This document shows positions 1 through 64,000 of a stretch of DNA of 64,000 nt, one piece after another (position 1 is the stretch's first letter; every line of letters begins with the position of its first letter). A model generated the notes under the pieces. It was not told the DNA's origin, made no database searches, and was given only the letters and a program-made list of their open reading frames with translations. The stretch is taken from the sequence record MN988522.1; one strand, given 5' to 3'. Position numbers and translations under genes: made by a program.

Positions 1-1
1 A

Positions 2-775
2 GTAGTTCCAACATCTACGATCAGTCTTGTTGATATCTTGAATCAGATTCCAGACGAGAATATCGTAAGTGGAGGGTCTGAGATTGTATTCAACTTCATA
101 GATCTTGCTGCATTCCCTGAACGTGATGTCATCTTACAGTCAGGTTCTGTCTCAGTAGGTACACCAGTTTCGACTAATCCTACTGATTATAAGTTCCTAG
201 GCTACTTGAAGGTTCCACTTGAATTTGGGTCTGTTAATCTTGGATCTAAATATGAAAAGGATCAGAGACTTTACATTCGAAATATCATTCCTAACTGCTT
301 CAGAATCATCTGTAATGCTGATGCATTACAAGCGTACTATCGTTATGAGTTTACGATTTCTGATGCATTCTGGAAGATCGACACTATCAAACCTTCGACT
401 AAACGATTTGAATACAATGTCGAATACGTAGCGAAGATTAAAGGTGTCAGCTTCAGAATGAAGATTGATAATATTCGTCATCCTGTAGCTCATAAGGATG
501 GTGATCTGACTAAGCCTCTGACTAAGGATACAATTATCCAACGTGATACGACAGTCTTGTCAGGTATGCTGGCTACACAAGCAGTAGTATCTGACTCTTC
601 TGTTAGTAACTTGACTAAGAATCTATCAGACGTTCTGACGGATGATGATATCACAATCATCAAAAGTACAGTGATGAAGAAGAAGGCAGATACTGCCAAG
701 ATGTCACTCACTAATGACTATATGCAACTCATCCTTGTCGGATGGCGTAAAGTCGAGCCTAAGTTCTCATTCTAA
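2..775 (+). CDS. hypothetical protein, 5'-truncated by window edge
   Basis: Frame of ORF 38..775 is open back to position 2 (VVPTSTISLVDILNQ...), so the true start lies upstream; no family recognised. Confidence 0.75.
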   Translation, partial: VVPTSTISLVDILNQIPDENIVSGGSEIVFNFIDLAAFPERDVILQSGSVSVGTPVSTNPTDYKFLGYLKVPLEFGSVNLGSKYEKDQRLYIRNIIPNCFRIICNADALQAYYRYEFTISDAFWKIDTIKPSTKRFEYNVEYVAKIKGVSFRMKIDNIRHPVAHKDGDLTKPLTKDTIIQRDTTVLSGMLATQAVVSDSSVSNLTKNLSDVLTDDDITIIKSTVMKKKADTAKMSLTNDYMQLILVGWRKVEPKFSF

Positions 776-784
776 GGTGCAACC

Positions 785-1486
785 ATGCTTGTTTATTCTT
801 ACATCTTATACGGATGGGCACAATCCACTATCACAGGTGGAGATGGCAGTAGTGCTAAGCGTCTGACTCTGATCAGAAAGCTTAATCAGGAGTTCAATCT
901 GCTACCCGACTCTCTCAGAGGGAAGGGTGGCAAGAATGACTTTGATACAGCTAGAGCATTGACGACATATCTATGTCAAATGTTGAAGGTACCTCCTATC
1001 AAGTTTCCTGATCCTGCTAGTTCTATCAAGTCTATGGATCAGGCTGTACTTGTTTCTGATAAACTCAGTATCGATGTCATCAACAAAGGTAGTCCTGTCT
1101 ACTTTACGATGAGTAAAGTAATGCAGACGATTCAGAGTTCAGGTACAGATGCTCACAGAGCATATTTCTTGTCAGCTATCATCAATATGATGTTGGCAGG
1201 TAGTAGAATGTTCTTCACACTTGCAGCATCTCAAGGTAGTTATAACTACGATGAGTCGACTGCAATAACGTCGTATATCAATCGATTTACGAAGATGAAG
1301 ATCAGTACTTTTGGTAAGTCAATGACGTTCATGGAATTGAATTTCACTTCTATGACTGAACAGTTCAATAACTGCTACAGAGCTCTTGTCAGAGACTATC
1401 CGAATCTTCAAATAAGCGATCCTAATGCGTTGATTGCATCAATTCGTCAGAATATCATTCTGTACCGTATGCAGGAGATCAAATGA
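785..1486 (+). CDS. hypothetical protein
   Basis: 233 aa ORF, tightly packed, overlaps next gene (ATGA). Confidence 0.75.
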   Translation: MLVYSYILYGWAQSTITGGDGSSAKRLTLIRKLNQEFNLLPDSLRGKGGKNDFDTARALTTYLCQMLKVPPIKFPDPASSIKSMDQAVLVSDKLSIDVINKGSPVYFTMSKVMQTIQSSGTDAHRAYFLSAIINMMLAGSRMFFTLAASQGSYNYDESTAITSYINRFTKMKISTFGKSMTFMELNFTSMTEQFNNCYRALVRDYPNLQISDPNALIASIRQNIILYRMQEIK

Positions 1487-2898
1487 CTGAAACTATTTCA
1501 TTGAATGAAGTAGATCACTGGGTCGAGACTAATCTTGAGGTCGAGAGCATCGTTGATGCTCTCGGTCTTAGATACAAAGAGCCTGTTGAGAAGGACTATG
1601 GATACAGCTCAAAAGTTGAATTCACAGTAAATATCTCTCTGAACTCTGAAGGTCAAGATCTCATGATCATTGACGGTGGGTATTCATACAATAAACTCAA
1701 AATCCATGATCTACCTGACAATGCTCCTGTTCAACTACAAGGTGCTACGAGAGCAGTATCAACAGATACTGACTTCAGACTGAAGACTCAGATTCCTATC
1801 CAGAATTATATTGAAGGAATCCTTGATAAACTACCTAATTTGATCATCACTAAAGAAGACATTATCTTCTCGTCAATTTATGTATCCAATGTGACTGGAT
1901 TCAAGACATTTGCTAACGATATGAATCGATTCGAGACAATCGAAATCGACTCCAATCCTCAGGTGACATTATATGTTACTAAGGATCCTCTCGATCGTTA
2001 CGTTTTAAGGTATAATCCTACGTTCATTTTGAAGACGATTATTCATGATTGGATCTTCAAGGCTACTGGATTCAAACTGATGGCCAAGTATGGTGGAGCA
2101 ATGTCGACCTTTGCATATATGCTAGGTCATGAGATTCTTCACTATCGATTTGACCACTTCAATCCTGTTGTATCTGCAGCAATCGACTCCAAGTGTGTTG
2201 ATGTAATTGCTCTTAAGAAAGCTGTCAATCCTAAAATGGCTAAATCGATCGTAAGATCGATGAGAACTGTTGCTGAAGAAATCATGGTTAATTCCTTGAT
2301 GAGTCAGCTTATGGATATGCCAGCAGTCGATAGTGGTCTAACGACAGGATCTAATGGATCAGAAGACTTTAGTTACAAGAATAAATATTATCTTGTGATT
2401 GAAGGTCGAAAGATGTATTCTCAGGATCGCAAAGGTCGTACGACTTCTCATCTTCAGCCTTTAGATATTAATTCTGAAAAATTTAGTCGTAGAATAGCGT
2501 ATAGTCTTAGTCTGACTAAGTATCAGGATGATGAACAGTACCCATATGGTAAAGTAATACTTAAACCAGGACATACTCATGTAGCTATACCTGTTGCAGG
2601 TAACTATGTGACATACCCTGATATTGTCTATCTGATGAATCTGTATGCTTCATTGACTACAGACGATTACTTCGGTAAGAAATATAAACCTAAGCCTCCG
2701 AAGATTGAGTATAAGATCGGTGATATTGTATCGACCTTCAATCATGAGATTTGCATCGTCTGTAATATAGTCAAAGCTAAAGGTGATGAACCTGACAACT
2801 TGACTCTTTCTAGACTGAGTGAACAACAGCTCGACGATCTACGTAATCGTAGAGTAACAATTGAACAACTCGTTGAGATAGGGAAGAAAGATGGCTAG
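1483..2898 (+). CDS. putative zincin metallopeptidase (VWA-associated type)
   Basis: HExxH motif in LGHEILHYRF plus downstream AEEIMVN; adjacent to a VWA gene. Confidence 0.6.
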   Translation: MTETISLNEVDHWVETNLEVESIVDALGLRYKEPVEKDYGYSSKVEFTVNISLNSEGQDLMIIDGGYSYNKLKIHDLPDNAPVQLQGATRAVSTDTDFRLKTQIPIQNYIEGILDKLPNLIITKEDIIFSSIYVSNVTGFKTFANDMNRFETIEIDSNPQVTLYVTKDPLDRYVLRYNPTFILKTIIHDWIFKATGFKLMAKYGGAMSTFAYMLGHEILHYRFDHFNPVVSAAIDSKCVDVIALKKAVNPKMAKSIVRSMRTVAEEIMVNSLMSQLMDMPAVDSGLTTGSNGSEDFSYKNKYYLVIEGRKMYSQDRKGRTTSHLQPLDINSEKFSRRIAYSLSLTKYQDDEQYPYGKVILKPGHTHVAIPVAGNYVTYPDIVYLMNLYASLTTDDYFGKKYKPKPPKIEYKIGDIVSTFNHEICIVCNIVKAKGDEPDNLTLSRLSEQQLDDLRNRRVTIEQLVEIGKKDG

Positions 2899-4417
2899 AT
2901 TCGTTGTAAGTTCTGACGTTGTTAATCCGTACAAGGTTATCTATCACGATGAGATGCCTACAGACGATGGTAGTGGAGATAAAGATCAGGAGTATAAGGA
3001 CGCTACTGATGAGTATAGTGGTGACGTAATTAAATCTAAATCACCTAAACTGAAACCTCCTGAAGAAGCTCCTATTCCTGGTATGGAGAATAAAAGACCT
3101 CAGACTCAAACTATTCTAGGGTCTAATAATCCTCCAGAAGAAGATCCTCCTCCACCTCCTCCTGGTCCAACTATGGAAGAGCCTGACGATACTCCTGATC
3201 CATCTCAACCTCCTCCACCTGATGCTCAATCATCTGATGATAAGACCACTAAGGATCCGTTGAATCAAAATCCTCCTACTCCTTCAGATGACTCTGATAG
3301 TGAATATGATGACGATGATTTCGAAGATGGAGGAGACATTGAAGGAGATGATCCAGATGCTCTACCTGATCCTTCACGACCGTCTAATCGTAAGTCAGGT
3401 GATTCGTCTATAGATAGTAATCCTGATGATACTGGATTTACTTATCCGACTTCTTTCGATGATCTTGAAGATACTGACAGTGAAACAGGTGAGACTGGAG
3501 ATATAGAATCTGAAGATGCTGAACCTGATCCATTCGATGGTATGTCTGACGAAGAAATTCGTAAGGCTATTGAGAATGCTCAGGATGACATGTCAGATGA
3601 TGTCAAAGATACTCAACAGCAGATCGATCAATCTAAAGAAGATCTAGCTTCTATGAAACGTGTCGGCAATGGTATGAGTGGAGGAGGTGCCTCTGGTATC
3701 AGTCTTCTATCTCGTGCTAGTGCTGAGAAATTCACTAATCTTATGAAGCCATTCGATCAGTGGATCCGAGATCTGAAAGGTAAAGCTGGTCAGAATCTTG
3801 TTTACAGTACTGATACTGTTTCAAGACGTGTCAAAGGACTATTCGGACGTGAGATCGACTCTGATAGTCACAAGGGTAAGGAACTGGACAAGGTTCTAGC
3901 TATTGTGTATGATACCTCAGGCTCGATGAACGCTAAGTTGATGACCAAAATCAGTAGTAGTCTGTTCTACAAATTGACTCGTGAAAAGATTGTCAAGTAT
4001 ATCTTGCCAATTCACTTCGACGGTAGACTACCTACAAAATTCTATCGTGCTACTGAAGCTACTCCTGAGATCGAGAAGATGCTCAAGAATGGCTCGGGAT
4101 CATATATCCAACCTGCTTATCGTCAGTTGGAGAAATTGATCCGTGAGAATAAAAGCAAGATGAAGGTATCAGGTATTGTTATCATCTCAGACTATGATAT
4201 CTTCGATGCTGTAAAGCTACCAGACGATTTGTACAAAGAGTTGAAGGATATTCCGATCTTCTGCTTGCTAGTGGCAGACAGGAAACTGACTCCAACTAAT
4301 ACGTCATTAGCTACTAAGTATAAGAATCAGTCTGGTCTAGATAGCAAGATGACTTTTGCTCTATTCGATGGATTGAACGTGAAAATGTTCATGAGAAACG
4401 GAAAAGTTTTGTCATGA
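2891..4417 (+). CDS. VWA-domain protein with long acidic/Pro-rich N-terminal linker
   Basis: MIDAS motif IVYDTSGSM; IVISDY; ~250 aa D/E/P low-complexity region. Confidence 0.7.
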   Translation: MARFVVSSDVVNPYKVIYHDEMPTDDGSGDKDQEYKDATDEYSGDVIKSKSPKLKPPEEAPIPGMENKRPQTQTILGSNNPPEEDPPPPPPGPTMEEPDDTPDPSQPPPPDAQSSDDKTTKDPLNQNPPTPSDDSDSEYDDDDFEDGGDIEGDDPDALPDPSRPSNRKSGDSSIDSNPDDTGFTYPTSFDDLEDTDSETGETGDIESEDAEPDPFDGMSDEEIRKAIENAQDDMSDDVKDTQQQIDQSKEDLASMKRVGNGMSGGGASGISLLSRASAEKFTNLMKPFDQWIRDLKGKAGQNLVYSTDTVSRRVKGLFGREIDSDSHKGKELDKVLAIVYDTSGSMNAKLMTKISSSLFYKLTREKIVKYILPIHFDGRLPTKFYRATEATPEIEKMLKNGSGSYIQPAYRQLEKLIRENKSKMKVSGIVIISDYDIFDAVKLPDDLYKELKDIPIFCLLVADRKLTPTNTSLATKYKNQSGLDSKMTFALFDGLNVKMFMRNGKVLS

Positions 4418-4419
4418 GA

Positions 4420-4447
4420 AGCGAAGAGGAGGGTGCATAGCCTTCCT
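4420..4447 (+). promoter_or_regulatory. conserved motif AGCGAA-N13-AGCCTTCCT, copy 1
   Basis: agcgaa gaggagggtgcat agccttcct, 9 nt before tRNA-Ser; also folds as a hairpin. Confidence 0.7.
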
Positions 4448-4456
4448 CTCTTGTCA

Positions 4457-4546
4457 GGAGAGGTGGCCGAGTGGTTGAAGGCACCTGACTACTAATCAGG
4501 CATACGAGCAATCGTATCGTGGGTTCGAAACCCACCCTCTCCGCCA
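4457..4546 (+). tRNA. tRNA-Ser(ACU), type II, unusual A34
   Basis: Stem CCTGA/TCAGG, loop CT-ACT-AA, long variable arm, G73, encoded CCA. Confidence 0.85.
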
Positions 4547-4568
4547 ATTATTAAGAATTGACTTACAT

Positions 4569-4991
4569 ATGTCTATTAGTTTGTATAACTACAAGATCAA
4601 CGTCATTCGAGTTATCGATGGCGATACGATTTATGCAGAAATTGATCTAGGATTCAATATTCGCATCAAAGATTACATTCGATTTGATGGAGTTGATACT
4701 CCTGAGACTCGAGGATCGACAGCTACTGATTTAGGTCAGTGGGCTAAGATGTATACTAGTCTTTGGCTCAGAGGTCTTGAGGGACAATTTGATGAGTTGA
4801 AGACTCTGAATCTGGATGAGGCTTGGTCTAAAGTACCTCGTTCGGATACAGGTCCATGGCTTACTAATCTTTATCTGGATAGTAAATCATACAATGACCG
4901 TGAGAAATACGGTAGGATCCTCGGATATATCTATCGTAATGAAGCTCTATCTTTGAATACCAGACTGATTCAAGAAGGTCTCAAGAAGTAG
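4569..4991 (+). CDS. thermonuclease/SNase-like nuclease
   Basis: VIRVIDGDT, IRFDGVDTPE, DKYGR-like EKYGRILG motifs. Confidence 0.85.
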   Translation: MSISLYNYKINVIRVIDGDTIYAEIDLGFNIRIKDYIRFDGVDTPETRGSTATDLGQWAKMYTSLWLRGLEGQFDELKTLNLDEAWSKVPRSDTGPWLTNLYLDSKSYNDREKYGRILGYIYRNEALSLNTRLIQEGLKK

Positions 4992-5084
4992 GAGAATTCT
5001 AATGGGTGACGATTCTAGCATCATACTTTAACCTGTAGGTTCATACAGAAGAGGATCTCCTCTTTACCTACAGGTAAGGAGAGT

Positions 5085-5369
5085 ATGATGGATAAGTTCA
5101 ATAGAGCAGTACGTAGACATCATCGTAAACGTCTACGTGAAAATAGAAAGATTTACCATGGAGGACTCCAATGGGTGATCGATCGTGAGAAAGCTAAATC
5201 TTTCAGAGTAAATACTCCTACGCCATGTTCATGTCATATGTGTGGCAATCCTCGTAAGTTCTTTAAAGAACTCACAATTCAGGAGCGTAAATTCGCCTTA
5301 GATTACGCGAAGTCGAGCTCCATTAACCTTCCTTATTGTCAGGAGGAATTGTCCTCCGATGATTTCTGA
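5085..5369 (+). CDS. small basic phage protein with CSCxxCGNPR Zn-binding-like motif
   Basis: PCSCHMCGNPRK motif; RBS AAGGAGAG. Confidence 0.7.
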   Translation: MMDKFNRAVRRHHRKRLRENRKIYHGGLQWVIDREKAKSFRVNTPTPCSCHMCGNPRKFFKELTIQERKFALDYAKSSSINLPYCQEELSSDDF

Positions 5370-5397
5370 ACCACTGAAAACTTATTCGGTTGGATTC

Positions 5398-5425
5398 AGC
5401 GAAGTCAGGGTTGGTTAGCCTTCCT
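5398..5425 (+). promoter_or_regulatory. conserved motif copy 2
   Basis: agcgaa gtcagggttggtt agccttcct upstream of tRNA-Lys. Confidence 0.7.
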
Positions 5426-5500
5426 TGTTACGAGGTCGAGGTTTTCGATCTTGAAGAATTCGATTTTTAGAGTACAAGTTTATAAAGAATCTCGTAATAT

Positions 5501-5577
5501 GTACGCTTAACTCAGCTGGATAGAGTAGCGACCTTTTAAGTCGTTGGTCATCGGTTCAAGTCCGATAGCGTACACCA
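5501..5577 (+). tRNA. tRNA-Lys(UUU)
   Basis: Acceptor GTACGCT/AGCGTAC, loop CT-TTT-AA, CCA. Confidence 0.95.
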
Positions 5578-5704
5578 TATTGCATACATTAGAAGACATA
5601 GTTTTTAGAGTAAATTTTGAGTGGTGTGCCTGTACCTATGGTACAGAGTGCTCGGAGATCCTCAGGTAGTTGGCGACTTGAGGATCTCTGCTACACTTTA
5701 TGAC

Positions 5705-5782
5705 GGTCCTGTACGTTCAATTGGATAGACGGCTGGATTTCTACTCCGGAGGTTGGGTGTTCGAGTCACTCCAGGATCGCCA
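5705..5782 (+). tRNA. tRNA-Arg(UCU)
   Basis: Acceptor GGTCCTG/CAGGATC, loop TT-TCT-AC, CCA. Confidence 0.9.
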
Positions 5783-5800
5783 TAAATTGTAGGTTATATT

Positions 5801-6439
5801 ATGGAATGCCCTTATTGTTCTAAGCTCTTTAAGAGTGAGAGATCAATGTCTGGACATAAGGGATTCTGTAAATCAGGACCCTATCGTGCAGATACGATTG
5901 ATCGTAATGCAAAAGCTAAGTTTAAATTAAGAAAAGTCAGACAACCTAGAGGTGTCGACAAGAGGACTCTTCCTGCGTCTTGTAAATTCTGTGACCGAGA
6001 ATTTGAAAATCTATTTCAGAAGAATGGTCATCAAGTTAGATGTGAGAAGAATCCTAATCCAGCTGAATCGTCAGGTCCAATAGGATATAAACACACTGAA
6101 AGTACTCGAAAGAAGCTCTCTGACGCTCGAAGAGCCTTCCTTATTGAGAACCCAGATAAGCAATTCTTCAATTATCGTGATTCTAAAGCAGAGCACGATC
6201 TTGCTAAGAAATTTGATGAAGTAGGTATCCTCTACGTAAGACAGTATCGAGGATCTGACTGGAAGAGAGCTTACAAGGCAGACTTCTATCTTCCAGAGTT
6301 TAATTACATCATTGAAGTTAATGGTGAGTTCAAGTATGAGAACGGTAAGCTGCATCAGTATTACCTAAACCGACAGAGATATATTGAATCATTTGGATAT
6401 AAAGTGATTCAAGTACACGCGTATGAAGTGTACGAGTAG
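5801..6439 (+). CDS. putative homing endonuclease (Zn fingers + NUMOD3-like + DUF559/Vsr-like nuclease)
   Basis: CPYC..H..C and CKFC..H..C fingers; HTESTRKKLS; ADFYLPEFNYIIEVNGEF. Confidence 0.75.
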   Translation: MECPYCSKLFKSERSMSGHKGFCKSGPYRADTIDRNAKAKFKLRKVRQPRGVDKRTLPASCKFCDREFENLFQKNGHQVRCEKNPNPAESSGPIGYKHTESTRKKLSDARRAFLIENPDKQFFNYRDSKAEHDLAKKFDEVGILYVRQYRGSDWKRAYKADFYLPEFNYIIEVNGEFKYENGKLHQYYLNRQRYIESFGYKVIQVHAYEVYE

Positions 6440-6876
6440 TTAAAGTACATCTTGGACATAGCTAGTGAGTTGGTTCTTCGTGAGTCATATCGTTTCTCCT
6501 TTCGGTATGAGTGTATGACAAGCTATGAGTTCTGGCATTCTATCTACCTTTAATCCTTTTCTGTAGATAGAATAACGCACGCGTCAAGATGTTATCCTCG
6601 AAAGTCAGACAGAGGATCTCAGTTTTATAATCTAGATAACGATATGCCCGATCGTTATGTTCCAGTAAGATCAAGTCTTCCTCCCAGACGTCACTCATTC
6701 CCCTCTTGAGTTTATCTTAACGCACGCGCTAGATTATAGGTCTCTGAAAACTGGACAGGAGACCATCAGTTCACTAGGGAGTCAGAAGTATGTAATTCCT
6801 TGTCTTACCTGGAGGTCACATGCGGGTGATCTCGGTTACTTTGAGGTTTACTACTTCTGACTCCTGCCGGATTTAT

Positions 6877-6952
6877 TCTAGGTTAGCCAAGTTGGTAAGG
6901 CACGAGTTTTTGGTGCTCGCATACCTAGGTTCGAACCCTAGACCTAGAACCA
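6877..6952 (+). tRNA. tRNA-Gln(UUG)
   Basis: Acceptor TCTAGGT/ACCTAGA, loop TT-TTG-GT, CCA. Confidence 0.92.
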
Positions 6953-6997
6953 CTTTTTAGATGTTGATTAAGTTCCGTCTAACAATGAGAGAATACA

Positions 6998-7255
6998 ATG
7001 AGTAAAGCATCTGAAGTTATCAAGAAGCTGAATGAGACTAAACCTTCAGAAGATCTTCTGAAGAGCGAGGTCCAGGAAATTAAGCAGAAGATGATTAATC
7101 AAGGCATCGTCAGACCTGACTATGCTGTTGAAAGATTTAGTCTGGTTAGTGATAGATTCAGAAATGTCTTGATACACGGTATTGTTCATGGAACAAATAC
7201 TGCAGGATGGAGAGATCAGATTAAAGATTTGAGATCTCAGAATTTGATTAGTTAG
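6998..7255 (+). CDS. hypothetical protein with MSKA...LNE N-terminal motif
   Basis: 85 aa ORF; stop codon overlaps G1 of tRNA-Gly. Confidence 0.7.
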   Translation: MSKASEVIKKLNETKPSEDLLKSEVQEIKQKMINQGIVRPDYAVERFSLVSDRFRNVLIHGIVHGTNTAGWRDQIKDLRSQNLIS

Positions 7256-7329
7256 CGGACGTAACTCAGAGGTAGAGTGCAATCCTTCCAAGTTTGAAGT
7301 CGTGGGTTCGATTCCCATCGTCCGCTCCA
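7255..7329 (+). tRNA. tRNA-Gly(UCC)
   Basis: Acceptor GCGGACG/CGTCCGC, loop CT-TCC-AA, U73, CCA. Confidence 0.93.
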
Positions 7330-7330
7330 T

Positions 7331-7407
7331 GCATCCTTAGCTCAGTTGGTTAGAGCATCAGTTTTACATACTGAGGGTCACTAGTTCGAGCCTAGTAGGA
7401 TGTACCA
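7331..7407 (+). tRNA. tRNA-Val(UAC)
   Basis: Acceptor GCATCCT/AGGATGT, loop TT-TAC-AT, CCA. Confidence 0.95.
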
Positions 7408-7426
7408 GTTATATTAAACTATTCGT

Positions 7427-7502
7427 GGGAGATTAGTTCAGTGGTTAGAACCGTCAGCTCATAACTGATTAAACAGAGGTTCGAATCCTCTATCTCCTAC
7501 CA
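7427..7502 (+). tRNA. tRNA(CAU), elongator Met or Ile2
   Basis: Acceptor GGGAGAT/ATCTCCT, loop CT-CAT-AA, CCA. Confidence 0.88.
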
Positions 7503-7505
7503 AGT

Positions 7506-7582
7506 ACCACCTTAACTCAGATGGATAGAGTACTCGACCGATAATCGAGTTGTCATTGGTTCAAGTCCAATAGGTGGTACCA
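7506..7582 (+). tRNA. tRNA-Ile(GAU), C at position 33
   Basis: Stem CTCGA/TCGAG, loop CC-GAT-AA, CCA. Confidence 0.88.
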
Positions 7583-7600
7583 ACTTTTATTGAGTAGATA

Positions 7601-8188
7601 ATGAAGTGCAGTTATTGTGAAACTGAGTTTAGACATCTGAGTCGACATGTTAGATATTGTCCTCAGAATCCTGACAGAATTGTCAAGTTAAATCAGTTCT
7701 CTAAGGCTGAGTCATTAGGCTTACCTAAGCCGCCATTGTCTGAGAAATCTCGGAGAATGACTACTGAAAGAAATGCATCTCGAGTATGGACTCCAGAGAT
7801 CAGATCTAAATTATCTAAGAGTATGATTAAGTACTTTAAAGATAATCCTGAAGCTCATCCGTACTTAAAGTATCATTCAAGTGGTGAATCATATGCTGAA
7901 GGATTCTTTCGAGAATTCTTTTTAAGTCATGATTTATCATTCAAACAAGAGTTGCAGGTTGGTCTCTATACACTTGACTTCGCATTTGAGGACAAGATGA
8001 TTGATGTAGAGATCAACGGTAACTTTCACTATAATAATCCTGGAATTGTTGAGAAAGATCAACGACGAAGACTCTTCTTGGAAGAGCGTGGATGGACTAT
8101 TATAGAAGTTCGATGGTCTGAGTATAAGAAGATGAATGAGTCAGAGCGATCTGATTATCTGAATTCCTTATTATCTCAACTATCCTGA
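7601..8188 (+). CDS. putative homing endonuclease (Zn finger + DUF559/Vsr-like nuclease)
   Basis: CSYC..H..C; LDFAFEDKMIDVEINGNFHY; GWTIIEVRW. Confidence 0.75.
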   Translation: MKCSYCETEFRHLSRHVRYCPQNPDRIVKLNQFSKAESLGLPKPPLSEKSRRMTTERNASRVWTPEIRSKLSKSMIKYFKDNPEAHPYLKYHSSGESYAEGFFREFFLSHDLSFKQELQVGLYTLDFAFEDKMIDVEINGNFHYNNPGIVEKDQRRRLFLEERGWTIIEVRWSEYKKMNESERSDYLNSLLSQLS

Positions 8189-8264
8189 CGCGGGATGGCG
8201 CAGTCGGTAGCGCGCAAGAGTCATAATCTTGAGGTCGAGGATTCGAGTTCCTCTCCCGCAACCA
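8189..8264 (+). tRNA. initiator-like tRNA-Met(CAU)
   Basis: C1:A72 mismatch (CGCGGGA/TCCCGCA), anticodon CAT, CCA; lacks the three G-C anticodon-stem pairs. Confidence 0.85.
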
Positions 8265-8525
8265 GTTTCAGTTAACGAGGCCACCGTATCTAGATTAATC
8301 TACCTCACAGGTATCTAGATCGTAGTGAGTTTGAGCGGAGCAGTCTTAACTGCATCGTTGTGGTCCCATCGATAATGCGGTCCCGAGATGGGATAGGACT
8401 CTATCTGAGTGCACAAGGATAGATGCACCTAAGCGGTCTCTGCGATGAGATCCACCGCTCCATAATCTGTAATCTTGATGTGAACAGTGTCGTAGATATC
8501 TCATCAGTAATATCGAGTTAATGAG

Positions 8526-9026
8526 ATGATGTATATCCGATACGCTTTATACTTACCAGTTAATCTACTACTTGTACTGTCAGCATATGTGTTCTCACCT
8601 ATTCTAGCAGCACTTTCTCTAATTACAGGTCCGACGCTCCCTGGAGTACTTCAATGGTTCTCTACTACGGATGACAATCTAGACGGTGGAATTCATCAGA
8701 ATGTCTCAGGCTATAAGTCTGGACTGAAAGGATTCTCACTATGGTGGCAACGTACATGTTGGATCTGCAGAAATCCTGCTCATGGATGGCAGTCTAACTT
8801 ACTAGGTATGTCTGTTGATGGATTCGAATTTATCGAGAAGATCGATATTTCTACTCCTAAATGGTATCTGATGAAGAATAATAAGCATACGTTCTTCATG
8901 TGGAAGAAGGATCAACCACTCTTCTCCAAGTATTATCTGAAACTATGGTTCGGATGGCTGAATACTGCATATGATGGTAAGAATCATCATTATGAATTTC
9001 AGATCGGACTGAAGAGTAAAAATTAA
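8526..9026 (+). CDS. phage membrane-anchored hypothetical protein
   Basis: N-terminal hydrophobic segment; WFSTTDDNLDG...W..RNPA motif. Confidence 0.7.
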   Translation: MMYIRYALYLPVNLLLVLSAYVFSPILAALSLITGPTLPGVLQWFSTTDDNLDGGIHQNVSGYKSGLKGFSLWWQRTCWICRNPAHGWQSNLLGMSVDGFEFIEKIDISTPKWYLMKNNKHTFFMWKKDQPLFSKYYLKLWFGWLNTAYDGKNHHYEFQIGLKSKN

Positions 9027-9036
9027 TATAGGTTAA

Positions 9037-9114
9037 GTCGCTATGACGGAGTGGTCCAACGTAATGGTCTGCAAAACCATATAACCGCTGGTTCGAATCC
9101 AGCTAGCGACTCCA
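9037..9114 (+). tRNA. tRNA-Cys(GCA)
   Basis: Acceptor GTCGCTA/TAGCGAC, loop CT-GCA-AA, U73, CCA. Confidence 0.93.
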
Positions 9115-9124
9115 AGGTTAAACT

Positions 9125-9235
9125 ATGAAGTATGTAATCATTCTAGCACTTCTTCTAGCAGGATGTCAATCTGCTGAAGAGCGTTACTATTCAGATTTGT
9201 CTACAGGTGTAGGCATGGTTCTAAAGGATAAATAA
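9125..9235 (+). CDS. small putative lipoprotein (36 aa, not in ORF track)
   Basis: MKYVIILALLLAGCQS: signal peptide with lipobox LAGC; upstream AAGGT. Confidence 0.6.
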   Translation: MKYVIILALLLAGCQSAEERYYSDLSTGVGMVLKDK

Positions 9236-9352
9236 ATGTCAACTATTATTGTTGCAGTTGTAGCATTCATTGCAGGTGGATACGCTAGTAAGAATTTTGG
9301 ATTCGATCTAGTTGAGTATGCCAAGGCTGCTTATAACAAGTTTAAGGCATAA
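9236..9352 (+). CDS. small membrane peptide (38 aa, not in ORF track)
   Basis: [18 protein letters not shown]..., abuts previous stop. Confidence 0.5.
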
Positions 9353-9361
9353 TGCCTTTGT

Positions 9362-9438
9362 CGGAGCGTAGCGCAGCCAGGTAGCGCAATAGTTTTGGGT
9401 ACTATGGGTCGTCTGTTCGAATCAGACCGTTCCGACCA
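9362..9438 (+). tRNA. tRNA-Pro(UGG)
   Basis: Acceptor CGGAGCG/CGTTCCG, loop TT-TGG-GT, CCA. Confidence 0.95.
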
Positions 9439-9440
9439 AT

Positions 9441-9517
9441 ATTCCCTTGGACAAGCGGTTTAAGTCATCTCACTTTCACTGAGAAGATCACGGGTTCAAA
9501 TCCCGTAGGGAATACCA
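9441..9517 (+). tRNA. tRNA-Glu(UUC)
   Basis: Acceptor ATTCCCT/AGGGAAT, loop CT-TTC-AC, CCA. Confidence 0.93.
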
Positions 9518-9522
9518 ATTTC

Positions 9523-9550
9523 AGCGAAGTTAGGCTCTTGTAGCCTTCCT
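9523..9550 (+). promoter_or_regulatory. conserved motif copy 3
   Basis: agcgaa gttaggctcttgt agccttcct. Confidence 0.7.
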
Positions 9551-9615
9551 TCTTGTATCGGTTAGTAGTGTCAATCCGAGCTATTAATGTGAGTATTAAG
9601 TATCGGATTCTATGA

Positions 9616-9712
9616 TCGAGAGTGGTGGAACGGTAGACACATCCAGATAAAAGAGCAGTTTCTGGACGCTACTTAAATATGCGTGCTAGTTCAAGTCTAG
9701 CCTCTCGAACCA
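9616..9712 (+). tRNA. Leu-type (class II) tRNA-like gene with aberrant 13-nt anticodon loop
   Basis: Acceptor TCGAGAG/CTCTCGA, A73, CCA, Leu-type D arm, T arm; TCCAGA/TCTGGA stem closes TAAAAGAGCAGTT. Confidence 0.75.
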
Positions 9713-9746
9713 ATATTATATGCTCATTCTTAGATAGGGATTACCA

Positions 9747-10508
9747 ATGGGTAAATTACATGAAATCCTCGCGGTTGAAGGTGACCTCGTAGGTGTAGCC
9801 AAGAAAGTTACTGAAGAAGCTATCGCTACGTTCAGCAAGCGTGCAGATCACTTCAGTGAGACTACTACTGAACAGAAATACTTTGCAGACGATGAGCAGC
9901 ATCTCAATACGTCTGAATCTAAGGCAATGGTGACCACTGTACCTGACAAGCTCAAGTACATCGTTGATCCTATTGCTAAGTTCTTCGATGCGTACTATTC
10001 GAAGGAAGCTACCAATCAGATCGCTAAGGCTGACGTAGAAGTCAAGGGTACAACGATCTTTGCAGATGTTCCAGCAACGGTTCTCCTAGGTATGGAGACT
10101 AAGCTTCGTGAACTCCGTAAGGTCTATGAATCGATTCCGACTCTCGCTCCTGGTGTATTCTGGGAGAAGGATGTTAATCGTCCGGCAGGTGTATACCGTG
10201 CTCGTGAACCTGAAGTCCGATTCGTTACGAAGAAGACTGTACGTCCGATCACTCTTTCACCTGCTACTGACAAGCATCCTGCTCAGATTGAGAAGGTCAA
10301 TGAAGATCTTCCTGTCGCTAAGAAGACGATTACTACCTGGAGTAGTATGATGTCGTCAGCTGACAAGAGCAAGGTCCTCGAACGTATCGATACTCTGATC
10401 CGTGCAGTTAAGACTGCTCGTCAGCGTGCAAACGGTACTGAGGCAGTATCTGCTTCATCCTTCGGTGATAAGATTTTCGACTTTATCCATCAAGGTATCG
10501 TCGACTAA
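9747..10508 (+). CDS. conserved uncharacterised protein (KLxxxLAVE / ATDKHPAQ family)
   Basis: 253 aa; motifs MGKLHEILAVE, VPATVLLGME, ATDKHPAQIE, AVKTARQRAN recalled from an uncharacterised family. Confidence 0.75.
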   Translation: MGKLHEILAVEGDLVGVAKKVTEEAIATFSKRADHFSETTTEQKYFADDEQHLNTSESKAMVTTVPDKLKYIVDPIAKFFDAYYSKEATNQIAKADVEVKGTTIFADVPATVLLGMETKLRELRKVYESIPTLAPGVFWEKDVNRPAGVYRAREPEVRFVTKKTVRPITLSPATDKHPAQIEKVNEDLPVAKKTITTWSSMMSSADKSKVLERIDTLIRAVKTARQRANGTEAVSASSFGDKIFDFIHQGIVD

Positions 10509-10691
10509 GAATTGAATGTTGAGGCTACCAGCATAGCCTCCATTCTCCGACTCCCATAGGGACAAACTCAGCCTTAAACTTATTGTGAGTATCAAGAATT
10601 TATCTTCTGCTCAAGATAAACAAACTAGCTTTGTATCCCTAAAACTTAGACAAGATTTACCAGATCTAGTCGTAGCATATCTCTATTTTCC

Positions 10692-10777
10692 CGGAAGGTC
10701 GTGAGTTCGAGTCTCATCACCGCACCCAATTACCTACAATTGGACTGATGCGGTGTAGCTCAGTGGTAGAGCGTTCG
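10692..10777 (+). ncRNA. circularly permuted tRNA-like domain within a ~420 nt non-coding region
   Basis: T arm GTGAG-TTCGAGT-CTCAT, then CACCGCA-C-CCA...TGCGGTG acceptor-like stem, then D arm TA-GCTC-AGTGGTA-GAGC. Confidence 0.8.
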
Positions 10778-10962
10778 TTTTATCTTGAAGATATCCTATC
10801 GATGATGACTGTATGAATCTATCGTAACGATTAAATATGCTCCGCGATAGGAGTGTATGTTACATTAACAAGAACAGGGTGGTTCCATGCGGAATGTGGT
10901 TCCACCCACCTCTTCTTATATAAGATCATTCGGATTTTATATAATAAGAATTTGAGGTTTAC

Positions 10963-11250
10963 ATGAGTAAGGCATCAAGATTACTTAGCAAGATCAATGA
11001 ATTGGACGGTGGATCTAAGGACCCACTGGTTCAATCAGGTTGTGCTAAGATTGTAGCTTATTGTCAGAAGAAGAGTCTTAGTGCTACTGAGATTGAGCAG
11101 ATTAAGGATCAGATTCTTGACGACGAGCCTCTTCACAATCATACTGCAGATACACTAGCTGCAATCGGTCTTGATATGAATATCAAGTCTGAGCTTGTAG
11201 CGATTGGTCTCAGTAGTGATGAAGCTGATGCGATTATGAATGTAACCTAA
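10963..11250 (+). CDS. hypothetical protein with MSKA...INE N-terminal motif
   Basis: 95 aa, RBS GAGGT. Confidence 0.75.
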   Translation: MSKASRLLSKINELDGGSKDPLVQSGCAKIVAYCQKKSLSATEIEQIKDQILDDEPLHNHTADTLAAIGLDMNIKSELVAIGLSSDEADAIMNVT

Positions 11251-11257
11251 CAGACAT

Positions 11258-11331
11258 GCTCCTATAGTTAAGTGGTATAACTCCTGTTTTGTAATCAGGG
11301 TTCCTCAGTTCGATTCTGGGTGGGAGCACCA
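11258..11331 (+). tRNA. tRNA-Thr(UGU)
   Basis: Acceptor GCTCCTA/TGGGAGC, loop TT-TGT-AA, CCA. Confidence 0.92.
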
Positions 11332-11383
11332 TGATTTCTTGAATCCTAACTCATAGTGAGTTAGAGATAACAAGGAAGATAAA

Positions 11384-11680
11384 ATGAGTGATGAAGTTAA
11401 TAAGACTGTCGTAACTAGAGAAGAACATCGAGGTACTGCTTGTAAGTACTATGATACTCGTGGTAAAGCATACGATGCTATTATCACTGAAGTATGGGGA
11501 CCTCAATGCGTCAACCTTGTCTATGTCAATGATGTAGAAGGTCAGAAAGATTCTTATGGTCAGAAATTGATCAGATCATGTTCTGTGATGCATGGTAGTG
11601 TTCAGCAAGCTCATGGCAACTATTGGATGTTACCAGGAGAGACTCGAGTTTCTAAATATGTTCATGATTCAGCTATTTAA
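11384..11680 (+). CDS. hypothetical protein
   Basis: 98 aa, RBS AAGGA. Confidence 0.7.
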   Translation: MSDEVNKTVVTREEHRGTACKYYDTRGKAYDAIITEVWGPQCVNLVYVNDVEGQKDSYGQKLIRSCSVMHGSVQQAHGNYWMLPGETRVSKYVHDSAI

Positions 11681-11745
11681 TTAACTTCTGTGATCTTCCG
11701 ACCTTGACGCGACGAAGTAGCAGATAACTTATAAACTTTCTTGTT

Positions 11746-12333
11746 ATGTTTTATACTATCTATCGAATAACCAACAATGTTAACAGTAAGATATATGTTG
11801 GTATGCACCAGACTACTAATTTAGATGACGGTTATATGGGATCGAGCAGATTATTGTTCAATGCTATGAAGAAGCACGGTCCTGATAACTTCTCTAAAGA
11901 GATTCTACATGTCTTTGATAATAAAGAAGACATGTTTAGTATGGAAGCACAGATAGTAGACGAACAATTTGTTAAAAGATCTGATACATACAACCTAAAG
12001 ACAGGTGGAGTAGGATCTTTTAGCTACATTAATTCATCTCCTGAATTTCGACAAAGGTCAATTTCAAGAATTCGTGAATTATGTAAGTCTGATACACCGT
12101 ATCGTAGAATTCAATCTAATAAATTGAAAGATGTTCGATACGATTTCACTGGTCATAAGCATACTGAAGAATCGATCTCTAAGATGAAAATATCTAAGGT
12201 CGGTCACGGAGAGGGTTCTTCGAATTCTCAGTATGGGACGATCTGGATTAATAATGGAGTGAAGAACTCTAAACTTAAATCTAATCTACCTATTCCAGAT
12301 GGTTGGAGTAGAGGTAGAAAGATGGGCTTGTAG
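11746..12333 (+). CDS. GIY-YIG homing endonuclease (Seg-like) with NUMOD3
   Basis: TIYRITN..KIYVGMH..DGYMGS; GHKHTEESISKMK; WINNG..GWSRGR. Confidence 0.9.
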   Translation: MFYTIYRITNNVNSKIYVGMHQTTNLDDGYMGSSRLLFNAMKKHGPDNFSKEILHVFDNKEDMFSMEAQIVDEQFVKRSDTYNLKTGGVGSFSYINSSPEFRQRSISRIRELCKSDTPYRRIQSNKLKDVRYDFTGHKHTEESISKMKISKVGHGEGSSNSQYGTIWINNGVKNSKLKSNLPIPDGWSRGRKMGL

Positions 12334-12398
12334 TGATAACGGGAGCACGATGCCTTTGCACGGCATAGGACAGGGTTCGATTCCCTGCTAGTCCACCA
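12324..12398 (+). tRNA. tRNA-Ala(UGC)
   Basis: G3.U70 pair, loop TT-TGC-AC, CCA; first 10 nt overlap the GIY-YIG gene. Confidence 0.92.
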
Positions 12399-12450
12399 CA
12401 TTAGGTCGTATCAACCTGAGGTTAACCGTAGTTACTCAAACTGATACAAT

Positions 12451-12537
12451 GGGATTTCAGACGTGTTGGAGTGCGATCGGCAGACTGTAAATCTGTCCTC
12501 TTAGAGCTACTAGGTTCGAATCCTAGAAGTCCCACCA
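12451..12537 (+). tRNA. tRNA-Tyr(GUA)
   Basis: Stem GCAGA/TCTGT, loop CT-GTA-AA, variable arm, CCA; atypical D arm. Confidence 0.85.
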
Positions 12538-12542
12538 TATTT

Positions 12543-12584
12543 ATAGCCTCATATCGGAGCAATCTGGTATGAGGCTATTTCTTT
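12543..12584 (+). terminator. intrinsic terminator
   Basis: ATAGCCTCATA...TATGAGGCTAT hairpin followed by TTCTTT. Confidence 0.75.
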
Positions 12585-12658
12585 CATGTTAAAGAGAGGG
12601 GCGATGTATTATGATCGTTACGACATCTTCTAGGTAAAACAACCTAGGAGTATAAAGC

Positions 12659-12961
12659 ATGAAGTCGCATTATATTAAGTCTGAGAAGTTTCGTTGGAAT
12701 CGAGACGATAAGATCGAATATATTTACAAGCTCAGAGCTGGTAATTATTACCGTGATCTTAAGACCTTTCAGGAGATCTCTGCGAATGAGTTCGTTAAGT
12801 TTGATCCTGACTGTATCGAGTATAAGATTCCTCCTCGTTATGGACGACTTAATCATTACTTGAACAAGTGGAATCTTGAGAGATTTCCTTCTAAGTCTTA
12901 TAAGAAGTCTTGGAAGTTTGCTCACAGATGCCGTAAGCAATGGATGATCAATCTTGAATAA
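12659..12961 (+). CDS. hypothetical protein
   Basis: 100 aa, RBS AGGAG. Confidence 0.65.
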   Translation: MKSHYIKSEKFRWNRDDKIEYIYKLRAGNYYRDLKTFQEISANEFVKFDPDCIEYKIPPRYGRLNHYLNKWNLERFPSKSYKKSWKFAHRCRKQWMINLE

Positions 12962-13139
12962 GATGACATTCGATGATTGGTGTGATCAGGTCGATACTGT
13001 AGCGAGTAAAGCTATGGGAGGACCTGAATCATACACTAAGGCCACTGGCAGAGAATGCTGGATGGATATGTATAACGATGGATTCACTCCTGAAGATGCA
13101 TGGACTGAAGAGTCTTTATGTATTCAGGAGTCCCTTTAA
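12954..13139 (+). CDS. hypothetical protein
   Basis: 61 aa acidic ORF overlapping previous gene. Confidence 0.6.
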   Translation: MNKMTFDDWCDQVDTVASKAMGGPESYTKATGRECWMDMYNDGFTPEDAWTEESLCIQESL

Positions 13140-13157
13140 TTCTAGATGGATAAGTTA

Positions 13158-13301
13158 ATGAATTTTCTCGGTAAAATCTTTTCTGCAGATTCTAAGAAGC
13201 TGGATGACGCGAAGGCTCTTCTTGCAGAAGTAACTGCATCGAAGAATCGTATCATCAATAATGATCTTAAGGGTCGTATTGAGACTTTCTTGAGTGCATG
13301 A
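13158..13301 (+). CDS. small hypothetical protein (47 aa, not in ORF track)
   Basis: MNFLGKIFSADSKKLDDAKALLAEV...; alternative in-frame ATG at 13146. Confidence 0.5.
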   Translation: MNFLGKIFSADSKKLDDAKALLAEVTASKNRIINNDLKGRIETFLSA

Positions 13302-13340
13302 GATAGAAGGCTAAAAGACGCGAATTATTCGCCTAGATTG

Positions 13341-13368
13341 AGCGAACTTAGCGTCTGATAGCCTTCCT
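13341..13368 (+). promoter_or_regulatory. conserved motif copy 4
   Basis: agcgaa cttagcgtctgat agccttcct, 17 nt before tRNA-Asn. Confidence 0.7.
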
Positions 13369-13385
13369 TCTTTGTCAGACGGTGA

Positions 13386-13461
13386 TGGCTAGTAGCTCAG
13401 TTGGTAGAGCATTGCACTGTTAATGCGACGGTCGTAGGTTCGAGCCCTACCTAGTCAGCCA
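13386..13461 (+). tRNA. tRNA-Asn(GUU)
   Basis: Acceptor TGGCTAG/CTAGTCA, loop CT-GTT-AA, G73, CCA. Confidence 0.95.
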
Positions 13462-13484
13462 GTCTGCTTATAAAGGATTCTTAG

Positions 13485-13691
13485 ATGGAACGTGTATATA
13501 GTTTAGTTTATGTTGCTATCATTACAGCAGGTGTAGTCGCAGGTATCACAGCACTCACTCTACCTTTGTACTATGGTACGATTGATAGTAATCGTAAACA
13601 ATCTGAGTTGTCAAGTAAGTGTGTTGACTCAGGAGGGTCCTGGATCGTAGGTCCTAATGGATACTACCAGTGTATTGCTGGTCGTAAGTAA
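13485..13691 (+). CDS. small membrane protein
   Basis: N-terminal TM helix; C-terminal CVDSGGSW...C. Confidence 0.65.
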   Translation: MERVYSLVYVAIITAGVVAGITALTLPLYYGTIDSNRKQSELSSKCVDSGGSWIVGPNGYYQCIAGRK

Positions 13692-13700
13692 TGTGAATAA

Positions 13701-13792
13701 GGATAGTTGGCTGAGTCTGGTCTAAGGCGCTCGACTTGAAATCGAGAGGACGTGAGAGCGTTCCGTGGGTTCGAATCCTACACTATCCGCCA
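13701..13792 (+). tRNA. tRNA-Ser(UGA)
   Basis: Acceptor GGATAGT/ACTATCC, loop CT-TGA-AA, long variable arm, CCA. Confidence 0.95.
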
Positions 13793-13810
13793 TATTTATT
13801 ATTGAGTATA

Positions 13811-14197
13811 ATGGATCAAATAGTAAAGAAAAAGAGGACTAGACGTCCTGTTTCTTTAGAGACTAGAATGAAATTATCTGCTGCTCTTAAGGGTAAACCT
13901 CAGAGTAAAGTTTCTAATGAAGAGATTTTTGCAGATAATACTACTCATCCTAGACATCGTATTAAAGAAAGAATAATTCGAGATAATCTTATTCCATACG
14001 AGTGTGCAATCTGTGAAAATGATGGTACATGGAATGGTGAACCTTTATCTTTACATCTAGACCATGAAAATGGTAAGAATAATGATAATCGTCTTGAGAA
14101 TCTTAGATTCTTATGTCCTAACTGTCATAGTCAAACAGATACTTATGCAGGTAAGAATAAGAAACGTAAGAGAATCAAGAGAGAAGAGCGTGTTTAG
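13811..14197 (+). CDS. HNH homing endonuclease
   Basis: CAIC..LHLDHENG..NDNRLENLRFLCPNCH; start moved from 13736 (inside tRNA-Ser) to ATG 13811. Confidence 0.9.
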   Translation: MDQIVKKKRTRRPVSLETRMKLSAALKGKPQSKVSNEEIFADNTTHPRHRIKERIIRDNLIPYECAICENDGTWNGEPLSLHLDHENGKNNDNRLENLRFLCPNCHSQTDTYAGKNKKRKRIKREERV

Positions 14198-14261
14198 TTC
14201 AATGGTAGAATGCGAGTCTCCAAAACTTGATATGAGAGTTCGATTCTCTCAGCACGTGCCA
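14188..14261 (+). tRNA. tRNA-Trp(CCA)
   Basis: Loop CT-CCA-AA, G73, CCA; first 10 nt overlap the HNH gene. Confidence 0.9.
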
Positions 14262-14297
14262 ATTCTAGATATTAAATAAACACTTGGATAAGAAGAA

Positions 14298-14942
14298 ATG
14301 TCAAAAGCAAGAGATTTACTTAATACCTTGAATGAAGCTGATGATTGGAATATTCACAAGAAAGAGTTGAAGAAGGCTGGATTTGATCTCCATCCTAATC
14401 ATCACGCTAATGTGAATATCAATCGTAACAACTATCCTCAGAATCGTGATATCTATACGGGTAAAATGAGTAATGGTCATACGATGGTTATTACTCAATT
14501 AACTCCGATTGATATGGATCGATACGCATCTGTTAAGGATGCTTCTGGTAAATTTATCAAGCACTACTATGTAGCTCCTGTTAAACCTACACTGAGTAAA
14601 AGTCCTGTATTAAAGTCTACAGCGATCGGTAATGATCCTAAGACAGTACTTGAAGAAATCAAAGCAGCTATGAGAATGGTTCCAGAAGGACGTCAGGCTA
14701 CCTTTAGATCTGTTGAACAGAATGGTAAGTACTATGAGTTCGATGTCAGATACTGGGGAAGCTGGGAAGTTCCTGATGGTGAAGACGATGATGGAGACTA
14801 CGACTTTGAAGTCTTGACATCTAAATCGTCTAAGTCACTTCAGAACATTGTTGAGCCTATCATTAAGAAATATCCAAGTCTAGATATCTACTATCAAACT
14901 GGAGAGAAGAATTATATTACTGTTCATGCTACTGTAAAGTAG
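14298..14942 (+). CDS. hypothetical protein with MSKA...LNE N-terminal motif
   Basis: 214 aa. Confidence 0.75.
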   Translation: MSKARDLLNTLNEADDWNIHKKELKKAGFDLHPNHHANVNINRNNYPQNRDIYTGKMSNGHTMVITQLTPIDMDRYASVKDASGKFIKHYYVAPVKPTLSKSPVLKSTAIGNDPKTVLEEIKAAMRMVPEGRQATFRSVEQNGKYYEFDVRYWGSWEVPDGEDDDGDYDFEVLTSKSSKSLQNIVEPIIKKYPSLDIYYQTGEKNYITVHATVK

Positions 14943-14952
14943 TTGACAGTAT

Positions 14953-15037
14953 GTCGGTATGGCGGAATTGGTAGACGCCCTGGTTTTAGGTACCAGTGTC
15001 GAAAGACGTGTAGGTTCGAGTCCTATTACCGACACCA
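14953..15037 (+). tRNA. tRNA-Leu(UAG)
   Basis: Acceptor GTCGGTA/TACCGAC, loop TT-TAG-GT, variable arm, A73, CCA. Confidence 0.95.
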
Positions 15038-15043
15038 AATTAT

Positions 15044-15178
15044 GACTTGATGTTGCGAAAGAAATGGTTACTTCGTATTCCAAACGAGAAATGTAGGTAT
15101 CGAATCCTGCTATCCTAATAGGATATCGTCTAAGATAGGACGCTAAAATTTCCATTTCTGACACTATCTCATCAAGTC
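15044..15178 (+). ncRNA. Y RNA-like element Y1 (permuted tRNA module)
   Basis: GACTTGATG-TTGCGA ... ATCT-CATCAAGTC; inner GAAATGG/CCATTTC; T arm, closed acceptor, D arm. Confidence 0.75.
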
Positions 15179-15186
15179 TCATATTC

Positions 15187-15269
15187 AGATCTTGACGTTG
15201 CGACTAGTATCGGATACTTCGCTTTGGTTGCTAAAAACTCCGATGCAATATACTATCTCGTCAAGATCT
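15187..15269 (+). ncRNA. Y RNA-like element Y2 (short, no tRNA module)
   Basis: AGATCTTGACG-TTGCGA ... ATCT-CGTCAAGATCT. Confidence 0.7.
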
Positions 15270-15279
15270 TTCAGTTTAT

Positions 15280-15424
15280 CCTAACGTTGCGAATTAAACA
15301 GTTACTTCGATATCAAGCAGAAGGTCAATGGTTCGAATCCATTCATGCGACACGCGTTGCATGTAGCTCAGTTGGTTAGAGCGTCCGCCACCACAAGATC
15401 TGTTTAAGTCATTATCTCGTTAGG
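15280..15424 (+). ncRNA. Y RNA-like element Y3 (YrlA-like)
   Basis: CCTAACG-TTGCGA ... ATCT-CGTTAGG; TTAAACAG/CTGTTTAA; T arm AATGG-TTCGAAT-CCATT, closed acceptor, D arm GCTC/GAGC. Confidence 0.82.
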
Positions 15425-15433
15425 TCCTTATAA

Positions 15434-15578
15434 CCTAGTGTTGCGATCGGTACAACTTCATCGCATTGTAAGCCCTGTGTCATTGGTTCAAATCCAATTC
15501 CTCCGTCCATCTATCGGAGGATAGCTCAGTCTGGTAGAGCAAGGAAAGTATGTTGTATCAATATACCATCTCACTAGG
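15434..15578 (+). ncRNA. Y RNA-like element Y4 (YrlA-like)
   Basis: CCTAGTG-TTGCGA ... ATCT-CACTAGG; T arm, TCCTCCG-T-CCA...CGGAGGA, D arm. Confidence 0.82.
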
Positions 15579-15716
15579 ATCCTTATCTCATCCACCAACC
15601 TCGGTGTAAGAGTGGAAAGAGTTACGTGATCGTATGAGAATACGATCACAGTCATTTAGGTCATGTACCATGTGTACAAGGATCATTCGAAGGTGCTCGT
15701 CATCTTCAGCAAATAA

Positions 15717-15860
15717 TGTAGAGTTGCGAATATATCAAGTTCATCGCTTACCATATACCAAGCGGGTAGCTCAGTGGTTAGAGCACTAGGATGTAACAGT
15801 CGTAGAGGTCGTCGGTTCGAATCCGACTCTAACTTCTTGATATAGACTTATCTCTCTACA
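15717..15860 (+). ncRNA. Y RNA-like element Y5 (tRNA arms in normal D-then-T order)
   Basis: TGTAGAG-TTGCGA ... ATCT-CTCTACA; TATATCAAG/CTTGATATA; D arm 15767-15784, T arm 15811-15827. Confidence 0.78.
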
Positions 15861-15869
15861 ACTTTTATA

Positions 15870-16004
15870 TGTACTGTTGCGACTAATACGGTTACTTCGT
15901 TGCAAATGAAACATAGGTTCGAATCCTATCCAGAGGATTGTCGTAAGATGACATCTGGCTGAGCATTGGTGAGCTCATCTCCGTATTAACTACATCTCAG
16001 TACA
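15870..16004 (+). ncRNA. Y RNA-like element Y6
   Basis: TGTACTG-TTGCGA ... ATCT-CAGTACA; TAATACGG/CCGTATTA; T arm ATAGG-TTCGAAT-CCTAT. Confidence 0.78.
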
Positions 16005-16014
16005 ATTACAATTC

Positions 16015-16171
16015 GTACCGTTGCGAATGATATGAATACATCGCTGTAGAACCGACGTCGTAAGACATGCTAGTTCAAGTCTAGCTCTCCGTCCCAATAC
16101 TATGACGGAGATGGTGAAATTGGTAGACACATCGGTAGATAAATCTTCATATCGGCTTACAATCTCGGTAT
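16015..16171 (+). ncRNA. Y RNA-like element Y7 (permuted class II/Leu-type module)
   Basis: GTACCG-TTGCGA ... ATCT-CGGTAT; variable-arm hairpin, T arm, TCTCCGT-C-CCA...ACGGAGA, Leu-type D arm. Confidence 0.8.
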
Positions 16172-16180
16172 ATCTTAGAC

Positions 16181-16205
16181 GCTATGTTGCGATAGTCCTC
16201 ATAGC
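16181..16205 (+). promoter_or_regulatory. minimal Y-motif hairpin (Y8) in Ro60 leader
   Basis: GCTATG-TTGCGA-TAGTCCT-CATAGC, 20 nt before the Ro60 ATG. Confidence 0.55.
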
Positions 16206-16225
16206 ATTATCATAGGGAAAATGTC

Positions 16226-17794
16226 ATGGCTTCGATCAATAATAAGTCAGTTGCTAATCTTGCACGTACGGTTGCTCCTAAGGCAGTTGTAGCACCTCGT
16301 ACATTCACTGGTTTATCTCATAACATTCGTAACAATAATGGTGCGATGGCGTATGATATCACTCCTATCGAGCAATTGAGACGTACTGTTCTCTCTTGCA
16401 TGCTCTGGGAGGATTCTGCATATGAGTCTGGTGAACAGATTGCTAATCGTATTGAAAGATTGATCGGAGAGTGTGATCCCTCTGATGTAGCACATCTTGC
16501 TCGTGAAGCAAGACATATCATGAAGCTACGTCATGTTCCTCTCTTTATGTGCATCACGATGCTGAAGTATCCCGAACATAAGAAATATGTTCGTAAGACA
16601 CTCGCATCAGTTATTGAGCGTCCTGATGAGCTTGGTCAAGCTCTCGCTCTCTACTGGAAGGATGCTCTTTCTCCTGCTCGTACTACTGAAGATACTGAAA
16701 TCGGACCTCGAGTTACTTACGTTTCTCAGAGAAAGTCTGATCTGAATCTTCCTCTCCAACTACGTAGAGGTCTTGAAGATGCTCTACAGAAGTTTGACTC
16801 TTATCAGTTGAAGAAGTACCTTATGAAGGACAAGCCTGTCTCTATGGCTGACATTCTTCGTATCGTCCACCCTAAGGGTAAGACTGATGAGATCAAAGCT
16901 ACCTATGGCGAAATCGTCAAGGGTACTGCTACTGCACCTGATACATGGGAGTCTCGTCTCTCATCTTCTGGTAGATCTGAGAAAGCTACAATCTTCACAG
17001 ATATGCTCGAACGTAACAAATTAGGTGCAATGGCTCTACTGAAGAATCTGCGTGGTATGACTGAGGCTGGTGTTGATACCAATCTTATTAATACTGCGAT
17101 TCAGAAGATGAATACTGAACGTGTTCTTCCTTTCAGATTCCTCACAGCTGCTCGTCATGCTCCTCAGTTCAAGTCTAGTCTCGGTGAGGCTATGCTAAAA
17201 TCTCTGAAGGACATTCAGAATCTGCCTGGTCATACAGTACTACTGATTGACATCTCAGGTAGTATGGGTGGACGTATTTCAGGTAAGTCTGATCTGAGAC
17301 GTATTGATGCTGCAGCTGCTATTGCTATCATGTTGAAGGAAATTTGTCAGTCTTCTGATATGTTTGTCTTCAATTATGGTACGTATCAAGTACGTAACGA
17401 TAACGTCTTCTGCGTGAATCAACCTACTGCTAACAATCACGGATACTCCAGGATTGTTGAGAGTACGAGGATCTACAATTACGAAGAAGATGCTGTAGTG
17501 AAGAGAGGATTTGATCTATCAGATCTTATCGTCAATTCAGTAGTTGGTGGAACTGATCTCCAGCAAGCTGTCAGTTACATCAATAATACTGTAGAGTATG
17601 ATCGTATGATTATCTTTACAGATGACGAATCATCTACTGTTCCGCCAGCTCCTAGAGGTCTTTCCTATTCGATCAATGTATCGACTGGAAACTATGGAGT
17701 GACGTACGGTGATTATGTCCACATCAACGGATTCTCTGAAGGTGTGATCGGCTATGTCACTGAGTACGACAAGTACGTGAAGAGTCAGAATTAA
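16226..17794 (+). CDS. rsr: Ro60/TROVE-domain RNA-binding protein (TROVE + VWA)
   Basis: EQLRRTVLSCMLWED, LRHVPL, ERPDEL, LQKFDSYQLKKY, TWESRLS, LGAMALLKNLR, RVLPFRF, VWA LIDISGSM, GGTD. Confidence 0.92.
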   Translation: MASINNKSVANLARTVAPKAVVAPRTFTGLSHNIRNNNGAMAYDITPIEQLRRTVLSCMLWEDSAYESGEQIANRIERLIGECDPSDVAHLAREARHIMKLRHVPLFMCITMLKYPEHKKYVRKTLASVIERPDELGQALALYWKDALSPARTTEDTEIGPRVTYVSQRKSDLNLPLQLRRGLEDALQKFDSYQLKKYLMKDKPVSMADILRIVHPKGKTDEIKATYGEIVKGTATAPDTWESRLSSSGRSEKATIFTDMLERNKLGAMALLKNLRGMTEAGVDTNLINTAIQKMNTERVLPFRFLTAARHAPQFKSSLGEAMLKSLKDIQNLPGHTVLLIDISGSMGGRISGKSDLRRIDAAAAIAIMLKEICQSSDMFVFNYGTYQVRNDNVFCVNQPTANNHGYSRIVESTRIYNYEEDAVVKRGFDLSDLIVNSVVGGTDLQQAVSYINNTVEYDRMIIFTDDESSTVPPAPRGLSYSINVSTGNYGVTYGDYVHINGFSEGVIGYVTEYDKYVKSQN

Positions 17795-17801
17795 GTAGTG
17801 A

Positions 17802-17829
17802 GAATTGGGAGTGAAATACCTCCCAATTC
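17802..17829 (+). terminator. hairpin after Ro60
   Basis: GAATTGGGAG/CTCCCAATTC stem; weak U tail. Confidence 0.5.
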
Positions 17830-17842
17830 CATTTATCTAAAT

Positions 17843-17926
17843 GCCCACTTGATGGAATTGGTAGACATAAGGCACTTAAAATGCCTAGCTTAATGCGTAC
17901 CGGTTCGAGTCCGGTAGTGGGTACCA
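17843..17926 (+). tRNA. tRNA-Leu(UAA)
   Basis: Acceptor GCCCACT/AGTGGGT, loop CT-TAA-AA, A73, CCA. Confidence 0.95.
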
Positions 17927-18190
17927 TCAAACTCAACCCCAAAATCACCTAGCCAAACTCATTATAAATCATAGGCTTCATGAAGAGACCGATGTATCAG
18001 ATAAGCTGACAAGCTATCTTGATTTCGTAGAAGGGATTCTCAACATGCCTAGTCTTGACTTTGCACAGATAGTACCTGTTGAAGCGACTATTCTGAAAAT
18101 TGTAGTCATGCCAAAGGATGGGACTTGTTCAGTCTGGTATAGTATTCGCAACACTGTACATAAGACTGATCTAATCAGAGAAGAAGACAA

Positions 18191-18442
18191 ATGGACGAGA
18201 GTAGTAACAGTACATTAGATGAGTTAGATATCCGTATCTGGATTGCCCTATCTAACTTAAAAAGTGCTGTTAATGCTAAAATGAAAGATAGAGGTATATC
18301 AAACTATCTTGTTGATCTGAACCTTAAGATCAGCGAACGAGATATTTTGACAGACGGAAAATTTCACTCTGAATTTCCCATACCTGACTACAAAGATATT
18401 GATCCTCAAATCCTGAGCGTTTACATGAGCGAGGATCGTTAG
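18191..18442 (+). CDS. hypothetical protein
   Basis: 83 aa ORF. Confidence 0.55.
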   Translation: MDESSNSTLDELDIRIWIALSNLKSAVNAKMKDRGISNYLVDLNLKISERDILTDGKFHSEFPIPDYKDIDPQILSVYMSEDR

Positions 18443-18470
18443 TCAATTAGTCAATGTATTGTAATGAATT

Positions 18471-18520
18471 AGCCTAGTTAATATTGATTCTTCGAATTAG
18501 TATTAACTAGGCTTTCTTTT
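18471..18520 (+). terminator. strong intrinsic terminator ending the RNA island
   Basis: 20-bp stem AGCCTAGTTAATATTGATTC/GAATTAGTATTAACTAGGCT then TTCTTTTT. Confidence 0.8.
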
Positions 18521-18590
18521 TGTCCGATAGGTTCAGTTACGCATTATAAGGGATTCTTTCTTGAAGAAGGTTCCCTCTTGGAGAAGTTAG

Positions 18591-20489
18591 ATGCTAGAAT
18601 TTGCAGGTAAGTATGAAGATCTGAAGGGTATCGTACCCTCGTCTGTTCATACGATTGAGGATCTGGAGAATCAGGTCATCGCATGGGCTAAGGCCTATTA
18701 CGAGAAAGAATCAGAGTTGATTTCTGATGAAGAATTCAATCTCGTTACAGAATATATTGCAGAATTCTATCCTAATAGTCTCGTCTTGAAGACTGGATGG
18801 GGCTATAGACCTGAAGCTACCGACCATCTTCAGGAGTATCCTCACAAGATTCACGCTGGATCTCTTGCTAAGATCAAGTATGCGGACGTTAAGTCTGGTA
18901 ATACGACTTATGATCCTCTATTACGATTCTCTTTGATGCCTAAGGGTGATGGAGGTAGTGTCGTTGCATACTACCACGAAGGCCTCCTGGAAAGAGCTTT
19001 GTCTCGAGGAGATGGAAATGTAGGTCTCGACATCACGAAGAATCTGGTAGCATCTGGATCTCTTCCTACCAAGATCGAGAACAAGAATATCGAATGGGTA
19101 CGAGCAGAGTTGATGCTTACCTGGACTGACTATGAAGCTATCGGAGGTAAGCATCCTCGTAACAAGGCAGTAGGACTTAGTCAGTCTGAGAATGCTGATC
19201 CTGAAGAACTAGCATGCTTGAAGTTCGTAGCTTATCAGTCTAATCTAGACTTCGACTTCGGTATGGAATTGACTCTTCTCAGGAATCTTGGATTCACAAC
19301 TGTCAATCATGTCGAGATGAACTGGTCTGAATTCCTTCAGAAGATTGACGATCAAGTATTCCTAAAGTTATTGAATGAAGATTATCCAACGGATGGTCTT
19401 GTCCTTCGATTCAGTGACGATGCTGCAATCGCATTCAAGTTTCCTGATGAACGAGTTAAGACTAAGATCAAAGACATTGAATGGAATCTGTCGAGAACTG
19501 GTCGTATGGTTCCTAAGGCAATCCTGGAACCTGTCAATCTAGCAGGAGCTACGATTTCCAGAGCGACCTTGAACAACTATGAGTACTTGACTGAACTAGG
19601 ATGCGGTCCAGGATCTGAAGTTGAGATCATTCGATCTAATCTGATTATCCCTAAGATTGTGAAGGTTCTGAATAAGGAACCTGCGAGACGACCACTTGTA
19701 TGCAATAGATGCTATGAGGTATTGGAGGTCGTAAAGACTGATTTGATGTGCGTCAATGAAATGTGCGCATGTCGAGTTATGTCGTCAGTCAATCGTCTCT
19801 TTTCATTGACGAAACCTGACGGTATCGGTGGTAGTGCTTGTACGACTCTCGTTAATGGTCTTGCAATCGATAGTTGGGAGACTGCTAAGTCAAGACTCAT
19901 AGATCAAGACGTAACTGGTTTGGATAAGATCTTCGGTACAAAGACTGAGACTAAGATTCAGGAAATGATCTCGAAGATCAAGAGTCTGAATCAGATAATC
20001 ACTGTCAAAGGTGTACTTTATCTCGCGAATATTCCTAAGCTTGGTAATTCGAGTACAGGACCTATCGCTGAGAATGTCTCAGTGGATGAATTCTTGACTG
20101 CTATTCGTGAAGATGAGATTCCTGTTTCATGGAAGCAGTACTGTGCATCTGAACCTGCATTCAACAATCTTCGTAAGTCGATTCAACGAATTCGACTGAT
20201 ATTAGACTTCCTTAATTGGAAGGTCAATGCTGTAGTGAAAGTTGAGAAAGTAGAAACTCGTCTGAAGTACTGCATGACAGGAACATTTAGTAAGAAGAGA
20301 TCTGAGCTACAAACTGAGTTCTCTAAGTTAGGTCTTGAATTCGTCGATGTCAAGAAAGCTCAAGTCTTGATGTGGGATGGAGAAGATCAGAAGAATAAGT
20401 ATCATACTGCCAAGAAGCTCGGGATTGAGATTATCTCCGAGAAGGAATTCAGAAGTCGATATGTCCAATCAGAAGAAGCCATCGTATAA
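18591..20489 (+). CDS. ligA: NAD-dependent DNA ligase
   Basis: KxDG (PKGDG), LSRGDGNVG, TDGLV, AFKF, SRTGRMVP, RATLNN, C4 Zn finger, BRCT-like C-terminus. Confidence 0.93.
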   Translation: MLEFAGKYEDLKGIVPSSVHTIEDLENQVIAWAKAYYEKESELISDEEFNLVTEYIAEFYPNSLVLKTGWGYRPEATDHLQEYPHKIHAGSLAKIKYADVKSGNTTYDPLLRFSLMPKGDGGSVVAYYHEGLLERALSRGDGNVGLDITKNLVASGSLPTKIENKNIEWVRAELMLTWTDYEAIGGKHPRNKAVGLSQSENADPEELACLKFVAYQSNLDFDFGMELTLLRNLGFTTVNHVEMNWSEFLQKIDDQVFLKLLNEDYPTDGLVLRFSDDAAIAFKFPDERVKTKIKDIEWNLSRTGRMVPKAILEPVNLAGATISRATLNNYEYLTELGCGPGSEVEIIRSNLIIPKIVKVLNKEPARRPLVCNRCYEVLEVVKTDLMCVNEMCACRVMSSVNRLFSLTKPDGIGGSACTTLVNGLAIDSWETAKSRLIDQDVTGLDKIFGTKTETKIQEMISKIKSLNQIITVKGVLYLANIPKLGNSSTGPIAENVSVDEFLTAIREDEIPVSWKQYCASEPAFNNLRKSIQRIRLILDFLNWKVNAVVKVEKVETRLKYCMTGTFSKKRSELQTEFSKLGLEFVDVKKAQVLMWDGEDQKNKYHTAKKLGIEIISEKEFRSRYVQSEEAIV

Positions 20490-21405
20490 AAAGACTTATG
20501 AGATTCTAGATCCTAATGATCCTCCTACTCTAGCTAAAGAGACGGAGGATCATTATGTATTCTATTGTCCTAATTGTGTTGAGAAAAGAGGAAAGCCTGA
20601 CAAAGATGGTAGGCTTTATTGGAGTAAGCCTAAGCAGGTAGGCTACTGCTTCAAATGCGTCACTTCATTCTTTCCTGCAGCAGATGAAAATCTGACTCCT
20701 GAGGAGAATGAGCTCTTCCATATGATTGGACGAACTCTTTCAAAGATGGATAAAGACGAGTCAATCGTTGATCCTCCACCTATGGACTTCTCATTCGATG
20801 CCCTGGATTACGATCTTCTTACTTATTTGAAGAATCGTAATCCATTTTTGCCGTCTCTAGTGAAATTGCTCGGATGTAGAGCGTGGTATGGCAAGATTAA
20901 TGGCGTAGCATTTCCATTTATCTACAAAGATTACGTAGGTAAATTCCAGGTCCGATTTGATACCAAGATCAAGGATAAGAGATATTATACATCTCCTGGC
21001 AAGGACAAGCTACCGTACTCTCCTACAGGTCTGTTCACTGACTTCAAGTTGAGAGATGAACCTACAATCACAATCTGTGAAGGTGTATTCGATGCTATTG
21101 CATTGATGATTCTTGGCTATCCTAATCCAATAGCTGTTCTAGGTAAGACATTGACAGCATTCCAAATCAGACTGTTGAGAACTATGATGCCTTCTAATGC
21201 ATTCGTAGTAATGGATGATTGGGAGATCTCAAAGGCTATTAAAGGTCAGTTGATGAGCAATGTAATCTCAATGGAAGATGTTCGAATCGTTTCATACGGT
21301 GACGACGTTGATCCTGAAGAGTACCTAGTTGAAGAGATTAAGGATCCTGAGAAATTCAAAGTATACGCTAGTAATGTCGCAGAGATTATCAAAACGTATT
21401 CATAA
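20461..21405 (+). CDS. DNA primase (Zn finger + TOPRIM)
   Basis: CPNC..CFKC; ICEGVFDA; MDD..GDDVDP; start moved to MSNQ (20461) to limit the overlap with ligase. Confidence 0.85.
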   Translation: MSNQKKPSYKKTYEILDPNDPPTLAKETEDHYVFYCPNCVEKRGKPDKDGRLYWSKPKQVGYCFKCVTSFFPAADENLTPEENELFHMIGRTLSKMDKDESIVDPPPMDFSFDALDYDLLTYLKNRNPFLPSLVKLLGCRAWYGKINGVAFPFIYKDYVGKFQVRFDTKIKDKRYYTSPGKDKLPYSPTGLFTDFKLRDEPTITICEGVFDAIALMILGYPNPIAVLGKTLTAFQIRLLRTMMPSNAFVVMDDWEISKAIKGQLMSNVISMEDVRIVSYGDDVDPEEYLVEEIKDPEKFKVYASNVAEIIKTYS

Positions 21406-22109
21406 TGAAATTCAATATTGTTGAAATGCAAATTGATGGATATCTTCGGAAAGGCTCACTTCTTCTGACTAAAGAAGATCTGAAGATCCATATTCCTCGT
21501 AAGAAACGAGATCATTATATCGGTATCTCGACTATCACAGGATGTGGTAGAATGCTATGGATGAATTATTTTCATCCAGAGCTCATTAAGTGGCCTGATA
21601 ATTCCAATAATGATCATAAGAGTGCAAGAATATTTGATTACGGTCATATCGTTGAAGACATTGTCGTTCAATGTCTTCTTCTAGGTGGAGCTGAGATCAC
21701 AGGAACTCAAGATCGATACTCAGACTTTGGTGGAGTATTCAAAGGTCACTCAGATGGTATTATCAACGGGAAGCTCGTTGGTGAAATCAAGTCAATGAAC
21801 GAAGACTCATTTAATGACTGGATAGAACGAGGTACTCGTAAGTCTAAGTGGGGATATTATGTTCAGACTTTGATGTACGAATACTACTCCAAAACGTATG
21901 ATGGAGTACTCATCTCGGCTAACAAGAATCGTGCCATCATGAAGTGCGAACACATTCCCTATGACGAAGAAGTAGTCAATTTTCATCTAGAGAAAGCTAA
22001 GAATATCGCTGAAGCTAAAAGCATGTGGCATATCGAGAAAGAATTCATTGAACAAGATATCGATAAGTGCACATTCTGTCCTCTGAGGAAAGCTTGTCAT
22101 GGTTACTAA
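21405..22109 (+). CDS. Cas4/RecB-like PD-(D/E)XK exonuclease
   Basis: GHSDG..GEIKS, YYVQ..MY, N-terminal Cys plus CTFCPLRKAC cluster. Confidence 0.8.
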   Translation: MKFNIVEMQIDGYLRKGSLLLTKEDLKIHIPRKKRDHYIGISTITGCGRMLWMNYFHPELIKWPDNSNNDHKSARIFDYGHIVEDIVVQCLLLGGAEITGTQDRYSDFGGVFKGHSDGIINGKLVGEIKSMNEDSFNDWIERGTRKSKWGYYVQTLMYEYYSKTYDGVLISANKNRAIMKCEHIPYDEEVVNFHLEKAKNIAEAKSMWHIEKEFIEQDIDKCTFCPLRKACHGY

Positions 22110-22404
22110 AGTAGTCAATATGCACAAAGATCGTCATTTTGATATCGATATCACACGCAATGGAATGTATGGCAACCCATTTATTCTTGGTAAAGATGGT
22201 GATCGAGTAAATGTAATTAACAAATTTAGAGACTGGATCAAAGGTATTAGTTGTCAAGAAGTGGAGCCAATTCGACGTAGAAGCATAGTTGAAAGCCTTC
22301 CTTCTATGAAGGATAAGGTACTAGGATGTGTATGTGCTCCTAATCCTTGTCATGGTGATGTTTATGTGGATTTCATTGAAGGAGTTGAAGAGATAATATG
22401 TTGA
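22099..22404 (+). CDS. DUF4326-like protein
   Basis: VVN..DIDITR..YGNPF..GDR..LGCVCAPNPCHGDV. Confidence 0.8.
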   Translation: MVTKVVNMHKDRHFDIDITRNGMYGNPFILGKDGDRVNVINKFRDWIKGISCQEVEPIRRRSIVESLPSMKDKVLGCVCAPNPCHGDVYVDFIEGVEEIIC

Positions 22405-22901
22405 AATGGCGTAAGAGATTTCTTAGGTTGGCTAGAGAGGTCGCATCCTGGAGTAAAGATCCTTCGACAAAAGTTGGATGTGTAGTAGTCGACCCTAAGA
22501 CTAAGAAGATTATCTCACTCTCATACAATGGATTTCCTCGCAATCATCCTGACGATGAAGAGTTGTACAAAGACCGACAGTATAAGCTTGATAATATTAT
22601 CCATGCAGAGATGAATTCGGTCATCGGTAATGATGTCAACGGGATGGATTTATATGTCTGGCCATTCTTCTGTTGTTCAAATTGTGCTAAACATGTAGTT
22701 CAATCAGGTATTAAGATGGTATGTTCATCTAATCTTACACCTGAAAGATGGATAGATGATCTTAACAAATCTAAGAGTATATTTGAAACTAGTGAAGTTG
22801 AATATATTATCTTCAAAGATAAATTCCTAGATATGTCCGAAGATGAAATAGAAATCGAAGTCATAGTAGATGAAGGTTATATTAAACCTGCAAGTTGGTA
22901 A
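22398..22901 (+). CDS. dCMP deaminase
   Basis: SKDPSTKVGC, YNGFPR, HAEMN, CxxC (CSNC). Confidence 0.9.
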   Translation: MLKWRKRFLRLAREVASWSKDPSTKVGCVVVDPKTKKIISLSYNGFPRNHPDDEELYKDRQYKLDNIIHAEMNSVIGNDVNGMDLYVWPFFCCSNCAKHVVQSGIKMVCSSNLTPERWIDDLNKSKSIFETSEVEYIIFKDKFLDMSEDEIEIEVIVDEGYIKPASW

Positions 22902-24616
22902 TAATGGCATCTCGTAGAATTTACAGTCAGCAAGAAATTGATAAGATTACTCCAATGGTCTGGAGGGAGATTGATAAACAATTTCCTTTCGATAGTGCTC
23001 GTTCAGGTCAGAAAGATCTGATTTTCAGAATTGTTAAAGCTTATATGGAAGGCAAGAAGTACTTCATTCTTGAAGCTCCTACTGGTACAGGTAAGTCAGT
23101 TATTGGTACAACTGCTGCAAAAGTGATTTCAGCACTATTCACTCTAGAAGCAGAAGACGATAAGAAGGCTCCTCCTAGCAATAGTTGTGTATGTACTAAG
23201 ACGAAAGCACTTCAGAAACAGTACTCTGACTCCTTTCCAGATATCGTTACACTCTGGTCAAAGACAGGATATCCTTGTAACCTAGAACCGTACAATCCGG
23301 ATGCTTATTACGGATCGTATACATGTTCCAAGAAGTACTGCAAGCTATTCAATGAATGTAATTTCAGAGTAGCTCGTGAGAAGTTTAACAGTGCTAGTAC
23401 TGGTACACTCAACTATGCGTACTACTTGAATTTTCGTCATTATCGATCAAAAGTACTAGTGCTTGACGAATGCCATACACTAGAGCAAGTTCTATGCAAT
23501 CACCTGAGTGTTAAGTTCAATGTAGAATTCACTCATCGTACTCTACAAGTTATGCTTAAGTACGATTTGATATCCTCTGAACTAGCTTCTAAACTTTATG
23601 CACTGCTGACTAATGCGATTTCTATCAAGGATACAATGCCGAGATGGTTTCTTGTTATGAAGTCGATCATTCAAGCTATGAAGCCTATTGTATCCCTGAT
23701 GGTATCGAATTTTAATAGTCTTCAGGATGAAATTGATATGGGTAACTATACAATTGATCCTACGGCTAAGAAGAATCTGTACCATCATGCTGGTTTAGTG
23801 AATACTCTAGAAGGTAAGTTACAGAAGCTACTTCATTCTTCTGTTGAATGGGTTATTTCTGAACGTAAGGACAATGACTTCATTGAATTGAAGCCTGTGG
23901 AATTGCATGAAGAGGCACATATTCTATTCAATAGATGTGAGTTCGCAATCTTAATGTCTGCTACGATCTGTGGTATTCAAGTCTTCGCAGAGAATCTTGG
24001 CATCAAGTTACATGAGTATTCATCAACTCAGTTGAATTCTACTGTACCTATTGAGAATCGTCGAGTATATTCTGTTGGACTACCTTCATTCTCTCGTGAA
24101 ACTAAAGAAGAAGTATTTCCACTTTATGTCCATGTTATGGACGAGTTGATTAGTCAATTTGCACCTAATGATCGAGGAATCATTCATAGTGTATCTTACG
24201 ATAATGCGAGATTTATCGTTGATAATTCTAAGCATTCTCACCGTATGAAGATTCCTGAATCTTACGAATTGATGCATATCAAAGACTATATGTCAATGGA
24301 AGATGATCGTATTATCGTGACTCCTGCAGCAATCGAAGGTCTTGATCTTGAAGGTGATCTATCCAGATTTCAAGCATTCTTGAAAGTACCTTATCCATAT
24401 CTTGGAGACAAGTGGGTAGCTCGTAAGAAAGAAATCAGTAATGATTGGTACCTGCGAGAGACTATCTCAGCTATCGTACAAGGTGCTGGACGAAGCGTTC
24501 GTGGTGGTGATGATTATGCTACCACTTTTATTATGGATAGTAATTTTGATCGCTTAACTTATCGAGGAGATTTGATTCCTCAATGGTTCAGTGAAGCTAT
24601 TGTTAAATTAGGTTAA
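22895..24616 (+). CDS. DinG/XPD-family helicase
   Basis: EAPTGTGKS, Fe-S Cys cluster, LDECH, MSAT, EGLDL, KVPYP, QGAGRSVR. Confidence 0.9.
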   Translation: MVIMASRRIYSQQEIDKITPMVWREIDKQFPFDSARSGQKDLIFRIVKAYMEGKKYFILEAPTGTGKSVIGTTAAKVISALFTLEAEDDKKAPPSNSCVCTKTKALQKQYSDSFPDIVTLWSKTGYPCNLEPYNPDAYYGSYTCSKKYCKLFNECNFRVAREKFNSASTGTLNYAYYLNFRHYRSKVLVLDECHTLEQVLCNHLSVKFNVEFTHRTLQVMLKYDLISSELASKLYALLTNAISIKDTMPRWFLVMKSIIQAMKPIVSLMVSNFNSLQDEIDMGNYTIDPTAKKNLYHHAGLVNTLEGKLQKLLHSSVEWVISERKDNDFIELKPVELHEEAHILFNRCEFAILMSATICGIQVFAENLGIKLHEYSSTQLNSTVPIENRRVYSVGLPSFSRETKEEVFPLYVHVMDELISQFAPNDRGIIHSVSYDNARFIVDNSKHSHRMKIPESYELMHIKDYMSMEDDRIIVTPAAIEGLDLEGDLSRFQAFLKVPYPYLGDKWVARKKEISNDWYLRETISAIVQGAGRSVRGGDDYATTFIMDSNFDRLTYRGDLIPQWFSEAIVKLG

Positions 24617-24618
24617 TT

Positions 24619-24927
24619 ATGAGCAAATATCGTACAGTACATACTCTCAAAACGCTTGCACCATTCTACTATGCTGTAATGGGTGGTGAGAAGACATTTG
24701 AGATTCGTAAGAATGACCGACAATTTCAGAAGGGTGATCTTCTAGTCCTTGATCTTTACGAACCAGATGCTCAAACAAAGAATAGTGTGATTAGACCAGT
24801 ATCTATTTACTGTGAAGTAACTTGGGTACTCGCTGGAGGTCAATTTGGTATTGAGCCAGGATATGCAGGACTAGCTATTCGTAATCTTGTTTTGCAGGAA
24901 TTCAACGAATTAAGAGGTCCTTTCTGA
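24619..24927 (+). CDS. ASCH/DUF3850-like protein
   Basis: HTLKT..GEKTFEIRKNDRQFQKGD. Confidence 0.8.
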   Translation: MSKYRTVHTLKTLAPFYYAVMGGEKTFEIRKNDRQFQKGDLLVLDLYEPDAQTKNSVIRPVSIYCEVTWVLAGGQFGIEPGYAGLAIRNLVLQEFNELRGPF

Positions 24928-24935
24928 TATTATTC

Positions 24936-24963
24936 AGCGAATCTGACGTCTAAAAGCCTTCCT
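24936..24963 (+). promoter_or_regulatory. conserved motif copy 5
   Basis: agcgaa tctgacgtctaaa agccttcct, upstream of the HD and DNA polymerase genes. Confidence 0.7.
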
Positions 24964-24995
24964 TTCTACGACCCCTTAGATGAGATCGATACTTT

Positions 24996-25667
24996 ATGAA
25001 AGACATTGTCTTTAATCCTCTCCTTAAGATCTCTAGTGTGAACCGGTATTCCGGAGTTTATCTGACCAAGAATGAGTCAGTTTCAGATCACACTACTCAA
25101 ACTGGATTACTATGTATTCTAGTTGGCAACGAGATCAATAAACGTCTTGCGAAATTGAAATCCTCTGTTAGAGTGAATCTCGAGAAATTAGCCTACAAGG
25201 CTTTAATCCACGATCTCGAGGAATCCAAGACTTGTGACACTCCTAGAAATGTTAAATACTTCAATGACTTGATTTATCAAGAATTTGAGAGAATGGGTGA
25301 TCAGGTTGTTCTTGAACTATCTGAACTCTATGAATTTCCTGAGCTCTATGAGCAATGGAAAAATGCTAAGGATAAGACTCTAGAAGGGTATATTCTTAAA
25401 ATCTGCGATATGATTCATGTCGTACGTAAACTAGTTGATGAAGTTGTACTTCTTGGAAATCTTAACATGCTTCAGGTAGCACTGGAGTTGAAGGATCATC
25501 TGAAGAAGACTCACGATTATATTAATAAGATTACAGATCTACCTGCTGAAGCGATTGACGTCTTTAATGAATTGACGATTTTCTCATTGGATACCGTTAA
25601 CTATATTCTTAAGAAACATCAATCGGAGATTACAGATTATAACTTTACATCTCTGAAGAGCGCATAA
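24996..25667 (+). CDS. HD-domain 5'-deoxynucleotidase (YfbR-like)
   Basis: VNRYS..ESVSDHT..ALIHDLEE..KICD. Confidence 0.82.
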   Translation: MKDIVFNPLLKISSVNRYSGVYLTKNESVSDHTTQTGLLCILVGNEINKRLAKLKSSVRVNLEKLAYKALIHDLEESKTCDTPRNVKYFNDLIYQEFERMGDQVVLELSELYEFPELYEQWKNAKDKTLEGYILKICDMIHVVRKLVDEVVLLGNLNMLQVALELKDHLKKTHDYINKITDLPAEAIDVFNELTIFSLDTVNYILKKHQSEITDYNFTSLKSA

Positions 25668-28600
25668 TGTCCTTAGAAATTGAATCCATTATTAACAAAG
25701 TTGATCTGACTAGTGATGTTCGTGTATGTCACATGTGCCCACTAGCTGAGAAGTTTGGTGGATGTGATAATCTTGGACGAGTATCTTTTGAGATTGTAGG
25801 TCAGAATCCTAAGGTTCTACTTGTAGGTGAAGCACCTGCAGCTGAGGATCTGAAATCTGAACGACCATTCAGTAGTCAGTCTGGTTCATTCTTGAGAATG
25901 GCGATGGCTGAAATTGGCATTAATGATTACGCTCTAGCGAATGTGATCATGTGTCAACCTAAGAGTGTAAATATCTACACTCCGACTCCTGAAGAGTCCG
26001 CTCACTGTAAAGCACATATTCAAAGATTTGTTGAAAAGTACAAACCTGAGACAGTCATCTTGCTCGGACGAGGAGCATATGAAGTCATTCTACCAGAGAG
26101 TTACTTCGCAGGTCAGTCAGTTACGAATGTAACCAAGAAGAAGGCTATCGAAATTGATGGTGTACGTTATGGAGCAGCATTTCATCCATCGTATATCTTC
26201 CGTAATGGTGGTAAAGAATCACCACAGTACATCGACTTCTTGAATCGATTGAGACGACTGACTCAGAATAGTGTTGATGCAGAATTCATCGTACCGTTTA
26301 AGATCGTTAATCTCGATCAACTAGATGAGACTCTCGAAGAGTTTGATGTCTACAAAGAACTAGGCTTCGACTATGAAGGTACCTCGCTTGATCCGTATGA
26401 CGTCAATTATCAGGTTCTCGGACTTGGTATGTCATCGATGGACAAGGCAGTTTATATCGACTTTCATCGAGAGCCTACTCAAGAAGAAAAGAATAAGATA
26501 TCTGACTTCATTCGTAAGAAGCAGATGTGGGTTTATAACGTCAACTATGAAACCAAAGTTACATGGTCTAAGTTGAGTAATGATCTTATTCGATTCCACG
26601 ATGCGATGACTCTTGTAAAGATCGACTGTTCTCCTGGATCACTGAAGGACAATGCTCGTAAATATCTGAATGCAGAAATCTGGGAAGAGATCGTAGGTAA
26701 CTTGACTACCTTGTTCTACGATATCTTCCAATTTATGAAGAAGATTGAGGAGAAATCTCCTAAACTATATAATGCTTGTAGACAAGCTAATATGGAGGCG
26801 ATCTATCTTCTTAAGGAAGATACTGCTGAGAAAATCACTGGTGGTAAGAAGAATCCTAAGGTTACGAGATATCGTACCAAGCAGGCAGATCATGCAGACT
26901 ACATATCTGCTAAGATCTCTGCACTTAGAGAATTCTGCTCTGATGAAGATATCCAACGTGGATTTACTAAGTTTCCTTACGAGTGGGCAGCTGTTCCTCC
27001 GAAGATTCTAGGTGAATACTGCTGCTACGACTCTTATTACACACTAGGTCTTAAGAATCATCTGTGGGATAAGTATAAGAGCGTTTACCAGTATTATATC
27101 ACCCAAGGGTGGCTAGGCTCTACGATGGAGAGCTATGGTCTGAATTGGGATGATGATAAAGCTTCTGAGCATGAACGATTCTATCTCGTTGAAGCTACGA
27201 CATGCTTGAATCAGATCATTCAGAAATTGGATTTTGGTGAGAAAACTCTTGATATTCATACAAGAGCAAGCATGATTTTCAATGACTCTAGTCTTCCTGA
27301 TGCTAGGAAACTCATTGATCTGAAAGGTATCTTTAATCCAGGTACTCCAGATAAACTTAAACAGAAACCCTTCTGGGATAAGTACGTAACTGACTTTACG
27401 ACTGCAATATCCATCTATCTTGTTCTCAGTGAACAGATTCTAATGTCTCCAATCATTCCTGACCAAGCGATTGAGTTAGTCGATCGTCAAGATCTCAATA
27501 AAGCTATTGAGAATTTGATGTCAGTAGATTGGACTAAGTACGATGGAGTTGATCTTAAGACTGCCAAGTCAATTCAGAAATTGATGATGGATCTTATTGG
27601 TACACTCGATGAGAAGATCGGATGGAAGCTATATGCATTCAGAAGTGATGTTCTAGAGTGGCAATATAAAGCTCACGAAACGTACGGTGGACTAGATATC
27701 GACAATCGTGAGACTTGGACTCCTGAGTTCGAGTTGTTATATCTTCTGAGAAGATATAAAAAGGTTGAGAAGAGTAAGAATACGTACATCAATGGTAAGG
27801 TAGGTAGAGCACGAGTATGGTTGTCGACAGTCGATGATTACCAGAAGCCTCCTGTTCGACTGAAGCGTTACTTTGATGTTATGGAAGAGAGACAGTGGAA
27901 GAAGTATGAACTTCAGCATAACGAGAGATGGATTCTTGATACAGAATTCAATGTTGCTGGTGCAAATACTAAACGATGGAAAGCAGCTATTCATACTGTT
28001 CCATGGGGATCAGAACTCCGAGAGATCTATGCATCTCGTTGGTGGGATGGTCTGTTTATGCATTACGACTACTCTCAGGCAGAAGTTCGAATTCTAGCAG
28101 CTATCTCTCAGGATAGAGCACTACTGGAAGCATTCGCTGATCCTGATACTGACATTCACATGTTCGTTGCATCTCGAATCTGGAAGAAAGATCCTAAGGA
28201 TGTGACTCCAGCTGAGCGTCGATATGCTAAGGTCTGCTCGTTCTCGATTTTGTACGGTAAGTCTATCGAAGGATTTGCTACTGAACATACCAAGGGTGAT
28301 GTTGCAGCAGCTAAGCGTATCTTTGATGACTTCTATGCAGCATTCCCTCAAGTTAAGGAGTGGATTGAGAAACAGCATAGAGATGCGAAAGTATCTGGTA
28401 AGGTCTTTACCTTATTCGGAGATCCTCTGTATCTTGATATGTCGGACCCTAATGGTGCTATGCGTGATGCTCAAAACTGGCCAATTCAGTCCTCGAGCAG
28501 CTGTGTAGCAGGATGGGCTATCTGGATGAACTACGAGTTTTCTAGAAATAGAAACATTCCGATTCTTCCAATGGTCTTTACTCACGACTCTCACGATATG

Positions 28601-28996
28601 GAATTCAGATGTCAACATCTATTCGAGACGATTGATACTGTTCTCGAAACTGCAGTTGATCTACCTAAGCGTAGATTTAATCTTCCGATGAAGATCGACT
28701 GGGAAATCGGTGTTAATCAGTCTGATGCAATTGAGTTCAAAGAAACATCTCGATTTGATGAAGGTCGAGGTCGTACGTATCACTTTGAATGCAATGAAAA
28801 TGCAATGATGCCTGTATTCGATCGTCTAAAGAACTACTTTGACATCGAATATGAAGTCACTTCTAGAGAGACTGAGAGAGCATCGCTGAAAGAAATGTTC
28901 GTTGCAAGACGAGCATTCTCTAAGTATCTTGGTACAGATGTAACCGTCGTAGGTGGTAACCTCAAACTAGTGAAGAAAAATGGGATAAAAATATGA
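25667..28996 (+). CDS. family A DNA polymerase with N-terminal UDG-like domain
   Basis: UDG-like CHMC, VGEAP, HPSY; exonuclease DYEGT, YCCYD; motifs DYSQAEVRILA, RRYAK..SILYG, THDS. Confidence 0.92.
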   Translation: MSLEIESIINKVDLTSDVRVCHMCPLAEKFGGCDNLGRVSFEIVGQNPKVLLVGEAPAAEDLKSERPFSSQSGSFLRMAMAEIGINDYALANVIMCQPKSVNIYTPTPEESAHCKAHIQRFVEKYKPETVILLGRGAYEVILPESYFAGQSVTNVTKKKAIEIDGVRYGAAFHPSYIFRNGGKESPQYIDFLNRLRRLTQNSVDAEFIVPFKIVNLDQLDETLEEFDVYKELGFDYEGTSLDPYDVNYQVLGLGMSSMDKAVYIDFHREPTQEEKNKISDFIRKKQMWVYNVNYETKVTWSKLSNDLIRFHDAMTLVKIDCSPGSLKDNARKYLNAEIWEEIVGNLTTLFYDIFQFMKKIEEKSPKLYNACRQANMEAIYLLKEDTAEKITGGKKNPKVTRYRTKQADHADYISAKISALREFCSDEDIQRGFTKFPYEWAAVPPKILGEYCCYDSYYTLGLKNHLWDKYKSVYQYYITQGWLGSTMESYGLNWDDDKASEHERFYLVEATTCLNQIIQKLDFGEKTLDIHTRASMIFNDSSLPDARKLIDLKGIFNPGTPDKLKQKPFWDKYVTDFTTAISIYLVLSEQILMSPIIPDQAIELVDRQDLNKAIENLMSVDWTKYDGVDLKTAKSIQKLMMDLIGTLDEKIGWKLYAFRSDVLEWQYKAHETYGGLDIDNRETWTPEFELLYLLRRYKKVEKSKNTYINGKVGRARVWLSTVDDYQKPPVRLKRYFDVMEERQWKKYELQHNERWILDTEFNVAGANTKRWKAAIHTVPWGSELREIYASRWWDGLFMHYDYSQAEVRILAAISQDRALLEAFADPDTDIHMFVASRIWKKDPKDVTPAERRYAKVCSFSILYGKSIEGFATEHTKGDVAAAKRIFDDFYAAFPQVKEWIEKQHRDAKVSGKVFTLFGDPLYLDMSDPNGAMRDAQNWPIQSSSSCVAGWAIWMNYEFSRNRNIPILPMVFTHDSHDMEFRCQHLFETIDTVLETAVDLPKRRFNLPMKIDWEIGVNQSDAIEFKETSRFDEGRGRTYHFECNENAMMPVFDRLKNYFDIEYEVTSRETERASLKEMFVARRAFSKYLGTDVTVVGGNLKLVKKNGIKI

Positions 28997-29724
28997 GTCG
29001 AGCAAAATCACTGATCGACATGATTAAAGGAACCAAGAACGAGTCTGGTGACGATGACGACGAAATCTCAAATCGTCGTCGTGGTGGTACTTGGATTGAT
29101 CCTCATCATGTTGACGCAGCATCCAAGAATCTGAAGCGTACTCAGTCATTCTACAAGAAGGCTAGTAATGCTAGCTCAGTTGAAGATCAAGAGTATTGGT
29201 TAGCTCGAGTCTTTAACAAGAATGCTGTTGCTAAGAGAATCTCCTCTGGATTCTATAACAAGGAAGCTAAGGCAGGAGTCGTAGGCGTCGATGACGTTGA
29301 AGATCTGTCAGCATCTCTTGTTACAGGTAATCCAAGAGCATCGGGTCGTGTTACGACTAAGGATCACACACGTAATCCTGAAGAGATCTTTGCTGCTAAC
29401 CAGATCGTTAAAGCTCTCTACGATACGATTGACAAGAAGTGGCCTGGACGTCCTCAGAACAAGATGGTTCTGACATACTTCCTCAAGGTCAATAAAGCTG
29501 ATCATCTTATTAACTTTAAGCTTCCATACGATGATCGTGTGGAAGAAATCATCTCTTCTATTGAGAAATATGCTAAAGACAATAACTCCAAGATTACTTG
29601 GACTACTCCTAAGCAGTTTCAGAATTTTTCAGGTATTGAAGACAGAATGTATGCAAAGGTCATGCAGTTCCTAGCAGATAATGCTGTAGAATTGGGTGCT
29701 CTTATCATTCGAGGTAAGAAATAA
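28993..29724 (+). CDS. hypothetical protein with MSRA N-terminal motif
   Basis: 243 aa. Confidence 0.75.
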   Translation: MSRAKSLIDMIKGTKNESGDDDDEISNRRRGGTWIDPHHVDAASKNLKRTQSFYKKASNASSVEDQEYWLARVFNKNAVAKRISSGFYNKEAKAGVVGVDDVEDLSASLVTGNPRASGRVTTKDHTRNPEEIFAANQIVKALYDTIDKKWPGRPQNKMVLTYFLKVNKADHLINFKLPYDDRVEEIISSIEKYAKDNNSKITWTTPKQFQNFSGIEDRMYAKVMQFLADNAVELGALIIRGKK

Positions 29725-30071
29725 TGGACCAGAGAGTACTTGACGTTCTAGCTCAAGGATATATTAATCGTGAGCTTACACTACCAGCCGCTGATCTATC
29801 TAAGGCTGTTATTTATATTGTTAATTATCATGTTAGACATAAGACAAGTGGACTGGCAGATCTAAAGACTGCTTATGGTAGTCCTGAGTCTTCTAATCTG
29901 GCAGTTAGGTTCTACTCTACAGGTCTATTTAATGGTGTTGTAGATAATGATTCTAAGAGCTCAGATCTATTCTGGTCTCTATTCAATTCGATGACTACAT
30001 CTCTGATGATTGAGTCCATCAATGAATCGTTAGCTGAATCCTCGAAAGAAGTTGAAGTGATCGCCGAATAA
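29724..30071 (+). CDS. hypothetical protein
   Basis: 115 aa, coupled to previous gene. Confidence 0.7.
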   Translation: MDQRVLDVLAQGYINRELTLPAADLSKAVIYIVNYHVRHKTSGLADLKTAYGSPESSNLAVRFYSTGLFNGVVDNDSKSSDLFWSLFNSMTTSLMIESINESLAESSKEVEVIAE

Positions 30072-30166
30072 AGGCGCTTACTTGTTGGGTAAATGGGTGC
30101 AGTTAGGCTCTTGGAGGGATTCTTATTCGGTGAGCCCTCCAAGGCTTCCAGAAAGAGGGTAATGTA

Positions 30167-30823
30167 ATGGCTAGCGATAGACAGATGAAAGGTTACATCT
30201 GGGGAGAGCAAATCCTGGATCATGCTCACATTGAGCATTATGCAAGGGCGATGAGATCCGATGATGTACGTACCGAGGAGTACTGGTACCAGGCAGTATT
30301 TCATGGGAAGAACCACTCTAAGGTTCTTCAGTCGGAAGTCTTTCATAAGAAAATCCGCAACAACGTTACAAATAAAGTAGAAGTTGAGACTCTGGTTTCT
30401 ACTTCTAACTCTGACGTCGTTAATGATGTTCTAGCAGAGGAGAGAAAGAATGAAGTAAAATATTCTCGAGTTATCGAGGATGATAAGGTCGGTAATATGT
30501 CCGACTATCTTCCCGATGCAACTGTTGGGTTCTCAGTTATTATCAGAGAAATAGCTGACAAATGCAACGATGATGAAATCAAGGTCCTGAGCTACTTTGT
30601 ATGTCAGGAACATCTGGATAATATCCTATTCGAGGGGAATTCGATTCATTCATCAAACGATCGCTTCAATCGTACGATCCTAGGTATCTGGGAAAAGAAT
30701 GTGAAGAGCATCAATGATCTGAATCGATTTGTAGGTACTCGTGCTCGTGCTGATAAAGCTAGGTGGAGACTCTGCAATCTCTTGAAGAAGGAGTATCCTG
30801 AACTCTTGTCAGGAAAACGATGA
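30167..30823 (+). CDS. hypothetical protein
   Basis: 218 aa; preceded by CTTGGAGGG/CCCTCCAAG hairpin. Confidence 0.7.
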   Translation: MASDRQMKGYIWGEQILDHAHIEHYARAMRSDDVRTEEYWYQAVFHGKNHSKVLQSEVFHKKIRNNVTNKVEVETLVSTSNSDVVNDVLAEERKNEVKYSRVIEDDKVGNMSDYLPDATVGFSVIIREIADKCNDDEIKVLSYFVCQEHLDNILFEGNSIHSSNDRFNRTILGIWEKNVKSINDLNRFVGTRARADKARWRLCNLLKKEYPELLSGKR

Positions 30824-31059
30824 GTCCATCTAACAAGCCCTATGACCCAAAGTTAGACACAATCATCTACGAAAATAGACATCCTGAAACGGGTTTGTGC
30901 ATCTCGGTGCATAAATACGGAAGCAGTGAACCGAAGATCAAGTTAGGTCCAAGAATCGTCGGTGACGACTCCAAACCTGTCTACTTGAAATTAGGTAGAA
31001 TATCTATAAACGAGTTTTTGTGGATATCCGAGGTCCTAAAACCCTACGTTAAATCTTAG
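30820..31059 (+). CDS. small protein, possibly PC4-like nucleic-acid binder
   Basis: ISVHKYGSSEPKIKL..KLGRISINE pattern; weak recognition. Confidence 0.45.
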   Translation: MSPSNKPYDPKLDTIIYENRHPETGLCISVHKYGSSEPKIKLGPRIVGDDSKPVYLKLGRISINEFLWISEVLKPYVKS

Positions 31060-31071
31060 AGGATCTAAAAC

Positions 31072-34000
31072 ATGCAACTTTCTCTGAAGCCAGTCTCTCC
31101 AGAATCTGTACTCTTGACTTCACAAGGAGAGGTCAAGTCGTATGAGACTCTGAACTTCAAGACAGGTCTACCTGTTCGAGACGGTCTCTTGTGCCAGAAG
31201 GTATTCGGACCGATTAGAGACTACGTATGTGAATGCGGCAAGTACGATGGTAAGAAATACCAGGGACATACTTGTGAGAAGTGCGGTGTTACGGTAGCGA
31301 GTTCACGTGCTCGTACTGTGAGAATGGGTCATATTGATCTTCAAGTTCCCATTCTTAATCCGTTGATGATCGAGTCGATCGAATCGATTATAGGTCTCCC
31401 ATCCAGAAAGATGGAGGACTTTATGAAGAACAAGATCTGCCTGAAATTTTCAGCATCTGGTACAGGTAATCTTGTTCGTAAGGACGGTACACGAGGTATC
31501 GCGTATTTTGTAGATCCTAAGGAATCTGATCCTCGATCTCCTACTCTGCAGCATACGAAGTCGTCTCTGGTTCTTTATGAACTCTTGACGGATCTCGATA
31601 TTGAAGAGACGCTCAAAGTCAATGGATCCAAGATCCTGAAGACCTATGTGCAGAAGAACTTCCCTCTTTCTAATCTCTTCATTCGTTATCTACCGGTATC
31701 TCCAGCAGGATACCGTCCAGTCACTCGTATGAGAAACTACTATTCTCAGCATCCCAAGAATGACCTTTATCAGAAGATCATTCGACGTACTCTGCGAGTG
31801 AAGGAACTGGTTAATATCAATGCAGACTCAATGATTCTTCAGGAAGAGGCAGGCATTCTGTATAAGTCTGTCGATCAACTCTTCACTGGAGGAGCTCGAG
31901 ATGGCGATGGGAACCCTCTTCCTGGAACCATTGAGAAGATGATGGGTAAGAGAGGTATTCTCCGAGGAAATCTTCTCGGTAAGCGTACCGACTACTCTGG
32001 ACGTTCAGTTATCACTTCAGCAGGTGATCGTGTAGAAGTGGACCAGATTGGTCTACCTCGTAAGATGGCATACATCTTGTTTCGTCCTTTCATTCTCCGT
32101 TATCTGATGACGGAGTATCTGGATCATTATACTGAAGCACTGAAGCACTACGAGAAGAAGACTGTTATCGCACTGAAGTCTCTCGAGATGGTAGCTAAGG
32201 ATTATCCGATCATCATGAATCGTGCTCCTACGCTTCATAGATACGGTGTAATGTCTTTCCGTACCAAGTTGGTAAATGGTAAGGCTATCCTCGTTCATCC
32301 GATTGTATGTTCTCCATTCAATGCAGACTTCGACGGAGATACTGTAGCTATCCACTTGCCTCTTTCAGCTAAGTCTGTTCAGGAGTGCAAAGATTATCTC
32401 ATGCCTCAGAACAATCTCCTGTCTTCACTTGATGGTGATCCGATCATCAATATGTCGCACGAGATGGTTATCGGTCTTGCTATCATGTCTCGTATTAAGG
32501 ATCATGATAAGGGATTCGGTACATTCCGACGTATGGATGAGCTCGAGTATCTTCATACTGTCACCAATCCTCAGACTAGCCGTCCTACACTTGAGATCTA
32601 CGATAGAATCAAGTGGAAAGATGAACGAGGAGTGACAGAGACGTGCTATGGTCGACTTCTTCTCGAGCAGACATTCAAGACCAAGAATCTTCCGAAGGAC
32701 TTCTCTAAGAAGACTATTCGTCGGATGATCAGTGATGCGTACGACAAGCTTGGACCTGATGAACTGATTAAGGTACTGGATGTAGCTACTCAGCTTTCAT
32801 TCAAGTATGCTACGAACTCTGGTTTCTCAGTTTCGATTGATGATTGTAAGGTACCTTCTACGAAACCTGCTAAGATTGCGAAAGCTAGAGAGCAGGAAGC
32901 TGAGAATTATCGTCAATTCGATAACAATGAAATCAATCTTGCAGAGCGTCGAGAGAACAATATTCGTCTCTGGAACGATGTCTTTGAAGATCTTCATCAC
33001 GATTGGATGAAAGAAGCAGGTGAGGACAATCCGGTAGTTCTTATGTATACTACTGGTGCTCGTGTTAGTAAGTCTCAGGTCAATCAGATCGGAGTCGCTA
33101 AGGGTCTTGTATCCAATGCACTCAATCAGATCATCGAGAAGCCTATGGTTAACTCCTTCCGTGAAGGATTGTCGACGTTTGAGTACTTTGCATCTTGCTC
33201 TGGATCTCGTAAGTCCATGGCAGACAAGAAGAATCTGACTCCCAAGTCTGGTTATCTTACACGTCGAATGATTACTGCTAGCCGAGATTTCTTCATTAAT
33301 TCAGATGATTGTGGTACCGATAAGGGTATCATGCGTACGATGAAGTCCTCGTATGGACGTTATCGTTGCGACAATGGTGAGATGATTGGTACGAACAATA
33401 GTGAAGAACTCGTTAAGGTTCGTAGTCCGATTCATTGTGAGTCGCATGGTGGTATCTGCGTTAAGTGCTACGGTATTGATCCTGCTAAGCGTAAGATCGT
33501 CACGAAGGGGTCCAACGTAGGAGCTATTGCAGCTCACTCGTTGACTGAATCTACAACTCAGATGACGATGCGTACCTTCCATACATCTGGTGCAGTCGTT
33601 CTGAAGGATAGTCCGATGGTCATTACTGCCCAGAAGGATGGTAAGATCAGCTGGGATACTCTTCATCCTGTCTACAGCAAGATTCATGTTGTTGCAGATA
33701 TGGAAGATTGGGATACACCTCTCAATGATCGATTGACGTATACAGTTCATAACAAGATGTCTCGCATTCTTGTTAAGGATGGTCAGTCTGTCAAGAAGGG
33801 TGATCCTCTAGCGATCTACGTTGATGAAGATCTTGAGAGCGACGACGTCAGTGGATCGCTCCCTAAGATTGAATCTCTGTATGAAGGTCGAGTACCTCCG
33901 AAAGCGTACAAGTCAGTTATCTCGAAGGTAGCTGGTAAGATTGGTATTAACATCGGAGATGAAGGTCTTAAGATCTTCGTTGATGGTGAATACCAAGGTA

Positions 34001-34455
34001 CTGCTCATCCTAAGACTCCGGTATTCGTTGCTCAAGGTCAGTATGTTGAAGCTGGTCAGACTCTCTCGTTTGGTTCTCCAGACGTAGTAGGTTTGTTCAA
34101 GGAGACAAAGGATCTTGATCTCGCTTACAAGGTCTTTGAGAAGACTCTGATGGATATCTACAATAAGGAAGGTCTCCAGCCAGTACCAACTCATTCGGAG
34201 ATGATCTTCAGAGCGATGTCTAATCTGGTATACACCGAGAGTGGTCCTTATGGTCTTCGATCCCATGGAGACAAGGGTAGCATTATGCTGAAGGGTATTA
34301 CTCAGATTGGTGCGAATCATCCGTCCTGGTTGAAGTCAATCGGATTCGGATGGGTAGCTCAGACGATCAGAACTTCTGCTGTGAATCTTGCTACCACGTA
34401 CGATCTTCCTACCGAACGTCTGATGTCTGGTGAATTGATTTACGAGGATAAATAA
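31072..34455 (+). CDS. rpoC: multisubunit RNA polymerase beta' subunit
   Basis: CECGKY..CEKC Zn site, RMGHI, GKRTDYSGR, NRAPTLHR, catalytic NADFDGD, SGYLTRR, TQMTMRTFH. Confidence 0.95.
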   Translation: MQLSLKPVSPESVLLTSQGEVKSYETLNFKTGLPVRDGLLCQKVFGPIRDYVCECGKYDGKKYQGHTCEKCGVTVASSRARTVRMGHIDLQVPILNPLMIESIESIIGLPSRKMEDFMKNKICLKFSASGTGNLVRKDGTRGIAYFVDPKESDPRSPTLQHTKSSLVLYELLTDLDIEETLKVNGSKILKTYVQKNFPLSNLFIRYLPVSPAGYRPVTRMRNYYSQHPKNDLYQKIIRRTLRVKELVNINADSMILQEEAGILYKSVDQLFTGGARDGDGNPLPGTIEKMMGKRGILRGNLLGKRTDYSGRSVITSAGDRVEVDQIGLPRKMAYILFRPFILRYLMTEYLDHYTEALKHYEKKTVIALKSLEMVAKDYPIIMNRAPTLHRYGVMSFRTKLVNGKAILVHPIVCSPFNADFDGDTVAIHLPLSAKSVQECKDYLMPQNNLLSSLDGDPIINMSHEMVIGLAIMSRIKDHDKGFGTFRRMDELEYLHTVTNPQTSRPTLEIYDRIKWKDERGVTETCYGRLLLEQTFKTKNLPKDFSKKTIRRMISDAYDKLGPDELIKVLDVATQLSFKYATNSGFSVSIDDCKVPSTKPAKIAKAREQEAENYRQFDNNEINLAERRENNIRLWNDVFEDLHHDWMKEAGEDNPVVLMYTTGARVSKSQVNQIGVAKGLVSNALNQIIEKPMVNSFREGLSTFEYFASCSGSRKSMADKKNLTPKSGYLTRRMITASRDFFINSDDCGTDKGIMRTMKSSYGRYRCDNGEMIGTNNSEELVKVRSPIHCESHGGICVKCYGIDPAKRKIVTKGSNVGAIAAHSLTESTTQMTMRTFHTSGAVVLKDSPMVITAQKDGKISWDTLHPVYSKIHVVADMEDWDTPLNDRLTYTVHNKMSRILVKDGQSVKKGDPLAIYVDEDLESDDVSGSLPKIESLYEGRVPPKAYKSVISKVAGKIGINIGDEGLKIFVDGEYQGTAHPKTPVFVAQGQYVEAGQTLSFGSPDVVGLFKETKDLDLAYKVFEKTLMDIYNKEGLQPVPTHSEMIFRAMSNLVYTESGPYGLRSHGDKGSIMLKGITQIGANHPSWLKSIGFGWVAQTIRTSAVNLATTYDLPTERLMSGELIYEDK

Positions 34456-34458
34456 AGG

Positions 34459-34656
34459 ATGCAAGACCTATCTCAACTATGTGAAGTTGAGATGGAGAAG
34501 TTAGTTGAAATACTAATGAGATCGACTCACTTGACACTCGACGGTGTTGAGCTGAGTCGATCTCATGAATATCATAATAGCCCATCTGTCTCTACAATTA
34601 AAACTCATAAAGTCCTTGATGACTCATACATTACAGTTAGACTGAAATATGTATAA
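34459..34656 (+). CDS. hypothetical protein
   Basis: 65 aa. Confidence 0.5.
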   Translation: MQDLSQLCEVEMEKLVEILMRSTHLTLDGVELSRSHEYHNSPSVSTIKTHKVLDDSYITVRLKYV

Positions 34657-35362
34657 CTTGCAATACGATGATGGAATTCTTAAATCAAATAGGGAGTCTC
34701 TCGTAAACATACGAGCTCCATTCTTCAAACGGATTGATCGACGATCTCGCAAGTCGTCCATCGAGAGATTAATGATCTCACCTGATACAACAAGAAATTG
34801 TAGTCAGATTAAGAGATTTCTCGTTCCGTTCAACGATAAGTACTTGTACAGCATGCATGTGACTTATCGTGACGACTTAAAGTGTCAATCTATTTATGAC
34901 ACTAACAAGTCTCTCAAGCGAATCCTCCGATCTAAAATGTTAATGTCAGCTGTGAACAGGATAAATGAGTATCCTCAACTCAAAGCAGACATATTGTCTG
35001 TAATCAAGCTTGTAGTTAATTCTTGGGAGTTTGATGGTCTTATCACAGACATTGAATGGCTCCAGGATGAAAATCTACTGGATACTGTGATATCTAAGTG
35101 GAAACTGAAGAAGTACGAATCCTCTACAGAGCGAGGGTCAGTGATCAATCTCTTAATAAAGAGTTTTGATGGAGTTCCACTTAATCTTCTATCTCATCTA
35201 GAGATGAAGAAAATCAGTATTGAGGATACTGACATTGAGGACGTTAAGTTTAAATGTCCTCTGATATTAATGCGATCGAATTCATCTTGTGCAGGATTCA
35301 TATCTAAGTCCTTGGATAAAGGACTACCTGTGAGTCTGTTCAAGATTGATATAAAAGAGTAA
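34649..35362 (+). CDS. hypothetical protein
   Basis: 237 aa, last + strand gene before convergence. Confidence 0.7.
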   Translation: MYNLQYDDGILKSNRESLVNIRAPFFKRIDRRSRKSSIERLMISPDTTRNCSQIKRFLVPFNDKYLYSMHVTYRDDLKCQSIYDTNKSLKRILRSKMLMSAVNRINEYPQLKADILSVIKLVVNSWEFDGLITDIEWLQDENLLDTVISKWKLKKYESSTERGSVINLLIKSFDGVPLNLLSHLEMKKISIEDTDIEDVKFKCPLILMRSNSSCAGFISKSLDKGLPVSLFKIDIKE

Positions 35363-35419
35363 AAATAAAGGCCACTAGGCGGGACCCTTCTCGGAGGATT
35401 CACCTAGTGGCCTATTTTT
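35361..35419. terminator. bidirectional terminator at strand switch
   Basis: AAAAAT-AA-AGGCCACTAGG...CCTAGTGGCCT-ATTTTT between convergent genes. Confidence 0.85.
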
Positions 35420-35424
35420 GTGTC

Positions 35425-35679
35425 TTATGGAAGAAGTGGTACGAAACTCTTCAGCTTATTGTACACATCATCCTGCTTACCCATTTCAGTCGAATACTTA
35501 TCAAGAATCGTCTGATTATCTGGGAATTCATTACCTTGATTAGCTACCCAGTCGACATAATCATGCCAATCCTGGTCATCGTGAAGATCACGATGCTGCT
35601 TAATCAGATTTGCATATTCAGCATCTGTGAATTCATGCAATGATGAAAGCTTCTCAAGAATGTCTTTAGCTCTACTCAT
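35425..35679 (-). CDS. hypothetical protein with MSRA...LHE motif
   Basis: Likely start MSRAK at 35679 (track start 35694). Confidence 0.7.
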   Translation of the reverse strand: MSRAKDILEKLSSLHEFTDAEYANLIKQHRDLHDDQDWHDYVDWVANQGNEFPDNQTILDKYSTEMGKQDDVYNKLKSFVPLLP

Positions 35680-35690
35680 ATTAATCTCCG

Positions 35691-36146
35691 TCAAGCTACT
35701 ACAGCGAGTTCATTACTTGGTACTTCATGAACGTCACCATCGACTTCGATCATGCAGATTTCACCGTTCACTTTAAGAACAGTGCCTGTACCGTGAACTG
35801 ATTCAACAGTGTTATTAAGAAGGATCTCACGACCATTCTTATCTTCGCATTCGATGAATGCTCTCTGACCATTGTCAGGAGTGTAATCAGGAGCTTTACC
35901 TGTTACGCCATCTGCATTCACATTGTTCCAGTGACCGTATGCGTCAAAGTATAGTACGTCGAGATCCGAACTATCTTGGAACTTGTCACGTTCAGCCATA
36001 GCATCCTTGAAAGGCATTGCTAGAGGACCTAGGATAACTTTATTGTTGGTACGATTAACAATGTACGTACCAATGCGTTTACTGGTATCTTCGTCGATAC
36101 CTGTGATCTTTGACAGATCACTAATCAGACCTGATGCTCTGCTCAT
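35691..36146 (-). CDS. hypothetical protein with MSRA...IDE motif
   Basis: 151 aa, RBS AAGGA. Confidence 0.75.
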   Translation of the reverse strand: MSRASGLISDLSKITGIDEDTSKRIGTYIVNRTNNKVILGPLAMPFKDAMAERDKFQDSSDLDVLYFDAYGHWNNVNADGVTGKAPDYTPDNGQRAFIECEDKNGREILLNNTVESVHGTGTVLKVNGEICMIEVDGDVHEVPSNELAVVA

Positions 36147-36174
36147 ATTAAATATCCTTGTTAGCGTTTATGAC

Positions 36175-36474
36175 TTAGAGACCAGCAGCCTTGCGCTTTC
36201 TCATAGTCATTTGACGCTTACGAGAGATAGCAGCTTGCTGTCCTCTCTTCTTACGAGCACCCATCTTCGCAGCCTTACGCTTAGCGATGATCTCACCGGC
36301 ACTCATCTTGACGCAAGTCTTACCATCAATCTTGTAACCTGGAGGGCAATCAAGAATAACACTCTTGGCTCCACCTCTGAATGTTACTTTCTTCTTAGGA
36401 GCAGCTTCACTAGCTGGAATAGAAGACTCATAGTAAGCATCAATTTTAGTGATCAAATCTGCAGATTTAGACAT
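36175..36474 (-). CDS. basic protein, possibly prohead-core type
   Basis: MSKSADLI..YYE; CPPGYK..TCVK then K/R-rich tail resembling T4-like prohead core proteins. Confidence 0.5.
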   Translation of the reverse strand: MSKSADLITKIDAYYESSIPASEAAPKKKVTFRGGAKSVILDCPPGYKIDGKTCVKMSAGEIIAKRKAAKMGARKKRGQQAAISRKRQMTMRKRKAAGL

Positions 36475-36542
36475 AATGTACATCCATTTTAGTTTATTTA
36501 ATGAGGATTATCACTTTACACAATTATAAAGTGTGCACAAAG

Positions 36543-36570
36543 AGGAAGGCTTATGTCGCCTTCCTTCGCT
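36543..36570 (-). promoter_or_regulatory. conserved motif copy 6
   Basis: Reverse complement agcgaa ggaaggcgacata agccttcct, co-oriented with the downstream - strand genes. Confidence 0.7.
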
Positions 36571-36586
36571 GAATCCTTAGCTTTAT

Positions 36587-38431
36587 TTACGTTATTAACT
36601 TATTCTTCTCACTAGCAGGTATCCCATTAGCGATTCGATCCATCATTATAGGATACGGATGAACACCATCTTGTGTAACACTAGGTCGTACAATAGATCC
36701 TACAGGTAAAATTGCAGCACGTGGAATTGAGAGTATAAGAGTATTTCCACTAACACTTAGAATAGTAGTCGTAGATAGTCTAGCAATTCCATCAGGCGCT
36801 GCATAAGTATTGATTTCTTGTTCTCCTCTAAACAAGTTAGCATTAGCAACTTGAATAGATGAATAAGTTTCTACTCCATCAGTACCAGCTTGGACAGTGA
36901 CAGTTGTGCTAGGTAGTTCTAACGTACCTGGCCATGCACCACCCTTTACACTTGATACCCATGCGTAATAAGTATCAATAGAATCATCGCAACATGATGA
37001 TGTCTTTGCTAAGATATCATTTCTCAGGCGCCATTTACCACTATTGTCTGTTCCATCAGCAGGCCATGAATTCTGAGATGAGTATGTCTGGAATTCTGCC
37101 TGAAGATATAGATTACTAGCAGTGATCGACCCTGTAGCAGGAGTCGTAGCAGACCCTGCAAAGTTATAAGTGAAACTATTTGGACCTGTGACTGTTATAA
37201 TCACATTACCATTGTACTCAGTTTGAGTAGCTCCACCAATCGTAACTGTTTGACCTGTTACAAGTCCGTTAGTACCAGAAGCGATAGCCGCAGTTACAAC
37301 AGTTCCTACAGATGTCAATGTGACAGTACGTGTAGTCACTGTACGACCGAGAGGGGTCGTCGCAACGATCTTAACACCTGGATAACGTGCACGTAGTCTG
37401 GTAACCAAGCTGCGGTAATTGGTATTGAAGAATGTCGTATAAACTGTACTAGTATCATTCTGACCCATCTGATTCAAGATAACAGTAAAAGGTTTCTTAT
37501 TGTTATTGAATGCAGTGATTTCATCAAGAATTGCCCATCGACGAGTAGCAATCGTACTACCACTACCTGTAAGTTCGAGTACAGAGTGTGATCCTGGCAT
37601 ACCAATCATAAAGTGAGGAAGACGTCCAATACCGTCTGCTTTATCTAGCCATCTACGTAACCATCCTAAGTTACCTCGAGCATCAGCACCTGCACTATAT
37701 TCTTGACGAGCTTCACCGATACTATCAACGACTGCTAGTACTACAGGTCGACCATCCCAGTCACCTTTAGCAACCATAAAATCAGGACCGTAGTATGCTG
37801 GTTGAGTTACTAGAATGTAATTTATATCGAGTGATGCAGTGCAGTCTGCAAGTGGTGTATCTTTATAAGCTAGAAGTGTATTGAGATCACTAGCGCCCCA
37901 TATTCTTTCACCACGATGTTTCTGAATACGATATACTGGCCAGACTTTCTCACCTACTGCAGTATGATAGAAAGTCCAAATTTCCATCTCACTTTCAGGA
38001 GCAACATCGCGTAGAACTAATTCATCCGTCCATGCACCATTACTCTGGTCAGCAATTGTTATAGTATCTAGACCTGAGAACTTGCACTGATAGAATACGC
38101 CAGCAACTTTGATAAACAAAGCATCGACTACTACAGAGTTACCAGGAGTACCAATTGTACCAGTTACAACTGTTTCTTGAGGTGAATTTCCACCTTCTGT
38201 TGCAGCGAATCCAGATAGATGGAATTTGAATGAACGTGTTGCATATGAAGGAGTATTTACAATAATCTTACTGCAAAGATAGTTCGTGCCAGATGCTGCT
38301 GTAACTAAGTTACCAGATGGTACACGATTTCTAGTTGCAAAGAACATATAGCGACTAGGATCAACTGGACGAGCTCTTCGTCCATTAAATGCAGTATTAA
38401 CAATTTTTAATGATTTTTTGGATATAGCCAT
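36587..38431 (-). CDS. virion-associated SGNH/GDSL esterase-like protein
   Basis: Blocks VVDSIG, MGQND, DGVHP; Thr-rich beta insertion. Confidence 0.65.
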   Translation of the reverse strand: MAISKKSLKIVNTAFNGRRARPVDPSRYMFFATRNRVPSGNLVTAASGTNYLCSKIIVNTPSYATRSFKFHLSGFAATEGGNSPQETVVTGTIGTPGNSVVVDALFIKVAGVFYQCKFSGLDTITIADQSNGAWTDELVLRDVAPESEMEIWTFYHTAVGEKVWPVYRIQKHRGERIWGASDLNTLLAYKDTPLADCTASLDINYILVTQPAYYGPDFMVAKGDWDGRPVVLAVVDSIGEARQEYSAGADARGNLGWLRRWLDKADGIGRLPHFMIGMPGSHSVLELTGSGSTIATRRWAILDEITAFNNNKKPFTVILNQMGQNDTSTVYTTFFNTNYRSLVTRLRARYPGVKIVATTPLGRTVTTRTVTLTSVGTVVTAAIASGTNGLVTGQTVTIGGATQTEYNGNVIITVTGPNSFTYNFAGSATTPATGSITASNLYLQAEFQTYSSQNSWPADGTDNSGKWRLRNDILAKTSSCCDDSIDTYYAWVSSVKGGAWPGTLELPSTTVTVQAGTDGVETYSSIQVANANLFRGEQEINTYAAPDGIARLSTTTILSVSGNTLILSIPRAAILPVGSIVRPSVTQDGVHPYPIMMDRIANGIPASEKNKLIT

Positions 38432-38462
38432 AACATCAACTCTCAGATTTATCCATGATTAC

Positions 38463-39740
38463 TTATAGAGGAGCAAGTCTCACGTAGTTAGGTGGGACCC
38501 AATAAGGATCTAGCATAGGAGCCATAGCTGCAGCGAAGTATGGTGCCATGTTAGCATGATCTGTTTGCCCAGGGTGAATTGTATCTGACGGATACGAATT
38601 AGGATCTCCCTGATATGGTCTCATATCGATCGCAACATCACAATATCCATCAGCTCCTGATAGAATCCAATTGTTGTAATCATTCTTTACAGTATTCTGA
38701 GCACCTGTGAACGTTCCACGATTCAAGCAGCAGACTGCTACCATAAGTAGCGGGAGTCCATAAGGTCCGATTGTATTCTTAACTGCAGTAGCAATTGAGA
38801 TGAAGTCAGCTTTGATCGCTGCTAATGTTCTATTTGCTGCAATATCGTTAGTAATACATTGTAGAATTACACAAGTTAGCAGGTCAAGATTGACCCATTG
38901 AAGAGGAGCGAGTGCAGGAGTCTGAAGTTGCATTTTATTAGCATCAACAGCAGCAAACTGCCATACAAACGTCTCTCCATTAATATTATTTAATCCACGT
39001 TTGATGTAACCACCAGTCGTTCCTGTATTGGTATCATTGAGATACTGAGCAATACTGTCACCGATGACTCTACAAGCAGCCATAGGAACATCAGGAATTC
39101 CTGTAATCATCCATGGCCATACAGCGTTACCTCCACCAGATCCAGATGCATTCATAGCACCTACGCTATTAACCTGAGCACCACCTACTGTACGAAATCC
39201 TTGTGATGATGGGCCAACCATGTTGACACCATTAATATTGTCAAGCGCTGGATCGAATACTCCAGTCGTAGCATTCTTTACAGTTCTAGTACCTCTGGTG
39301 AAGATCTGACTATTAGCAAGAGCAAATGCTCCAACAATATTGTCAGTTTCAATCAATCCACCACTGACTAGATCTTTAGATATCGCACCACTATAGGTTG
39401 CAGGATACGTAGTTGATCCAATTTCAATTGCACGCCTCCAGATACTTGTAGCAGCAGGAGATGCAACTTCTGCTCCAGATCCAGGTGTCAGTCTTGCTTG
39501 TATATCCTGAATTCTAAGATCTTTAATATTAGCTCGCCCGATTTTATGAGCATTTCTAACTTGGTTAGCAGTATACGATCCACCTGAAGCCATTAATGAT
39601 GGAGCTAGGTTAGGAGTTGCGCACCAACTAGCTACAAGTTGTCTTTTAGTAGGTGTAGGTCGAACTAAAGGTCGATTATTGTTGCGAGGATTTATTAAGA
39701 TTAATTTTGACTTCAATAATCTGGTTTTAGAGATTGCCAT
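38463..39740 (-). CDS. virion-associated SGNH/GDSL esterase-like protein
   Basis: Blocks IGDSI, ITND, DTIHP. Confidence 0.7.
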   Translation of the reverse strand: MAISKTRLLKSKLILINPRNNNRPLVRPTPTKRQLVASWCATPNLAPSLMASGGSYTANQVRNAHKIGRANIKDLRIQDIQARLTPGSGAEVASPAATSIWRRAIEIGSTTYPATYSGAISKDLVSGGLIETDNIVGAFALANSQIFTRGTRTVKNATTGVFDPALDNINGVNMVGPSSQGFRTVGGAQVNSVGAMNASGSGGGNAVWPWMITGIPDVPMAACRVIGDSIAQYLNDTNTGTTGGYIKRGLNNINGETFVWQFAAVDANKMQLQTPALAPLQWVNLDLLTCVILQCITNDIAANRTLAAIKADFISIATAVKNTIGPYGLPLLMVAVCCLNRGTFTGAQNTVKNDYNNWILSGADGYCDVAIDMRPYQGDPNSYPSDTIHPGQTDHANMAPYFAAAMAPMLDPYWVPPNYVRLAPL

Positions 39741-39811
39741 AATGCTATCCTTAATGAGATATAAATGTTAGTAGGTGAAATTTTCCACCTACTAACAGAT
39801 TTGAGAGTCTA

Positions 39812-42172
39812 TTAACTCTGTATGTATCTCCAGCAATATCCGTCATCATAACGAGCAGGTACAGCTACTGTTGCTCCATTTGAGAGCGTATAAACTACAG
39901 CACATGATACAGTTGGTGTGTTACGATATGTTGGCATATTCGGATTAACAACTTGTCCAGCAGGAATAATGAACGTCAATCCTGTTTCATTAAGGACTTT
40001 CTGGTCATTAATTAGCCATTGAACAACAGATGTTGCTCCAGCAATTTCAGGAACAGTCACTGTCAGAGTAGATCCTGCAGTCATCGTACCAGAGATTGTA
40101 GGTTTAACTACAGGATCAGTAGTCGTTACTGAATTAACGAAATTAGGACCCTTCGTGAATGCAGGGTAGTCTGGTGTGACGAATGTACCACTAGCGTTTG
40201 TATAACCGGTAGCTGCTCCACCACTTCCTGAGAATCCATTATTGTTATTCTGTTCAGCGATATTGTCTGTAACGAACCCTGTTGCAGGACGGTCTTGCTT
40301 GAAGAATGCTTTATTCTTACGCGTATGGTTATAAAGGATTTCATAGTCCATACGCTGCCATCCACCGTCTGGGTCATCATATCCAGATAGTGCCATAGCA
40401 AACCAGTTACCTTCGATACGATTGAAAATCCATCGTTGATCACGAGTATGAATGATTGCACCAGTACCGATACCGAATGAGTTATCATTCAATATAGCAC
40501 CACGAAGATAGTTATCACGTACGGTAACGAGACTTGATAGTGATGACAAGCAGAAGTAGTTACCTTCACAGTCGTTACGTTCGAATAGAACTCTACTTGC
40601 ACCTTCAATAACGCAGTTACCTTTAAGAGCATTCGAAAGTACTGAGTGTCTGAAGATATTGTCTGAGACTTCTACGTCAGCAGGTTCCATACCAGACTTG
40701 CGTTCGGAGGTGATCTGAAGATTATCTGCTCCAGTACCTGTAGGAATACCAAACTTACACCAACGAACTCGACCTTGTCTCCATTTACGGAGATACATTC
40801 CGTCACCGTCAATACCATCAACAAGTGTACAATGATAGATATTACTATTAACGAATCCATGTAAGTAGATACCGTTACCGTACTGACTATTCTTCTCAAT
40901 CTGGAGTCGCAAGAATGTACTTCCTGTACCATCCGTAAGACTGATCGCTCGTTGTGTGCCAGTAATCTTCAGATCTTTAAGAATAACGTTAGTTAATGTA
41001 CCAGATACTGATGCACCAATTGCAAATCCACTTGGAACTGTGGTTATAAAGTGAGGAGGTGGTTGTGAAGGGTCACCATAAGCTTGAATTGTTGTATAAT
41101 TGCGAAGTGCGTGACCTGTTGTAGTCGTAGGAGTATCGTAAACAGTACCACGCTTATACATCGTGATATATGTACTGAAAACGTCTGCTCCTCGAATACC
41201 ATTAGCCTTACCAAAGGTCTTGAATGGAGTAGCAGGAGTCTTACCATTGTTAAGACTATCGTCACCATTGACACTATCAACGAAGTAGGTTCTTGTTAGT
41301 CCAGCAGTCGGTACAAGAGTAATAGGAACAATTGTGCTCTGACTTCCAGCAATATTAGATGCTGTGATCGTTACATAATAAGTTCCTGCAGCTTTTGCTG
41401 AATTGACAAGAGTGATCATACCTGTACTTGCATCAATAGCAAAATCAACATCATCAATTGAATAAGTGACTGCAGGTTTAGGTGAATTCAATGCAAGGAC
41501 ACGTCCTACACTCGTACCAGATGCAGCACCTTGAGTTATATACATATAACCTAGGTATCCATACTTACCATTCTTCTCACTATCAACCCATGTCGTATAA
41601 GAAGGAGGCATCTGAGGAGCTTCATTAGGCTTATCTGTAGTAACACTAATCGTATTACTGATGATTTCGATGAATCCACTAGCTACCGTACCAGCAGTTA
41701 CACGGAATTGATAAGTACCATCTTCTAACACGTCTTGGAATACGTGAGTAGAATTACCAGAAATATCTGACAATTCTGAACCGTCAACGATCCATTCTGT
41801 ATTACCGAAAACTCTATATTCATAAACTATGATTCTATCATTGACAGGAGCGCCATTCTCTAGATATAGATTAGAACTAAGAGTAGGGTGGATAGTATTT
41901 TGCGGACTAGTACCTGTAATTTTTAGACGTGCCAAGGAGATCTCCATATCTGTAACTTTAGGAATATTGATTTTGTCGTATTCACGAGCTTTAATCTCAA
42001 CACTTCCTGGTGGTAAATTTGAGAACGATACAGACCAGTCCCCATTCTCGTCTGCTACGATAGAATAAGTATTTGATCCTATCGTACCCTTAACGCGCTT
42101 CCCAGGAGTAGCTTTACCATGGACTGTTGCAGTATTACCTGAAGCATTTTTAGATGTAATTGATATAGCCAT
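39812..42172 (-). CDS. tailspike/depolymerase-like protein (Ig-like, cadherin-like, beta-helix)
   Basis: ADENGDWSV Ig-like; FAIDASTGMI cadherin-like; YFVDSVNGDD..PFKT; parallel beta-helix repeats. Confidence 0.72.
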   Translation of the reverse strand: MAISITSKNASGNTATVHGKATPGKRVKGTIGSNTYSIVADENGDWSVSFSNLPPGSVEIKAREYDKINIPKVTDMEISLARLKITGTSPQNTIHPTLSSNLYLENGAPVNDRIIVYEYRVFGNTEWIVDGSELSDISGNSTHVFQDVLEDGTYQFRVTAGTVASGFIEIISNTISVTTDKPNEAPQMPPSYTTWVDSEKNGKYGYLGYMYITQGAASGTSVGRVLALNSPKPAVTYSIDDVDFAIDASTGMITLVNSAKAAGTYYVTITASNIAGSQSTIVPITLVPTAGLTRTYFVDSVNGDDSLNNGKTPATPFKTFGKANGIRGADVFSTYITMYKRGTVYDTPTTTTGHALRNYTTIQAYGDPSQPPPHFITTVPSGFAIGASVSGTLTNVILKDLKITGTQRAISLTDGTGSTFLRLQIEKNSQYGNGIYLHGFVNSNIYHCTLVDGIDGDGMYLRKWRQGRVRWCKFGIPTGTGADNLQITSERKSGMEPADVEVSDNIFRHSVLSNALKGNCVIEGASRVLFERNDCEGNYFCLSSLSSLVTVRDNYLRGAILNDNSFGIGTGAIIHTRDQRWIFNRIEGNWFAMALSGYDDPDGGWQRMDYEILYNHTRKNKAFFKQDRPATGFVTDNIAEQNNNNGFSGSGGAATGYTNASGTFVTPDYPAFTKGPNFVNSVTTTDPVVKPTISGTMTAGSTLTVTVPEIAGATSVVQWLINDQKVLNETGLTFIIPAGQVVNPNMPTYRNTPTVSCAVVYTLSNGATVAVPARYDDGYCWRYIQS

Positions 42173-42178
42173 CTTATG

Positions 42179-43654
42179 TTATCCATGACTCTTAAGTTCA
42201 ACTGTAATAAGCATACTATCTGTACCGCTATTAGTGAATGCTGACTGCGGATCTGTATTAACAGGTCCATTAGTATCATAAACTGCTAGTCTTGATGTAG
42301 ACGATGAGTTAGTATGGTCTTGTCTGACTGTCCATGAAGCTCCTATACTACCTAACGTGGTACTACGGATAGCAGCCATACAAATCAACCATGAGGTACT
42401 ATCAGTATTCTGAAGTGCCATAACATCAGCATTCTTACGCGTAGTTCCTGAAGCTGCGAATACAGTATTAATTGCACCTATTGGTGCAGCATTGTTTGCA
42501 CCTCTATACACCATTACTACAGTATCTGTAGCACTTGTTGAAACGATAGAAGGTTCTGAGCTAGTAGCAGCCACCTTCCAGAAGACTCTACCTAGATAAC
42601 CACCAGCACTTAAGAAAGCACTAGTAGCAGTCCAACCTGAAGGTAGTGTGAATGTTCCTCCATCACGGAATACACATGCTACAAATAGGTCACCCGCTTG
42701 GTGAGTAGGCATAGCTACAGTAGAAACACCCATTGCAGATGATACGAACGTAATTGCATCATCGATCGTAATAGAGTCGAGTGCTTCTTCACCTACTGGA
42801 AAGTCAGTAACCATCAAGTCAGCTAGATTGTAGCTACCTGCTGGTAGATCTTCTGTGTATGTATAAGTCCAATCACCTTCTGCATCTGTAACTGCTGTGC
42901 CATTTTCTGTACCACTAGGCATAAGGAAGTGAATCGTAAGACCTGATACACCTGTATTTGATCGAACGTAACCTGTTAATGTAGGTCTAGTATTCGTTGT
43001 GATATTACCTGAAGAAACCGGTACACCGTCAATCGCAGATAGGTACAGACCTTCTACTTCAGTAGCTGTAATCAAAATTGTCAATGTTCTACCTGCTGTC
43101 GTAGTAACAAGTAGTTCAGTCGACCCTACTGTTACTGGACTCTCTCCTTTAAGAATTCTATTAGTAGTATCACTGAATGTGAATCGGCCATCATCTGGAG
43201 AGATGCTAAAGATCTTCTCATCAGCACCTATATCAAGACCTGTCAAGGTAGCGATAGTTGTTCCTTCGAGATCGTCAATGGTAAGAGTACCAGTAGTAGG
43301 TCCTAATACACCTTCGATCGTATTAACAACGTTAATTGTAAAGGTACGGATAACAGGAAAATCTATTCCGTTATCAGCTTGAATCGTGACTGTGTGTGAA
43401 CTATTAGTTTCAAAATCTAATGAGCCACTAAGTCGTAGAGTTTTATTAACTAGAGAGAATTTGTTGTCTGGATCATCAATTTTAGTAAAGATATAATTAG
43501 CTTGTCCACCTGTAATTGACAGATGTCCAATGACTGAATTATTCAAAGAATTCTCGAATATTGTAGCATTAGAAAGATAAATTGTACCAGGCAGTCTCGT
43601 AGATTTAACGATACTGTTACCGAGAATTCTAATAAATTTCTTGGATATAGTCAT
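42179..43654 (-). CDS. cadherin/Ig-repeat virion protein
   Basis: LDFETNSSHTVTIQA cadherin motif; TDAEGDWTY Ig-like; start MTISKK with upstream GGAGG. Confidence 0.68.
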   Translation of the reverse strand: MTISKKFIRILGNSIVKSTRLPGTIYLSNATIFENSLNNSVIGHLSITGGQANYIFTKIDDPDNKFSLVNKTLRLSGSLDFETNSSHTVTIQADNGIDFPVIRTFTINVVNTIEGVLGPTTGTLTIDDLEGTTIATLTGLDIGADEKIFSISPDDGRFTFSDTTNRILKGESPVTVGSTELLVTTTAGRTLTILITATEVEGLYLSAIDGVPVSSGNITTNTRPTLTGYVRSNTGVSGLTIHFLMPSGTENGTAVTDAEGDWTYTYTEDLPAGSYNLADLMVTDFPVGEEALDSITIDDAITFVSSAMGVSTVAMPTHQAGDLFVACVFRDGGTFTLPSGWTATSAFLSAGGYLGRVFWKVAATSSEPSIVSTSATDTVVMVYRGANNAAPIGAINTVFAASGTTRKNADVMALQNTDSTSWLICMAAIRSTTLGSIGASWTVRQDHTNSSSTSRLAVYDTNGPVNTDPQSAFTNSGTDSMLITVELKSHG

Positions 43655-43722
43655 TTCAGGTATCTTACCTCCGAACATAGAATAGTGACGCTACTTACAT
43701 CGTGTAAGTAGCGTCATATTAC

Positions 43723-44388
43723 TTACACTTCGATGGTATGAAGAGTTACCTTATAAACTTCGCTATTAGCTGCAGGTGTATAAGCTCCAGCAGTAACAAG
43801 ATAAGCGAATAGATCTGTACCTGTGGTACGAATCTGCTTACCAATGTTATTAACTTCGACGTATAGAGTTGAACCGATCAGAACAGGCGTACCTAGATCG
43901 ACGTATCCAAGGAATGATGGACGATCAGTTGCATCGAATACGAATGCTCCATTATCTGCAACAGCAGATCCTGGTGTTGCACTGTAAAGATATAGTCTGA
44001 AAGAAGTCATACCTGCTGGAACAGATGCAATATCGAGTTCCAGCTGTGTACCTGTAACAAGGAGAGCTCCTGCAGCAGATCTTACAGCAGCAAATGTAAG
44101 AGGTCCACCTACAACGTCGTTAGCAGCATATGCGTTCATATCTGCAGGACGTGTAATAGTTAGAGCAACATCCTTAGCAGATGATGTCTGGTTGACAGGT
44201 AGAGTATCCTGGTTACTTGCGAGAACTACAGGTAGAGATGCAGTCTTAGTCTGTTGACCAAACGTCAGATCTGCTGCTGCACCATCAGCTCCAATAGCTA
44301 CCTTAATTCTTTGATAGAGTACGCCACCAACATCGTCAGCAGCGATTGTTGCACCATTACCTGGTGTTACACTCATATTATCAGCCAT
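43723..44388 (-). CDS. putative virion structural protein
   Basis: MADNMSVTPGNGATIAADDVGGVLYQRIK; late-operon context. Confidence 0.6.
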   Translation of the reverse strand: MADNMSVTPGNGATIAADDVGGVLYQRIKVAIGADGAAADLTFGQQTKTASLPVVLASNQDTLPVNQTSSAKDVALTITRPADMNAYAANDVVGGPLTFAAVRSAAGALLVTGTQLELDIASVPAGMTSFRLYLYSATPGSAVADNGAFVFDATDRPSFLGYVDLGTPVLIGSTLYVEVNNIGKQIRTTGTDLFAYLVTAGAYTPAANSEVYKVTLHTIEV

Positions 44389-44402
44389 TTTCGTATCCTA
44401 AT

Positions 44403-44714
44403 TTAGCTGTTTAACAATAGAAGACCACGGTATGTGCTACCTGAGGTCGGTGGTGAAGTATTTTGACCTGCATAGGTCATGAGTAGTGTTAGTCCCATAG
44501 GACGTCCTACTCTATCATCTACAGGAGGCGTGTCACCTGCTGTATAAGTCAATAACAATAGAAGTCCTAGAGACTTACCTGTTAAACTCGGATCTGGCGG
44601 ATCAGGAGGATCTACAGGCGTTCCAGGACTATCAATTGTAGTCGAAGAGTATTGGTAGCCGTAACTGAACACTCCTTTGACTCCTTGGAATTCGTTAAAT
44701 ATAACGCCAACCAT
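44403..44714 (-). CDS. hypothetical protein
   Basis: 103 aa with internal repeat G(K/R)xxGLxLLxTYxxG. Confidence 0.6.
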   Translation of the reverse strand: MVGVIFNEFQGVKGVFSYGYQYSSTTIDSPGTPVDPPDPPDPSLTGKSLGLLLLLTYTAGDTPPVDDRVGRPMGLTLLMTYAGQNTSPPTSGSTYRGLLLLNS

Positions 44715-44754
44715 CTTATGTCCTACTCAGAGATTTGAATCTCTATAAGATTCA

Positions 44755-45096
44755 TTAGTCGTGTTCTACGTGAATTTCGACACCAGTACCTACAACTGAT
44801 ACAATTCTTCTAACAAATTTTGGTAGAATCCATGCTCCTTGTGGACGTTTATATGTCTGAGGCTCACTATCTTCATTACTGATTGGGACTACAGTGATTT
44901 CAGCTACGATACCCGATGGAACATAGATATCCAATGCCTTACCATAAATTGGTAATTCTTTATTACCTATCATTTCCGATGTAAGTAGATATGATTTTGT
45001 AGACTGATGAGTTCTTCTCTTCTCACCAAGGTTGTAGAGATTAGACTCTCTATCGCTATACCAACCAGATGGATCTTTTTCTATGTCGTAAGGCAT
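44755..45096 (-). CDS. hypothetical protein
   Basis: 113 aa. Confidence 0.65.
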   Translation of the reverse strand: MPYDIEKDPSGWYSDRESNLYNLGEKRRTHQSTKSYLLTSEMIGNKELPIYGKALDIYVPSGIVAEITVVPISNEDSEPQTYKRPQGAWILPKFVRRIVSVVGTGVEIHVEHD

Positions 45097-45111
45097 CGAA
45101 TCTATTCCGTA

Positions 45112-45696
45112 TCACTGATTAAAATATTTTATGACACCATCGTAGATTGCATCTGCAACAAAGTCATGTTTATCATTAGCAATATACTTATCACAGTCTT
45201 TAATTGAAGAGATGTAATAAGGTTCAATAATTGCACTAGGCGCATTAATCTTACTCAAGAAGAGATCGATCTTAGGTTTAAAGTCAACTTTAAATTTGTT
45301 GCTTTCTACCATAGATGGAGACATCTTCTTAAACCATCCTACCCATGCCCCTCTATTGTGAGATCCTAGCATTCTCACACATGACTCTAATAGATTTTCA
45401 GCGAGCTTTTTAGATGAATCTTTGTGCATCATAAAGAAAGCTCGACTGCCATCAGTCTTGGTATTGTTAGTATTACCAAGATGAACTTCGATAGCTAGAT
45501 CCGGATTGATTTCGTTGATGCGAGTAACCTTGTCTAAAAGCTTACCTTCAACAACGTGAATCTGGTAAATCGACGGATCGAACTTAAGTTTTAATTGATC
45601 TACAATTTTGACTACTTCGTCGTATTCGACGTAGCCATTTTTAGATACTCCACGATAATTCTCATAATGACCAGGACTGATGGCAATAACCTTCAT
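45112..45696 (-). CDS. N-acetylmuramoyl-L-alanine amidase (Amidase_3)
   Basis: ISPGH, catalytic E, AIEVH, AIIEPYY. Confidence 0.8.
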   Translation of the reverse strand: MKVIAISPGHYENYRGVSKNGYVEYDEVVKIVDQLKLKFDPSIYQIHVVEGKLLDKVTRINEINPDLAIEVHLGNTNNTKTDGSRAFFMMHKDSSKKLAENLLESCVRMLGSHNRGAWVGWFKKMSPSMVESNKFKVDFKPKIDLFLSKINAPSAIIEPYYISSIKDCDKYIANDKHDFVADAIYDGVIKYFNQ

Positions 45697-45705
45697 TTTA
45701 TATCT

Positions 45706-46023
45706 CTACTTTTTCTTCTTGTGACGGTATGCGTCTAATTGTGTTTCTAATCTACCAGCGTAGTTAGAAAGAATTTCTATAGACATTAATGCAGCTTTAG
45801 CTACACTAGGTGAACTTGTATCGAAGTCTTCAGTACTTAAACTTGTGATAGGTAGCTTAGGTCTGACATTCTTAGGTGGCTCAGGCCAGTCTTGTACAAC
45901 GACTTTCTCGATGACCTTGACTGGAGGCGGGAGAGGCGTCCGTGACTTGCTCGTACTTACACAAGAACTCAGAAGAATTACAGGAATCATTGCATATACG
46001 TACTTCATTGTCCTGATTCCCAC
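45706..46023 (-). CDS. o-spanin-like lipoprotein
   Basis: Lipobox LLSSC, Pro-rich, overlaps the i-spanin candidate. Confidence 0.65.
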   Translation of the reverse strand: MGIRTMKYVYAMIPVILLSSCVSTSKSRTPLPPPVKVIEKVVVQDWPEPPKNVRPKLPITSLSTEDFDTSSPSVAKAALMSIEILSNYAGRLETQLDAYRHKKKK

Positions 46024-46436
46024 TTATTACCTAGCTTATTACCCTCTTCTTTGAGCCATTTCATAGATTCTTGACAAGAATTGCCAATAACTGCTGAAGA
46101 TAGTTCACTTAGAAGGTGATTATGCTCGATATCTTTCTTATTAATGACCGTTTCAGAGTCTTCGAGATTCTTCATAAGATCTCTCTTATTCGCCTCAAGA
46201 GCGCTGATTTTCTCGTTATTAAGAGTGACAACTTCTGACATTTGATTGTAAGAATTCTGCCACTGTTTGATAGCTTCATCTTTGATTTCAATCGTCATAG
46301 CAGAATTAACTAATTGAGTCTTAAGACTCTTAATTTCGATATGACAGTAATAAAGATAAAGTCCAAGAATTGCTACGACGAACAGTCCAATAATTTTAGT
46401 TAGATTGTTTGTCAGAAGGGTTGCTAGTATACTCAT
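46005..46436 (-). CDS. i-spanin-like protein
   Basis: N-terminal TM followed by coiled coil. Confidence 0.65.
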   Translation of the reverse strand: MSILATLLTNNLTKIIGLFVVAILGLYLYYCHIEIKSLKTQLVNSAMTIEIKDEAIKQWQNSYNQMSEVVTLNNEKISALEANKRDLMKNLEDSETVINKKDIEHNHLLSELSSAVIGNSCQESMKWLKEEGNKLGNKWESGQ

Positions 46437-46785
46437 CTGTTGGAGAACCTCTAAAATCTAAATATTTCTTCCCGAGTACTTCTACCATGAAGATTGACAT
46501 ATAAATTGTCATAAACCATTCTGTGAGTTTATCATTTAAGACAAGAAATATGAAAGCCCATGTAGATACTACTGTTGCCAGAAGCATACGAATCTTCGAA
46601 CCACTTAATTTGTTATCCTGAGGATCAACAATTAAATCTGTAAGATCGATGTTAGGATACTTTCTGGATGAATGCAATTTGAGGATAACCATGATAGCTA
46701 CCACAAGAACTACAACGAGACTGAATGCTCGCTCTGACATCCACCCAGAGATGTCATGAATTAAATTGAATAGTGCGTCATCCAT
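46396..46785 (-). CDS. holin candidate
   Basis: Three hydrophobic segments, lysis context. Confidence 0.5.
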   Translation of the reverse strand: MDDALFNLIHDISGWMSERAFSLVVVLVVAIMVILKLHSSRKYPNIDLTDLIVDPQDNKLSGSKIRMLLATVVSTWAFIFLVLNDKLTEWFMTIYMSIFMVEVLGKKYLDFRGSPTDEYTSNPSDKQSN

Positions 46786-46793
46786 AATAGTTC

Positions 46794-47573
46794 CTATGAA
46801 TATTTCTCCTTGAGAGTTTTCATGGAGATCATTTGATGGTCGATGATCTTACCTTCACCAACTCGTAATCTACAAATTCCGTATGTCCAACCAGTAGCAC
46901 TTAGTCCAGCGTAGTGTTCAACTTCTCCATCAGGTAGAGAGGTGCCGACATTGAACACTTGAACAGATTGATTAGAACCAATCTTAGCTTCATGGTGAAT
47001 ACGGTGACGATGAGTGTGTCCTAGAACGACTGAGAAGAGAGTATCTCTTGCGATCGCTGCTTCGACATTCTTACCTTTATAAGGTACACCCATCGTATTG
47101 AATGGAACATGAGTAAATCCTACTCCACCTAAGAATAGAAATTTACCGTATGCGGATACATTAAAATTGTATCTGGCGTATAATTGCTCGATGAGAAGAC
47201 CGAAATGACCACACTCCTTTGGTCTAGCTTTAGCTTCTCGATGAGCTCTGTCCTCGTGATTTCCTAGTGTAATATGGCGTTCGACTTCTGTATGAGATGG
47301 AGCTTCTTTATCAAACATATAAAGAGCTTCTTCACCAGCACTAATATCGTCCATAAAAGTTGGACGTTCAAGATCCTCTTTGGATCCAGGCAATTGATGC
47401 CTAGACAAACTATCGAGAGATAGAAAGTCACCTATGCTAACAACACAGTCAGATGGATTGGCAGATAGATAACGACCGATCCAAGTCATTCTTTCATTGG
47501 ATCTTTTGGGACTGACGTGAGCATCAGCGATGACCACCACGTCTTGAGATTTGTCGTCAGTAGATTTAATCAC
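46794..47573 (-). CDS. calcineurin-like metallophosphoesterase
   Basis: DAH, GD..D, GNHE, H, GHTH motifs. Confidence 0.85.
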   Translation of the reverse strand: MIKSTDDKSQDVVVIADAHVSPKRSNERMTWIGRYLSANPSDCVVSIGDFLSLDSLSRHQLPGSKEDLERPTFMDDISAGEEALYMFDKEAPSHTEVERHITLGNHEDRAHREAKARPKECGHFGLLIEQLYARYNFNVSAYGKFLFLGGVGFTHVPFNTMGVPYKGKNVEAAIARDTLFSVVLGHTHRHRIHHEAKIGSNQSVQVFNVGTSLPDGEVEHYAGLSATGWTYGICRLRVGEGKIIDHQMISMKTLKEKYS

Positions 47574-47637
47574 GGAATAATCCTTAAGGAGACATTAGAG
47601 AGGTCACAAGAATGTGACCTCTCCCTCGTCAATTCAA

Positions 47638-48243
47638 CTACGCAAGTACTGAATTAAACTTCTGAGCGTAAGTTGCTACATCTTTGGCTCGATCGAGACC
47701 ATTGATGATTCTTCTTGCATTTACCCAGTCAGTTGTATTAGAGTTAAAGTAATTCTCTAGAGATACTCCTGTGAAGTCACCTCTAGTGCTCTGCCCCTTA
47801 GTCATTCCTTCAATCATGATTCTAGCAGCGATCTTAGGATCCATTGCTAGTTCAGGATTGCCTACCAGATCAACTCCTAGGAGTTTACCCATATTTAAAT
47901 AGTTATTGTACCATGTAAGTTGTACATATCCTCGTCCACAGTACTTAGCTCCATCGCCTGGATTTTTATTACCCATTTGAAGAGCTAACTTAGGACGAGT
48001 CCCCTTGATGTCGTACATCTTGGTATAATAAGCATTGCCACCATACTCCTTAACAGGGAGCATAGTCTTAGCAGTTTCATGATAAGCAGTTGCTAACATG
48101 TAAGCTGCCCATCTTGTATCTTCTACTTCAGCCTCGATTTCTCCAAGAATGAAGTTTAATCCATTAACTTGAGATTGAGTCAATGAAGTGAAGAGACCAT
48201 TCTTCTTAATGCCATCGTAAAATTTTTCACGATTGATTAACAT
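47638..48243 (-). CDS. endolysin, GH19-like
   Basis: AYMLATAYHET, YCGRGYVQLTWYNNY, NARRIING. Confidence 0.85.
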   Translation of the reverse strand: MLINREKFYDGIKKNGLFTSLTQSQVNGLNFILGEIEAEVEDTRWAAYMLATAYHETAKTMLPVKEYGGNAYYTKMYDIKGTRPKLALQMGNKNPGDGAKYCGRGYVQLTWYNNYLNMGKLLGVDLVGNPELAMDPKIAARIMIEGMTKGQSTRGDFTGVSLENYFNSNTTDWVNARRIINGLDRAKDVATYAQKFNSVLA

Positions 48244-48256
48244 ATTGCACCTATCG

Positions 48257-48610
48257 CTAAGGGTTAATCTTACTGTTCAAGGTCTGGATCTGTACCTTCA
48301 GATTATCATTCTCTAATTTAAGATCACTGATTTCATCTAGAAGAAACTTAACTTGCATCTCTAATTTGGCACTATCTGCAATAGCCTTGTTACGCTCTTC
48401 ATTCAGCTTGTCAGTTCTAGCTTCAAGTTCTAGTACTCTTTTAACGAGACTATCTCTGTAACTATCAAATGACTCCGTGGCACGATCATCTCTCAGATCT
48501 CGCTTAACCATACGGAATGCTTTGTAAGAACCTCCAATTATTAGAGCAGCACACGATCCGACTGCAGCCCAGAATCCTCCTGAAGCATCGGTCGGTAAAA
48601 AGTCCACCAT
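48257..48610 (-). CDS. TM + coiled-coil protein (lysis accessory candidate)
   Basis: Hydrophobic N-terminus, heptad C-terminus. Confidence 0.6.
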   Translation of the reverse strand: MVDFLPTDASGGFWAAVGSCAALIIGGSYKAFRMVKRDLRDDRATESFDSYRDSLVKRVLELEARTDKLNEERNKAIADSAKLEMQVKFLLDEISDLKLENDNLKVQIQTLNSKINP

Positions 48611-48612
48611 GG

Positions 48613-49074
48613 CTATTCTCCAACAGATTTATCGATTTTATTTTTATCAAATCTTAAGAAGTCCCACCAAGCAGCAACCATAACAATTGCAGTATCCATT
48701 ACTGCAGCAGCTGGAGGATATTTAGAGCTGATACAGGATAGAGATACAAATGTCCATACTGCACATGAAAAGAATTTGATGAGGAGTTCAAATTTGAATG
48801 TCTTCTTACTCGATACACGATAAAATCTCCACAATTGAATCGATGCGAGAAAGAAGAATAGCAATACCCATTGAATCTCAGACAGGATAGAACTCATTAA
48901 TCCGTAGACAGGTCTGTCAGGACTCATTGTCTGTCCAGGTAAAGCTAATGAAATTGCCCAGAGATATCCTGACATAATCGAACAGATTATGGCAGGACTT
49001 GTGTCAGCATTTTTAACTGTTGATGAGAATGCATAATATATCTCAAATATATTATTTTTAAAATGGCTTAACAT
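48613..49074 (-). CDS. multi-pass membrane protein
   Basis: About four TM segments; start moved to MLSHF (49074), which overlaps the upstream stop. Confidence 0.65.
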   Translation of the reverse strand: MLSHFKNNIFEIYYAFSSTVKNADTSPAIICSIMSGYLWAISLALPGQTMSPDRPVYGLMSSILSEIQWVLLFFFLASIQLWRFYRVSSKKTFKFELLIKFFSCAVWTFVSLSCISSKYPPAAAVMDTAIVMVAAWWDFLRFDKNKIDKSVGE

Positions 49075-49995
49075 CACAACTCCGCATCTAAGCTGAATGC
49101 AAACGTATTTGTAACCGAATGAGTAAAGTACATCCCAGTCGCGAATACTTGTGTATTTCCATTTGCAGCCGTACCAATCCATGAAATCGATGGAACTGTT
49201 CTCATTGGAGTTGGCGTGATATGGACTGTATAGTTTCCAGAATTACCAACAGTTACAGGATATTTTATATAGTATCTGTAGCAGAGCAAAGTTTCAGTTA
49301 TAAGTGGACGCTCATAGAATGGATCCGACTCACTTGTGGCATCACCTTCAACTAGAGATACTCTAGCGATATCGAATGTCCCTGACTGTTGACCTAAGCT
49401 GACAGTATTCGCGTTCCAATTTGATCCTGCATCGAACCAAAATCTTAACCCTAAATAATTATCAGGATTCGATCCTAAAGTTTTACCGCTGATCGACGGG
49501 ATATTAACAGTATACGAGAATTTCTGCCAGCTAGTACTCAGAAGAACTTTCTTAGGAGCAAAATCAACATTCGATGAGGGAGATCCACCAGTACCGAATA
49601 CTTGAACTAGATCTACAGCAATATTTTTAGCTGAGTCAGCCTTAGCATAAAATGTAATAGTAGCTCTCTTTCCGACGAGCGTTCGTACATTTTCAATCTT
49701 TTGATGCTTTAATACATAATTTCCTGCACCTGCAACTGATGTTACTACTGTTCTTGAGAAGTAAATCGGTTCGCCAGGTACTTCAGTCTGACCTACTGTA
49801 AATGGTTGCTGCGAATGAGTCTTTGTTGATCCTACATGAGTATTAGCCCATCTATCGTCAGATCCATAGTCTGCAGTTGTCTGAGAAGTAGCACGTTGCC
49901 AGATTCTAAAAATCACCATTAATAATTTTATTTCTTGATGGATCTGAGATCGGTATACTAGCTCGACCTGCTAATAATGTATTTTTACTAGTCAT
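49074..49995 (-). CDS. tail-fibre-type protein interrupted by a +1 frameshift
   Basis: ATG 49995 with GAGG RBS gives MTSK...RNKIINGDF then TAG; +1 frame continues FRIWQR; paralog 51862..52914 reads RNKIINGDFDIWQR. Confidence 0.8.
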
Positions 49996-50015
49996 TTAAT
50001 TATCCTCAGGTCCGA

Positions 50016-51323
50016 TCAGAATTCCCACATCACATTAGCATTACCTGTCATCGTAGGAGTACCACTAACAGTAGTTAATCTTAGTGATGCTAACTCACCT
50101 GGTAGTGTGACTTGAGCATTACCTCGAGAGTTACCACTACCTTGATAAGTTCCATCCACTGTCATCATCCAAGTACTAGCACCTGCCGATCCAGTTACTC
50201 TGTTAATGACTACAGTTACTGATGCATAAGCATTGACTGTAGTTCCACTAACAAAATTTAATCCTAGTGTATTCATAACAGCACTACTCATACTACTAGC
50301 ACCTAAATTAGTAATAACTCCAGTGTAGCCTGTAGTAACAATGCCAGTTGAAATTCCTAGTTGAAGAATTGGTGTCTGATTAGCACTTAATGTTAATGTA
50401 GGAATTAGAACAGTGACTCTATTAATTGCAGGTGGTAAATTAGGCCAATCTATAAATGTACCGGATAGAGTGGTTACTGCATTTCTCTTTAGACCTTTAG
50501 TAGTCTGGAGATTTACAACATCATTAGTAAGATTAGTTAGATTGATTGTTGCAATATCGACGGGAGCATTATATGCTTTGATCCAGTAAGTAACTGTAAT
50601 GTTAGTAGGACGAGTTTCAGATGCAGTACGAGGAGTACCATTAACACCGTCGGTGACAGGATCACCTGTACTTCTTGATCCGCTACCATATGAGTTAGGA
50701 TCATTTGAACCTGCTTGGACAATACCTGTAGTTGTCGATACGTTACTAACTACAAATCTATGACCTTGGAATGCATCTTGTTGAGTTGATCCAAATACGC
50801 GGCCTGAGTCCACAGTCTGACCAGGAGTCCATCCACGCATGAAGTAACCGCCCATATCAGGTAGGAGTGGATCTCCGTTTCCATTCAATGGTCGACCAAT
50901 CGTGATTAAGTGAGCTCTGAGTTCAGGATATGTACTCGTAACTGCTGCACCATTCATCAGTAGGCATCCAGGAGGAGGCGTCGTGTCACTACCAAACATA
51001 GTAACAATCTCACCTACTCTACGTCCAACAGATGCCTGAAGATCAGATACTGACTTAGTTATAGCAGTCGATCCATATGATCTAATGACAACATTGTCAT
51101 TAGCATTTCGACCATCAATTAAAGTAACAGTTGATGGAGTAGCGAATACAATATCTGACTGGAGAATTAAGATACCATTGATAAAGATATCGTAATTGTA
51201 AGGATCTATACTTAAAATTCTGCCGTCATTTGAGACGCCACTGAATACAGTTTGACCCTCGGTCGCAGTAAATGAATAGTCAGATCGAGCTACTAAATTT
51301 GGTCTATTTCCGAGATAGGTCAT
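50016..51323 (-). CDS. tail fibre protein with tail-collar domain
   Basis: VGEIV..PPPGCLLMNG..YPEL..PDMGGYFMRGW..GRVFGSTQQDAFQGH. Confidence 0.85.
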   Translation of the reverse strand: MTYLGNRPNLVARSDYSFTATEGQTVFSGVSNDGRILSIDPYNYDIFINGILILQSDIVFATPSTVTLIDGRNANDNVVIRSYGSTAITKSVSDLQASVGRRVGEIVTMFGSDTTPPPGCLLMNGAAVTSTYPELRAHLITIGRPLNGNGDPLLPDMGGYFMRGWTPGQTVDSGRVFGSTQQDAFQGHRFVVSNVSTTTGIVQAGSNDPNSYGSGSRSTGDPVTDGVNGTPRTASETRPTNITVTYWIKAYNAPVDIATINLTNLTNDVVNLQTTKGLKRNAVTTLSGTFIDWPNLPPAINRVTVLIPTLTLSANQTPILQLGISTGIVTTGYTGVITNLGASSMSSAVMNTLGLNFVSGTTVNAYASVTVVINRVTGSAGASTWMMTVDGTYQGSGNSRGNAQVTLPGELASLRLTTVSGTPTMTGNANVMWEF

Positions 51324-51340
51324 TGATCAAAATCCAATTA

Positions 51341-51847
51341 TTAATCAGTCCAGTATTCATCGTCTGCAAAATTATAAGGAATAGGATCCATTGCTTTAAT
51401 CGTCCAGGATTTGTCGTAAAGATACGATACATATGCAGTGGACTTTAAGAATAATTCAACGATTTGACCAGGAGTAAGATTCTGGGTTGCATTATTGGCG
51501 TCTCTAAAAGGTGTAATTGTTGTTGTGTCACCTGTAGAGATCCTACTTGTAGCTACTGAGAATAGTGATTGAAGATTTCTGGTATCTTGTGTTGTACCTG
51601 TAATAGGTATAGATCCTACTCCAGTTACTTCAATCGAGATTCCTTTAGAAATACGTCTCTCACGTTCTGCATTAATTTGATCTGAGGTAGGTCTAGGTGG
51701 AATGTAAGGAGAAATCTCATTACCTTGACTCTCCCACTCAAGAACCATTTGACGATAACGATTTCCCATATCGTCTGGAATAATTACAGTCTGACCGTCA
51801 ATATCCGCTTGGATCGACCCATTTTCTAAGTATTTTACATTTTCCAT
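51341..51847 (-). CDS. tail fibre assembly chaperone (DUF4376-like)
   Basis: INAERERRI..FRDANN..LTPGQI..FADDEYW. Confidence 0.75.
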   Translation of the reverse strand: MENVKYLENGSIQADIDGQTVIIPDDMGNRYRQMVLEWESQGNEISPYIPPRPTSDQINAERERRISKGISIEVTGVGSIPITGTTQDTRNLQSLFSVATSRISTGDTTTITPFRDANNATQNLTPGQIVELFLKSTAYVSYLYDKSWTIKAMDPIPYNFADDEYWTD

Positions 51848-51861
51848 CTGATTCTCTTTAA

Positions 51862-52914
51862 TTATAATTCAGCGTCAGCTGTAAATTGGAACTGATAAAA
51901 TCCACTTTGATTTGTTGCATTAGCAGTTAGATATACTCTGCATCTATCGGCATTCAAGTCATCAGTAGTTGGCGTACTACTAGGAAAACTATTAACACTG
52001 ATTATAGTAAGTCCAAGTGTAGGAGCAGTTCTCATTGTTACAGGAAAATATAACATCGTAGTATATGTAGCACCTGAAATCGTATCACCTTGCCATGTAA
52101 CTGCATTTAATGATTTTGTGTAGTACCGATAGCACAGTCTGATTTCATCACCTAGATGTCTTTTTGAAAAAGGGTCAGTTTCATATTGAGCGTCACCCTC
52201 TACTACAGATACATGAGATAGATCAAATGTTCCAGACTGTTGACCTAAGTTACTTGCTCGACTCGCAAGAGTCGATCCAGCATCAAACCAGAAGTTGAGT
52301 ATTAGTGTATGATTGCTATCACTTCCTAGAATTTTTCCTGAAATCGATGGGAGAGTTACAAGTATAGAGTATCTCTTCCATGATGATGTAAGAGATACTA
52401 GACCTAGTGGGATCGAAACTGAAGTTGATGGTGATCCACCACTACCAAAACTTTGGTAAAATTCTAGAGCAATATTACGATTAGTATCAGCTTTAGCGTA
52501 AAATGTAACTGTAACTGTTTTGTTAGCTAGAAAATGAACACCTTCTATAGCTTGTGATTTTACAGCATAATTTCCAGAACCTGCTACAGAGGCTACAACT
52601 GTACGACTGAAGTAAGACGGATTATTTGGAACTTCAGTATGACCCAATGTGAATGACTGCCTGGATGCAGTTTTAGTAGTTCCGATATTCAGATTCATCC
52701 ATCGATCATCAGATCCGTAACCAGAAGATGTCTGAGAAGTGCCTCGTTGCCATATATCAAAGTCACCGTTGATAATCTTATTTCTGAAACCTGGCAGATT
52801 ATCAACTAGTAGATTAGCACGTGATTTAGGTAGTGAAATTAAGTCGCTTAGATTATTAGAACTGTCTAATTTACCATAAGCAACTTCAGGAGTTTCTGCT
52901 CCAATATATGACAT
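51862..52914 (-). CDS. tail-fibre-type protein
   Basis: NNLSDL..SRANL; FRNKIINGDFDIWQRG; EIRLCYRYY. Confidence 0.75.
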   Translation of the reverse strand: MSYIGAETPEVAYGKLDSSNNLSDLISLPKSRANLLVDNLPGFRNKIINGDFDIWQRGTSQTSSGYGSDDRWMNLNIGTTKTASRQSFTLGHTEVPNNPSYFSRTVVASVAGSGNYAVKSQAIEGVHFLANKTVTVTFYAKADTNRNIALEFYQSFGSGGSPSTSVSIPLGLVSLTSSWKRYSILVTLPSISGKILGSDSNHTLILNFWFDAGSTLASRASNLGQQSGTFDLSHVSVVEGDAQYETDPFSKRHLGDEIRLCYRYYTKSLNAVTWQGDTISGATYTTMLYFPVTMRTAPTLGLTIISVNSFPSSTPTTDDLNADRCRVYLTANATNQSGFYQFQFTADAEL

Positions 52915-53246
52915 TAACTACTCTCCATCAAAGATACATAAGCATCAATCGATGCAGCTGTACTGGATACAATATATAAAGAATATCCTGGCATCAATAC
53001 AAGTTTCTGATCTCCACCTACAAGTACAAGAGATGACCCTTGAATAATCGGAGCATTCTTAACAATATAAATATTGTTAGTTCCATCGTTGACATACACG
53101 TCGACATTTACAGATGCGATCAGTAGGTTAGCGACTGAAAATCCGATAACTGTAGCTGTAGTACTAGCAGGTACGTTGTAATTAGAAATCTTAACAGGAG
53201 TCGTACCGATTACTCTACTGTTAATAGATTTAAATACAGTAGCCAT
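52914..53246 (-). CDS. putative structural protein
   Basis: 110 aa beta-rich, late operon. Confidence 0.65.
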   Translation of the reverse strand: MATVFKSINSRVIGTTPVKISNYNVPASTTATVIGFSVANLLIASVNVDVYVNDGTNNIYIVKNAPIIQGSSLVLVGGDQKLVLMPGYSLYIVSSTAASIDAYVSLMESS

Positions 53247-53250
53247 TTTA

Positions 53251-53481
53251 TTATCCTAACGCAATAGCCATAGCAATTGCAGTTGAAGTATCCGATACAG
53301 AATTTGCATCAATTGCAGTAGATAGTTCTGCAAGTGTATCACGACTAGCAGGTGCACTACCTTTGATTGTATTGATCTTATCTGTTACAACAGTATTAAC
53401 AAATTCTGTCGTAGCTACTCGGCTGGAACTATTATTATTCTCAGCAGTTATTCCGACGAATGGTGGAACTGATAGTGGCAT
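53251..53481 (-). CDS. short tail-fibre-related protein
   Basis: VATTEFV, APASRDTLAEL, AIAMAIALG motifs. Confidence 0.65.
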   Translation of the reverse strand: MPLSVPPFVGITAENNNSSSRVATTEFVNTVVTDKINTIKGSAPASRDTLAELSTAIDANSVSDTSTAIAMAIALG

Positions 53482-53485
53482 TGTA

Positions 53486-54268
53486 TTATCCTCTAATCCC
53501 TTCTAGAACAATATTTCCAGTGATGTTACCTGCAGATGCAATAAATCTAATAGCATTTTGACTACCTGTTAAAGTAGCTGACTTAGACGCTAGTGTAACT
53601 CCTGCATGCAAGCTACTTGTAACTAGTCCTGTAAAGTGGGTAATCATATACTTGATAGTTGATGCTTTATTAAGATTAGTCAACGTTGCAGTAATCAGAG
53701 AAGGATCATTAGCCAATGTAGTAACTGTCATTTGATAACCAACTGCAGTACTTGAGGTACCATTTACAACTGCTGTACTATATCCATAATAAGCCAAAGA
53801 GTGATTTCCACTCGTTGTGAATGTCGATCCGTTATCTGAACTTAATTGAATAAATCCTAAACCACCTGAAGTCAGTGCCAAGTCACCAGTAATTCTCAGA
53901 GTTTTAAATGCTACTAGATTAGTAATAGGAAAGTTTGCAACGTTAGTAAATGAGTAGGATCCAATAAGTTCCCAGGCATTAGGTCTAAATACTTTCGTAC
54001 CAGTCCCATCACCTACTGCTATAGAGTTATCGTCGGTATCCCACTCCATCACACCTTCTTCGGTTGGAAGTGATGATGTGCTTTGAGTGAGAATAATCTT
54101 AGGACTCGATAAAGTTTTATTAGTAAGTGTTTCAGATCCAGTCAAGGATGCTTTGGCATCTAAACTTGACTGAACAGTTGATGCGACTGCCTTTGTAGCT
54201 AGTGCGTCTTTAATCGAGGAGTTAGATCCTCGTAATGCTTCAATTGAGTCTCTAACTTTGCTCGACAT
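53486..54268 (-). CDS. tail-fibre-related protein
   Basis: ETLTNKTLSSPKI repeat, GDG, beta-rich C-terminus. Confidence 0.65.
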   Translation of the reverse strand: MSSKVRDSIEALRGSNSSIKDALATKAVASTVQSSLDAKASLTGSETLTNKTLSSPKIILTQSTSSLPTEEGVMEWDTDDNSIAVGDGTGTKVFRPNAWELIGSYSFTNVANFPITNLVAFKTLRITGDLALTSGGLGFIQLSSDNGSTFTTSGNHSLAYYGYSTAVVNGTSSTAVGYQMTVTTLANDPSLITATLTNLNKASTIKYMITHFTGLVTSSLHAGVTLASKSATLTGSQNAIRFIASAGNITGNIVLEGIRG

Positions 54269-54269
54269 A

Positions 54270-54962
54270 TTAAGTACTTTCTGAGAATACTACAACATCC
54301 ACTACGTCACCTAGAGTTAAAGCAGGTGTGAATGTTATAAGAGTAGCTTCTATAACATAATCAGTACCAGCTACAATCTTCATACCGTTGACCCATACCA
54401 TAACGATTTTATTTAGGAATGAACCATTGAATGTCGATTGACCTGCTACTGCTGTGAATGATGATGAACCGTCAAAACTGAGAGATGTTGGAGTATAAAG
54501 AATCGTTAGATTTGATTCTTTACATGTAAACTGATCACCTGTGGTACCGTAAACATACATCTTACCAGGGTTAATCATATAGGATGGCATTTCGTAAAGT
54601 GCATAAGGAGGTAATATAATACTACCAGCACCTAATGTGGCAGGTGAGTCAAAATTGATCGCCATCACATTTTGTTGACTCAAATTCTGAAATGTAAGTC
54701 CTGATCGATTAAAGTTCGTATCAACAACCATCGAGTTGGTAGTGTTAATAGCTCTACTGTAATCTATCCAACTAGTTAGATTAGCCTTTGTACGGATCAG
54801 CTCATTTTCACCGATCGTAACATTCAAAGGATTAGTTTCACTAACTGGTACTCCATCAGGAGTCGAAGGAACGTGCTGATGGACATGAATCCCACCCGTT
54901 TCAATCGAACGGAATGTCTTCATATTACCAGAAGCGTCTACAACATTATAATTATTGCTCAC
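54270..54962 (-). CDS. putative structural protein
   Basis: 230 aa; C-terminal VWVNG..GTDY..ITF module. Confidence 0.65.
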   Translation of the reverse strand: MSNNYNVVDASGNMKTFRSIETGGIHVHQHVPSTPDGVPVSETNPLNVTIGENELIRTKANLTSWIDYSRAINTTNSMVVDTNFNRSGLTFQNLSQQNVMAINFDSPATLGAGSIILPPYALYEMPSYMINPGKMYVYGTTGDQFTCKESNLTILYTPTSLSFDGSSSFTAVAGQSTFNGSFLNKIVMVWVNGMKIVAGTDYVIEATLITFTPALTLGDVVDVVVFSEST

Positions 54963-55016
54963 TTTAATACTCCTGAAGAGAAGGAGATAGGATCTAAGAT
55001 CCTATCTCCTTATGTC

Positions 55017-55244
55017 TTAGACTTCGTCCCAGGTAAACTCACCCTTGTATCTAAATCTCTTACCAGTATCGTTTTCGACAACAATTGTACCACGTACAGG
55101 ATTCATTGTCTTACGATCTTCAGAAGATCTGTACAGAAGAGAAGGTTCACTTGCAGATACCTCTACGAATGTATGAGTGTACTCAATAACTCGCGTAGGA
55201 TCTTCTTGTCCAAGTTCTGGTTTGACTTCAGTTTTCTTAGCCAT
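55017..55244 (-). CDS. hypothetical protein
   Basis: 75 aa, RBS AAGGT. Confidence 0.55.
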   Translation of the reverse strand: MAKKTEVKPELGQEDPTRVIEYTHTFVEVSASEPSLLYRSSEDRKTMNPVRGTIVVENDTGKRFRYKGEFTWDEV

Positions 55245-55253
55245 ATTTACACC

Positions 55254-58200
55254 TTAAGAGATTGTAAGTCTGATATTACGAATTGCAGGAGCAGTTGTAA
55301 AGTCAGTCTTGTCTAGAGTTAATCTCAGTCGACTTGCGTTAGCAGCCAGACCTGTATACGTGTAGACTGAAGTCGTCCACTCGTTACCGATTTGAGTACT
55401 AGATACGAAAGTCATTGAGGCAAACGATGAGTTAGCCAACTGGACTGATGGTTGGAAGGTTGACCCTGTAGGAACATACTGATCGATAACGAGCTTGAGA
55501 GTCGCTGGCGTAGTAGATCCATTAGGAATGTCAAACTGACGAGAAGTATACGTACCAGGCTTAACAGGTGTTCCACCATATAAGCAGAGACCCTTTCCGA
55601 TAATCGGAGACTTGTTAGTAGATGATGAGATCATATCTACTTTAAGTAGAACCGTACCAGAAAGTGGGACTGTATAGAGAGGAATACCAGGAGTGATATC
55701 GTACTGAGTACCTGCTTGATCCTGAAGATAGAATCTTGCTGTTGTACTCTGAGGAACCGTAATCGTCTCGTCTGATAGAACCCAATCAGAGATTGAGGTC
55801 AATCCTGTTAGAGTTAGAAGTGTAGCTGTCGAAGTTCCACTAGTGTAGACAGCTTTTCTCAGAATCATCGTCAAGTCAGAGTCCTGGAATGCAGTCCATG
55901 TAGACTCGTTAGCCGAGACCTGGAATACACCACCATAAGGCTGCTGAGTGACACGCTTCTGAGTAAGCATATCATTGTAACCGAGTTTAGCAATACCTAC
56001 TGAACCAGCAGGTTGAGATGTAAGTACAACAAGTGCCTTTTCATCACCTCGGGATACAGGAATTGGAGACTCGAATGAAATCTTATTCCAACCTGCTACA
56101 ACACTAGCTTTCTTAATACGACCAGACTCTGACTGCGTAGCAGATAAAGGAATACCGTATTCAGCTTCTGCTACCTTGGTAACGATATCGTCATCTGGCA
56201 GCTCTGTAACATACAGTGAAACTGATGTCAAGTCACCGTCATCTTCATCCAGAACGAATGTTTCAGCGATCGGATCGTAATAAACAACTTCAGTAGTAGC
56301 CGTCGTCATGACACGAAGGACCGCACTGGCAGTCGTATTACTTGACAGTCCTACACCTTTGATCTCGTAGTTGTTAGTAGGCGTACCTGCTGCAACTGAG
56401 AGGTTATAAGTGTAAGCACCGCTACCATCTGCTGTTACGTTCTGACTGATGGAACGATACGTAATATGAATCGTTTCACCTGGAGCAAATCCTAAGAATC
56501 GAGCCTGAACAGTTTCTGTCGTGATCGTACTAGTCTTAGTCTGAGACGTCAACGGAGTTGAGAACAGATCACGAATTGTATTCCAGACGTTCTTCTTCCA
56601 AGATCCTGTAGCAGATGGAATTGTACGATACTGATACCAGATCGTAGTCTGCGTGATATTGGATGGAGTTAACTGGAGCTGACCAATAGGAGGTGCACCT
56701 GCAACTGCATAAGGATTGATCTTCTGACTAGTCGTAACTTGTGTCTGACTAATTACATCAGTTTCCGTGAATGGAAGAGTTGTAGTAGCAGATGTAACAC
56801 CAAGTCTGTTGTATGTTGAATCAAGAATCAGAGATTCAAGATACAGAATCATATTGTTAGTAAGACCTAGGTCTTGCTTAACATTCGACTTCAAGTTATC
56901 AACGAACAGATTTCTCTTGTTAGTTGTCGGATCTGTTGAACGTGCACTATCCATTAGCGATAGAGTTGCAACATTATCTTCAACTGAGAAGAGTCTTGAT
57001 TTCAGACTATTCAATTCTGACTGCGGAATATTAGTAACGGTATCTGCAGTAATTACAGGATTCGAACCATTGATCAATTCGATCGTGAACAGTGAAAGAG
57101 CATTGCTCAGATACTGCGGAGGATTATAAGTTGTATAACCTGGAGTACCTCTACTGATAACGAACTGCTTGTTCTCAGTAATACTGAGACGATCAATACG
57201 TTTCAAGAAGTAGTCGTAGTCAACGTAGAACACACTACCATTAACAAGAACGTTACTTGAATCAAGAACGACTCCTAGACCGTCACCTGAAATCGTAGGT
57301 ACGAACGTCGAGATGTAAGTATAAGTTACAGTGTAGGTTGAACCTGGAGCAGGTTCAGCACCACCTGGAGACCAGTTAATACTATCACCTGATACAATGT
57401 AATCTGTGTTTACAACGTAAGTCGTACCACCTTGTGTAACGGATGATACTGCAAGAACTGGAGTATCTGGCAGTACGTCAATCGCTCCTGAGAAGCTACC
57501 GTGCGTAATCGTACGAGTTACAGACTTAGTACCTTGAATACGAGTTACTGTATTGATCTTATTGTATCGAAGATTGTACGTTGCACTACCTGTGTAGGTA
57601 TATGGTTCACCAGCTACTGCACGATTGTCAACAACAGGGTCGAATAGAACCTTCTGCTGAGTTTCAATGATAACTGGTACACCATTCACACGAGCTTTAC
57701 CAGAACTGATATTAACAATCGCAGAATTACTACCATCGAATGAGTCAAACGATGCACTCATACCATAAAGAACAGTACTACCACGAGTTTCTCTATCGTA
57801 CTGGTTAAGAAGCTTATTCATAACCAAGGATACATCATCAGTCTGACGAGAGATCGTCTGAATGACACCATCAACAATAGTGATAATCGGGAAGAATACT
57901 TCATCACCGGTTAGCTCACCTTGTGCGATCCATCTTGCAGACATCTTCTCGCGCATAGCACCTGGCTGACCTACGTTAGGAGATGCAGGATCTGGCTCGA
58001 GAATGAGAGGATCTTCAAGTTCAGTGATGAGAACAGTCTTAGCAGCAACACCTACAACGTAGGTGCCAGTTGCAGTAATCGGAACTACTCGAGTAGGTAC
58101 TTGAGCGGTTACACCATCAAGATATACCGTAGCATTCTTAAGAGTGATACCTGTAGTTGTAACAGCTTCAACTTCACCACCAGTAAGAATGCTACCGTTA

Positions 58201-58364
58201 GTGACAAGCTGAGTTAGAATGAGCTTTAGATCGTTTCTAATCGACTCCTGAATTTCATTCAATTCAGCTGCTTGTAGACCACTACCTGCAAGGAATAGAA
58301 GACGACTATAATTCTTAGTCGCATCAAATCTATTAAAATATGCGTTAGGAGGCGTATATGTCAT
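55254..58364 (-). CDS. large baseplate/tail protein (DUF4815-like)
   Basis: YFNRFD..YSRLLF..GLQAAELNEIQ; FVDNL; DPIAETF. Confidence 0.78.
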   Translation of the reverse strand: MTYTPPNAYFNRFDATKNYSRLLFLAGSGLQAAELNEIQESIRNDLKLILTQLVTNGSILTGGEVEAVTTTGITLKNATVYLDGVTAQVPTRVVPITATGTYVVGVAAKTVLITELEDPLILEPDPASPNVGQPGAMREKMSARWIAQGELTGDEVFFPIITIVDGVIQTISRQTDDVSLVMNKLLNQYDRETRGSTVLYGMSASFDSFDGSNSAIVNISSGKARVNGVPVIIETQQKVLFDPVVDNRAVAGEPYTYTGSATYNLRYNKINTVTRIQGTKSVTRTITHGSFSGAIDVLPDTPVLAVSSVTQGGTTYVVNTDYIVSGDSINWSPGGAEPAPGSTYTVTYTYISTFVPTISGDGLGVVLDSSNVLVNGSVFYVDYDYFLKRIDRLSITENKQFVISRGTPGYTTYNPPQYLSNALSLFTIELINGSNPVITADTVTNIPQSELNSLKSRLFSVEDNVATLSLMDSARSTDPTTNKRNLFVDNLKSNVKQDLGLTNNMILYLESLILDSTYNRLGVTSATTTLPFTETDVISQTQVTTSQKINPYAVAGAPPIGQLQLTPSNITQTTIWYQYRTIPSATGSWKKNVWNTIRDLFSTPLTSQTKTSTITTETVQARFLGFAPGETIHITYRSISQNVTADGSGAYTYNLSVAAGTPTNNYEIKGVGLSSNTTASAVLRVMTTATTEVVYYDPIAETFVLDEDDGDLTSVSLYVTELPDDDIVTKVAEAEYGIPLSATQSESGRIKKASVVAGWNKISFESPIPVSRGDEKALVVLTSQPAGSVGIAKLGYNDMLTQKRVTQQPYGGVFQVSANESTWTAFQDSDLTMILRKAVYTSGTSTATLLTLTGLTSISDWVLSDETITVPQSTTARFYLQDQAGTQYDITPGIPLYTVPLSGTVLLKVDMISSSTNKSPIIGKGLCLYGGTPVKPGTYTSRQFDIPNGSTTPATLKLVIDQYVPTGSTFQPSVQLANSSFASMTFVSSTQIGNEWTTSVYTYTGLAANASRLRLTLDKTDFTTAPAIRNIRLTIS

Positions 58365-58371
58365 TTTATCC

Positions 58372-59202
58372 TCAGAATGTCATAACTATTTCGTAGAACT
58401 CTCTAGTTGAAGAGTTTCTAATAATAGGAGAAACGTTCTCAATTGAAAGTAGTGAACCCTTATCGGAGACTTCACTTGGTATTAGGTATTGCTTATTCTC
58501 ATTACCTGCTGTAGGTACTGTACCAATAAATATACCGTATTGATAGATAGTATTATTAGGCGCATCTGTGAGATCGTAAGCAATATAAGCGTAGATATAT
58601 TTCGTCGGAGTTAATGACTCAGCCCATCGTCCCTGGTTTGTAACATACGCACCATTCACATCAGGTTTAACATACTTAACACTCATAACTTTTCTACGAC
58701 CAAGTTCTCTATAAAGACCTTCGTAGGTCAATAGAGGACTCGGAGGAGATGTAGTCCAAAGTGCAGAAGAAGTAGTGTTAACAGTCGGTATTGAAACAGT
58801 ACCGACTGTAACTGAACCGTTATCAATCCATTCAGCAGCAGTAACTGTTACAAGATACTTGTAATCATTTGATGCTGTTCTACCATAAACTTTGTAGGAT
58901 TTAGCACCAGATACTGCACTCCAAGTCAACTTGATTGAACTACCAACTGAACTTAGAGTGAATGCAATAGCAGAAGATCCCGTAGTTTCTCCAGCATCTG
59001 TCGTACAAGTAACCTTGTAAGTATAACTTCCCAGAGGAAGCGTTCCTGCAACAGCTGATAGTGTGGCAGCTCCACTTGTCGGAGGGTCCATGTAAGGAGG
59101 GATATCTCCCCATGCAAGGTACAGTTGCTGATCTTTAATCGATTTAGCGATCGCAACGTGACCTGTATTGGTTAGCACCATAAAAGCCATAATTAACTCC
59201 AA
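58372..59202 (-). CDS. baseplate structural protein
   Basis: LTNTGHVAIA..LYLAWG..ELGRRK; wedge-cluster context. Confidence 0.6.
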   Translation of the reverse strand: MELIMAFMVLTNTGHVAIAKSIKDQQLYLAWGDIPPYMDPPTSGAATLSAVAGTLPLGSYTYKVTCTTDAGETTGSSAIAFTLSSVGSSIKLTWSAVSGAKSYKVYGRTASNDYKYLVTVTAAEWIDNGSVTVGTVSIPTVNTTSSALWTTSPPSPLLTYEGLYRELGRRKVMSVKYVKPDVNGAYVTNQGRWAESLTPTKYIYAYIAYDLTDAPNNTIYQYGIFIGTVPTAGNENKQYLIPSEVSDKGSLLSIENVSPIIRNSSTREFYEIVMTF

Positions 59203-60381
59203 TTATAGAACAGTAAGATAGATACTGTTGAACTTCTTACCAAAATTCAAGGTACCTCCACTGCTCTGATCGCCAGCGAGTGTAGGTGTTGTAATCGCAT
59301 CTACATCTGCACTAATACCATGTCGATACATCGCGATGTGATTAGTTCTTAAAGTTTCAGCTCTATCTAGCATCGACTTACCGAGTACGAAGTTATGCGA
59401 AAGTGATTTATCTTGCCATGAATAATTTATGTTACCATCAAGTGGTCTTAGATCCTGGTCAAGCTTACTTTCATCAAGTGTGAAAGCATAGATATTATGA
59501 CGTCTACGTCTGATATCGAATGCGAACGAGTCGTCTATAACAAGATCGTGAGATGTAATACGACCAGTTGTTGTCTGGAACATATAATAATCTTCACGGA
59601 CGAATCTGTCCAGAATAAGATTAACGTCAAGCAGATTAGGTCTGAATCTATCGTAAACAAGATCCGACGATATCTGGTGACCTCTGATGGTCTCAATCTT
59701 GATTTCAGAATAATCGTAAATCAGATCCGAGTCAAAAGTATTACATAGAAGTAGATTAATCGTATTTGAGGTCGAAGTTGATGTTGATCCATAAGGTCTG
59801 CTCAACTTACTCATATCAAGAGTAAAGTCTCTTGACAGACGATGCATACCTAGAGATACAACATTGTTAGAATAATCGACTGATTCATCATAAACTCGAC
59901 AATTCGTAATACCTTGAAGAGTCAAGCATAGAGGAAAGATTTCTCTCGCGAAGTCTTCAAGAGTAAGAATCTGATCAAGTGTGATTCTTACCTCATTCTC
60001 GAATACGAGAGTAACGTCTGTACAACCATTCTCTGACTTAACATAGATTATGTTCTTAGGTTGGAGATTCAATAGTCTCAAGACTAATTGAAATCCTTCT
60101 TCAGTACCTTTGATATTAGCCAAGTCTGACATAATCATCGAAACTGATGTTTCGTCGACATTGCCAGAAAGTAGCTTACCTAGAGTACTGGAACCTAAAA
60201 ACTTAAGAATCTGCTGAGCATCGTAGTGTTCGGATGCTGGATTGTACAGATTCTTGATCTTGTTAATTTCTGGAGATACTGTATCATTGATAACCTTATC
60301 GAGAACGTTCGTTACGTTCTCGTAAAGTGGATACTCTCGCAGATTAGGTGGTAAGTAATTAATACTTTTCATCATATTCAT
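59203..60381 (-). CDS. baseplate wedge protein (gp7-like position)
   Basis: YLPPNLR..KGTEEG..VLRLL; follows gp6-like gene. Confidence 0.55.
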   Translation of the reverse strand: MNMMKSINYLPPNLREYPLYENVTNVLDKVINDTVSPEINKIKNLYNPASEHYDAQQILKFLGSSTLGKLLSGNVDETSVSMIMSDLANIKGTEEGFQLVLRLLNLQPKNIIYVKSENGCTDVTLVFENEVRITLDQILTLEDFAREIFPLCLTLQGITNCRVYDESVDYSNNVVSLGMHRLSRDFTLDMSKLSRPYGSTSTSTSNTINLLLCNTFDSDLIYDYSEIKIETIRGHQISSDLVYDRFRPNLLDVNLILDRFVREDYYMFQTTTGRITSHDLVIDDSFAFDIRRRRHNIYAFTLDESKLDQDLRPLDGNINYSWQDKSLSHNFVLGKSMLDRAETLRTNHIAMYRHGISADVDAITTPTLAGDQSSGGTLNFGKKFNSIYLTVL

Positions 60382-61748
60382 TAGCTATATCCTAAATCAG
60401 GATCAGTACCTGAAACATCCAGTGTATTGATATCAAGAGAATACTGGATATCATAGCTGTTGATTTTAAAGTATTGATTATAGTTTGCACGCTTGTCTGC
60501 GATCGGATACTTAGGATAAACTCTCTTGACTCCAGGTAGATCCATAGCGATCAAACCTGAGACTGAGAAGATTCCACCTAACTTGTATTCCATTGATTGG
60601 AAGTAAGACTTAATAAGAGCATCTACTTCAACACTGTCTGCAATTGTACTGAGTACGACTAGTACCTTGATATTGACACCTAGTTCAACAGGATCTTGAA
60701 GAACAATATTCGTACCTAGAACTTTATGTTTATCTAAGTACGCATAAAATTGATCTTTCTCGTAACTGAGAAGATGTCTTTTCTGGTCTGTAACGTATGC
60801 GAGATCAACAGTACAACACGTATTTTGTCTCTTCACTGCATAACTTGAGATGATACCTGCATAAGATAGCGAGATGCTATTATAGTCCGCTAGTGTAATT
60901 AGACGTCTTTTAGTCGTGAAGTATCCTGGAGCGACTGATTTCAGTTTCTCGAGACTGTCTTCATTAGATCCATAAGAGAGAATTGTACCAGATAAGACTT
61001 CACCAGCATTGAATGTCAACTGAGATAGATCCAAACTCAGATCTTCAGTAGCTGCTCCAGGTTGAATGTATTCAACTTTAACGATATCGCCATTGTTAAG
61101 TTTCATCCCTAGATCGTCATCACCAAAGATGAAGTAGGTACCTGCCGTATAAGTTCTTTCTAGAACATCAGCATCAACTAGCTCTTCAGCATTTCGTACA
61201 ACAGTTACAAGTTCGTCATTTACCATGACGTTGTAGAGATTGTTGTCAATGGTGTCTTCAACAAGAAATCGTTCGAATACTTTCGTACTTGTAGAAGTGA
61301 ATTGTACTGACTTCCAGAGACCAATAACTACATCAACAGTATTCTGACCAGCAACAAATCCTGTATCAGATAGAATCGAAAGAAACTCACCTCGATAGTT
61401 ACCGATCGGAGTCTCTTTGGTCCACTGAACAGGATTAGTTAATGTGAATGTAATTCTGAATCTAGGTGCTGCCATTCTATTGACATTGTAACCTAGAGTC
61501 GTTGACAATCCTACTACTGAAGATCGTAGTCGAGCAGTATCAATGTAGGCCTCTCTACGATTAGCAGATGCCATGTAGCTCAAGAATGATCCAAGACCTG
61601 CAGCGAGTTCGATGGTGGTCATACCAGCACCACCCTCGTAGAAGTCTTTCCATCTTCTCTGGTAGTCGTTCAGTGACTGAACATATGTCTTCAAGTCGTT
61701 TCTGATAGACTCAAAGGAGATTGAAGTAGGATTGATAATATTACTCAT
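60381..61748 (-). CDS. baseplate wedge protein, T4 gp6-like
   Basis: SFESIRNDLKTYVQ..WKDF.EG..IELAA..EAYIDTARLRSSV; RLITLADY. Confidence 0.85.
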   Translation of the reverse strand: MSNIINPTSISFESIRNDLKTYVQSLNDYQRRWKDFYEGGAGMTTIELAAGLGSFLSYMASANRREAYIDTARLRSSVVGLSTTLGYNVNRMAAPRFRITFTLTNPVQWTKETPIGNYRGEFLSILSDTGFVAGQNTVDVVIGLWKSVQFTSTSTKVFERFLVEDTIDNNLYNVMVNDELVTVVRNAEELVDADVLERTYTAGTYFIFGDDDLGMKLNNGDIVKVEYIQPGAATEDLSLDLSQLTFNAGEVLSGTILSYGSNEDSLEKLKSVAPGYFTTKRRLITLADYNSISLSYAGIISSYAVKRQNTCCTVDLAYVTDQKRHLLSYEKDQFYAYLDKHKVLGTNIVLQDPVELGVNIKVLVVLSTIADSVEVDALIKSYFQSMEYKLGGIFSVSGLIAMDLPGVKRVYPKYPIADKRANYNQYFKINSYDIQYSLDINTLDVSGTDPDLGYS

Positions 61749-62113
61749 TTGGACAGTCCTATGACTTGTTCAAATCTATCGTCTCCTAGTCCGACGACCT
61801 CAAATACAAGATATACTCGATAGATATGATTATCGTAATCCGGATCAACACTAGATCTTGATGTGTCCAGAATTACTCTAGGCTCCCATCTGTAGATAGC
61901 TTCGACGATTTCGTTATACATCTGAAACGCGAGAGCTTCAGTCATAGGTTCGAAAAGTAAGTCTTCCAGATTAGATCCGAAGTCTGCTAGGAATAGTCTC
62001 GTATTTTTACTCGTGGTTAGGATCGATATGATTGATTGTTTGATCGAATCAATATCGTAAACGTAATTAGATTTCAACGATTGATTGATATCGGAGTAAA
62101 CATAATACTGCAT
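61745..62113 (-). CDS. baseplate wedge subunit, T4 gp25-like
   Basis: YSDI..DSIKQSI..T..TRLFLADFGS..LLFEP..WEPRV. Confidence 0.88.
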   Translation of the reverse strand: MQYYVYSDINQSLKSNYVYDIDSIKQSIISILTTSKNTRLFLADFGSNLEDLLFEPMTEALAFQMYNEIVEAIYRWEPRVILDTSRSSVDPDYDNHIYRVYLVFEVVGLGDDRFEQVIGLSK

Positions 62114-62114
62114 G

Positions 62115-62720
62115 TCAATTCAGATTAATCTTATCACCAGTAACATTGATTTCTCCATTACTGGTAACATTAATCTCTCCCTCTGCACTAATGTTAATCG
62201 TACCTTTGAGACTGAGACTCAAGGAGCCATCCTTCTCAATTTTCATATTCAACTTAGGCTCGTCAGACGATTGAGTAGAAGACCCTTCATCTTCTTCAGT
62301 AGCCATGTGGATGTACTCTGCAGTACCTTTCTTCTTATTCTGTCGATAGACATTACCAGAAGTATCTCTCCAACCATAGCTCTCAGGATAATCTTCGTCG
62401 AAATCTCCTGTAGACTCTTTCTCACTCTGCCAATGACCTGAGTAGAATGGCTGATAAACATTACCATGAGGAAAGGTAACAGATAGATGTGATCCAATCA
62501 CTGGCACACTAAACTGACTACCTTTTCCAGACCCTCCTTGGAAGGTAGGTTGATTAGGATAAACCCATGGAAGGTCTTCAGTATTACCTTTGTAAATACC
62601 ATCAATCGTGACTTTAACTCGACCTAGCTTCTTAGGGTCTTTGTTGTCAACAACAGTACCCTTCTGAGGCTTATTCAAATTATTAGTCTTGCTCATCCAC
62701 TCTGCTGGTTTTAGAAGCAT
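62115..62720 (-). CDS. baseplate central spike, gp5/VgrG-like OB-fold
   Basis: GTVVDNKDPKKLGRVKV..LPW..VP.IGS.LSVTF. Confidence 0.8.
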   Translation of the reverse strand: MLLKPAEWMSKTNNLNKPQKGTVVDNKDPKKLGRVKVTIDGIYKGNTEDLPWVYPNQPTFQGGSGKGSQFSVPVIGSHLSVTFPHGNVYQPFYSGHWQSEKESTGDFDEDYPESYGWRDTSGNVYRQNKKKGTAEYIHMATEEDEGSSTQSSDEPKLNMKIEKDGSLSLSLKGTINISAEGEINVTSNGEINVTGDKINLN

Positions 62721-63844
62721 TAATTATTTCCTACTGCACCGTTCATAGCTTCACGATTCAATACGAGATTAGTTTTGAATGAATAATCTTCGATGATTCT
62801 AGCTACTTTAGATACAATCCAGTAACCTGAATAGTTCTCTGAACTGTATTCACGAGTGGTAGGACCGTCTGTGAATTTAACTAGATCGAGAGCACGTACT
62901 GGAAAGAATCTATTTGAACAATTGACGGTCAACTTATTGCTACTGAAAGTAGCAAGATTAGCTAGATTGTTAGATTTAGCTTCATGGAATTTCTTATTAG
63001 TATTCTCATTAAGAATCAGATTCTCACCTGTTCTAAGAAGAGCACTAGCCGACTGTTCAAGACTTGATCCCATCGACATTACTTGAGATACGACTGAACT
63101 GAATAGAGAAAGAAGTCCTCCGTCGAGATCAATAACATTGTTAGATCTGGAGTAACCTTGCCAATAGTTCATAAATCCTGTATCTGCTTCAATTACATAA
63201 TTGGTATCGTAATAGATCGTATTCGGACCTTCATTACGATTTGACAGAATGAATTTAGGACTACCTGCCATAACATTTTCGATAGATCGTAATCTGAATC
63301 TTCCATCTGAAGTAATTGCGACCATAGGAAAATTCTTAGATCCTAAGTCGGATCTCGTCCACAATTCATTAACGAATGACTTATCTGTGATACTATGTTG
63401 GATCCAATTTTGGATATCTGAAGATGCTGAGATATCGAAATCTGGAATAAAGTGCTTGCTAACAATTTGACTCATTGTGGCAATAGCTGACTGCTTAGGG
63501 GTGACCATAACATCGGTACCAGTTAGGTATTCGATTCTATCGTACAACCCCTTCACAGTCATAATGTAACTCGAACCTGAACGTCTTGAAAGCTCTTTCT
63601 TCATAGGCTTCAATCTCATGTTCGATAGTTCTAAGGTATCTAATCCCATCGCAGCGTTGATGACAGATTTCTCATTCATATGAGAGATAACTTCGTCACT
63701 ATCAGACTCGAATGTCAACTCGAAAGTTGGTAAAGTATTACCAGCTTCTTCGACAACCATGAATCTCTTTAGATCTGAGTTACCGAGAAAGTTACGTCCA
63801 TTGATATCGAATGATGCGACATACTGACCTTTAACACCTATCAT
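62720..63844 (-). CDS. baseplate hub protein (gp27/VgrG-N-like)
   Basis: 374 aa directly upstream of the gp5-like gene; SGYWIVSKV. Confidence 0.6.
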   Translation of the reverse strand: MIGVKGQYVASFDINGRNFLGNSDLKRFMVVEEAGNTLPTFELTFESDSDEVISHMNEKSVINAAMGLDTLELSNMRLKPMKKELSRRSGSSYIMTVKGLYDRIEYLTGTDVMVTPKQSAIATMSQIVSKHFIPDFDISASSDIQNWIQHSITDKSFVNELWTRSDLGSKNFPMVAITSDGRFRLRSIENVMAGSPKFILSNRNEGPNTIYYDTNYVIEADTGFMNYWQGYSRSNNVIDLDGGLLSLFSSVVSQVMSMGSSLEQSASALLRTGENLILNENTNKKFHEAKSNNLANLATFSSNKLTVNCSNRFFPVRALDLVKFTDGPTTREYSSENYSGYWIVSKVARIIEDYSFKTNLVLNREAMNGAVGNN

Positions 63845-63854
63845 CTTAAGTCCT

Positions 63855-64000
63855 CTACGATGAAACTCCTGGCACTAGCGAGAAGTAGATATTCTCAAGC
63901 GTTGATACACTTGGATAACGGATAACTGTACCTGTAACAATATCCTCAGGATCTACAATATCGTTGTAGAGCATGAGGATCCACCAATACTGAGAATAAC
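63855..64000 (-). CDS. baseplate wedge protein, gp53-like (C-terminal part, truncated by window)
   Basis: Reads YSQYWWILMLYNDIVDPEDIVTGTVIRYP...stop. Confidence 0.7.
   Translation of the reverse strand, partial: YSQYWWILMLYNDIVDPEDIVTGTVIRYPSVSTLENIYFSLVPGVSS

What the first reader, a model, noticed from the sequence alone, without database searches (positions are those of the whole stretch)
9616..16171. Y-RNA modules share exact blocks with this phage's own tRNAs, in swapped order
Seen: Y7 and the aberrant Leu-like tRNA share TGCTAGTTCAAGTCTAGC (16068-16085 = 9684-9701) and GGTAGACACATC (16122-16133 = 9632-9643). The order is T then D in Y7 and D then T in the tRNA. Y7 also keeps a class II variable-arm hairpin. 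The T-arm region of Y4 (15478-15498) matches tRNA-Ile (7551-7571) at 20 of 21 nt. Inference: different Y RNAs arose by separate permutation or recombination events from resident tRNA genes, a snapshot of Y RNA birth. T arms are partly conserved in all tRNAs, so some similarity is expected by chance.
Basis: partly seen in the sequence, partly recalled or inferred. Interest (0 to 1): 0.7.

Follow-up and report, generated by a model that had tools for sequence, protein, structure and literature searches.

The report
Phage Y RNA array mimicking tRNAs
A Rhizobium phage carries seven unannotated Y RNAs in front of its Ro60 gene; their "swapped" T-then-D order is normal for such RNAs, one of them (Y7) really is related to an odd leucine-tRNA-like gene 6 kb away, and the rest do not look like offspring of the phage's own tRNAs.

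Summary
The window is Rhizobium phage RHph_TM40 (100% identity). The quoted blocks exist exactly as described.

They lie in a tandem array of seven Y RNAs plus a leader hairpin (15043-16205), directly upstream of a TROVE/Ro60 gene and inside the phage's tRNA cluster. T arm, then acceptor, then D arm is the defining order of published YrlA-type Y RNAs ("circularly permuted tRNAs").

- **Y4 versus tRNA-Ile is chance-level.** Its D arm gives no support. Y4 is unchanged in sister phage Y65, where tRNA-Ile is a different allele. Y4 also has a 74%-identical relative in Ro-encoding Vibrio phages.
- **Five of six modules are no closer to resident tRNAs than to 806 unrelated viral tRNAs** (P 0.12-0.96).
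- **Y7 and the element at 9616-9712 (tL*) are specifically related.** Both are Leu-type, and their D/T combination is absent from 185,579 genomes. Similarity extends into unconstrained sequence: the 5' leader (8/9), the post-D stretch AGATAAA, and the variable region of the Y65 allele.
- **Leu-type Y RNAs next to Ro also occur in Caulobacter and Brevundimonas phages.** Y7 is therefore not a fresh birth, and the direction of descent between Y7 and tL* is unresolved.
- **New details:** three modules keep a 7-bp acceptor, a discriminator base and an encoded CCA.

Verdict: observation confirmed, interpretation partly supported.

The parts
9616..9712 (+). tL*: Leu-type tRNA-like gene in normal order. 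It has a 7-bp acceptor (TCGAGAG/CTCTCGA), A73 and an encoded CCA, a Leu-type D arm, a long variable region and a T arm. In place of an anticodon loop it has a 5-6 bp stem with a 13-nt loop.
   Evidence: Cloverleaf fold. Missed by ARAGORN and by the Rfam tRNA model. 29 of its 40 best matches among 806 background tRNAs are tRNA-Leu, and Y7 is its best match overall. It differs by 1 nt in Y65 while the ~100 nt just upstream diverge more (A2 as a whole is 96% identical). Unannotated in all 8 genomes.
9684..9701 (+). T-arm block of tL*, identical to 16068-16085
9632..9643 (+). D-arm block of tL*, identical to 16122-16133
10653..10822 (+). Y0: a permuted tRNA-like RNA with a long closing stem. It has a T arm, the acceptor strand CACCGCA, then C and CCA, a 20-nt spacer, the strand TGCGGTG, and a D arm. 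It lacks the GTTGCGA motif and lies 5.4 kb upstream of Ro60.
   Evidence: Sub-threshold full-length YrlA hit at 10672-10811, 35.9 bits. About 11 base pairs change in a compensated way between TM40 and Y65, for example ATATCT/AGATAT to TAGTTC/GAACTA, plus three acceptor pairs.
15043..15180 (+). Y1: Y RNA with a degenerate T arm (8-nt loop), a closed 6-bp acceptor hairpin and a D-like hairpin
   Evidence: GTTGCGA at 15052 and ATCTC at 15166, flanked by complementary stems. Fold z-score -4.4.
15187..15269 (+). Y2: short Y RNA without a tRNA-like module (YrlB-like)
   Evidence: (z-score -4.2)
15280..15424 (+). Y3: YrlA-like, with a T arm, a closed 8-bp acceptor hairpin and a class I D arm
   Evidence: Rfam YrlA, 36.2 bits, full length. 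A compensated T-stem change in Y65.
15434..15578 (+). Y4: YrlA-like, with a T arm, the acceptor strand TCCTCCG, then T and CCA, a 5-nt spacer, the strand CGGAGGA, and a class I D arm
   Evidence: Rfam YrlA, 37.3 bits. Identical in Y65. A 74%-identical relative in Vibrio phage phiKT1024 and its kin.
15717..15860 (+). Y5: Y RNA whose tRNA-like module is not permuted. The order is D arm, anticodon-like stem, T arm, as described for Deinococcus Yrn1.
   Evidence: Rfam tRNA model positions 6-65 at 15765-15829, 33.9 bits. Compensated change CTA/TAG to CCA/TGG in Y65.
15870..16003 (+). Y6: Y RNA with a T arm, an acceptor-like stem carrying an inserted hairpin, and a D-like arm
16015..16171 (+). Y7: Y RNA with a Leu-type permuted tRNA module. 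It has a variable-arm hairpin, a T arm, the acceptor strand TCTCCGT, then C and CCA, an 8-nt spacer, the strand ACGGAGA, and a Leu-type D arm.
   Evidence: 31 of its 40 best background matches are tRNA-Leu. Blocks shared with tL*. 24 differences from the Y65 allele cluster in the module.
16181..16205 (+). Y8: hairpin GCTATG-TTGCGATAGTCCT-CATAGC carrying the Y RNA 5' motif, in the leader 20 nt before the Ro60 start codon
   Evidence: GTTGCGA at 16186. Identical in Y65.
16226..17794 (+). Ro60/Rsr ortholog (522 aa)
   Evidence: Pfam TROVE, 50.3 bits against a cut-off of 23, plus weak Ro60 vWA. Annotated as a TROVE domain-containing protein.
7506..7582 (+). tRNA-Ile(GAT), whose T-arm region matches Y4 at 20 of 21
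   Evidence: Replaced by an allele with 56 of 77 identical positions in Y65.

Best explanation
The region is a phage Ro60 (TROVE) ribonucleoprotein locus. Seven Y RNAs in tandem, plus a Ro-motif hairpin in the mRNA leader, sit directly upstream of the Ro60 gene. One more permuted tRNA-like RNA (Y0) and one tRNA-shaped relative (tL*) lie a few kb upstream, in the same tRNA cluster.

Shown:
- Each Y RNA closes with a unit-specific helix flanked by the conserved 5' strand GTTGCGA and 3' strand ATCTC. This is the Ro-binding module.
- Most units carry a tRNA-like elbow in the order T arm, acceptor, D arm. That order is the normal YrlA design, a circularly permuted tRNA.
- Y7 and tL* are both leucine-type. 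They are true relatives, each a circular permutation of the other. The link is either descent through a head-to-tail dimer or short-patch recombination.
- The other modules are generic class I tRNA mimics with no special tie to the phage's own tRNAs.
- The Y RNA types (Y4-like, and Leu-type next to Ro) are older than this phage genus.

Inferred from published Ro60/Y RNA work:
- The Y stems bind Ro60 and gate or tether it.
- The tRNA-like elbows recruit tRNA-binding host or phage proteins during infection.
- The encoded discriminator base and CCA after a 7-bp acceptor in Y0, Y4 and Y7 mean these RNAs are cut by RNase P and trimmed to a free CCA end.
For: Locus:
- TROVE domain in the adjacent ORF.
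- 8 of the 10 plus-strand GTTGCGA sites in the 64-kb window fall within 15052-16186.
- 41 of 42 positions are paired in the six base pairs next to GTTGCGA and ATCTC, with 1-4 pair types per position (five of the six positions vary). The cross-unit control averages 4.2 of 7.
- The same motif, GTTGCGA-N8-GTTACTTCG, occurs in metagenome loci that also encode a Ro relative (L045, L064, L070).
- Sub-threshold Rfam YrlA hits to Y3, Y4 and Y0.
- Folds give the T, acceptor and D hairpins.
- Compensated changes between TM40 and Y65 in Y0, Y3, Y5 and Y7.

Published architecture:
- YrlA has the order T, acceptor stem, D, and has been called a circularly permuted tRNA. A dimeric-tRNA origin model exists. 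M. smegmatis YrlA is cut by RNase P and gains CCA (PMC4201824; bioRxiv 10.1101/312249).

Relation of Y7 and tL*:
- T arm identical at 17 of 17, with model probability 3e-5 to 3e-4.
- The D/T combination is absent from 185,579 genomes.
- Each is at or near the top of the other's ranking.
- Y7's spacer plus the next base, ATACTATGA, matches the tL* leader ATTCTATGA at 8 of 9. The null maximum is 6 of 9 in 210 leader pairs.
- Both share ATC followed by AGATAAA after the D arm.
- The Y65 allele of Y7 shares GACGC...ATATGC with the tL* variable region.

No tie for the other modules:
- P(best of 21 random tRNAs reaches the best resident score) is 0.75, 0.96, 0.80, 0.95 and 0.12 for Y0, Y3, Y4, Y5 and Y6.

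Older types:
- Leu-type D arm in the Ro-proximal unit of CcrColossus, CcrPW and Kabachok.
- Y4 relative in Vibrio phages.

CCA:
- Exactly at positions 74-76 in 3 of 6 modules here, each with a 7-of-7 complementary acceptor.
- Also present in two CcrColossus/CcrPW units.
Against: - No expression, Ro60-binding or processing data exist for this phage.
- None of the units reaches Rfam's YrlA gathering score (36-37 bits against 69).
- One unrelated viral tRNA-Leu matches Y7's two halves as well as tL* does (39 against 37). Much of the Y7/tL* similarity is therefore Leu consensus, and the coarse family-wise P for Y7 is only 0.026.
- The extra similarities (leader, AGATAAA, variable region) were noticed after the fact.
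- Only two diverged alleles (TM40-type and Y65) are available, so neither the direction nor the choice between gene conversion and shared descent can be settled.
- The Leu-type units of distant phages may be convergent rather than homologous. MAFFT gives only 65% mean column identity, much of it tRNA consensus.
Confidence: 0.62

Rival explanations
1. Each Y RNA arose separately in this phage lineage, by permutation or recombination of one of its own tRNA genes, so the array is a snapshot of Y RNA birth.
For: - The modules are heterogeneous: generic class I (Y0, Y3, Y4), Leu-type (Y7) and non-permuted (Y5).
- Y0, Y4 and Y7 keep a 7-bp acceptor, a discriminator base, CCA and a short spacer. That is the junction expected from a head-to-tail tRNA dimer.
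- All 20 resident tRNAs also encode CCA.
- Y7's spacer resembles the tL* leader.
- A dimeric-tRNA origin, possibly occurring several times, has been proposed in print (bioRxiv 10.1101/312249).
Against: - Five of six modules are no closer to resident tRNAs than to unrelated viral tRNAs.
- Y4 is unchanged in Y65 although tRNA-Ile there is a different allele. Y4 also has a 74%-identical relative, including non-tRNA scaffold sequence, in Vibrio phages.
- Leu-type Ro-proximal units and CCA-bearing units occur in Dolichocephalovirinae phages.
- All seven units share one Ro-binding scaffold. This fits duplication of a Y unit better than seven independent captures.
Confidence: 0.13
2. There is no specific relationship. 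Y7 and tL* look alike only because both conform to the tRNA-Leu consensus, possibly under selection to bind the same elbow-recognising protein. The exact blocks are coincidence or convergence.
For: - The D block is ordinary: 13 of 806 unrelated tRNAs and the phage's own tRNA-Leu(TAA) share blocks of 12 nt or more.
- An unrelated viral tRNA-Leu scores 39 against 37 for tL*.
- Exact T blocks of 18 nt or more occur in 10 of 4836 comparisons between Y modules and unrelated tRNAs.
- YrlA T and D stems are known to be strongly conserved (bioRxiv 10.1101/312249).
Against: - Y7's particular T arm is rare: 0 of 806 background tRNAs, 0 of 79 Leu T arms carry T-A at stem pair 3, and model P is 3e-5 to 3e-4.
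- The D/T combination is absent from 185,579 genomes.
- Similarity continues into sequence that tRNA function does not constrain: the leader at 8 of 9, the post-D stretch AGATAAA, and the variable region of the Y65 allele.
Confidence: 0.17
3. Reverse direction. tL* is an offshoot of the Y7 lineage: a de-permuted copy from two adjacent Y7-type units that later lost the Ro-binding stem. It is not the tRNA parent of Y7.
For: - Leu-type Y RNAs next to Ro exist in distant phages, whereas tL* is found only in the eight Cuauhnahuacvirus genomes.
- tL* has no usable anticodon loop (13 nt).
- The sequence after its D arm (ATC..AGATAAA) matches the start of Y7's stem.
- Y units are arranged in tandem, which provides the needed dimer.
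Against: - Y7's acceptor, discriminator and CCA are more tRNA-like than the closed 4-6 bp stems of the distant Leu-type units. This fits a recent input from a tRNA-shaped gene.
- No intermediate has been seen.
- With two alleles the polarity cannot be read.
Confidence: 0.2

Closest known systems
YrlA-type bacterial and phage Y RNAs (Rfam RF02553; Chen et al. 2014, PMC4201824; Wang et al. 2018, bioRxiv 10.1101/312249)
   Same: - Encoded next to Ro60/Rsr.
- A long 5'/3' stem with a conserved 5' strand.
- A tRNA-like domain in the order (V), T arm, acceptor stem-loop, D arm.
- Multiple copies per locus, and known in phages.
   Different: - Scores of 36-37 bits against a gathering score of 69.
- Seven units in tandem.
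- Three modules have a full 7-bp acceptor, N73 and an encoded CCA, rather than a closed 6-bp stem with a ~3-nt loop.
- One module is Leu-type (class II D arm plus a variable hairpin).
- One unit is not permuted.
Deinococcus radiodurans Yrn1 (as described in PMC4201824)
   Same: Y5 has its T and D arms in the tRNA order, with an anticodon-like stem-loop between them. The published text describes Yrn1 in the same way.
   Different: Y5 sits in the same array, and on the same Ro-binding scaffold, as YrlA-type units. No sequence comparison with Yrn1 was made here.
Dimeric-tRNA origin model of YrlA (Sim and Wolin 2018, as cited in bioRxiv 10.1101/312249)
   Same: - The T arm comes from an upstream tRNA copy and the D arm from a downstream one.
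- Y0, Y4 and Y7 look like such junctions.
- Y7 has a non-permuted relative (tL*) in the same genome, with a matching leader.
   Different: [quoted passage not shown] Here it is formed by true acceptor strands with N73-CCA.
- The events are not recent for most units.
Thermus phage phiLo Ro60 with Yrl1 and Yrl2 (PMC12135203)
   Same: A phage-encoded Ro60 with Y RNA-like genes immediately upstream, and a conserved CGAA-containing motif (here GTTGCGAA in several units).
   Different: Two units there against seven here. tRNA-like modules are not described for phiLo. Ro60 identity to this phage is only about 25%.
Circularly permuted tRNA genes of red algae (recalled from the literature; alluded to in bioRxiv 10.1101/312249)
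   Same: The 3' half of the tRNA lies upstream of the 5' half, joined across the acceptor end.
   Different: Those genes mature into functional tRNAs with an anticodon loop. Here the anticodon arm is replaced by the Ro-binding stem, and there is no anticodon.

Membership tests
YrlA-type Y RNA | Encoded next to a Ro60/Rsr (TROVE) gene | tested here: met
   The array ends 20 nt before a 522-aa ORF with a TROVE domain (50.3 bits, cut-off 23). Y0 lies 5.4 kb away.
YrlA-type Y RNA | Stem formed by the 5' and 3' ends, with a conserved 5'-strand Ro-binding motif | tested here: met
   GTTGCGA and ATCTC are flanked by unit-specific complementary stems, with 41 of 42 positions paired and five of six positions varying between units. 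The same motif occurs in metagenome loci that also encode a Ro relative. Y0 lacks the motif.
YrlA-type Y RNA | tRNA-like domain in the order T arm, acceptor stem-loop, D arm | tested here: met
   Met for Y0, Y1, Y3, Y4, Y6 and Y7. Not met for Y2 (no module) or Y5 (D then T).
YrlA-type Y RNA | Reaches the Rfam RF02553 gathering score | tested here: not met
   Best scores are 37.3, 36.2 and 35.9 bits against 69. Y7 is not hit at all.
YrlA-type Y RNA | Bound by Ro60, and modified by TruB and DusA | not testable with these tools
   Needs immunoprecipitation and modification mapping.
Canonical tRNA (for 9616-9712) | Cloverleaf with a 7-bp acceptor, D and T arms, and N73-CCA | tested here: met
   The minimum-free-energy fold gives all four arms, and A73 plus CCA are encoded.
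Canonical tRNA (for 9616-9712) | Anticodon loop of 7 nt with a readable anticodon | tested here: not met
   A 5-6 bp stem carries a 13-nt loop. Not called by ARAGORN or by the Rfam tRNA model, even at E up to 10.
   P(best of 21 random viral tRNAs reaches the best resident score) is 0.75, 0.96, 0.80, 0.95 and 0.12 for Y0, Y3, Y4, Y5 and Y6. Only Y7 reaches 0.026, and its partner is tL*, not a decoding tRNA.
   Y4 is identical in Y65 while tRNA-Ile there shares 56 of 77 positions. tL* is unchanged while Y7 differs at 24 sites.
Permuted tRNA gene that matures into a functional tRNA | Anticodon stem-loop present after de-permutation | tested here: not met
   In every permuted unit, the position of the anticodon arm is taken by the Ro-binding stem and the RNA ends.

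The most novel reading that the evidence does not exclude
Y7 and tL* capture, within one genome, the two topologies of a single leucine-tRNA-like sequence: tRNA-shaped and Y-shaped. They would be joined through a head-to-tail dimer whose junction (N73-CCA, leader-like spacer, 5' end) is still readable. That would be the first direct sequence evidence for the dimeric-tRNA origin model of Y RNAs. In addition, phage Y RNAs that encode N73-CCA after a 7-bp acceptor would be processed by RNase P into nicked, CCA-ended tRNA mimics. These could engage CCA- or elbow-reading enzymes, including aminoacyl-tRNA synthetases (tL* has the A73 of tRNA-Leu).
Probability: 0.25. Interest if true: 0.65.

Novelty: new variant of a known kind. 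Interest (0 to 1): 0.45.

Why it matters
Ro60/Y RNA particles are conserved from bacteria to humans, but what their tRNA-like domains bind is unknown, and their origin from tRNAs remains a hypothesis.

This locus, unannotated in all eight deposited genomes, offers:
- an unusually rich array of seven units on one scaffold, carrying class I, Leu-type and non-permuted modules;
- modules that still carry a full acceptor stem with discriminator base and CCA;
- a tRNA-shaped relative of one module in the same genome.

That makes two questions testable in a tractable phage-Rhizobium system. Are such Y RNAs processed like tRNAs? Do Y RNA modules and tRNA-like genes exchange sequence?

It also corrects the tempting reading that the T-then-D order and T-arm matches show recent birth from resident tRNAs.

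Tried and rejected
- **Relatives through the Ro60 protein in IMG/VR:** none confirmed.
- **Pattern GTTGCGA-N8-GTTACTTCG in viral and metagenome contigs:** mostly chance hits in coding DNA. Six of 130 loci also encode a Ro relative (three of them, L045, L064 and L070, carry visible Y RNA-like units), and none is a relative of this phage.
It returned tandem tRNA genes and chance hits, and none of the 136 fetched loci has a Ro relative. It is therefore uninformative about Leu-type Y RNAs in bacteria.
- **Replicate test in CcrColossus (is its Leu-type Y closest to its own tRNA-Leu?):** abandoned, because its tRNAs are scattered and were not in the 90 kb fetched.
- **Promoter and terminator scan:** counts were no higher than in shuffles. 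It showed only that no terminator-like site lies between the array and Ro60.
- **Fold z-scores:** significant for Y1, Y2 and Y4 (about -4). They are weak for tL*, Y0, Y3, Y5, Y6 and Y7, as is usual for tRNA-like RNAs.
- **Intragenomic gene conversion from tL* into Y7 in the TM40 lineage:** considered as the sole explanation. It became less clear-cut once the Y65 allele proved closer to tL* in the variable region. The distant Leu-type units further suggest the TM40 state is the older one.
- **Bias control:** the background set initially included loci selected for Y7's T arm (L006-L035). These were excluded from the Y7 tests.

Full report
**Identity and context.** The window is 100% identical to Rhizobium phage RHph_TM40 (MN988522.1; Kleczkowskaviridae, Cuauhnahuacvirus; 207 kb). 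Seven sister genomes are known, six at 99.5% identity or more and RHph_Y65 at about 94%. ARAGORN finds 20 tRNA genes between 4457 and 17926, interspersed with homing endonuclease genes. The ORF at 16226-17794 is a TROVE/Ro60 protein (Pfam TROVE, 50.3 bits against a cut-off of 23, plus weak Ro60 vWA). Neither the 1.2 kb upstream of it nor the element at 9616-9712 carries any annotation in any of the eight genomes.

**The observation.** All three quoted matches are exact as stated.

**What the elements are.** Eight of the ten plus-strand GTTGCGA sites in the window lie between 15052 and 16186.
- In seven units (Y1-Y7), GTTGCGA is preceded by a short sequence whose reverse complement follows a conserved ATCTC about 80-145 nt downstream.
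- In the six base pairs adjoining these motifs, 41 of 42 positions are paired, and five of the six positions vary between units (one to four pair types). Pairing a unit's 5' strand with another unit's 3' strand gives 4.2 of 7 on average.
- The extended motif GTTGCGA-N8-GTTACTTCG recurs in metagenome loci that also encode a Ro relative (L045, L064, L070). [quoted passage not shown]
- Inside the closing stem, folds give a T-arm hairpin, an acceptor-like hairpin and a D-arm hairpin.
- Rfam's YrlA model hits Y3, Y4 and a further element, Y0 (10672-10811), at 36-37 bits, below its gathering score of 69.
- Y2 has no tRNA-like module.
- Y5 matches the tRNA model at positions 6-65 in the normal order: D arm, anticodon-like stem, T arm.
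- An eighth GTTGCGA sits in a hairpin 20 nt before the Ro60 start codon.
- No terminator-like site separates the array from Ro60.

**The swapped order is the known design.** Chen et al. 2014 (PMC4201824) defined YrlA RNAs by a T stem-loop, then an acceptor-like stem-loop, then a D stem-loop, often preceded by a variable-arm-like hairpin.
- They found such RNAs in 254 bacteria and 22 phages.
- They noted that Deinococcus Yrn1 has the opposite orientation.
- They warned that tandem tRNA genes mimic YrlA in searches.
- Wang et al. 2018 (bioRxiv 10.1101/312249) call YrlA RNAs circularly permuted tRNAs. They cite a model in which these RNAs arose from dimeric tRNA transcripts, perhaps several times.

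So "T then D" and "keeps a variable-arm hairpin" are family features, not traces of a local event.

**Are the modules closer to the phage's own tRNAs than to others?** I collected 806 distinct tRNAs, almost all from unrelated viral contigs, with ARAGORN. Loci that had been selected for Y7's T arm were excluded. Each module's 5' half (acceptor strand plus D arm) and 3' half (T arm with flanks) was scored by local alignment.

The probability that the best of 21 random tRNAs equals or beats the best resident tRNA is:

| Module | P |
|---|---|
| Y0 | 0.75 |
| Y3 | 0.96 |
| Y4 | 0.80 |
| Y5 | 0.95 |
| Y6 | 0.12 |
| Y7 | 0.026 |

The best background matches of Y0, Y3, Y4 and Y5 are spread over Asp, Ile, Met, Lys and His, so these are generic class I mimics. 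31 of Y7's 40 best matches are tRNA-Leu.

**Y4 and tRNA-Ile.** This match does not stand up.
- The shared exact block is 14 nt. Blocks of that length or longer occur in 59 of 4836 comparisons between Y modules and unrelated tRNAs. That predicts about 1.5 among the 126 resident comparisons.
- By the 20-of-21 criterion the family-wise chance is about 0.09.
- The D arms do not match (longest common block 6 nt).
- In Y65, Y4 is identical while tRNA-Ile is a different allele (56 of 77 identical). Ten of the 20 tRNAs are replaced by alleles of 58-81% identity.
- Y4's module, including non-tRNA scaffold sequence (AACTTCATCGCAT..TAAGCC) and a 22-nt D-arm block, has a 74%-identical, unannotated counterpart. 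It lies in the tRNA clusters of Vibrio phages that also encode a Ro-like protein.

**Y7 and 9616-9712 (tL*).**
- tL* folds as a cloverleaf with a 7-bp acceptor, A73-CCA, a Leu-type D arm, a long variable region and a T arm. It has a 13-nt loop where the anticodon loop should be, and no tRNA finder calls it.
- It differs by one loop base between TM40 and Y65, although the ~100 nt just upstream diverge more (the alignment as a whole is 96% identical).
- The D block alone is unremarkable. 13 of 806 unrelated tRNAs, and the phage's own tRNA-Leu(TAA), share exact blocks of 12 nt or more with Y7.
- One unrelated viral tRNA-Leu matches Y7's two halves slightly better than tL* does (39 against 37). 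Much of the likeness is therefore Leu consensus.

The rest is not consensus.
- The 17-nt T arm is identical. None of 806 tRNAs shares more than 15 nt, and none of 79 Leu T arms has T-A at the third stem pair. A position model gives 3e-5 to 3e-4.
- The D/T combination at tRNA spacing is absent from 185,579 species genomes.
- Y7 is tL*'s best match among all tRNAs and modules tested (37, against 34 for the best background tRNA and 22 for the best resident tRNA).
- The similarity runs into unconstrained sequence. ATC followed by AGATAAA comes after the D arm.
- Y7's 8-nt spacer plus the next base (ATACTATGA) matches tL*'s 5' leader (ATTCTATGA) at 8 of 9. The maximum among 210 pairs of resident leaders is 6 of 9.
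- The Y65 allele of Y7 shares GACGC...ATATGC with tL*'s variable region.

I conclude that the two are true relatives, each a circular permutation of the other.

**Direction and age.** Differences between TM40 and Y65 in the array are strongly clustered. Y1, Y2, Y4 and Y6 have 0-2 each, Y3's module has 17, Y5's anticodon-like stem has 8, and Y7 has 24.
- By my reading of the alignments, TM40's base equals tL*'s at 10 of the 11 differing positions in Y7's T and D arms.
- In the variable region, the Y65 allele is the closer one.
- In Y65, the D arm of Y7 is no longer Leu-type.
- The pattern is mosaic. It fits either short-patch exchange or divergence of two alleles from an ancestor that resembled tL* throughout.

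An independent clue on age comes from other phages.
- The Y RNA unit nearest to Ro60 in Caulobacter phages CcrColossus and CcrPW, and in Brevundimonas phage Kabachok, also has a Leu-type D arm (TGGCGGAATTGGTAGACGCA or TGGCGGAAGTGGTAGACGCA). In CcrColossus and Kabachok the T loop is TTCAAG-type; in CcrPW it is TTCGAGC. Kabachok's unit also has a variable hairpin.
- Their Ro60 proteins are 37-39% identical to this one.
- Brevundimonas phage Gurke and Xanthomonas phage 10KY502B lack such a unit.

A Leu-type Y RNA next to Ro is therefore not peculiar to this phage. Whether tL* fathered Y7's present module, or descends from the Y7 lineage, cannot be decided with two alleles.

**Encoded CCA.** In Y0, Y4 and Y7, the T arm is followed by a 7-nt strand, one base, and CCA. 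A spacer of 20, 5 or 8 nt comes next. Then comes a perfectly complementary 7-nt strand, followed by T and a purine and then the D stem, which is exact tRNA numbering.
- By my estimate from the window's base composition (roughly 0.012 per module), CCA falling at that exact position in 3 of 6 modules has a chance of about 3.5e-5. This figure was not computed with a tool.
- CCA is retained in Y0 although its spacer and stems diverged heavily from Y65, with about 11 compensated pair changes.
- It recurs in two units of CcrColossus and CcrPW.
- Published YrlA from Salmonella has a closed 6-bp stem and no CCA. M. smegmatis YrlA, with a 7-bp stem, is cut by RNase P and receives CCA (PMC4201824).
- I infer that these phage units are processed to a free CCA end. 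This is not shown.

**Function.** This part is inferred from the literature, not tested here. The stems bind Ro60, gating or tethering it. The tRNA-like elbows recruit tRNA-binding proteins. For another phage, a Ro60-Y RNA-PNPase complex has been reconstituted (PMC12135203). Several module types on one scaffold suggest several partners, or mimicry of several tRNA classes, during infection.

**Verdict.**
- Observation: confirmed.
- Interpretation: partly supported. It holds for the Y7/tL* kinship and for module heterogeneity. It does not hold for Y4/tRNA-Ile, for the meaning of the swapped order, or for recent birth from resident tRNAs.
- Classification: a new variant of a known kind, namely a YrlA-type Y RNA array with unusual, tRNA-complete modules.

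Noticed in passing
window 16181-16225: A hairpin carrying the Y RNA motif (GCTATG-TTGCGATAGTCCT-CATAGC) lies in the Ro60 mRNA leader, just upstream of the ribosome-binding site. It is identical in Y65. It could be a Ro60 autoregulatory site or a truncated eighth Y unit.
   Followed up: partly
window 10653-10822: Y0 is a permuted tRNA-like RNA with acceptor, C and CCA, and a long closing stem. It lacks GTTGCGA and lies 5.4 kb from Ro60. About 11 base pairs change in a compensated way between TM40 and Y65, so it is under strong structural selection while its sequence evolves fast.
   Followed up: partly
window 4457-17926, versus L002 (RHph_Y65): Ten of the 20 tRNA genes (both Met, Ile, Pro, Glu, Ala, Asn, Ser-TGA, Trp, Leu-TAA) are replaced by alleles of only 58-81% identity in a phage that is otherwise about 94% identical. 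The other ten are 97% identical or more. Homing endonuclease genes sit between the tRNAs and differ in presence between genomes.
   Followed up: partly
window 15586-15712: The spacer between Y4 and Y5 has no Y motif. It holds a perfect 10-bp hairpin (GTGATCGTAT-GAGA-ATACGATCAC) and two further hairpins. Function unknown.
   Followed up: no
window 8264-8525: About 260 nt between tRNA-Met and the next ORF have no ORF of note and no Rfam match. This may be another structured RNA.
   Followed up: no
window 9543-9554 and 13361-13372: The 12-mer GCCTTCCTTCTT occurs only twice in the window. One copy follows a small hairpin just after tRNA-Glu (before tL*), and the other lies just before tRNA-Asn. 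It may be a terminator or processing signal of the tRNA cluster.
   Followed up: partly
window 9747-10508: The ORF between tL* and Y0 is a full-length DUF7873 protein (E 1.7e-77). The ORF at 8526-9026 is DUF7338. Both are of unknown function and sit among the RNA genes.
   Followed up: no
window 4457-4546: tRNA-Ser with anticodon ACT (A at the wobble position), which is unusual for bacterial-type tRNAs. It is conserved at 90 of 90 positions in Y65.
   Followed up: no
L036 (CcrColossus) 23457-24839 minus strand; L422 2816-2883; L423 2781-2855: Short 'tRNA' features annotated just upstream of Ro60 in other phages (tRNA-Gln 68 nt, tRNA-Thr 68 nt, tRNA-Ser 75 nt) fall inside Y RNA arrays. These arrays use the motif GGTGGCGTAG...TACTTCG at the 5' side and TTGTTCCCC at the 3' side. 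The features are probably miscalled tRNA-like modules of Y RNAs.
   Followed up: partly
L429 (Vibrio phage phiKT1024) about 1480-1600: An unannotated Y4-like element with T, acceptor and D order lies inside the tRNA cluster, about 20 kb from that phage's Ro-like gene.
   Followed up: partly
L426 (CcrColossus 134-175 kb): The same phage that carries the Ro60/Y RNA array also encodes an RtcB-like ligase, an RNA ligase and a nucleotidyltransferase. This recalls the bacterial rsr-yrlBA-rtcBA linkage.
   Followed up: no

What the first reader, a model, noticed from the sequence alone, without database searches (positions are those of the whole stretch)
15044..17794. Phage Ro60 gene preceded by a tandem array of seven Y-RNA-like genes plus a minimal eighth motif
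Seen: eight elements in 1.16 kb share one frame: stem-G-TTGCGA ... ATCT-C-stem (TCCT-C in Y8). The closing stems all differ in sequence yet pair (GACTTGATG/CATCAAGTC, CCTAACG/CGTTAGG, CCTAGTG/CACTAGG, TGTAGAG/CTCTACA, TGTACTG/CAGTACA...), which is internal covariation. Y1-Y7 have a second stem followed by a TWCWTCG motif. Y1, Y3, Y4, Y6 and Y7 carry tRNA arms in permuted order (T arm, closed acceptor stem, D arm). The array ends 20 nt before a TROVE+VWA gene. Established: bacterial Ro60 (Rsr) binds adjacent Y RNAs, and YrlA-class Y RNAs mimic tRNA with this permuted layout; the well-studied loci have only a few Y RNAs. Inference: this is an expanded, diversified Ro60-Y RNP system inside a phage tRNA island. 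Its anticodon-less tRNA mimics could act as decoys for host anticodon nucleases, tether Ro60 to different partners, or support tRNA repair and quality control. No RtcB is visible in this window.
Basis: partly seen in the sequence, partly recalled or inferred. Interest (0 to 1): 0.93.

Follow-up and report, generated by a model that had tools for sequence, protein, structure and literature searches.

The report
Phage Ro60 gene with Y-RNA array
A 207-kb Rhizobium phage carries, unannotated, seven different small "Y RNA" genes in a row (most imitating tRNAs) plus a minimal eighth binding site just in front of the gene for the ring-shaped RNA-binding protein Ro60. A survey here shows that such multi-gene Y-RNA arrays are the rule for this branch of Ro60, in phages and in bacteria.

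Summary
Window 15044-16206 (+) holds eight units in one frame (stem-G-UUGCGA ... AUCU/UCCU-C-stem), ending 20 nt before a Ro60 (TROVE+vWA) gene at 16226-17794. A covariance model built only from other phages' units finds seven of the eight at exactly my unit coordinates. Y3, Y4, Y6 and Y7 (Y1 weakly) are circularly permuted tRNA mimics, which is the YrlA layout. Y5 has tRNA arms in natural order, Y2 is short, and Y8 is only the Ro box inside the Ro60 leader.

So this is an unannotated Ro60-Y RNA locus in Rhizobium phage RHph_TM40. It is not an exceptional expansion. Of 84 other phage loci, 82 have at least one unit (median 3, maximum 8 in CcrColossus). In 80 bacterial loci, 76 have units (typically 4).

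What does stand out:
- The window is the only array in its own Ro60 subfamily built entirely on the UUGCGA/AUCU box.
- Its Ro60 has a unique 24-residue insert beside the presumed Y-RNA-binding helix.
- The tRNA-like heads diverge about six times faster than the docking modules.
- Two units encode N-CCA in the closed acceptor loop.

Function is inferred: adaptor RNAs that link Ro60 to tRNA-binding host factors. The anticodon-nuclease decoy idea is poorly supported.

The parts
14953..15037 (+). tRNA-Leu(TAG) with encoded CCA, 6 nt upstream of Y1. The array continues the tRNA cluster on the same strand.
   Evidence: ARAGORN; Rfam tRNA 53.7 bits
15044..15178 (+). Y1. Helix 1 is 9 bp (GACUUGAUG/CAUCAAGUC), box UUGCGAA...CUAUCU, helix 2 is AGAAAUGG/CCAUUUCU, followed by UUACUUCG. 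The head has degenerate T arm, closed stem and D arm.
   Evidence: Independent model R1 66.0 bits, E 4e-15, full length. ARAGORN calls the re-permuted form only at a relaxed threshold.
15187..15269 (+). Y2. Short unit of 83 nt: helix 1 of 11 bp, box, helix 2 of 8 bp and a 24-nt loop, with no tRNA arms (YrlB-like).
   Evidence: R1 13.8 bits, E 0.002 with filters off, at unit coordinates.
15280..15424 (+). Y3. Permuted tRNA mimic: V arm, T arm, 8-bp closed acceptor-like stem, UA, D arm. The D arm is identical to the phage tRNA-Val D arm (19 of 19).
   Evidence: R1 92.1 bits, E 7e-22. Rfam YrlA 36.2 bits, below the gathering score of 69. ARAGORN calls the re-permuted form.. Compensatory change in the T stem against phage Y65.
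15434..15578 (+). Y4. Permuted tRNA mimic. A 7-bp acceptor-like stem is followed directly by U-CCA in the loop. The T arm matches tRNA-Ile at 20 of 21 positions.
   Evidence: R1 65.3 bits. Rfam YrlA 37.3 bits..
15579..15716 (+). 138-nt gap in the array with three hairpins and no Ro box. It is structured, and its role is unknown (terminator/promoter or another ncRNA).
   Evidence: Fold z = -3.07. Two compensatory pairs in hairpin 15689-15707 against Y65. No Rfam hit.
15717..15860 (+). Y5. Ro module plus a tRNA-like body in natural order (D arm, anticodon-like arm with 3-bp stem and 14-nt loop, T arm). Helix 2 takes the place of the acceptor stem, as in the Yrn1 topology.
   Evidence: Rfam tRNA 33.9 bits at 15765-15829. 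R1 20.4 bits, E 5e-5 with filters off. Compensatory U-A to C-G change in the AC-like stem against Y65.
15870..16004 (+). Y6. Permuted tRNA mimic with a long extended closed stem. The T arm matches tRNA-Tyr and tRNA-Met.
   Evidence: R1 50.6 bits. ARAGORN calls the re-permuted form..
16015..16170 (+). Y7. Permuted class-II (Leu-like) tRNA mimic with an extra helix 3 (ACCGA/UCGGU). A 7-bp acceptor-like stem is followed by C-CCA.
   Evidence: R1 33.5 bits. ARAGORN default calls the re-permuted form without any trimming.. D-stem compensatory change against Y65.
16180..16206 (+). Y8. Minimal Ro-box hairpin (GCUAUG-UUGCGAUAGUCCU-CAUAGC) in the Ro60 leader, 8 nt before the AGGGA Shine-Dalgarno-like site. 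It is a candidate autoregulatory operator or a remnant.
   Evidence: Not significant with R1 (2.4 bits). Identical in Y65, TM39 and TM30.
16226..17794 (+). Ro60 (TROVE/HEAT ring plus vWA with the MIDAS motif DxSxS at D342, S344, S346). It has lineage-specific inserts at residues 9-29, 151-174 and 392-425.
   Evidence: Pfam TROVE 2.8e-13. PHROG 850 8e-37. PDB phmmer best match is phiLo Ro60, 9L5Y/9KOP. AF2 pLDDT 82, and the top 13 Foldseek hits are all Ro60. Inserts.
17802..17829 (+). Hairpin after the Ro60 stop codon, terminator-like but with a weak U tract.
17843..17926 (+). tRNA-Leu(TAA) downstream of Ro60.

Best explanation
Identity (about 0.9): window 15044-16206 encodes seven Y RNAs and one minimal Ro-box hairpin. 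They belong to the Ro60 gene that follows, in Rhizobium phage RHph_TM40 (Cuauhnahuacvirus).

Anatomy. Each RNA has two modules.
- A constant docking module: a closing helix ending in G-C; an asymmetric internal loop, 5'-UUGCGA(A) opposite 3'-AUCU; a second helix of 7-9 bp; then U(U/A)C(A/U)UCG.
- A variable head. Four to five heads are circularly permuted tRNA mimics (T arm, closed acceptor stem, D arm). One is a tRNA body in natural order. One is a short loop.

Inferred steps.
- The array is co-transcribed with the flanking tRNAs and cut at the 8-10-nt AU-rich spacers by host RNA-processing enzymes (about 0.6).
- Each RNA docks one Ro60 ring through the CGA-containing box (about 0.8, by homology to phiLo, Xenopus and Deinococcus).
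- The heads link Ro60 to tRNA-binding host proteins. The best precedent is a 3'-5' exoribonuclease such as PNPase, in a RYPER-like particle. This would redirect or damp host structured-RNA decay and quality control during infection (about 0.35-0.4).
- Y4 and Y7 may be opened by RNase P to expose their encoded CCA ends (about 0.3).
- Y8 may let Ro60 repress its own translation (about 0.25).
For: - Motif, pairing and covariation.
- Independent model: R1 was built from 34 units of other phages. In that alignment 28 of 32 pairs carry compensatory changes. R1 finds Y3, Y1, Y4, Y6 and Y7 at 92-33 bits, and Y5 and Y2 with filters off, all at exact unit ends.
- Rfam YrlA hits Y3 and Y4 below threshold, at E about 1e-6.
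- Re-permuted Y3, Y4, Y6 and Y7 are called tRNA by ARAGORN.
- Ro60 identity.
- Same architecture elsewhere: 233 of 233 hits in phage loci and 289 of 290 in bacterial loci lie on the Ro60 strand.
- Modular evolution between TM40 and Y65: docking modules diverge 1.4%, heads 7.9% (Fisher p = 1e-6), and the Ro60 CDS 1.4%. Stems carry compensatory changes.
[quoted passage not shown] A CGAA stem-bulge-stem is sufficient for phiLo Ro60 binding, with a PNPase complex (PMC12135203).
Against: - No expression, binding or phenotype data exist for this phage.
- No unit reaches the Rfam YrlA gathering score (36-37 bits against 69).
- The box differs from the UGG[CU]G/UUCC box used by nearly all units of the same Ro60 subfamily, so binding by this Ro60 is assumed.
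- The promoter and terminator scan is at chance level.
- Y8 is not detected by the model. Minimal Ro-box hairpins are not enriched on the Ro60 strand overall (14 against 11).
- In phiLo the complex attenuates PNPase rather than activating it, so the direction of the effect is open.
Confidence: 0.8

Rival explanations
1. tRNA decoys or sponges. The anticodon-less tRNA mimics soak up host tRNA-targeting defence or toxin enzymes, or tRNA-modifying and processing enzymes. Ro60 serves only to stabilise them.
For: The heads copy arms of the phage's own tRNAs (Y3 D arm = tRNA-Val, Y4 T arm = tRNA-Ile, Y7 D loop = tRNA-Leu type). The heads diverge fast. The locus sits in a tRNA island. N-CCA is encoded in Y4 and Y7.
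Against: There is no anticodon stem-loop, so the units are poor decoys for anticodon nucleases. The same arrays sit upstream of Ro60 in 76 of 80 bacterial genome loci (Bradyrhizobium, Acidobacteriaceae and others). The architecture is therefore not a phage-specific counter-defence. Y2 and most units in other loci lack tRNA arms.
Confidence: 0.12
2. One long structured leader. The array is not cut into separate RNAs. It acts as a cis-acting 5' UTR carrying eight Ro60 sites, and it titrates Ro60 and sets its translation.
For: The array is on the same strand and contiguous with the gene. No convincing internal promoters or terminators were found. Y8 lies next to the ribosome-binding site. Minimal boxes overlap the start codon in L017 and L022.
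Against: In some loci the units lie downstream of Ro60 (L059, L064) or kilobases away (L008). Published Y RNAs are discrete RNAs (PMC4201824). The short AU-rich spacers resemble those of tRNA clusters.
Confidence: 0.07
3. Decayed tandem tRNA genes or tRNA pseudogenes, with no Ro60 relationship.
For: The T and D arms are tRNA-like, and tandem tRNA pairs do score with model R1 (7260-7388 and 7430-7568). A box-less permuted element exists at 10667-10813.
Against: An invariant box and frame are kept in all eight units while the stems covary. Docking modules are conserved at 1.4% while heads drift. Homologous units sit next to Ro60 in 158 of 164 other loci.
Confidence: 0.02

Closest known systems
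YrlA / YrlB Y RNAs of Salmonella Typhimurium and Mycobacterium smegmatis (Chen et al. 2014, PMC4201824; Rfam RF02553)
   Same: Encoded next to Ro60. Closing stem with a conserved CGA(A)-containing 5' motif. YUAY at the start of the V region. tRNA-like head in the order T arm, closed acceptor stem, D arm. A short tRNA-less partner, like Y2. In M. smegmatis, a 7-bp acceptor stem is cut by RNase P and given CCA.
   Different: There are seven or eight units instead of two. The box is UUGCGA/AUCU. Scores reach only about half the Rfam gathering score. CCA is already encoded in two units. One unit has natural-order arms. There is no rtcBA/RtcR context.
Thermus phage phiLo Ro60 with Yrl1/Yrl2 (PMC12135203; PDB 9KOP, 9L5Y)
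   Same: A phage Ro60 with Y-like RNAs directly upstream. The CGAA stem-bulge-stem is the binding site. It is the best sequence and fold match among solved structures.
   Different: phiLo has two simple stem-bulge-stem RNAs and no reported tRNA-like heads. Fold-aligned identity to the window's Ro60 is only 20%. The window's Ro60 has a 24-residue insert next to the helix that aligns with the Yrl-binding helix alpha8.
Caulobacter phage CcrColossus Ro60 locus (listed among the YrlA-bearing phages of Chen et al. 2014)
   Same: Eight tandem units directly upstream of a Ro60 that is 38.5% identical by tblastn. They mix short and tRNA-like heads.
   Different: The box is UGGCG(U/C)AG...GUUCCC. The locus is GC-rich, has longer spacers, and is not inside a large tRNA island. 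I found no paper that describes its array.
Deinococcus radiodurans Yrn1 (RYPER: Rsr-Y RNA-PNPase)
   Same: The model for the tether function. Its T and D features are in the opposite order to YrlA and it has an anticodon-like arm, as in Y5 (PMC4201824).
   Different: Yrn1 keeps both strands of a metazoan-like Ro helix, and only two Y RNAs are known there.
Metazoan Y RNAs (2-4 per vertebrate species)
   Same: A terminal stem with a bulged Ro60-binding helix (GGUCCGA) and a variable loop that recruits partners.
   Different: They have no tRNA-like domain, are separate Pol III genes, and are not in an operon-like array with Ro60.

Membership tests
Ro60 / Rsr (TROVE) protein | TROVE domain detectable by sequence | tested here: met
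   Pfam PF05731 2.8e-13, 50.3 bits against a cutoff of 23, though only residues 237-309 are matched. PHROG 850 8.4e-37 over residues 30-474.
Ro60 / Rsr (TROVE) protein | HEAT-repeat ring with an inserted vWA domain (fold) | tested here: met
   AF2 model pLDDT 82.4, pTM 0.79. The 13 best Foldseek PDB hits are all Ro60 (9KOP, 9L5Y, 1YVP, 2I91, 2NVO, 9NEN and others), with TM 0.53-0.67.
Ro60 / Rsr (TROVE) protein | MIDAS motif DxSxS in the vWA domain | tested here: met
   D342, S344 and S346 (DISGSM) are invariant in alignments of 5, 47 and 55 homologues.
Ro60 / Rsr (TROVE) protein | Binds Y RNA and misfolded RNA | not testable with these tools
   Needs EMSA or RIP.
Y RNA, YrlA class (RF02553) | Encoded within a few kb of Ro60 | tested here: met
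   The units lie 20-1182 nt upstream on the same strand.
Y RNA, YrlA class (RF02553) | 5'/3' closing stem with a conserved 5' motif (GNCGAAN0-1G, CGAA core) in a bulge or internal loop | tested here: met
   All eight units have stem-G-UUGCGA. Y1, Y3, Y5 and Y7 have CGAA; Y2, Y4, Y6 and Y8 have CGAC or CGAU. The first base of the published motif is U here, not G (motif).
Y RNA, YrlA class (RF02553) | tRNA-like domain in the order V, T arm, closed acceptor stem, D arm | tested here: met
   Met for Y3, Y4, Y6 and Y7 (ARAGORN calls the re-permuted forms). Weak for Y1. Not met for Y2 and Y8, which have no arms, or for Y5, which has natural order.
Y RNA, YrlA class (RF02553) | Reaches the Rfam gathering score (69 bits) | tested here: not met
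   Y4 scores 37.3 and Y3 36.2 bits; the others are not reported. The related phage loci examined also stay below it (30-56 bits), so the Rfam model under-covers this branch.
Y RNA, YrlA class (RF02553) | Homology to Ro60-adjacent units of other genomes under an independent covariance model | tested here: met
   R1 (no window sequences in the model): Y3 92.1, Y1 66.0, Y4 65.3, Y6 50.6, Y7 33.5, Y5 20.4 and Y2 13.8 bits. Y8 is not significant.
Y RNA, YrlA class (RF02553) | Discrete stable transcripts bound by Ro60; tRNA-type modifications | not testable with these tools
   No transcriptome data were available for this phage.
Canonical tRNA gene | Cloverleaf with an open acceptor stem and an anticodon loop | tested here: not met
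   ARAGORN finds nothing in the native units. Only Y5's core matches Rfam tRNA positions 6-65, without an acceptor stem.

The most novel reading that the evidence does not exclude
The array is a library of interchangeable adaptors for a single Ro60 ring. Each head imitates a different tRNA identity class, for example the Leu-like class II Y7 and the tRNA-Val-type D arm of Y3. Some heads (Y4, Y7) would be opened by RNase P to give nicked, CCA-ended, possibly chargeable tRNA mimics. Each RNA would then deliver Ro60 to a different tRNA-handling enzyme. The minimal Y8 box would let Ro60 shut off its own translation once free protein exceeds free Y RNA. The uniform UUGCGA/AUCU box together with the 24-residue Ro60 insert would make the phage particle orthogonal to a host Rsr-Y RNA system that uses UGGUG/UUCC.
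Probability: 0.15. Interest if true: 0.8.

Novelty: new variant of a known kind. Interest (0 to 1): 0.6.

Why it matters
Bacterial and phage Ro60-Y RNA particles are known, but what the tRNA-like head does is still unclear. The studied systems have only two Y RNAs each.

This locus, and the roughly 160 related loci surveyed here, show that one Ro60 is commonly served by a tandem family of 3-8 Y RNAs. The members share a docking module and have fast-evolving heads. This has several consequences:
- It changes the picture from one protein with one or two RNAs to a protein with a set of adaptors.
- It offers a natural series for finding the partners of the heads.
- It shows that standard annotation (GenBank, and Rfam at its gathering score) misses these genes entirely.

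For phage biology, it adds an RNA-protein system embedded in a tRNA island of a culturable Rhizobium phage, which can be tested genetically.

Tried and rejected
- A generic scan for GNCGA plus any closing stem was useless: 93 and 97 hits on the two strands. I replaced it with a scan requiring box, 3' box and anchor (166 hits against 6 on the opposite strand) and then with a covariance model.
- Rfam at gathering threshold finds no Y RNA in the window.
- Blast of units against each other gives nothing beyond the motifs, so the paralogues are old or strongly diversified.
- No unit is a simple duplicate of one extant phage tRNA; the acceptor stems do not match.
- The idea that the window's copy number is exceptional was rejected by the surveys.
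- The idea that the UUGCGA box is unique was rejected. YUGCGA(A) boxes with GAUCU, UAUCU or UUCU 3' boxes occur in L090 and L175, next to Ro60 proteins only 26-29% identical, and in L182 and L183, where no Ro60 was fetched.
- Minimal Ro-box hairpins are not enriched on the Ro60 strand in general (14 against 11).
- Neither the phage search nor the metagenome scan found a relative at intermediate distance. The only close relatives are the 97-100% identical Rhizobium phages.
- I searched for a host Rhizobium Ro60 on plasmids and found none.
- RNA-repair genes: Pfam on 14 ORFs (10 in 1-14300, 4 beside the array) shows homing endonucleases, an SNase-like protein, DUFs and NAD-dependent DNA ligase, but no RtcB, Rnl or Pnkp. 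GenBank annotation of the first 50 kb of the genome is mostly 'hypothetical'. The rest of the genome was not examined.


Full report
**Where the window comes from.** The region 15000-17800 is 100% identical to Rhizobium phage RHph_TM40 and four sister phages. It is 99.3-99.8% identical to TM39 and TM30, and 97% identical to RHph_Y65 (genus Cuauhnahuacvirus, Kleczkowskaviridae; complete genomes about 207 kb). GenBank annotates a 'TROVE domain-containing protein' and the two flanking tRNA-Leu genes. It annotates nothing in the 1.19 kb between tRNA-Leu(TAG) and the TROVE gene. The window holds 20 tRNA genes on the + strand.

**The observation.** GTTGCGA occurs eight times on the + strand between 15052 and 16192. 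Only 4.4 copies are expected for the whole 64 kb on both strands. Each copy is preceded by 5-11 nt that are complementary to the bases following an ATCT (TCCT in the last unit). This defines the units:

| Unit | Coordinates |
|---|---|
| Y1 | 15044-15178 |
| Y2 | 15187-15269 |
| Y3 | 15280-15424 |
| Y4 | 15434-15578 |
| Y5 | 15717-15860 |
| Y6 | 15870-16004 |
| Y7 | 16015-16170 |
| Y8 | 16180-16206 |

- On the six pairs next to the box, all 48 cells pair and five of six pairs change on both sides. The covariation score is 1.006 against 0.257 in shuffles (0 of 500), and slid registers pair only 27-50%.
- Y1-Y7 have a second helix of 7-9 bp followed by T[AT]C[AT]TCG.
- Spacers are 8, 10, 9, 138, 9, 10 and 9 nt, and are AU-rich.
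- Y8 ends 20 nt before the ATG at 16226.

**The protein.** ORF 16226-17794 encodes 522 residues.
- It matches Pfam TROVE (2.8e-13) and, weakly, Ro60-vWA.
- It matches PHROG 850 'RNA-binding protein' at 8e-37.
- Among solved structures, the best sequence match is the Ro60 of Thermus phage phiLo.
- An AlphaFold2 model built on 55 homologues has pLDDT 82 and pTM 0.79. The 13 best PDB fold matches are all Ro60 structures: phiLo, Xenopus, human and Deinococcus.
- The MIDAS residues D342, S344 and S346 are invariant.

**Are the units Y RNAs?**
- Rfam's YrlA model hits Y4 (37.3 bits) and Y3 (36.2 bits) at E about 1e-6 in a local search. This is far below its gathering score of 69.
- The same model also stays below threshold on the CcrColossus, Bambus and Xanthomonas phage loci. 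So I built an independent model.
- A structure-and-motif scanner found 166 units on the Ro60 strand of 85 phage loci, against 6 on the opposite strand.
- I aligned 34 tRNA-like units from other phages. RNAalifold gave a consensus in which 28 of 32 pairs carry compensatory changes: helix 1, a bulged U, two invariant G-C pairs, helix 2, T arm, closed stem and D arm. This became model R1.
- R1 contains no window sequence. It finds Y3 (92.1 bits), Y1 (66.0), Y4 (65.3), Y6 (50.6) and Y7 (33.5) full length at exactly my unit boundaries. With filters off it also finds Y5 (20.4 bits, E 5e-5) and Y2 (13.8 bits, E 0.002). Y8 is not significant.

The features Chen et al. list for YrlA are present (PMC4201824). 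These are a conserved CGA(A)-containing 5' motif, YUAY at the start of the V region, and the order T arm, closed acceptor-like stem, D arm.

**The tRNA mimicry.** I cut each unit in the closed-stem loop and capped helix 2 with an artificial 7-nt loop. With the linker after the D arm trimmed to one base, ARAGORN then calls Y3, Y4 and Y6 as tRNAs at default settings. Y7 is called with no trimming, using its extra helix ACCGA/UCGGU. Y1 is called only at a relaxed threshold. The native units are never called.
- Y5 is different. Its D arm, anticodon-like arm and T arm are in natural order, and helix 2 replaces the acceptor stem (Rfam tRNA 33.9 bits, positions 6-65). This is the topology described for Deinococcus Yrn1.
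- The arms resemble the phage's own tRNAs: the Y3 D arm equals tRNA-Val (19 of 19), the Y4 T arm matches tRNA-Ile (20 of 21), and the Y7 D loop is of the tRNA-Leu type. No unit is a copy of a single tRNA.
- In Y4 and Y7 the 7-nt 3' strand of the closed stem is followed by N-CCA, as in the phage's tRNA genes, all of which encode CCA. In other phages 9 of 72 T-loop-bearing units do the same, where 1 in 64 is expected by chance.
- This fits either an origin from tandem tRNA genes or maturation by RNase P to a CCA end, as shown for M. smegmatis YrlA.

**Evolution within the genus.** Between TM40 and Y65 the docking modules differ at 6 of 429 positions (1.4%). This equals the Ro60 coding sequence (22 of 1569). 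The heads differ at 43 of 541 positions (7.9%; Fisher p = 1e-6). Changes in stems are compensatory:
- Y3 T stem, A-U to C-G.
- Y5 anticodon-like stem, U-A to C-G.
- Y7 D stem, U-A to G-C.

**Is the array unusual?** Less than it first seems.
- R1 over 84 other phage loci (Ro60 proteins at least 36% identical by tblastn) gives 233 hits, all on the Ro60 strand. The per-locus distribution is 0:2, 1:10, 2:28, 3:25, 4:10, 5:4, 6:4 and 8:1, with a median of 3. The maximum is CcrColossus with eight tandem units.
- In 80 bacterial genome loci (Bradyrhizobium, Acidobacteriaceae, Hyphomonadaceae, a Rhizobium MAG and others), R1 gives 290 hits, 289 of them on the Ro60 strand. My scanner gives 271 against 11. 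There are typically four units, and up to seven, within only 2.5 kb, with spacers of 5-10 nt.
- So tandem Y-RNA arrays are a trait of this Ro60 subfamily. In the paper library I could search, I found no description of arrays of this size. Chen et al. report 355 YrlA in 276 genomes, and phiLo has two. The two reviews of the field were not held in the library.

**What is particular here.**
- All eight units use UUGCGA...AUCU. Of 271 bacterial units, 263 use UGGUG or UGGCG with UUCC, as do nearly all phage units. In the consensus structure, the first of the two invariant G-C pairs of the box is replaced here by U·U.
- The box type is not unique. It recurs beside Ro60 proteins only 26-29% identical (L090, L175), and in L182 and L183, where no Ro60 was fetched.
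- Compared with 73 homologues, the window's Ro60 has three private inserts. One is 24 residues long (151-174), is predicted disordered, and lies directly before helix 177-187. In a low-confidence stretch of the sequence alignment, that helix corresponds to the phiLo helix carrying R137, K141 and K142, which contact Yrl2. Co-evolution of box and protein is an inference.
- The window has the largest number of units with both T and D arms among the loci compared.

**Y8.** It is only helix 1 plus the box, lies 8 nt before an AGGGA Shine-Dalgarno-like site, and is identical in all sequenced relatives. In phiLo a minimal stem-bulge-stem binds Ro60 at 17 nM, so binding is plausible and would suggest autoregulation. 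Two other loci (L017, L022) have a box hairpin over the start codon. Such hairpins are not enriched overall, however. The hypothesis is weak.

**Mechanism.**
- Shown: sequence, structure, family relationship and context.
- Inferred by homology: each RNA docks Ro60 through the box.
- Inferred from context: the RNAs are co-transcribed and processed with the tRNA cluster.
- Inferred by analogy (Deinococcus and Salmonella RYPER, phiLo Ro60-Yrl-PNPase): the heads connect Ro60 to tRNA-binding host proteins, most likely an exoribonuclease.
- The anticodon-nuclease decoy proposal is weakened by the lack of anticodon loops and by the presence of the same arrays in bacterial genome assemblies.

Noticed in passing
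window 10667-10813 (+), in the unannotated intergenic stretch 10510-10963: A ninth permuted tRNA-like RNA in a Y-RNA-like frame: helix 1 UAGUCGU/AUGACUG, helix 2 AUAUCU/AGAUAU, T arm, 7-bp closed stem followed by C-CCA, and D arm. It has no UUGCGA box. R1 scores it 39.1 bits. Against phage Y65 (87% identical here) at least six pairs change compensatorily, and C-CCA is kept.
   Followed up: partly
window 15579-15716: The 138-nt gap in the middle of the array is itself a conserved structured RNA. It has three hairpins, a fold z-score of -3.07, and two compensatory pairs against Y65. It has no Ro box and no Rfam match. It may separate two transcription units.
   Followed up: partly
L005 3732-4933 (Caulobacter phage CcrColossus); L078; L144, L157 (Hyphomonadaceae genomes): Eight (CcrColossus) and six to seven tandem Y-like units lie upstream of Ro60. 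Across 164 phage and bacterial loci the typical number is 3-4. This looks like a general, apparently undescribed property of this Ro60 subfamily.
   Followed up: yes
window Y4 15499-15502, Y7 16093-16096; 9 units in L005, L006, L034, L042, L045, L059, L072, L074: N-CCA is encoded directly after a 7-nt acceptor-like 3' strand, inside the closed-stem loop of the tRNA-like Y units. This occurs about eight times more often than chance. It suggests either RNase P opening to a CCA end or an origin from tandem CCA-encoding tRNA genes.
   Followed up: partly
window 16226-17794 (protein residues 9-29, 151-174, 392-425): Three inserts are private to this Ro60 among 74 homologues. The 151-174 insert is predicted disordered and abuts the helix that aligns with the Yrl-binding helix of phiLo Ro60. 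The protein also differs at 24 of 119 columns that are at least 90% conserved in the others.
   Followed up: partly
L175 5198-5660 (metagenome contig Ga0164315_10006119): An AT-rich contig has three UUGCG-box Y-like units interleaved with a tRNA-Leu-like sequence (not checked with a tRNA finder). They lie upstream of a Ro60 homologue only 29% identical, separated from it by what looks like a small ORF. This is a second lineage in which Y RNAs and tRNA-like genes share one cluster.
   Followed up: no
L017 2974-3008 and L022 2969-3001: A hairpin carrying a UGGCG...UUCC box overlaps the Ro60 start codon (AUG-GCG). This could be a translational operator, or it could be a by-product of conserved coding sequence.
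   Followed up: no
window 5801-6436, 7601-8185, 11746-12330, 13736-14197, 4569-4988: The tRNA island is interspersed with homing-endonuclease-type ORFs (DUF559/RAP, GIY-YIG SegE-like, and an HNH-like ORF judged by eye only) and an SNase-like nuclease.
   Followed up: no
L006 8789-9046 (Brevundimonas phage Bambus): Rfam finds a permuted tmRNA (57.9 bits, above the gathering score) about 2.4 kb downstream of that phage's Ro60. It is not annotated in the record.
   Followed up: no
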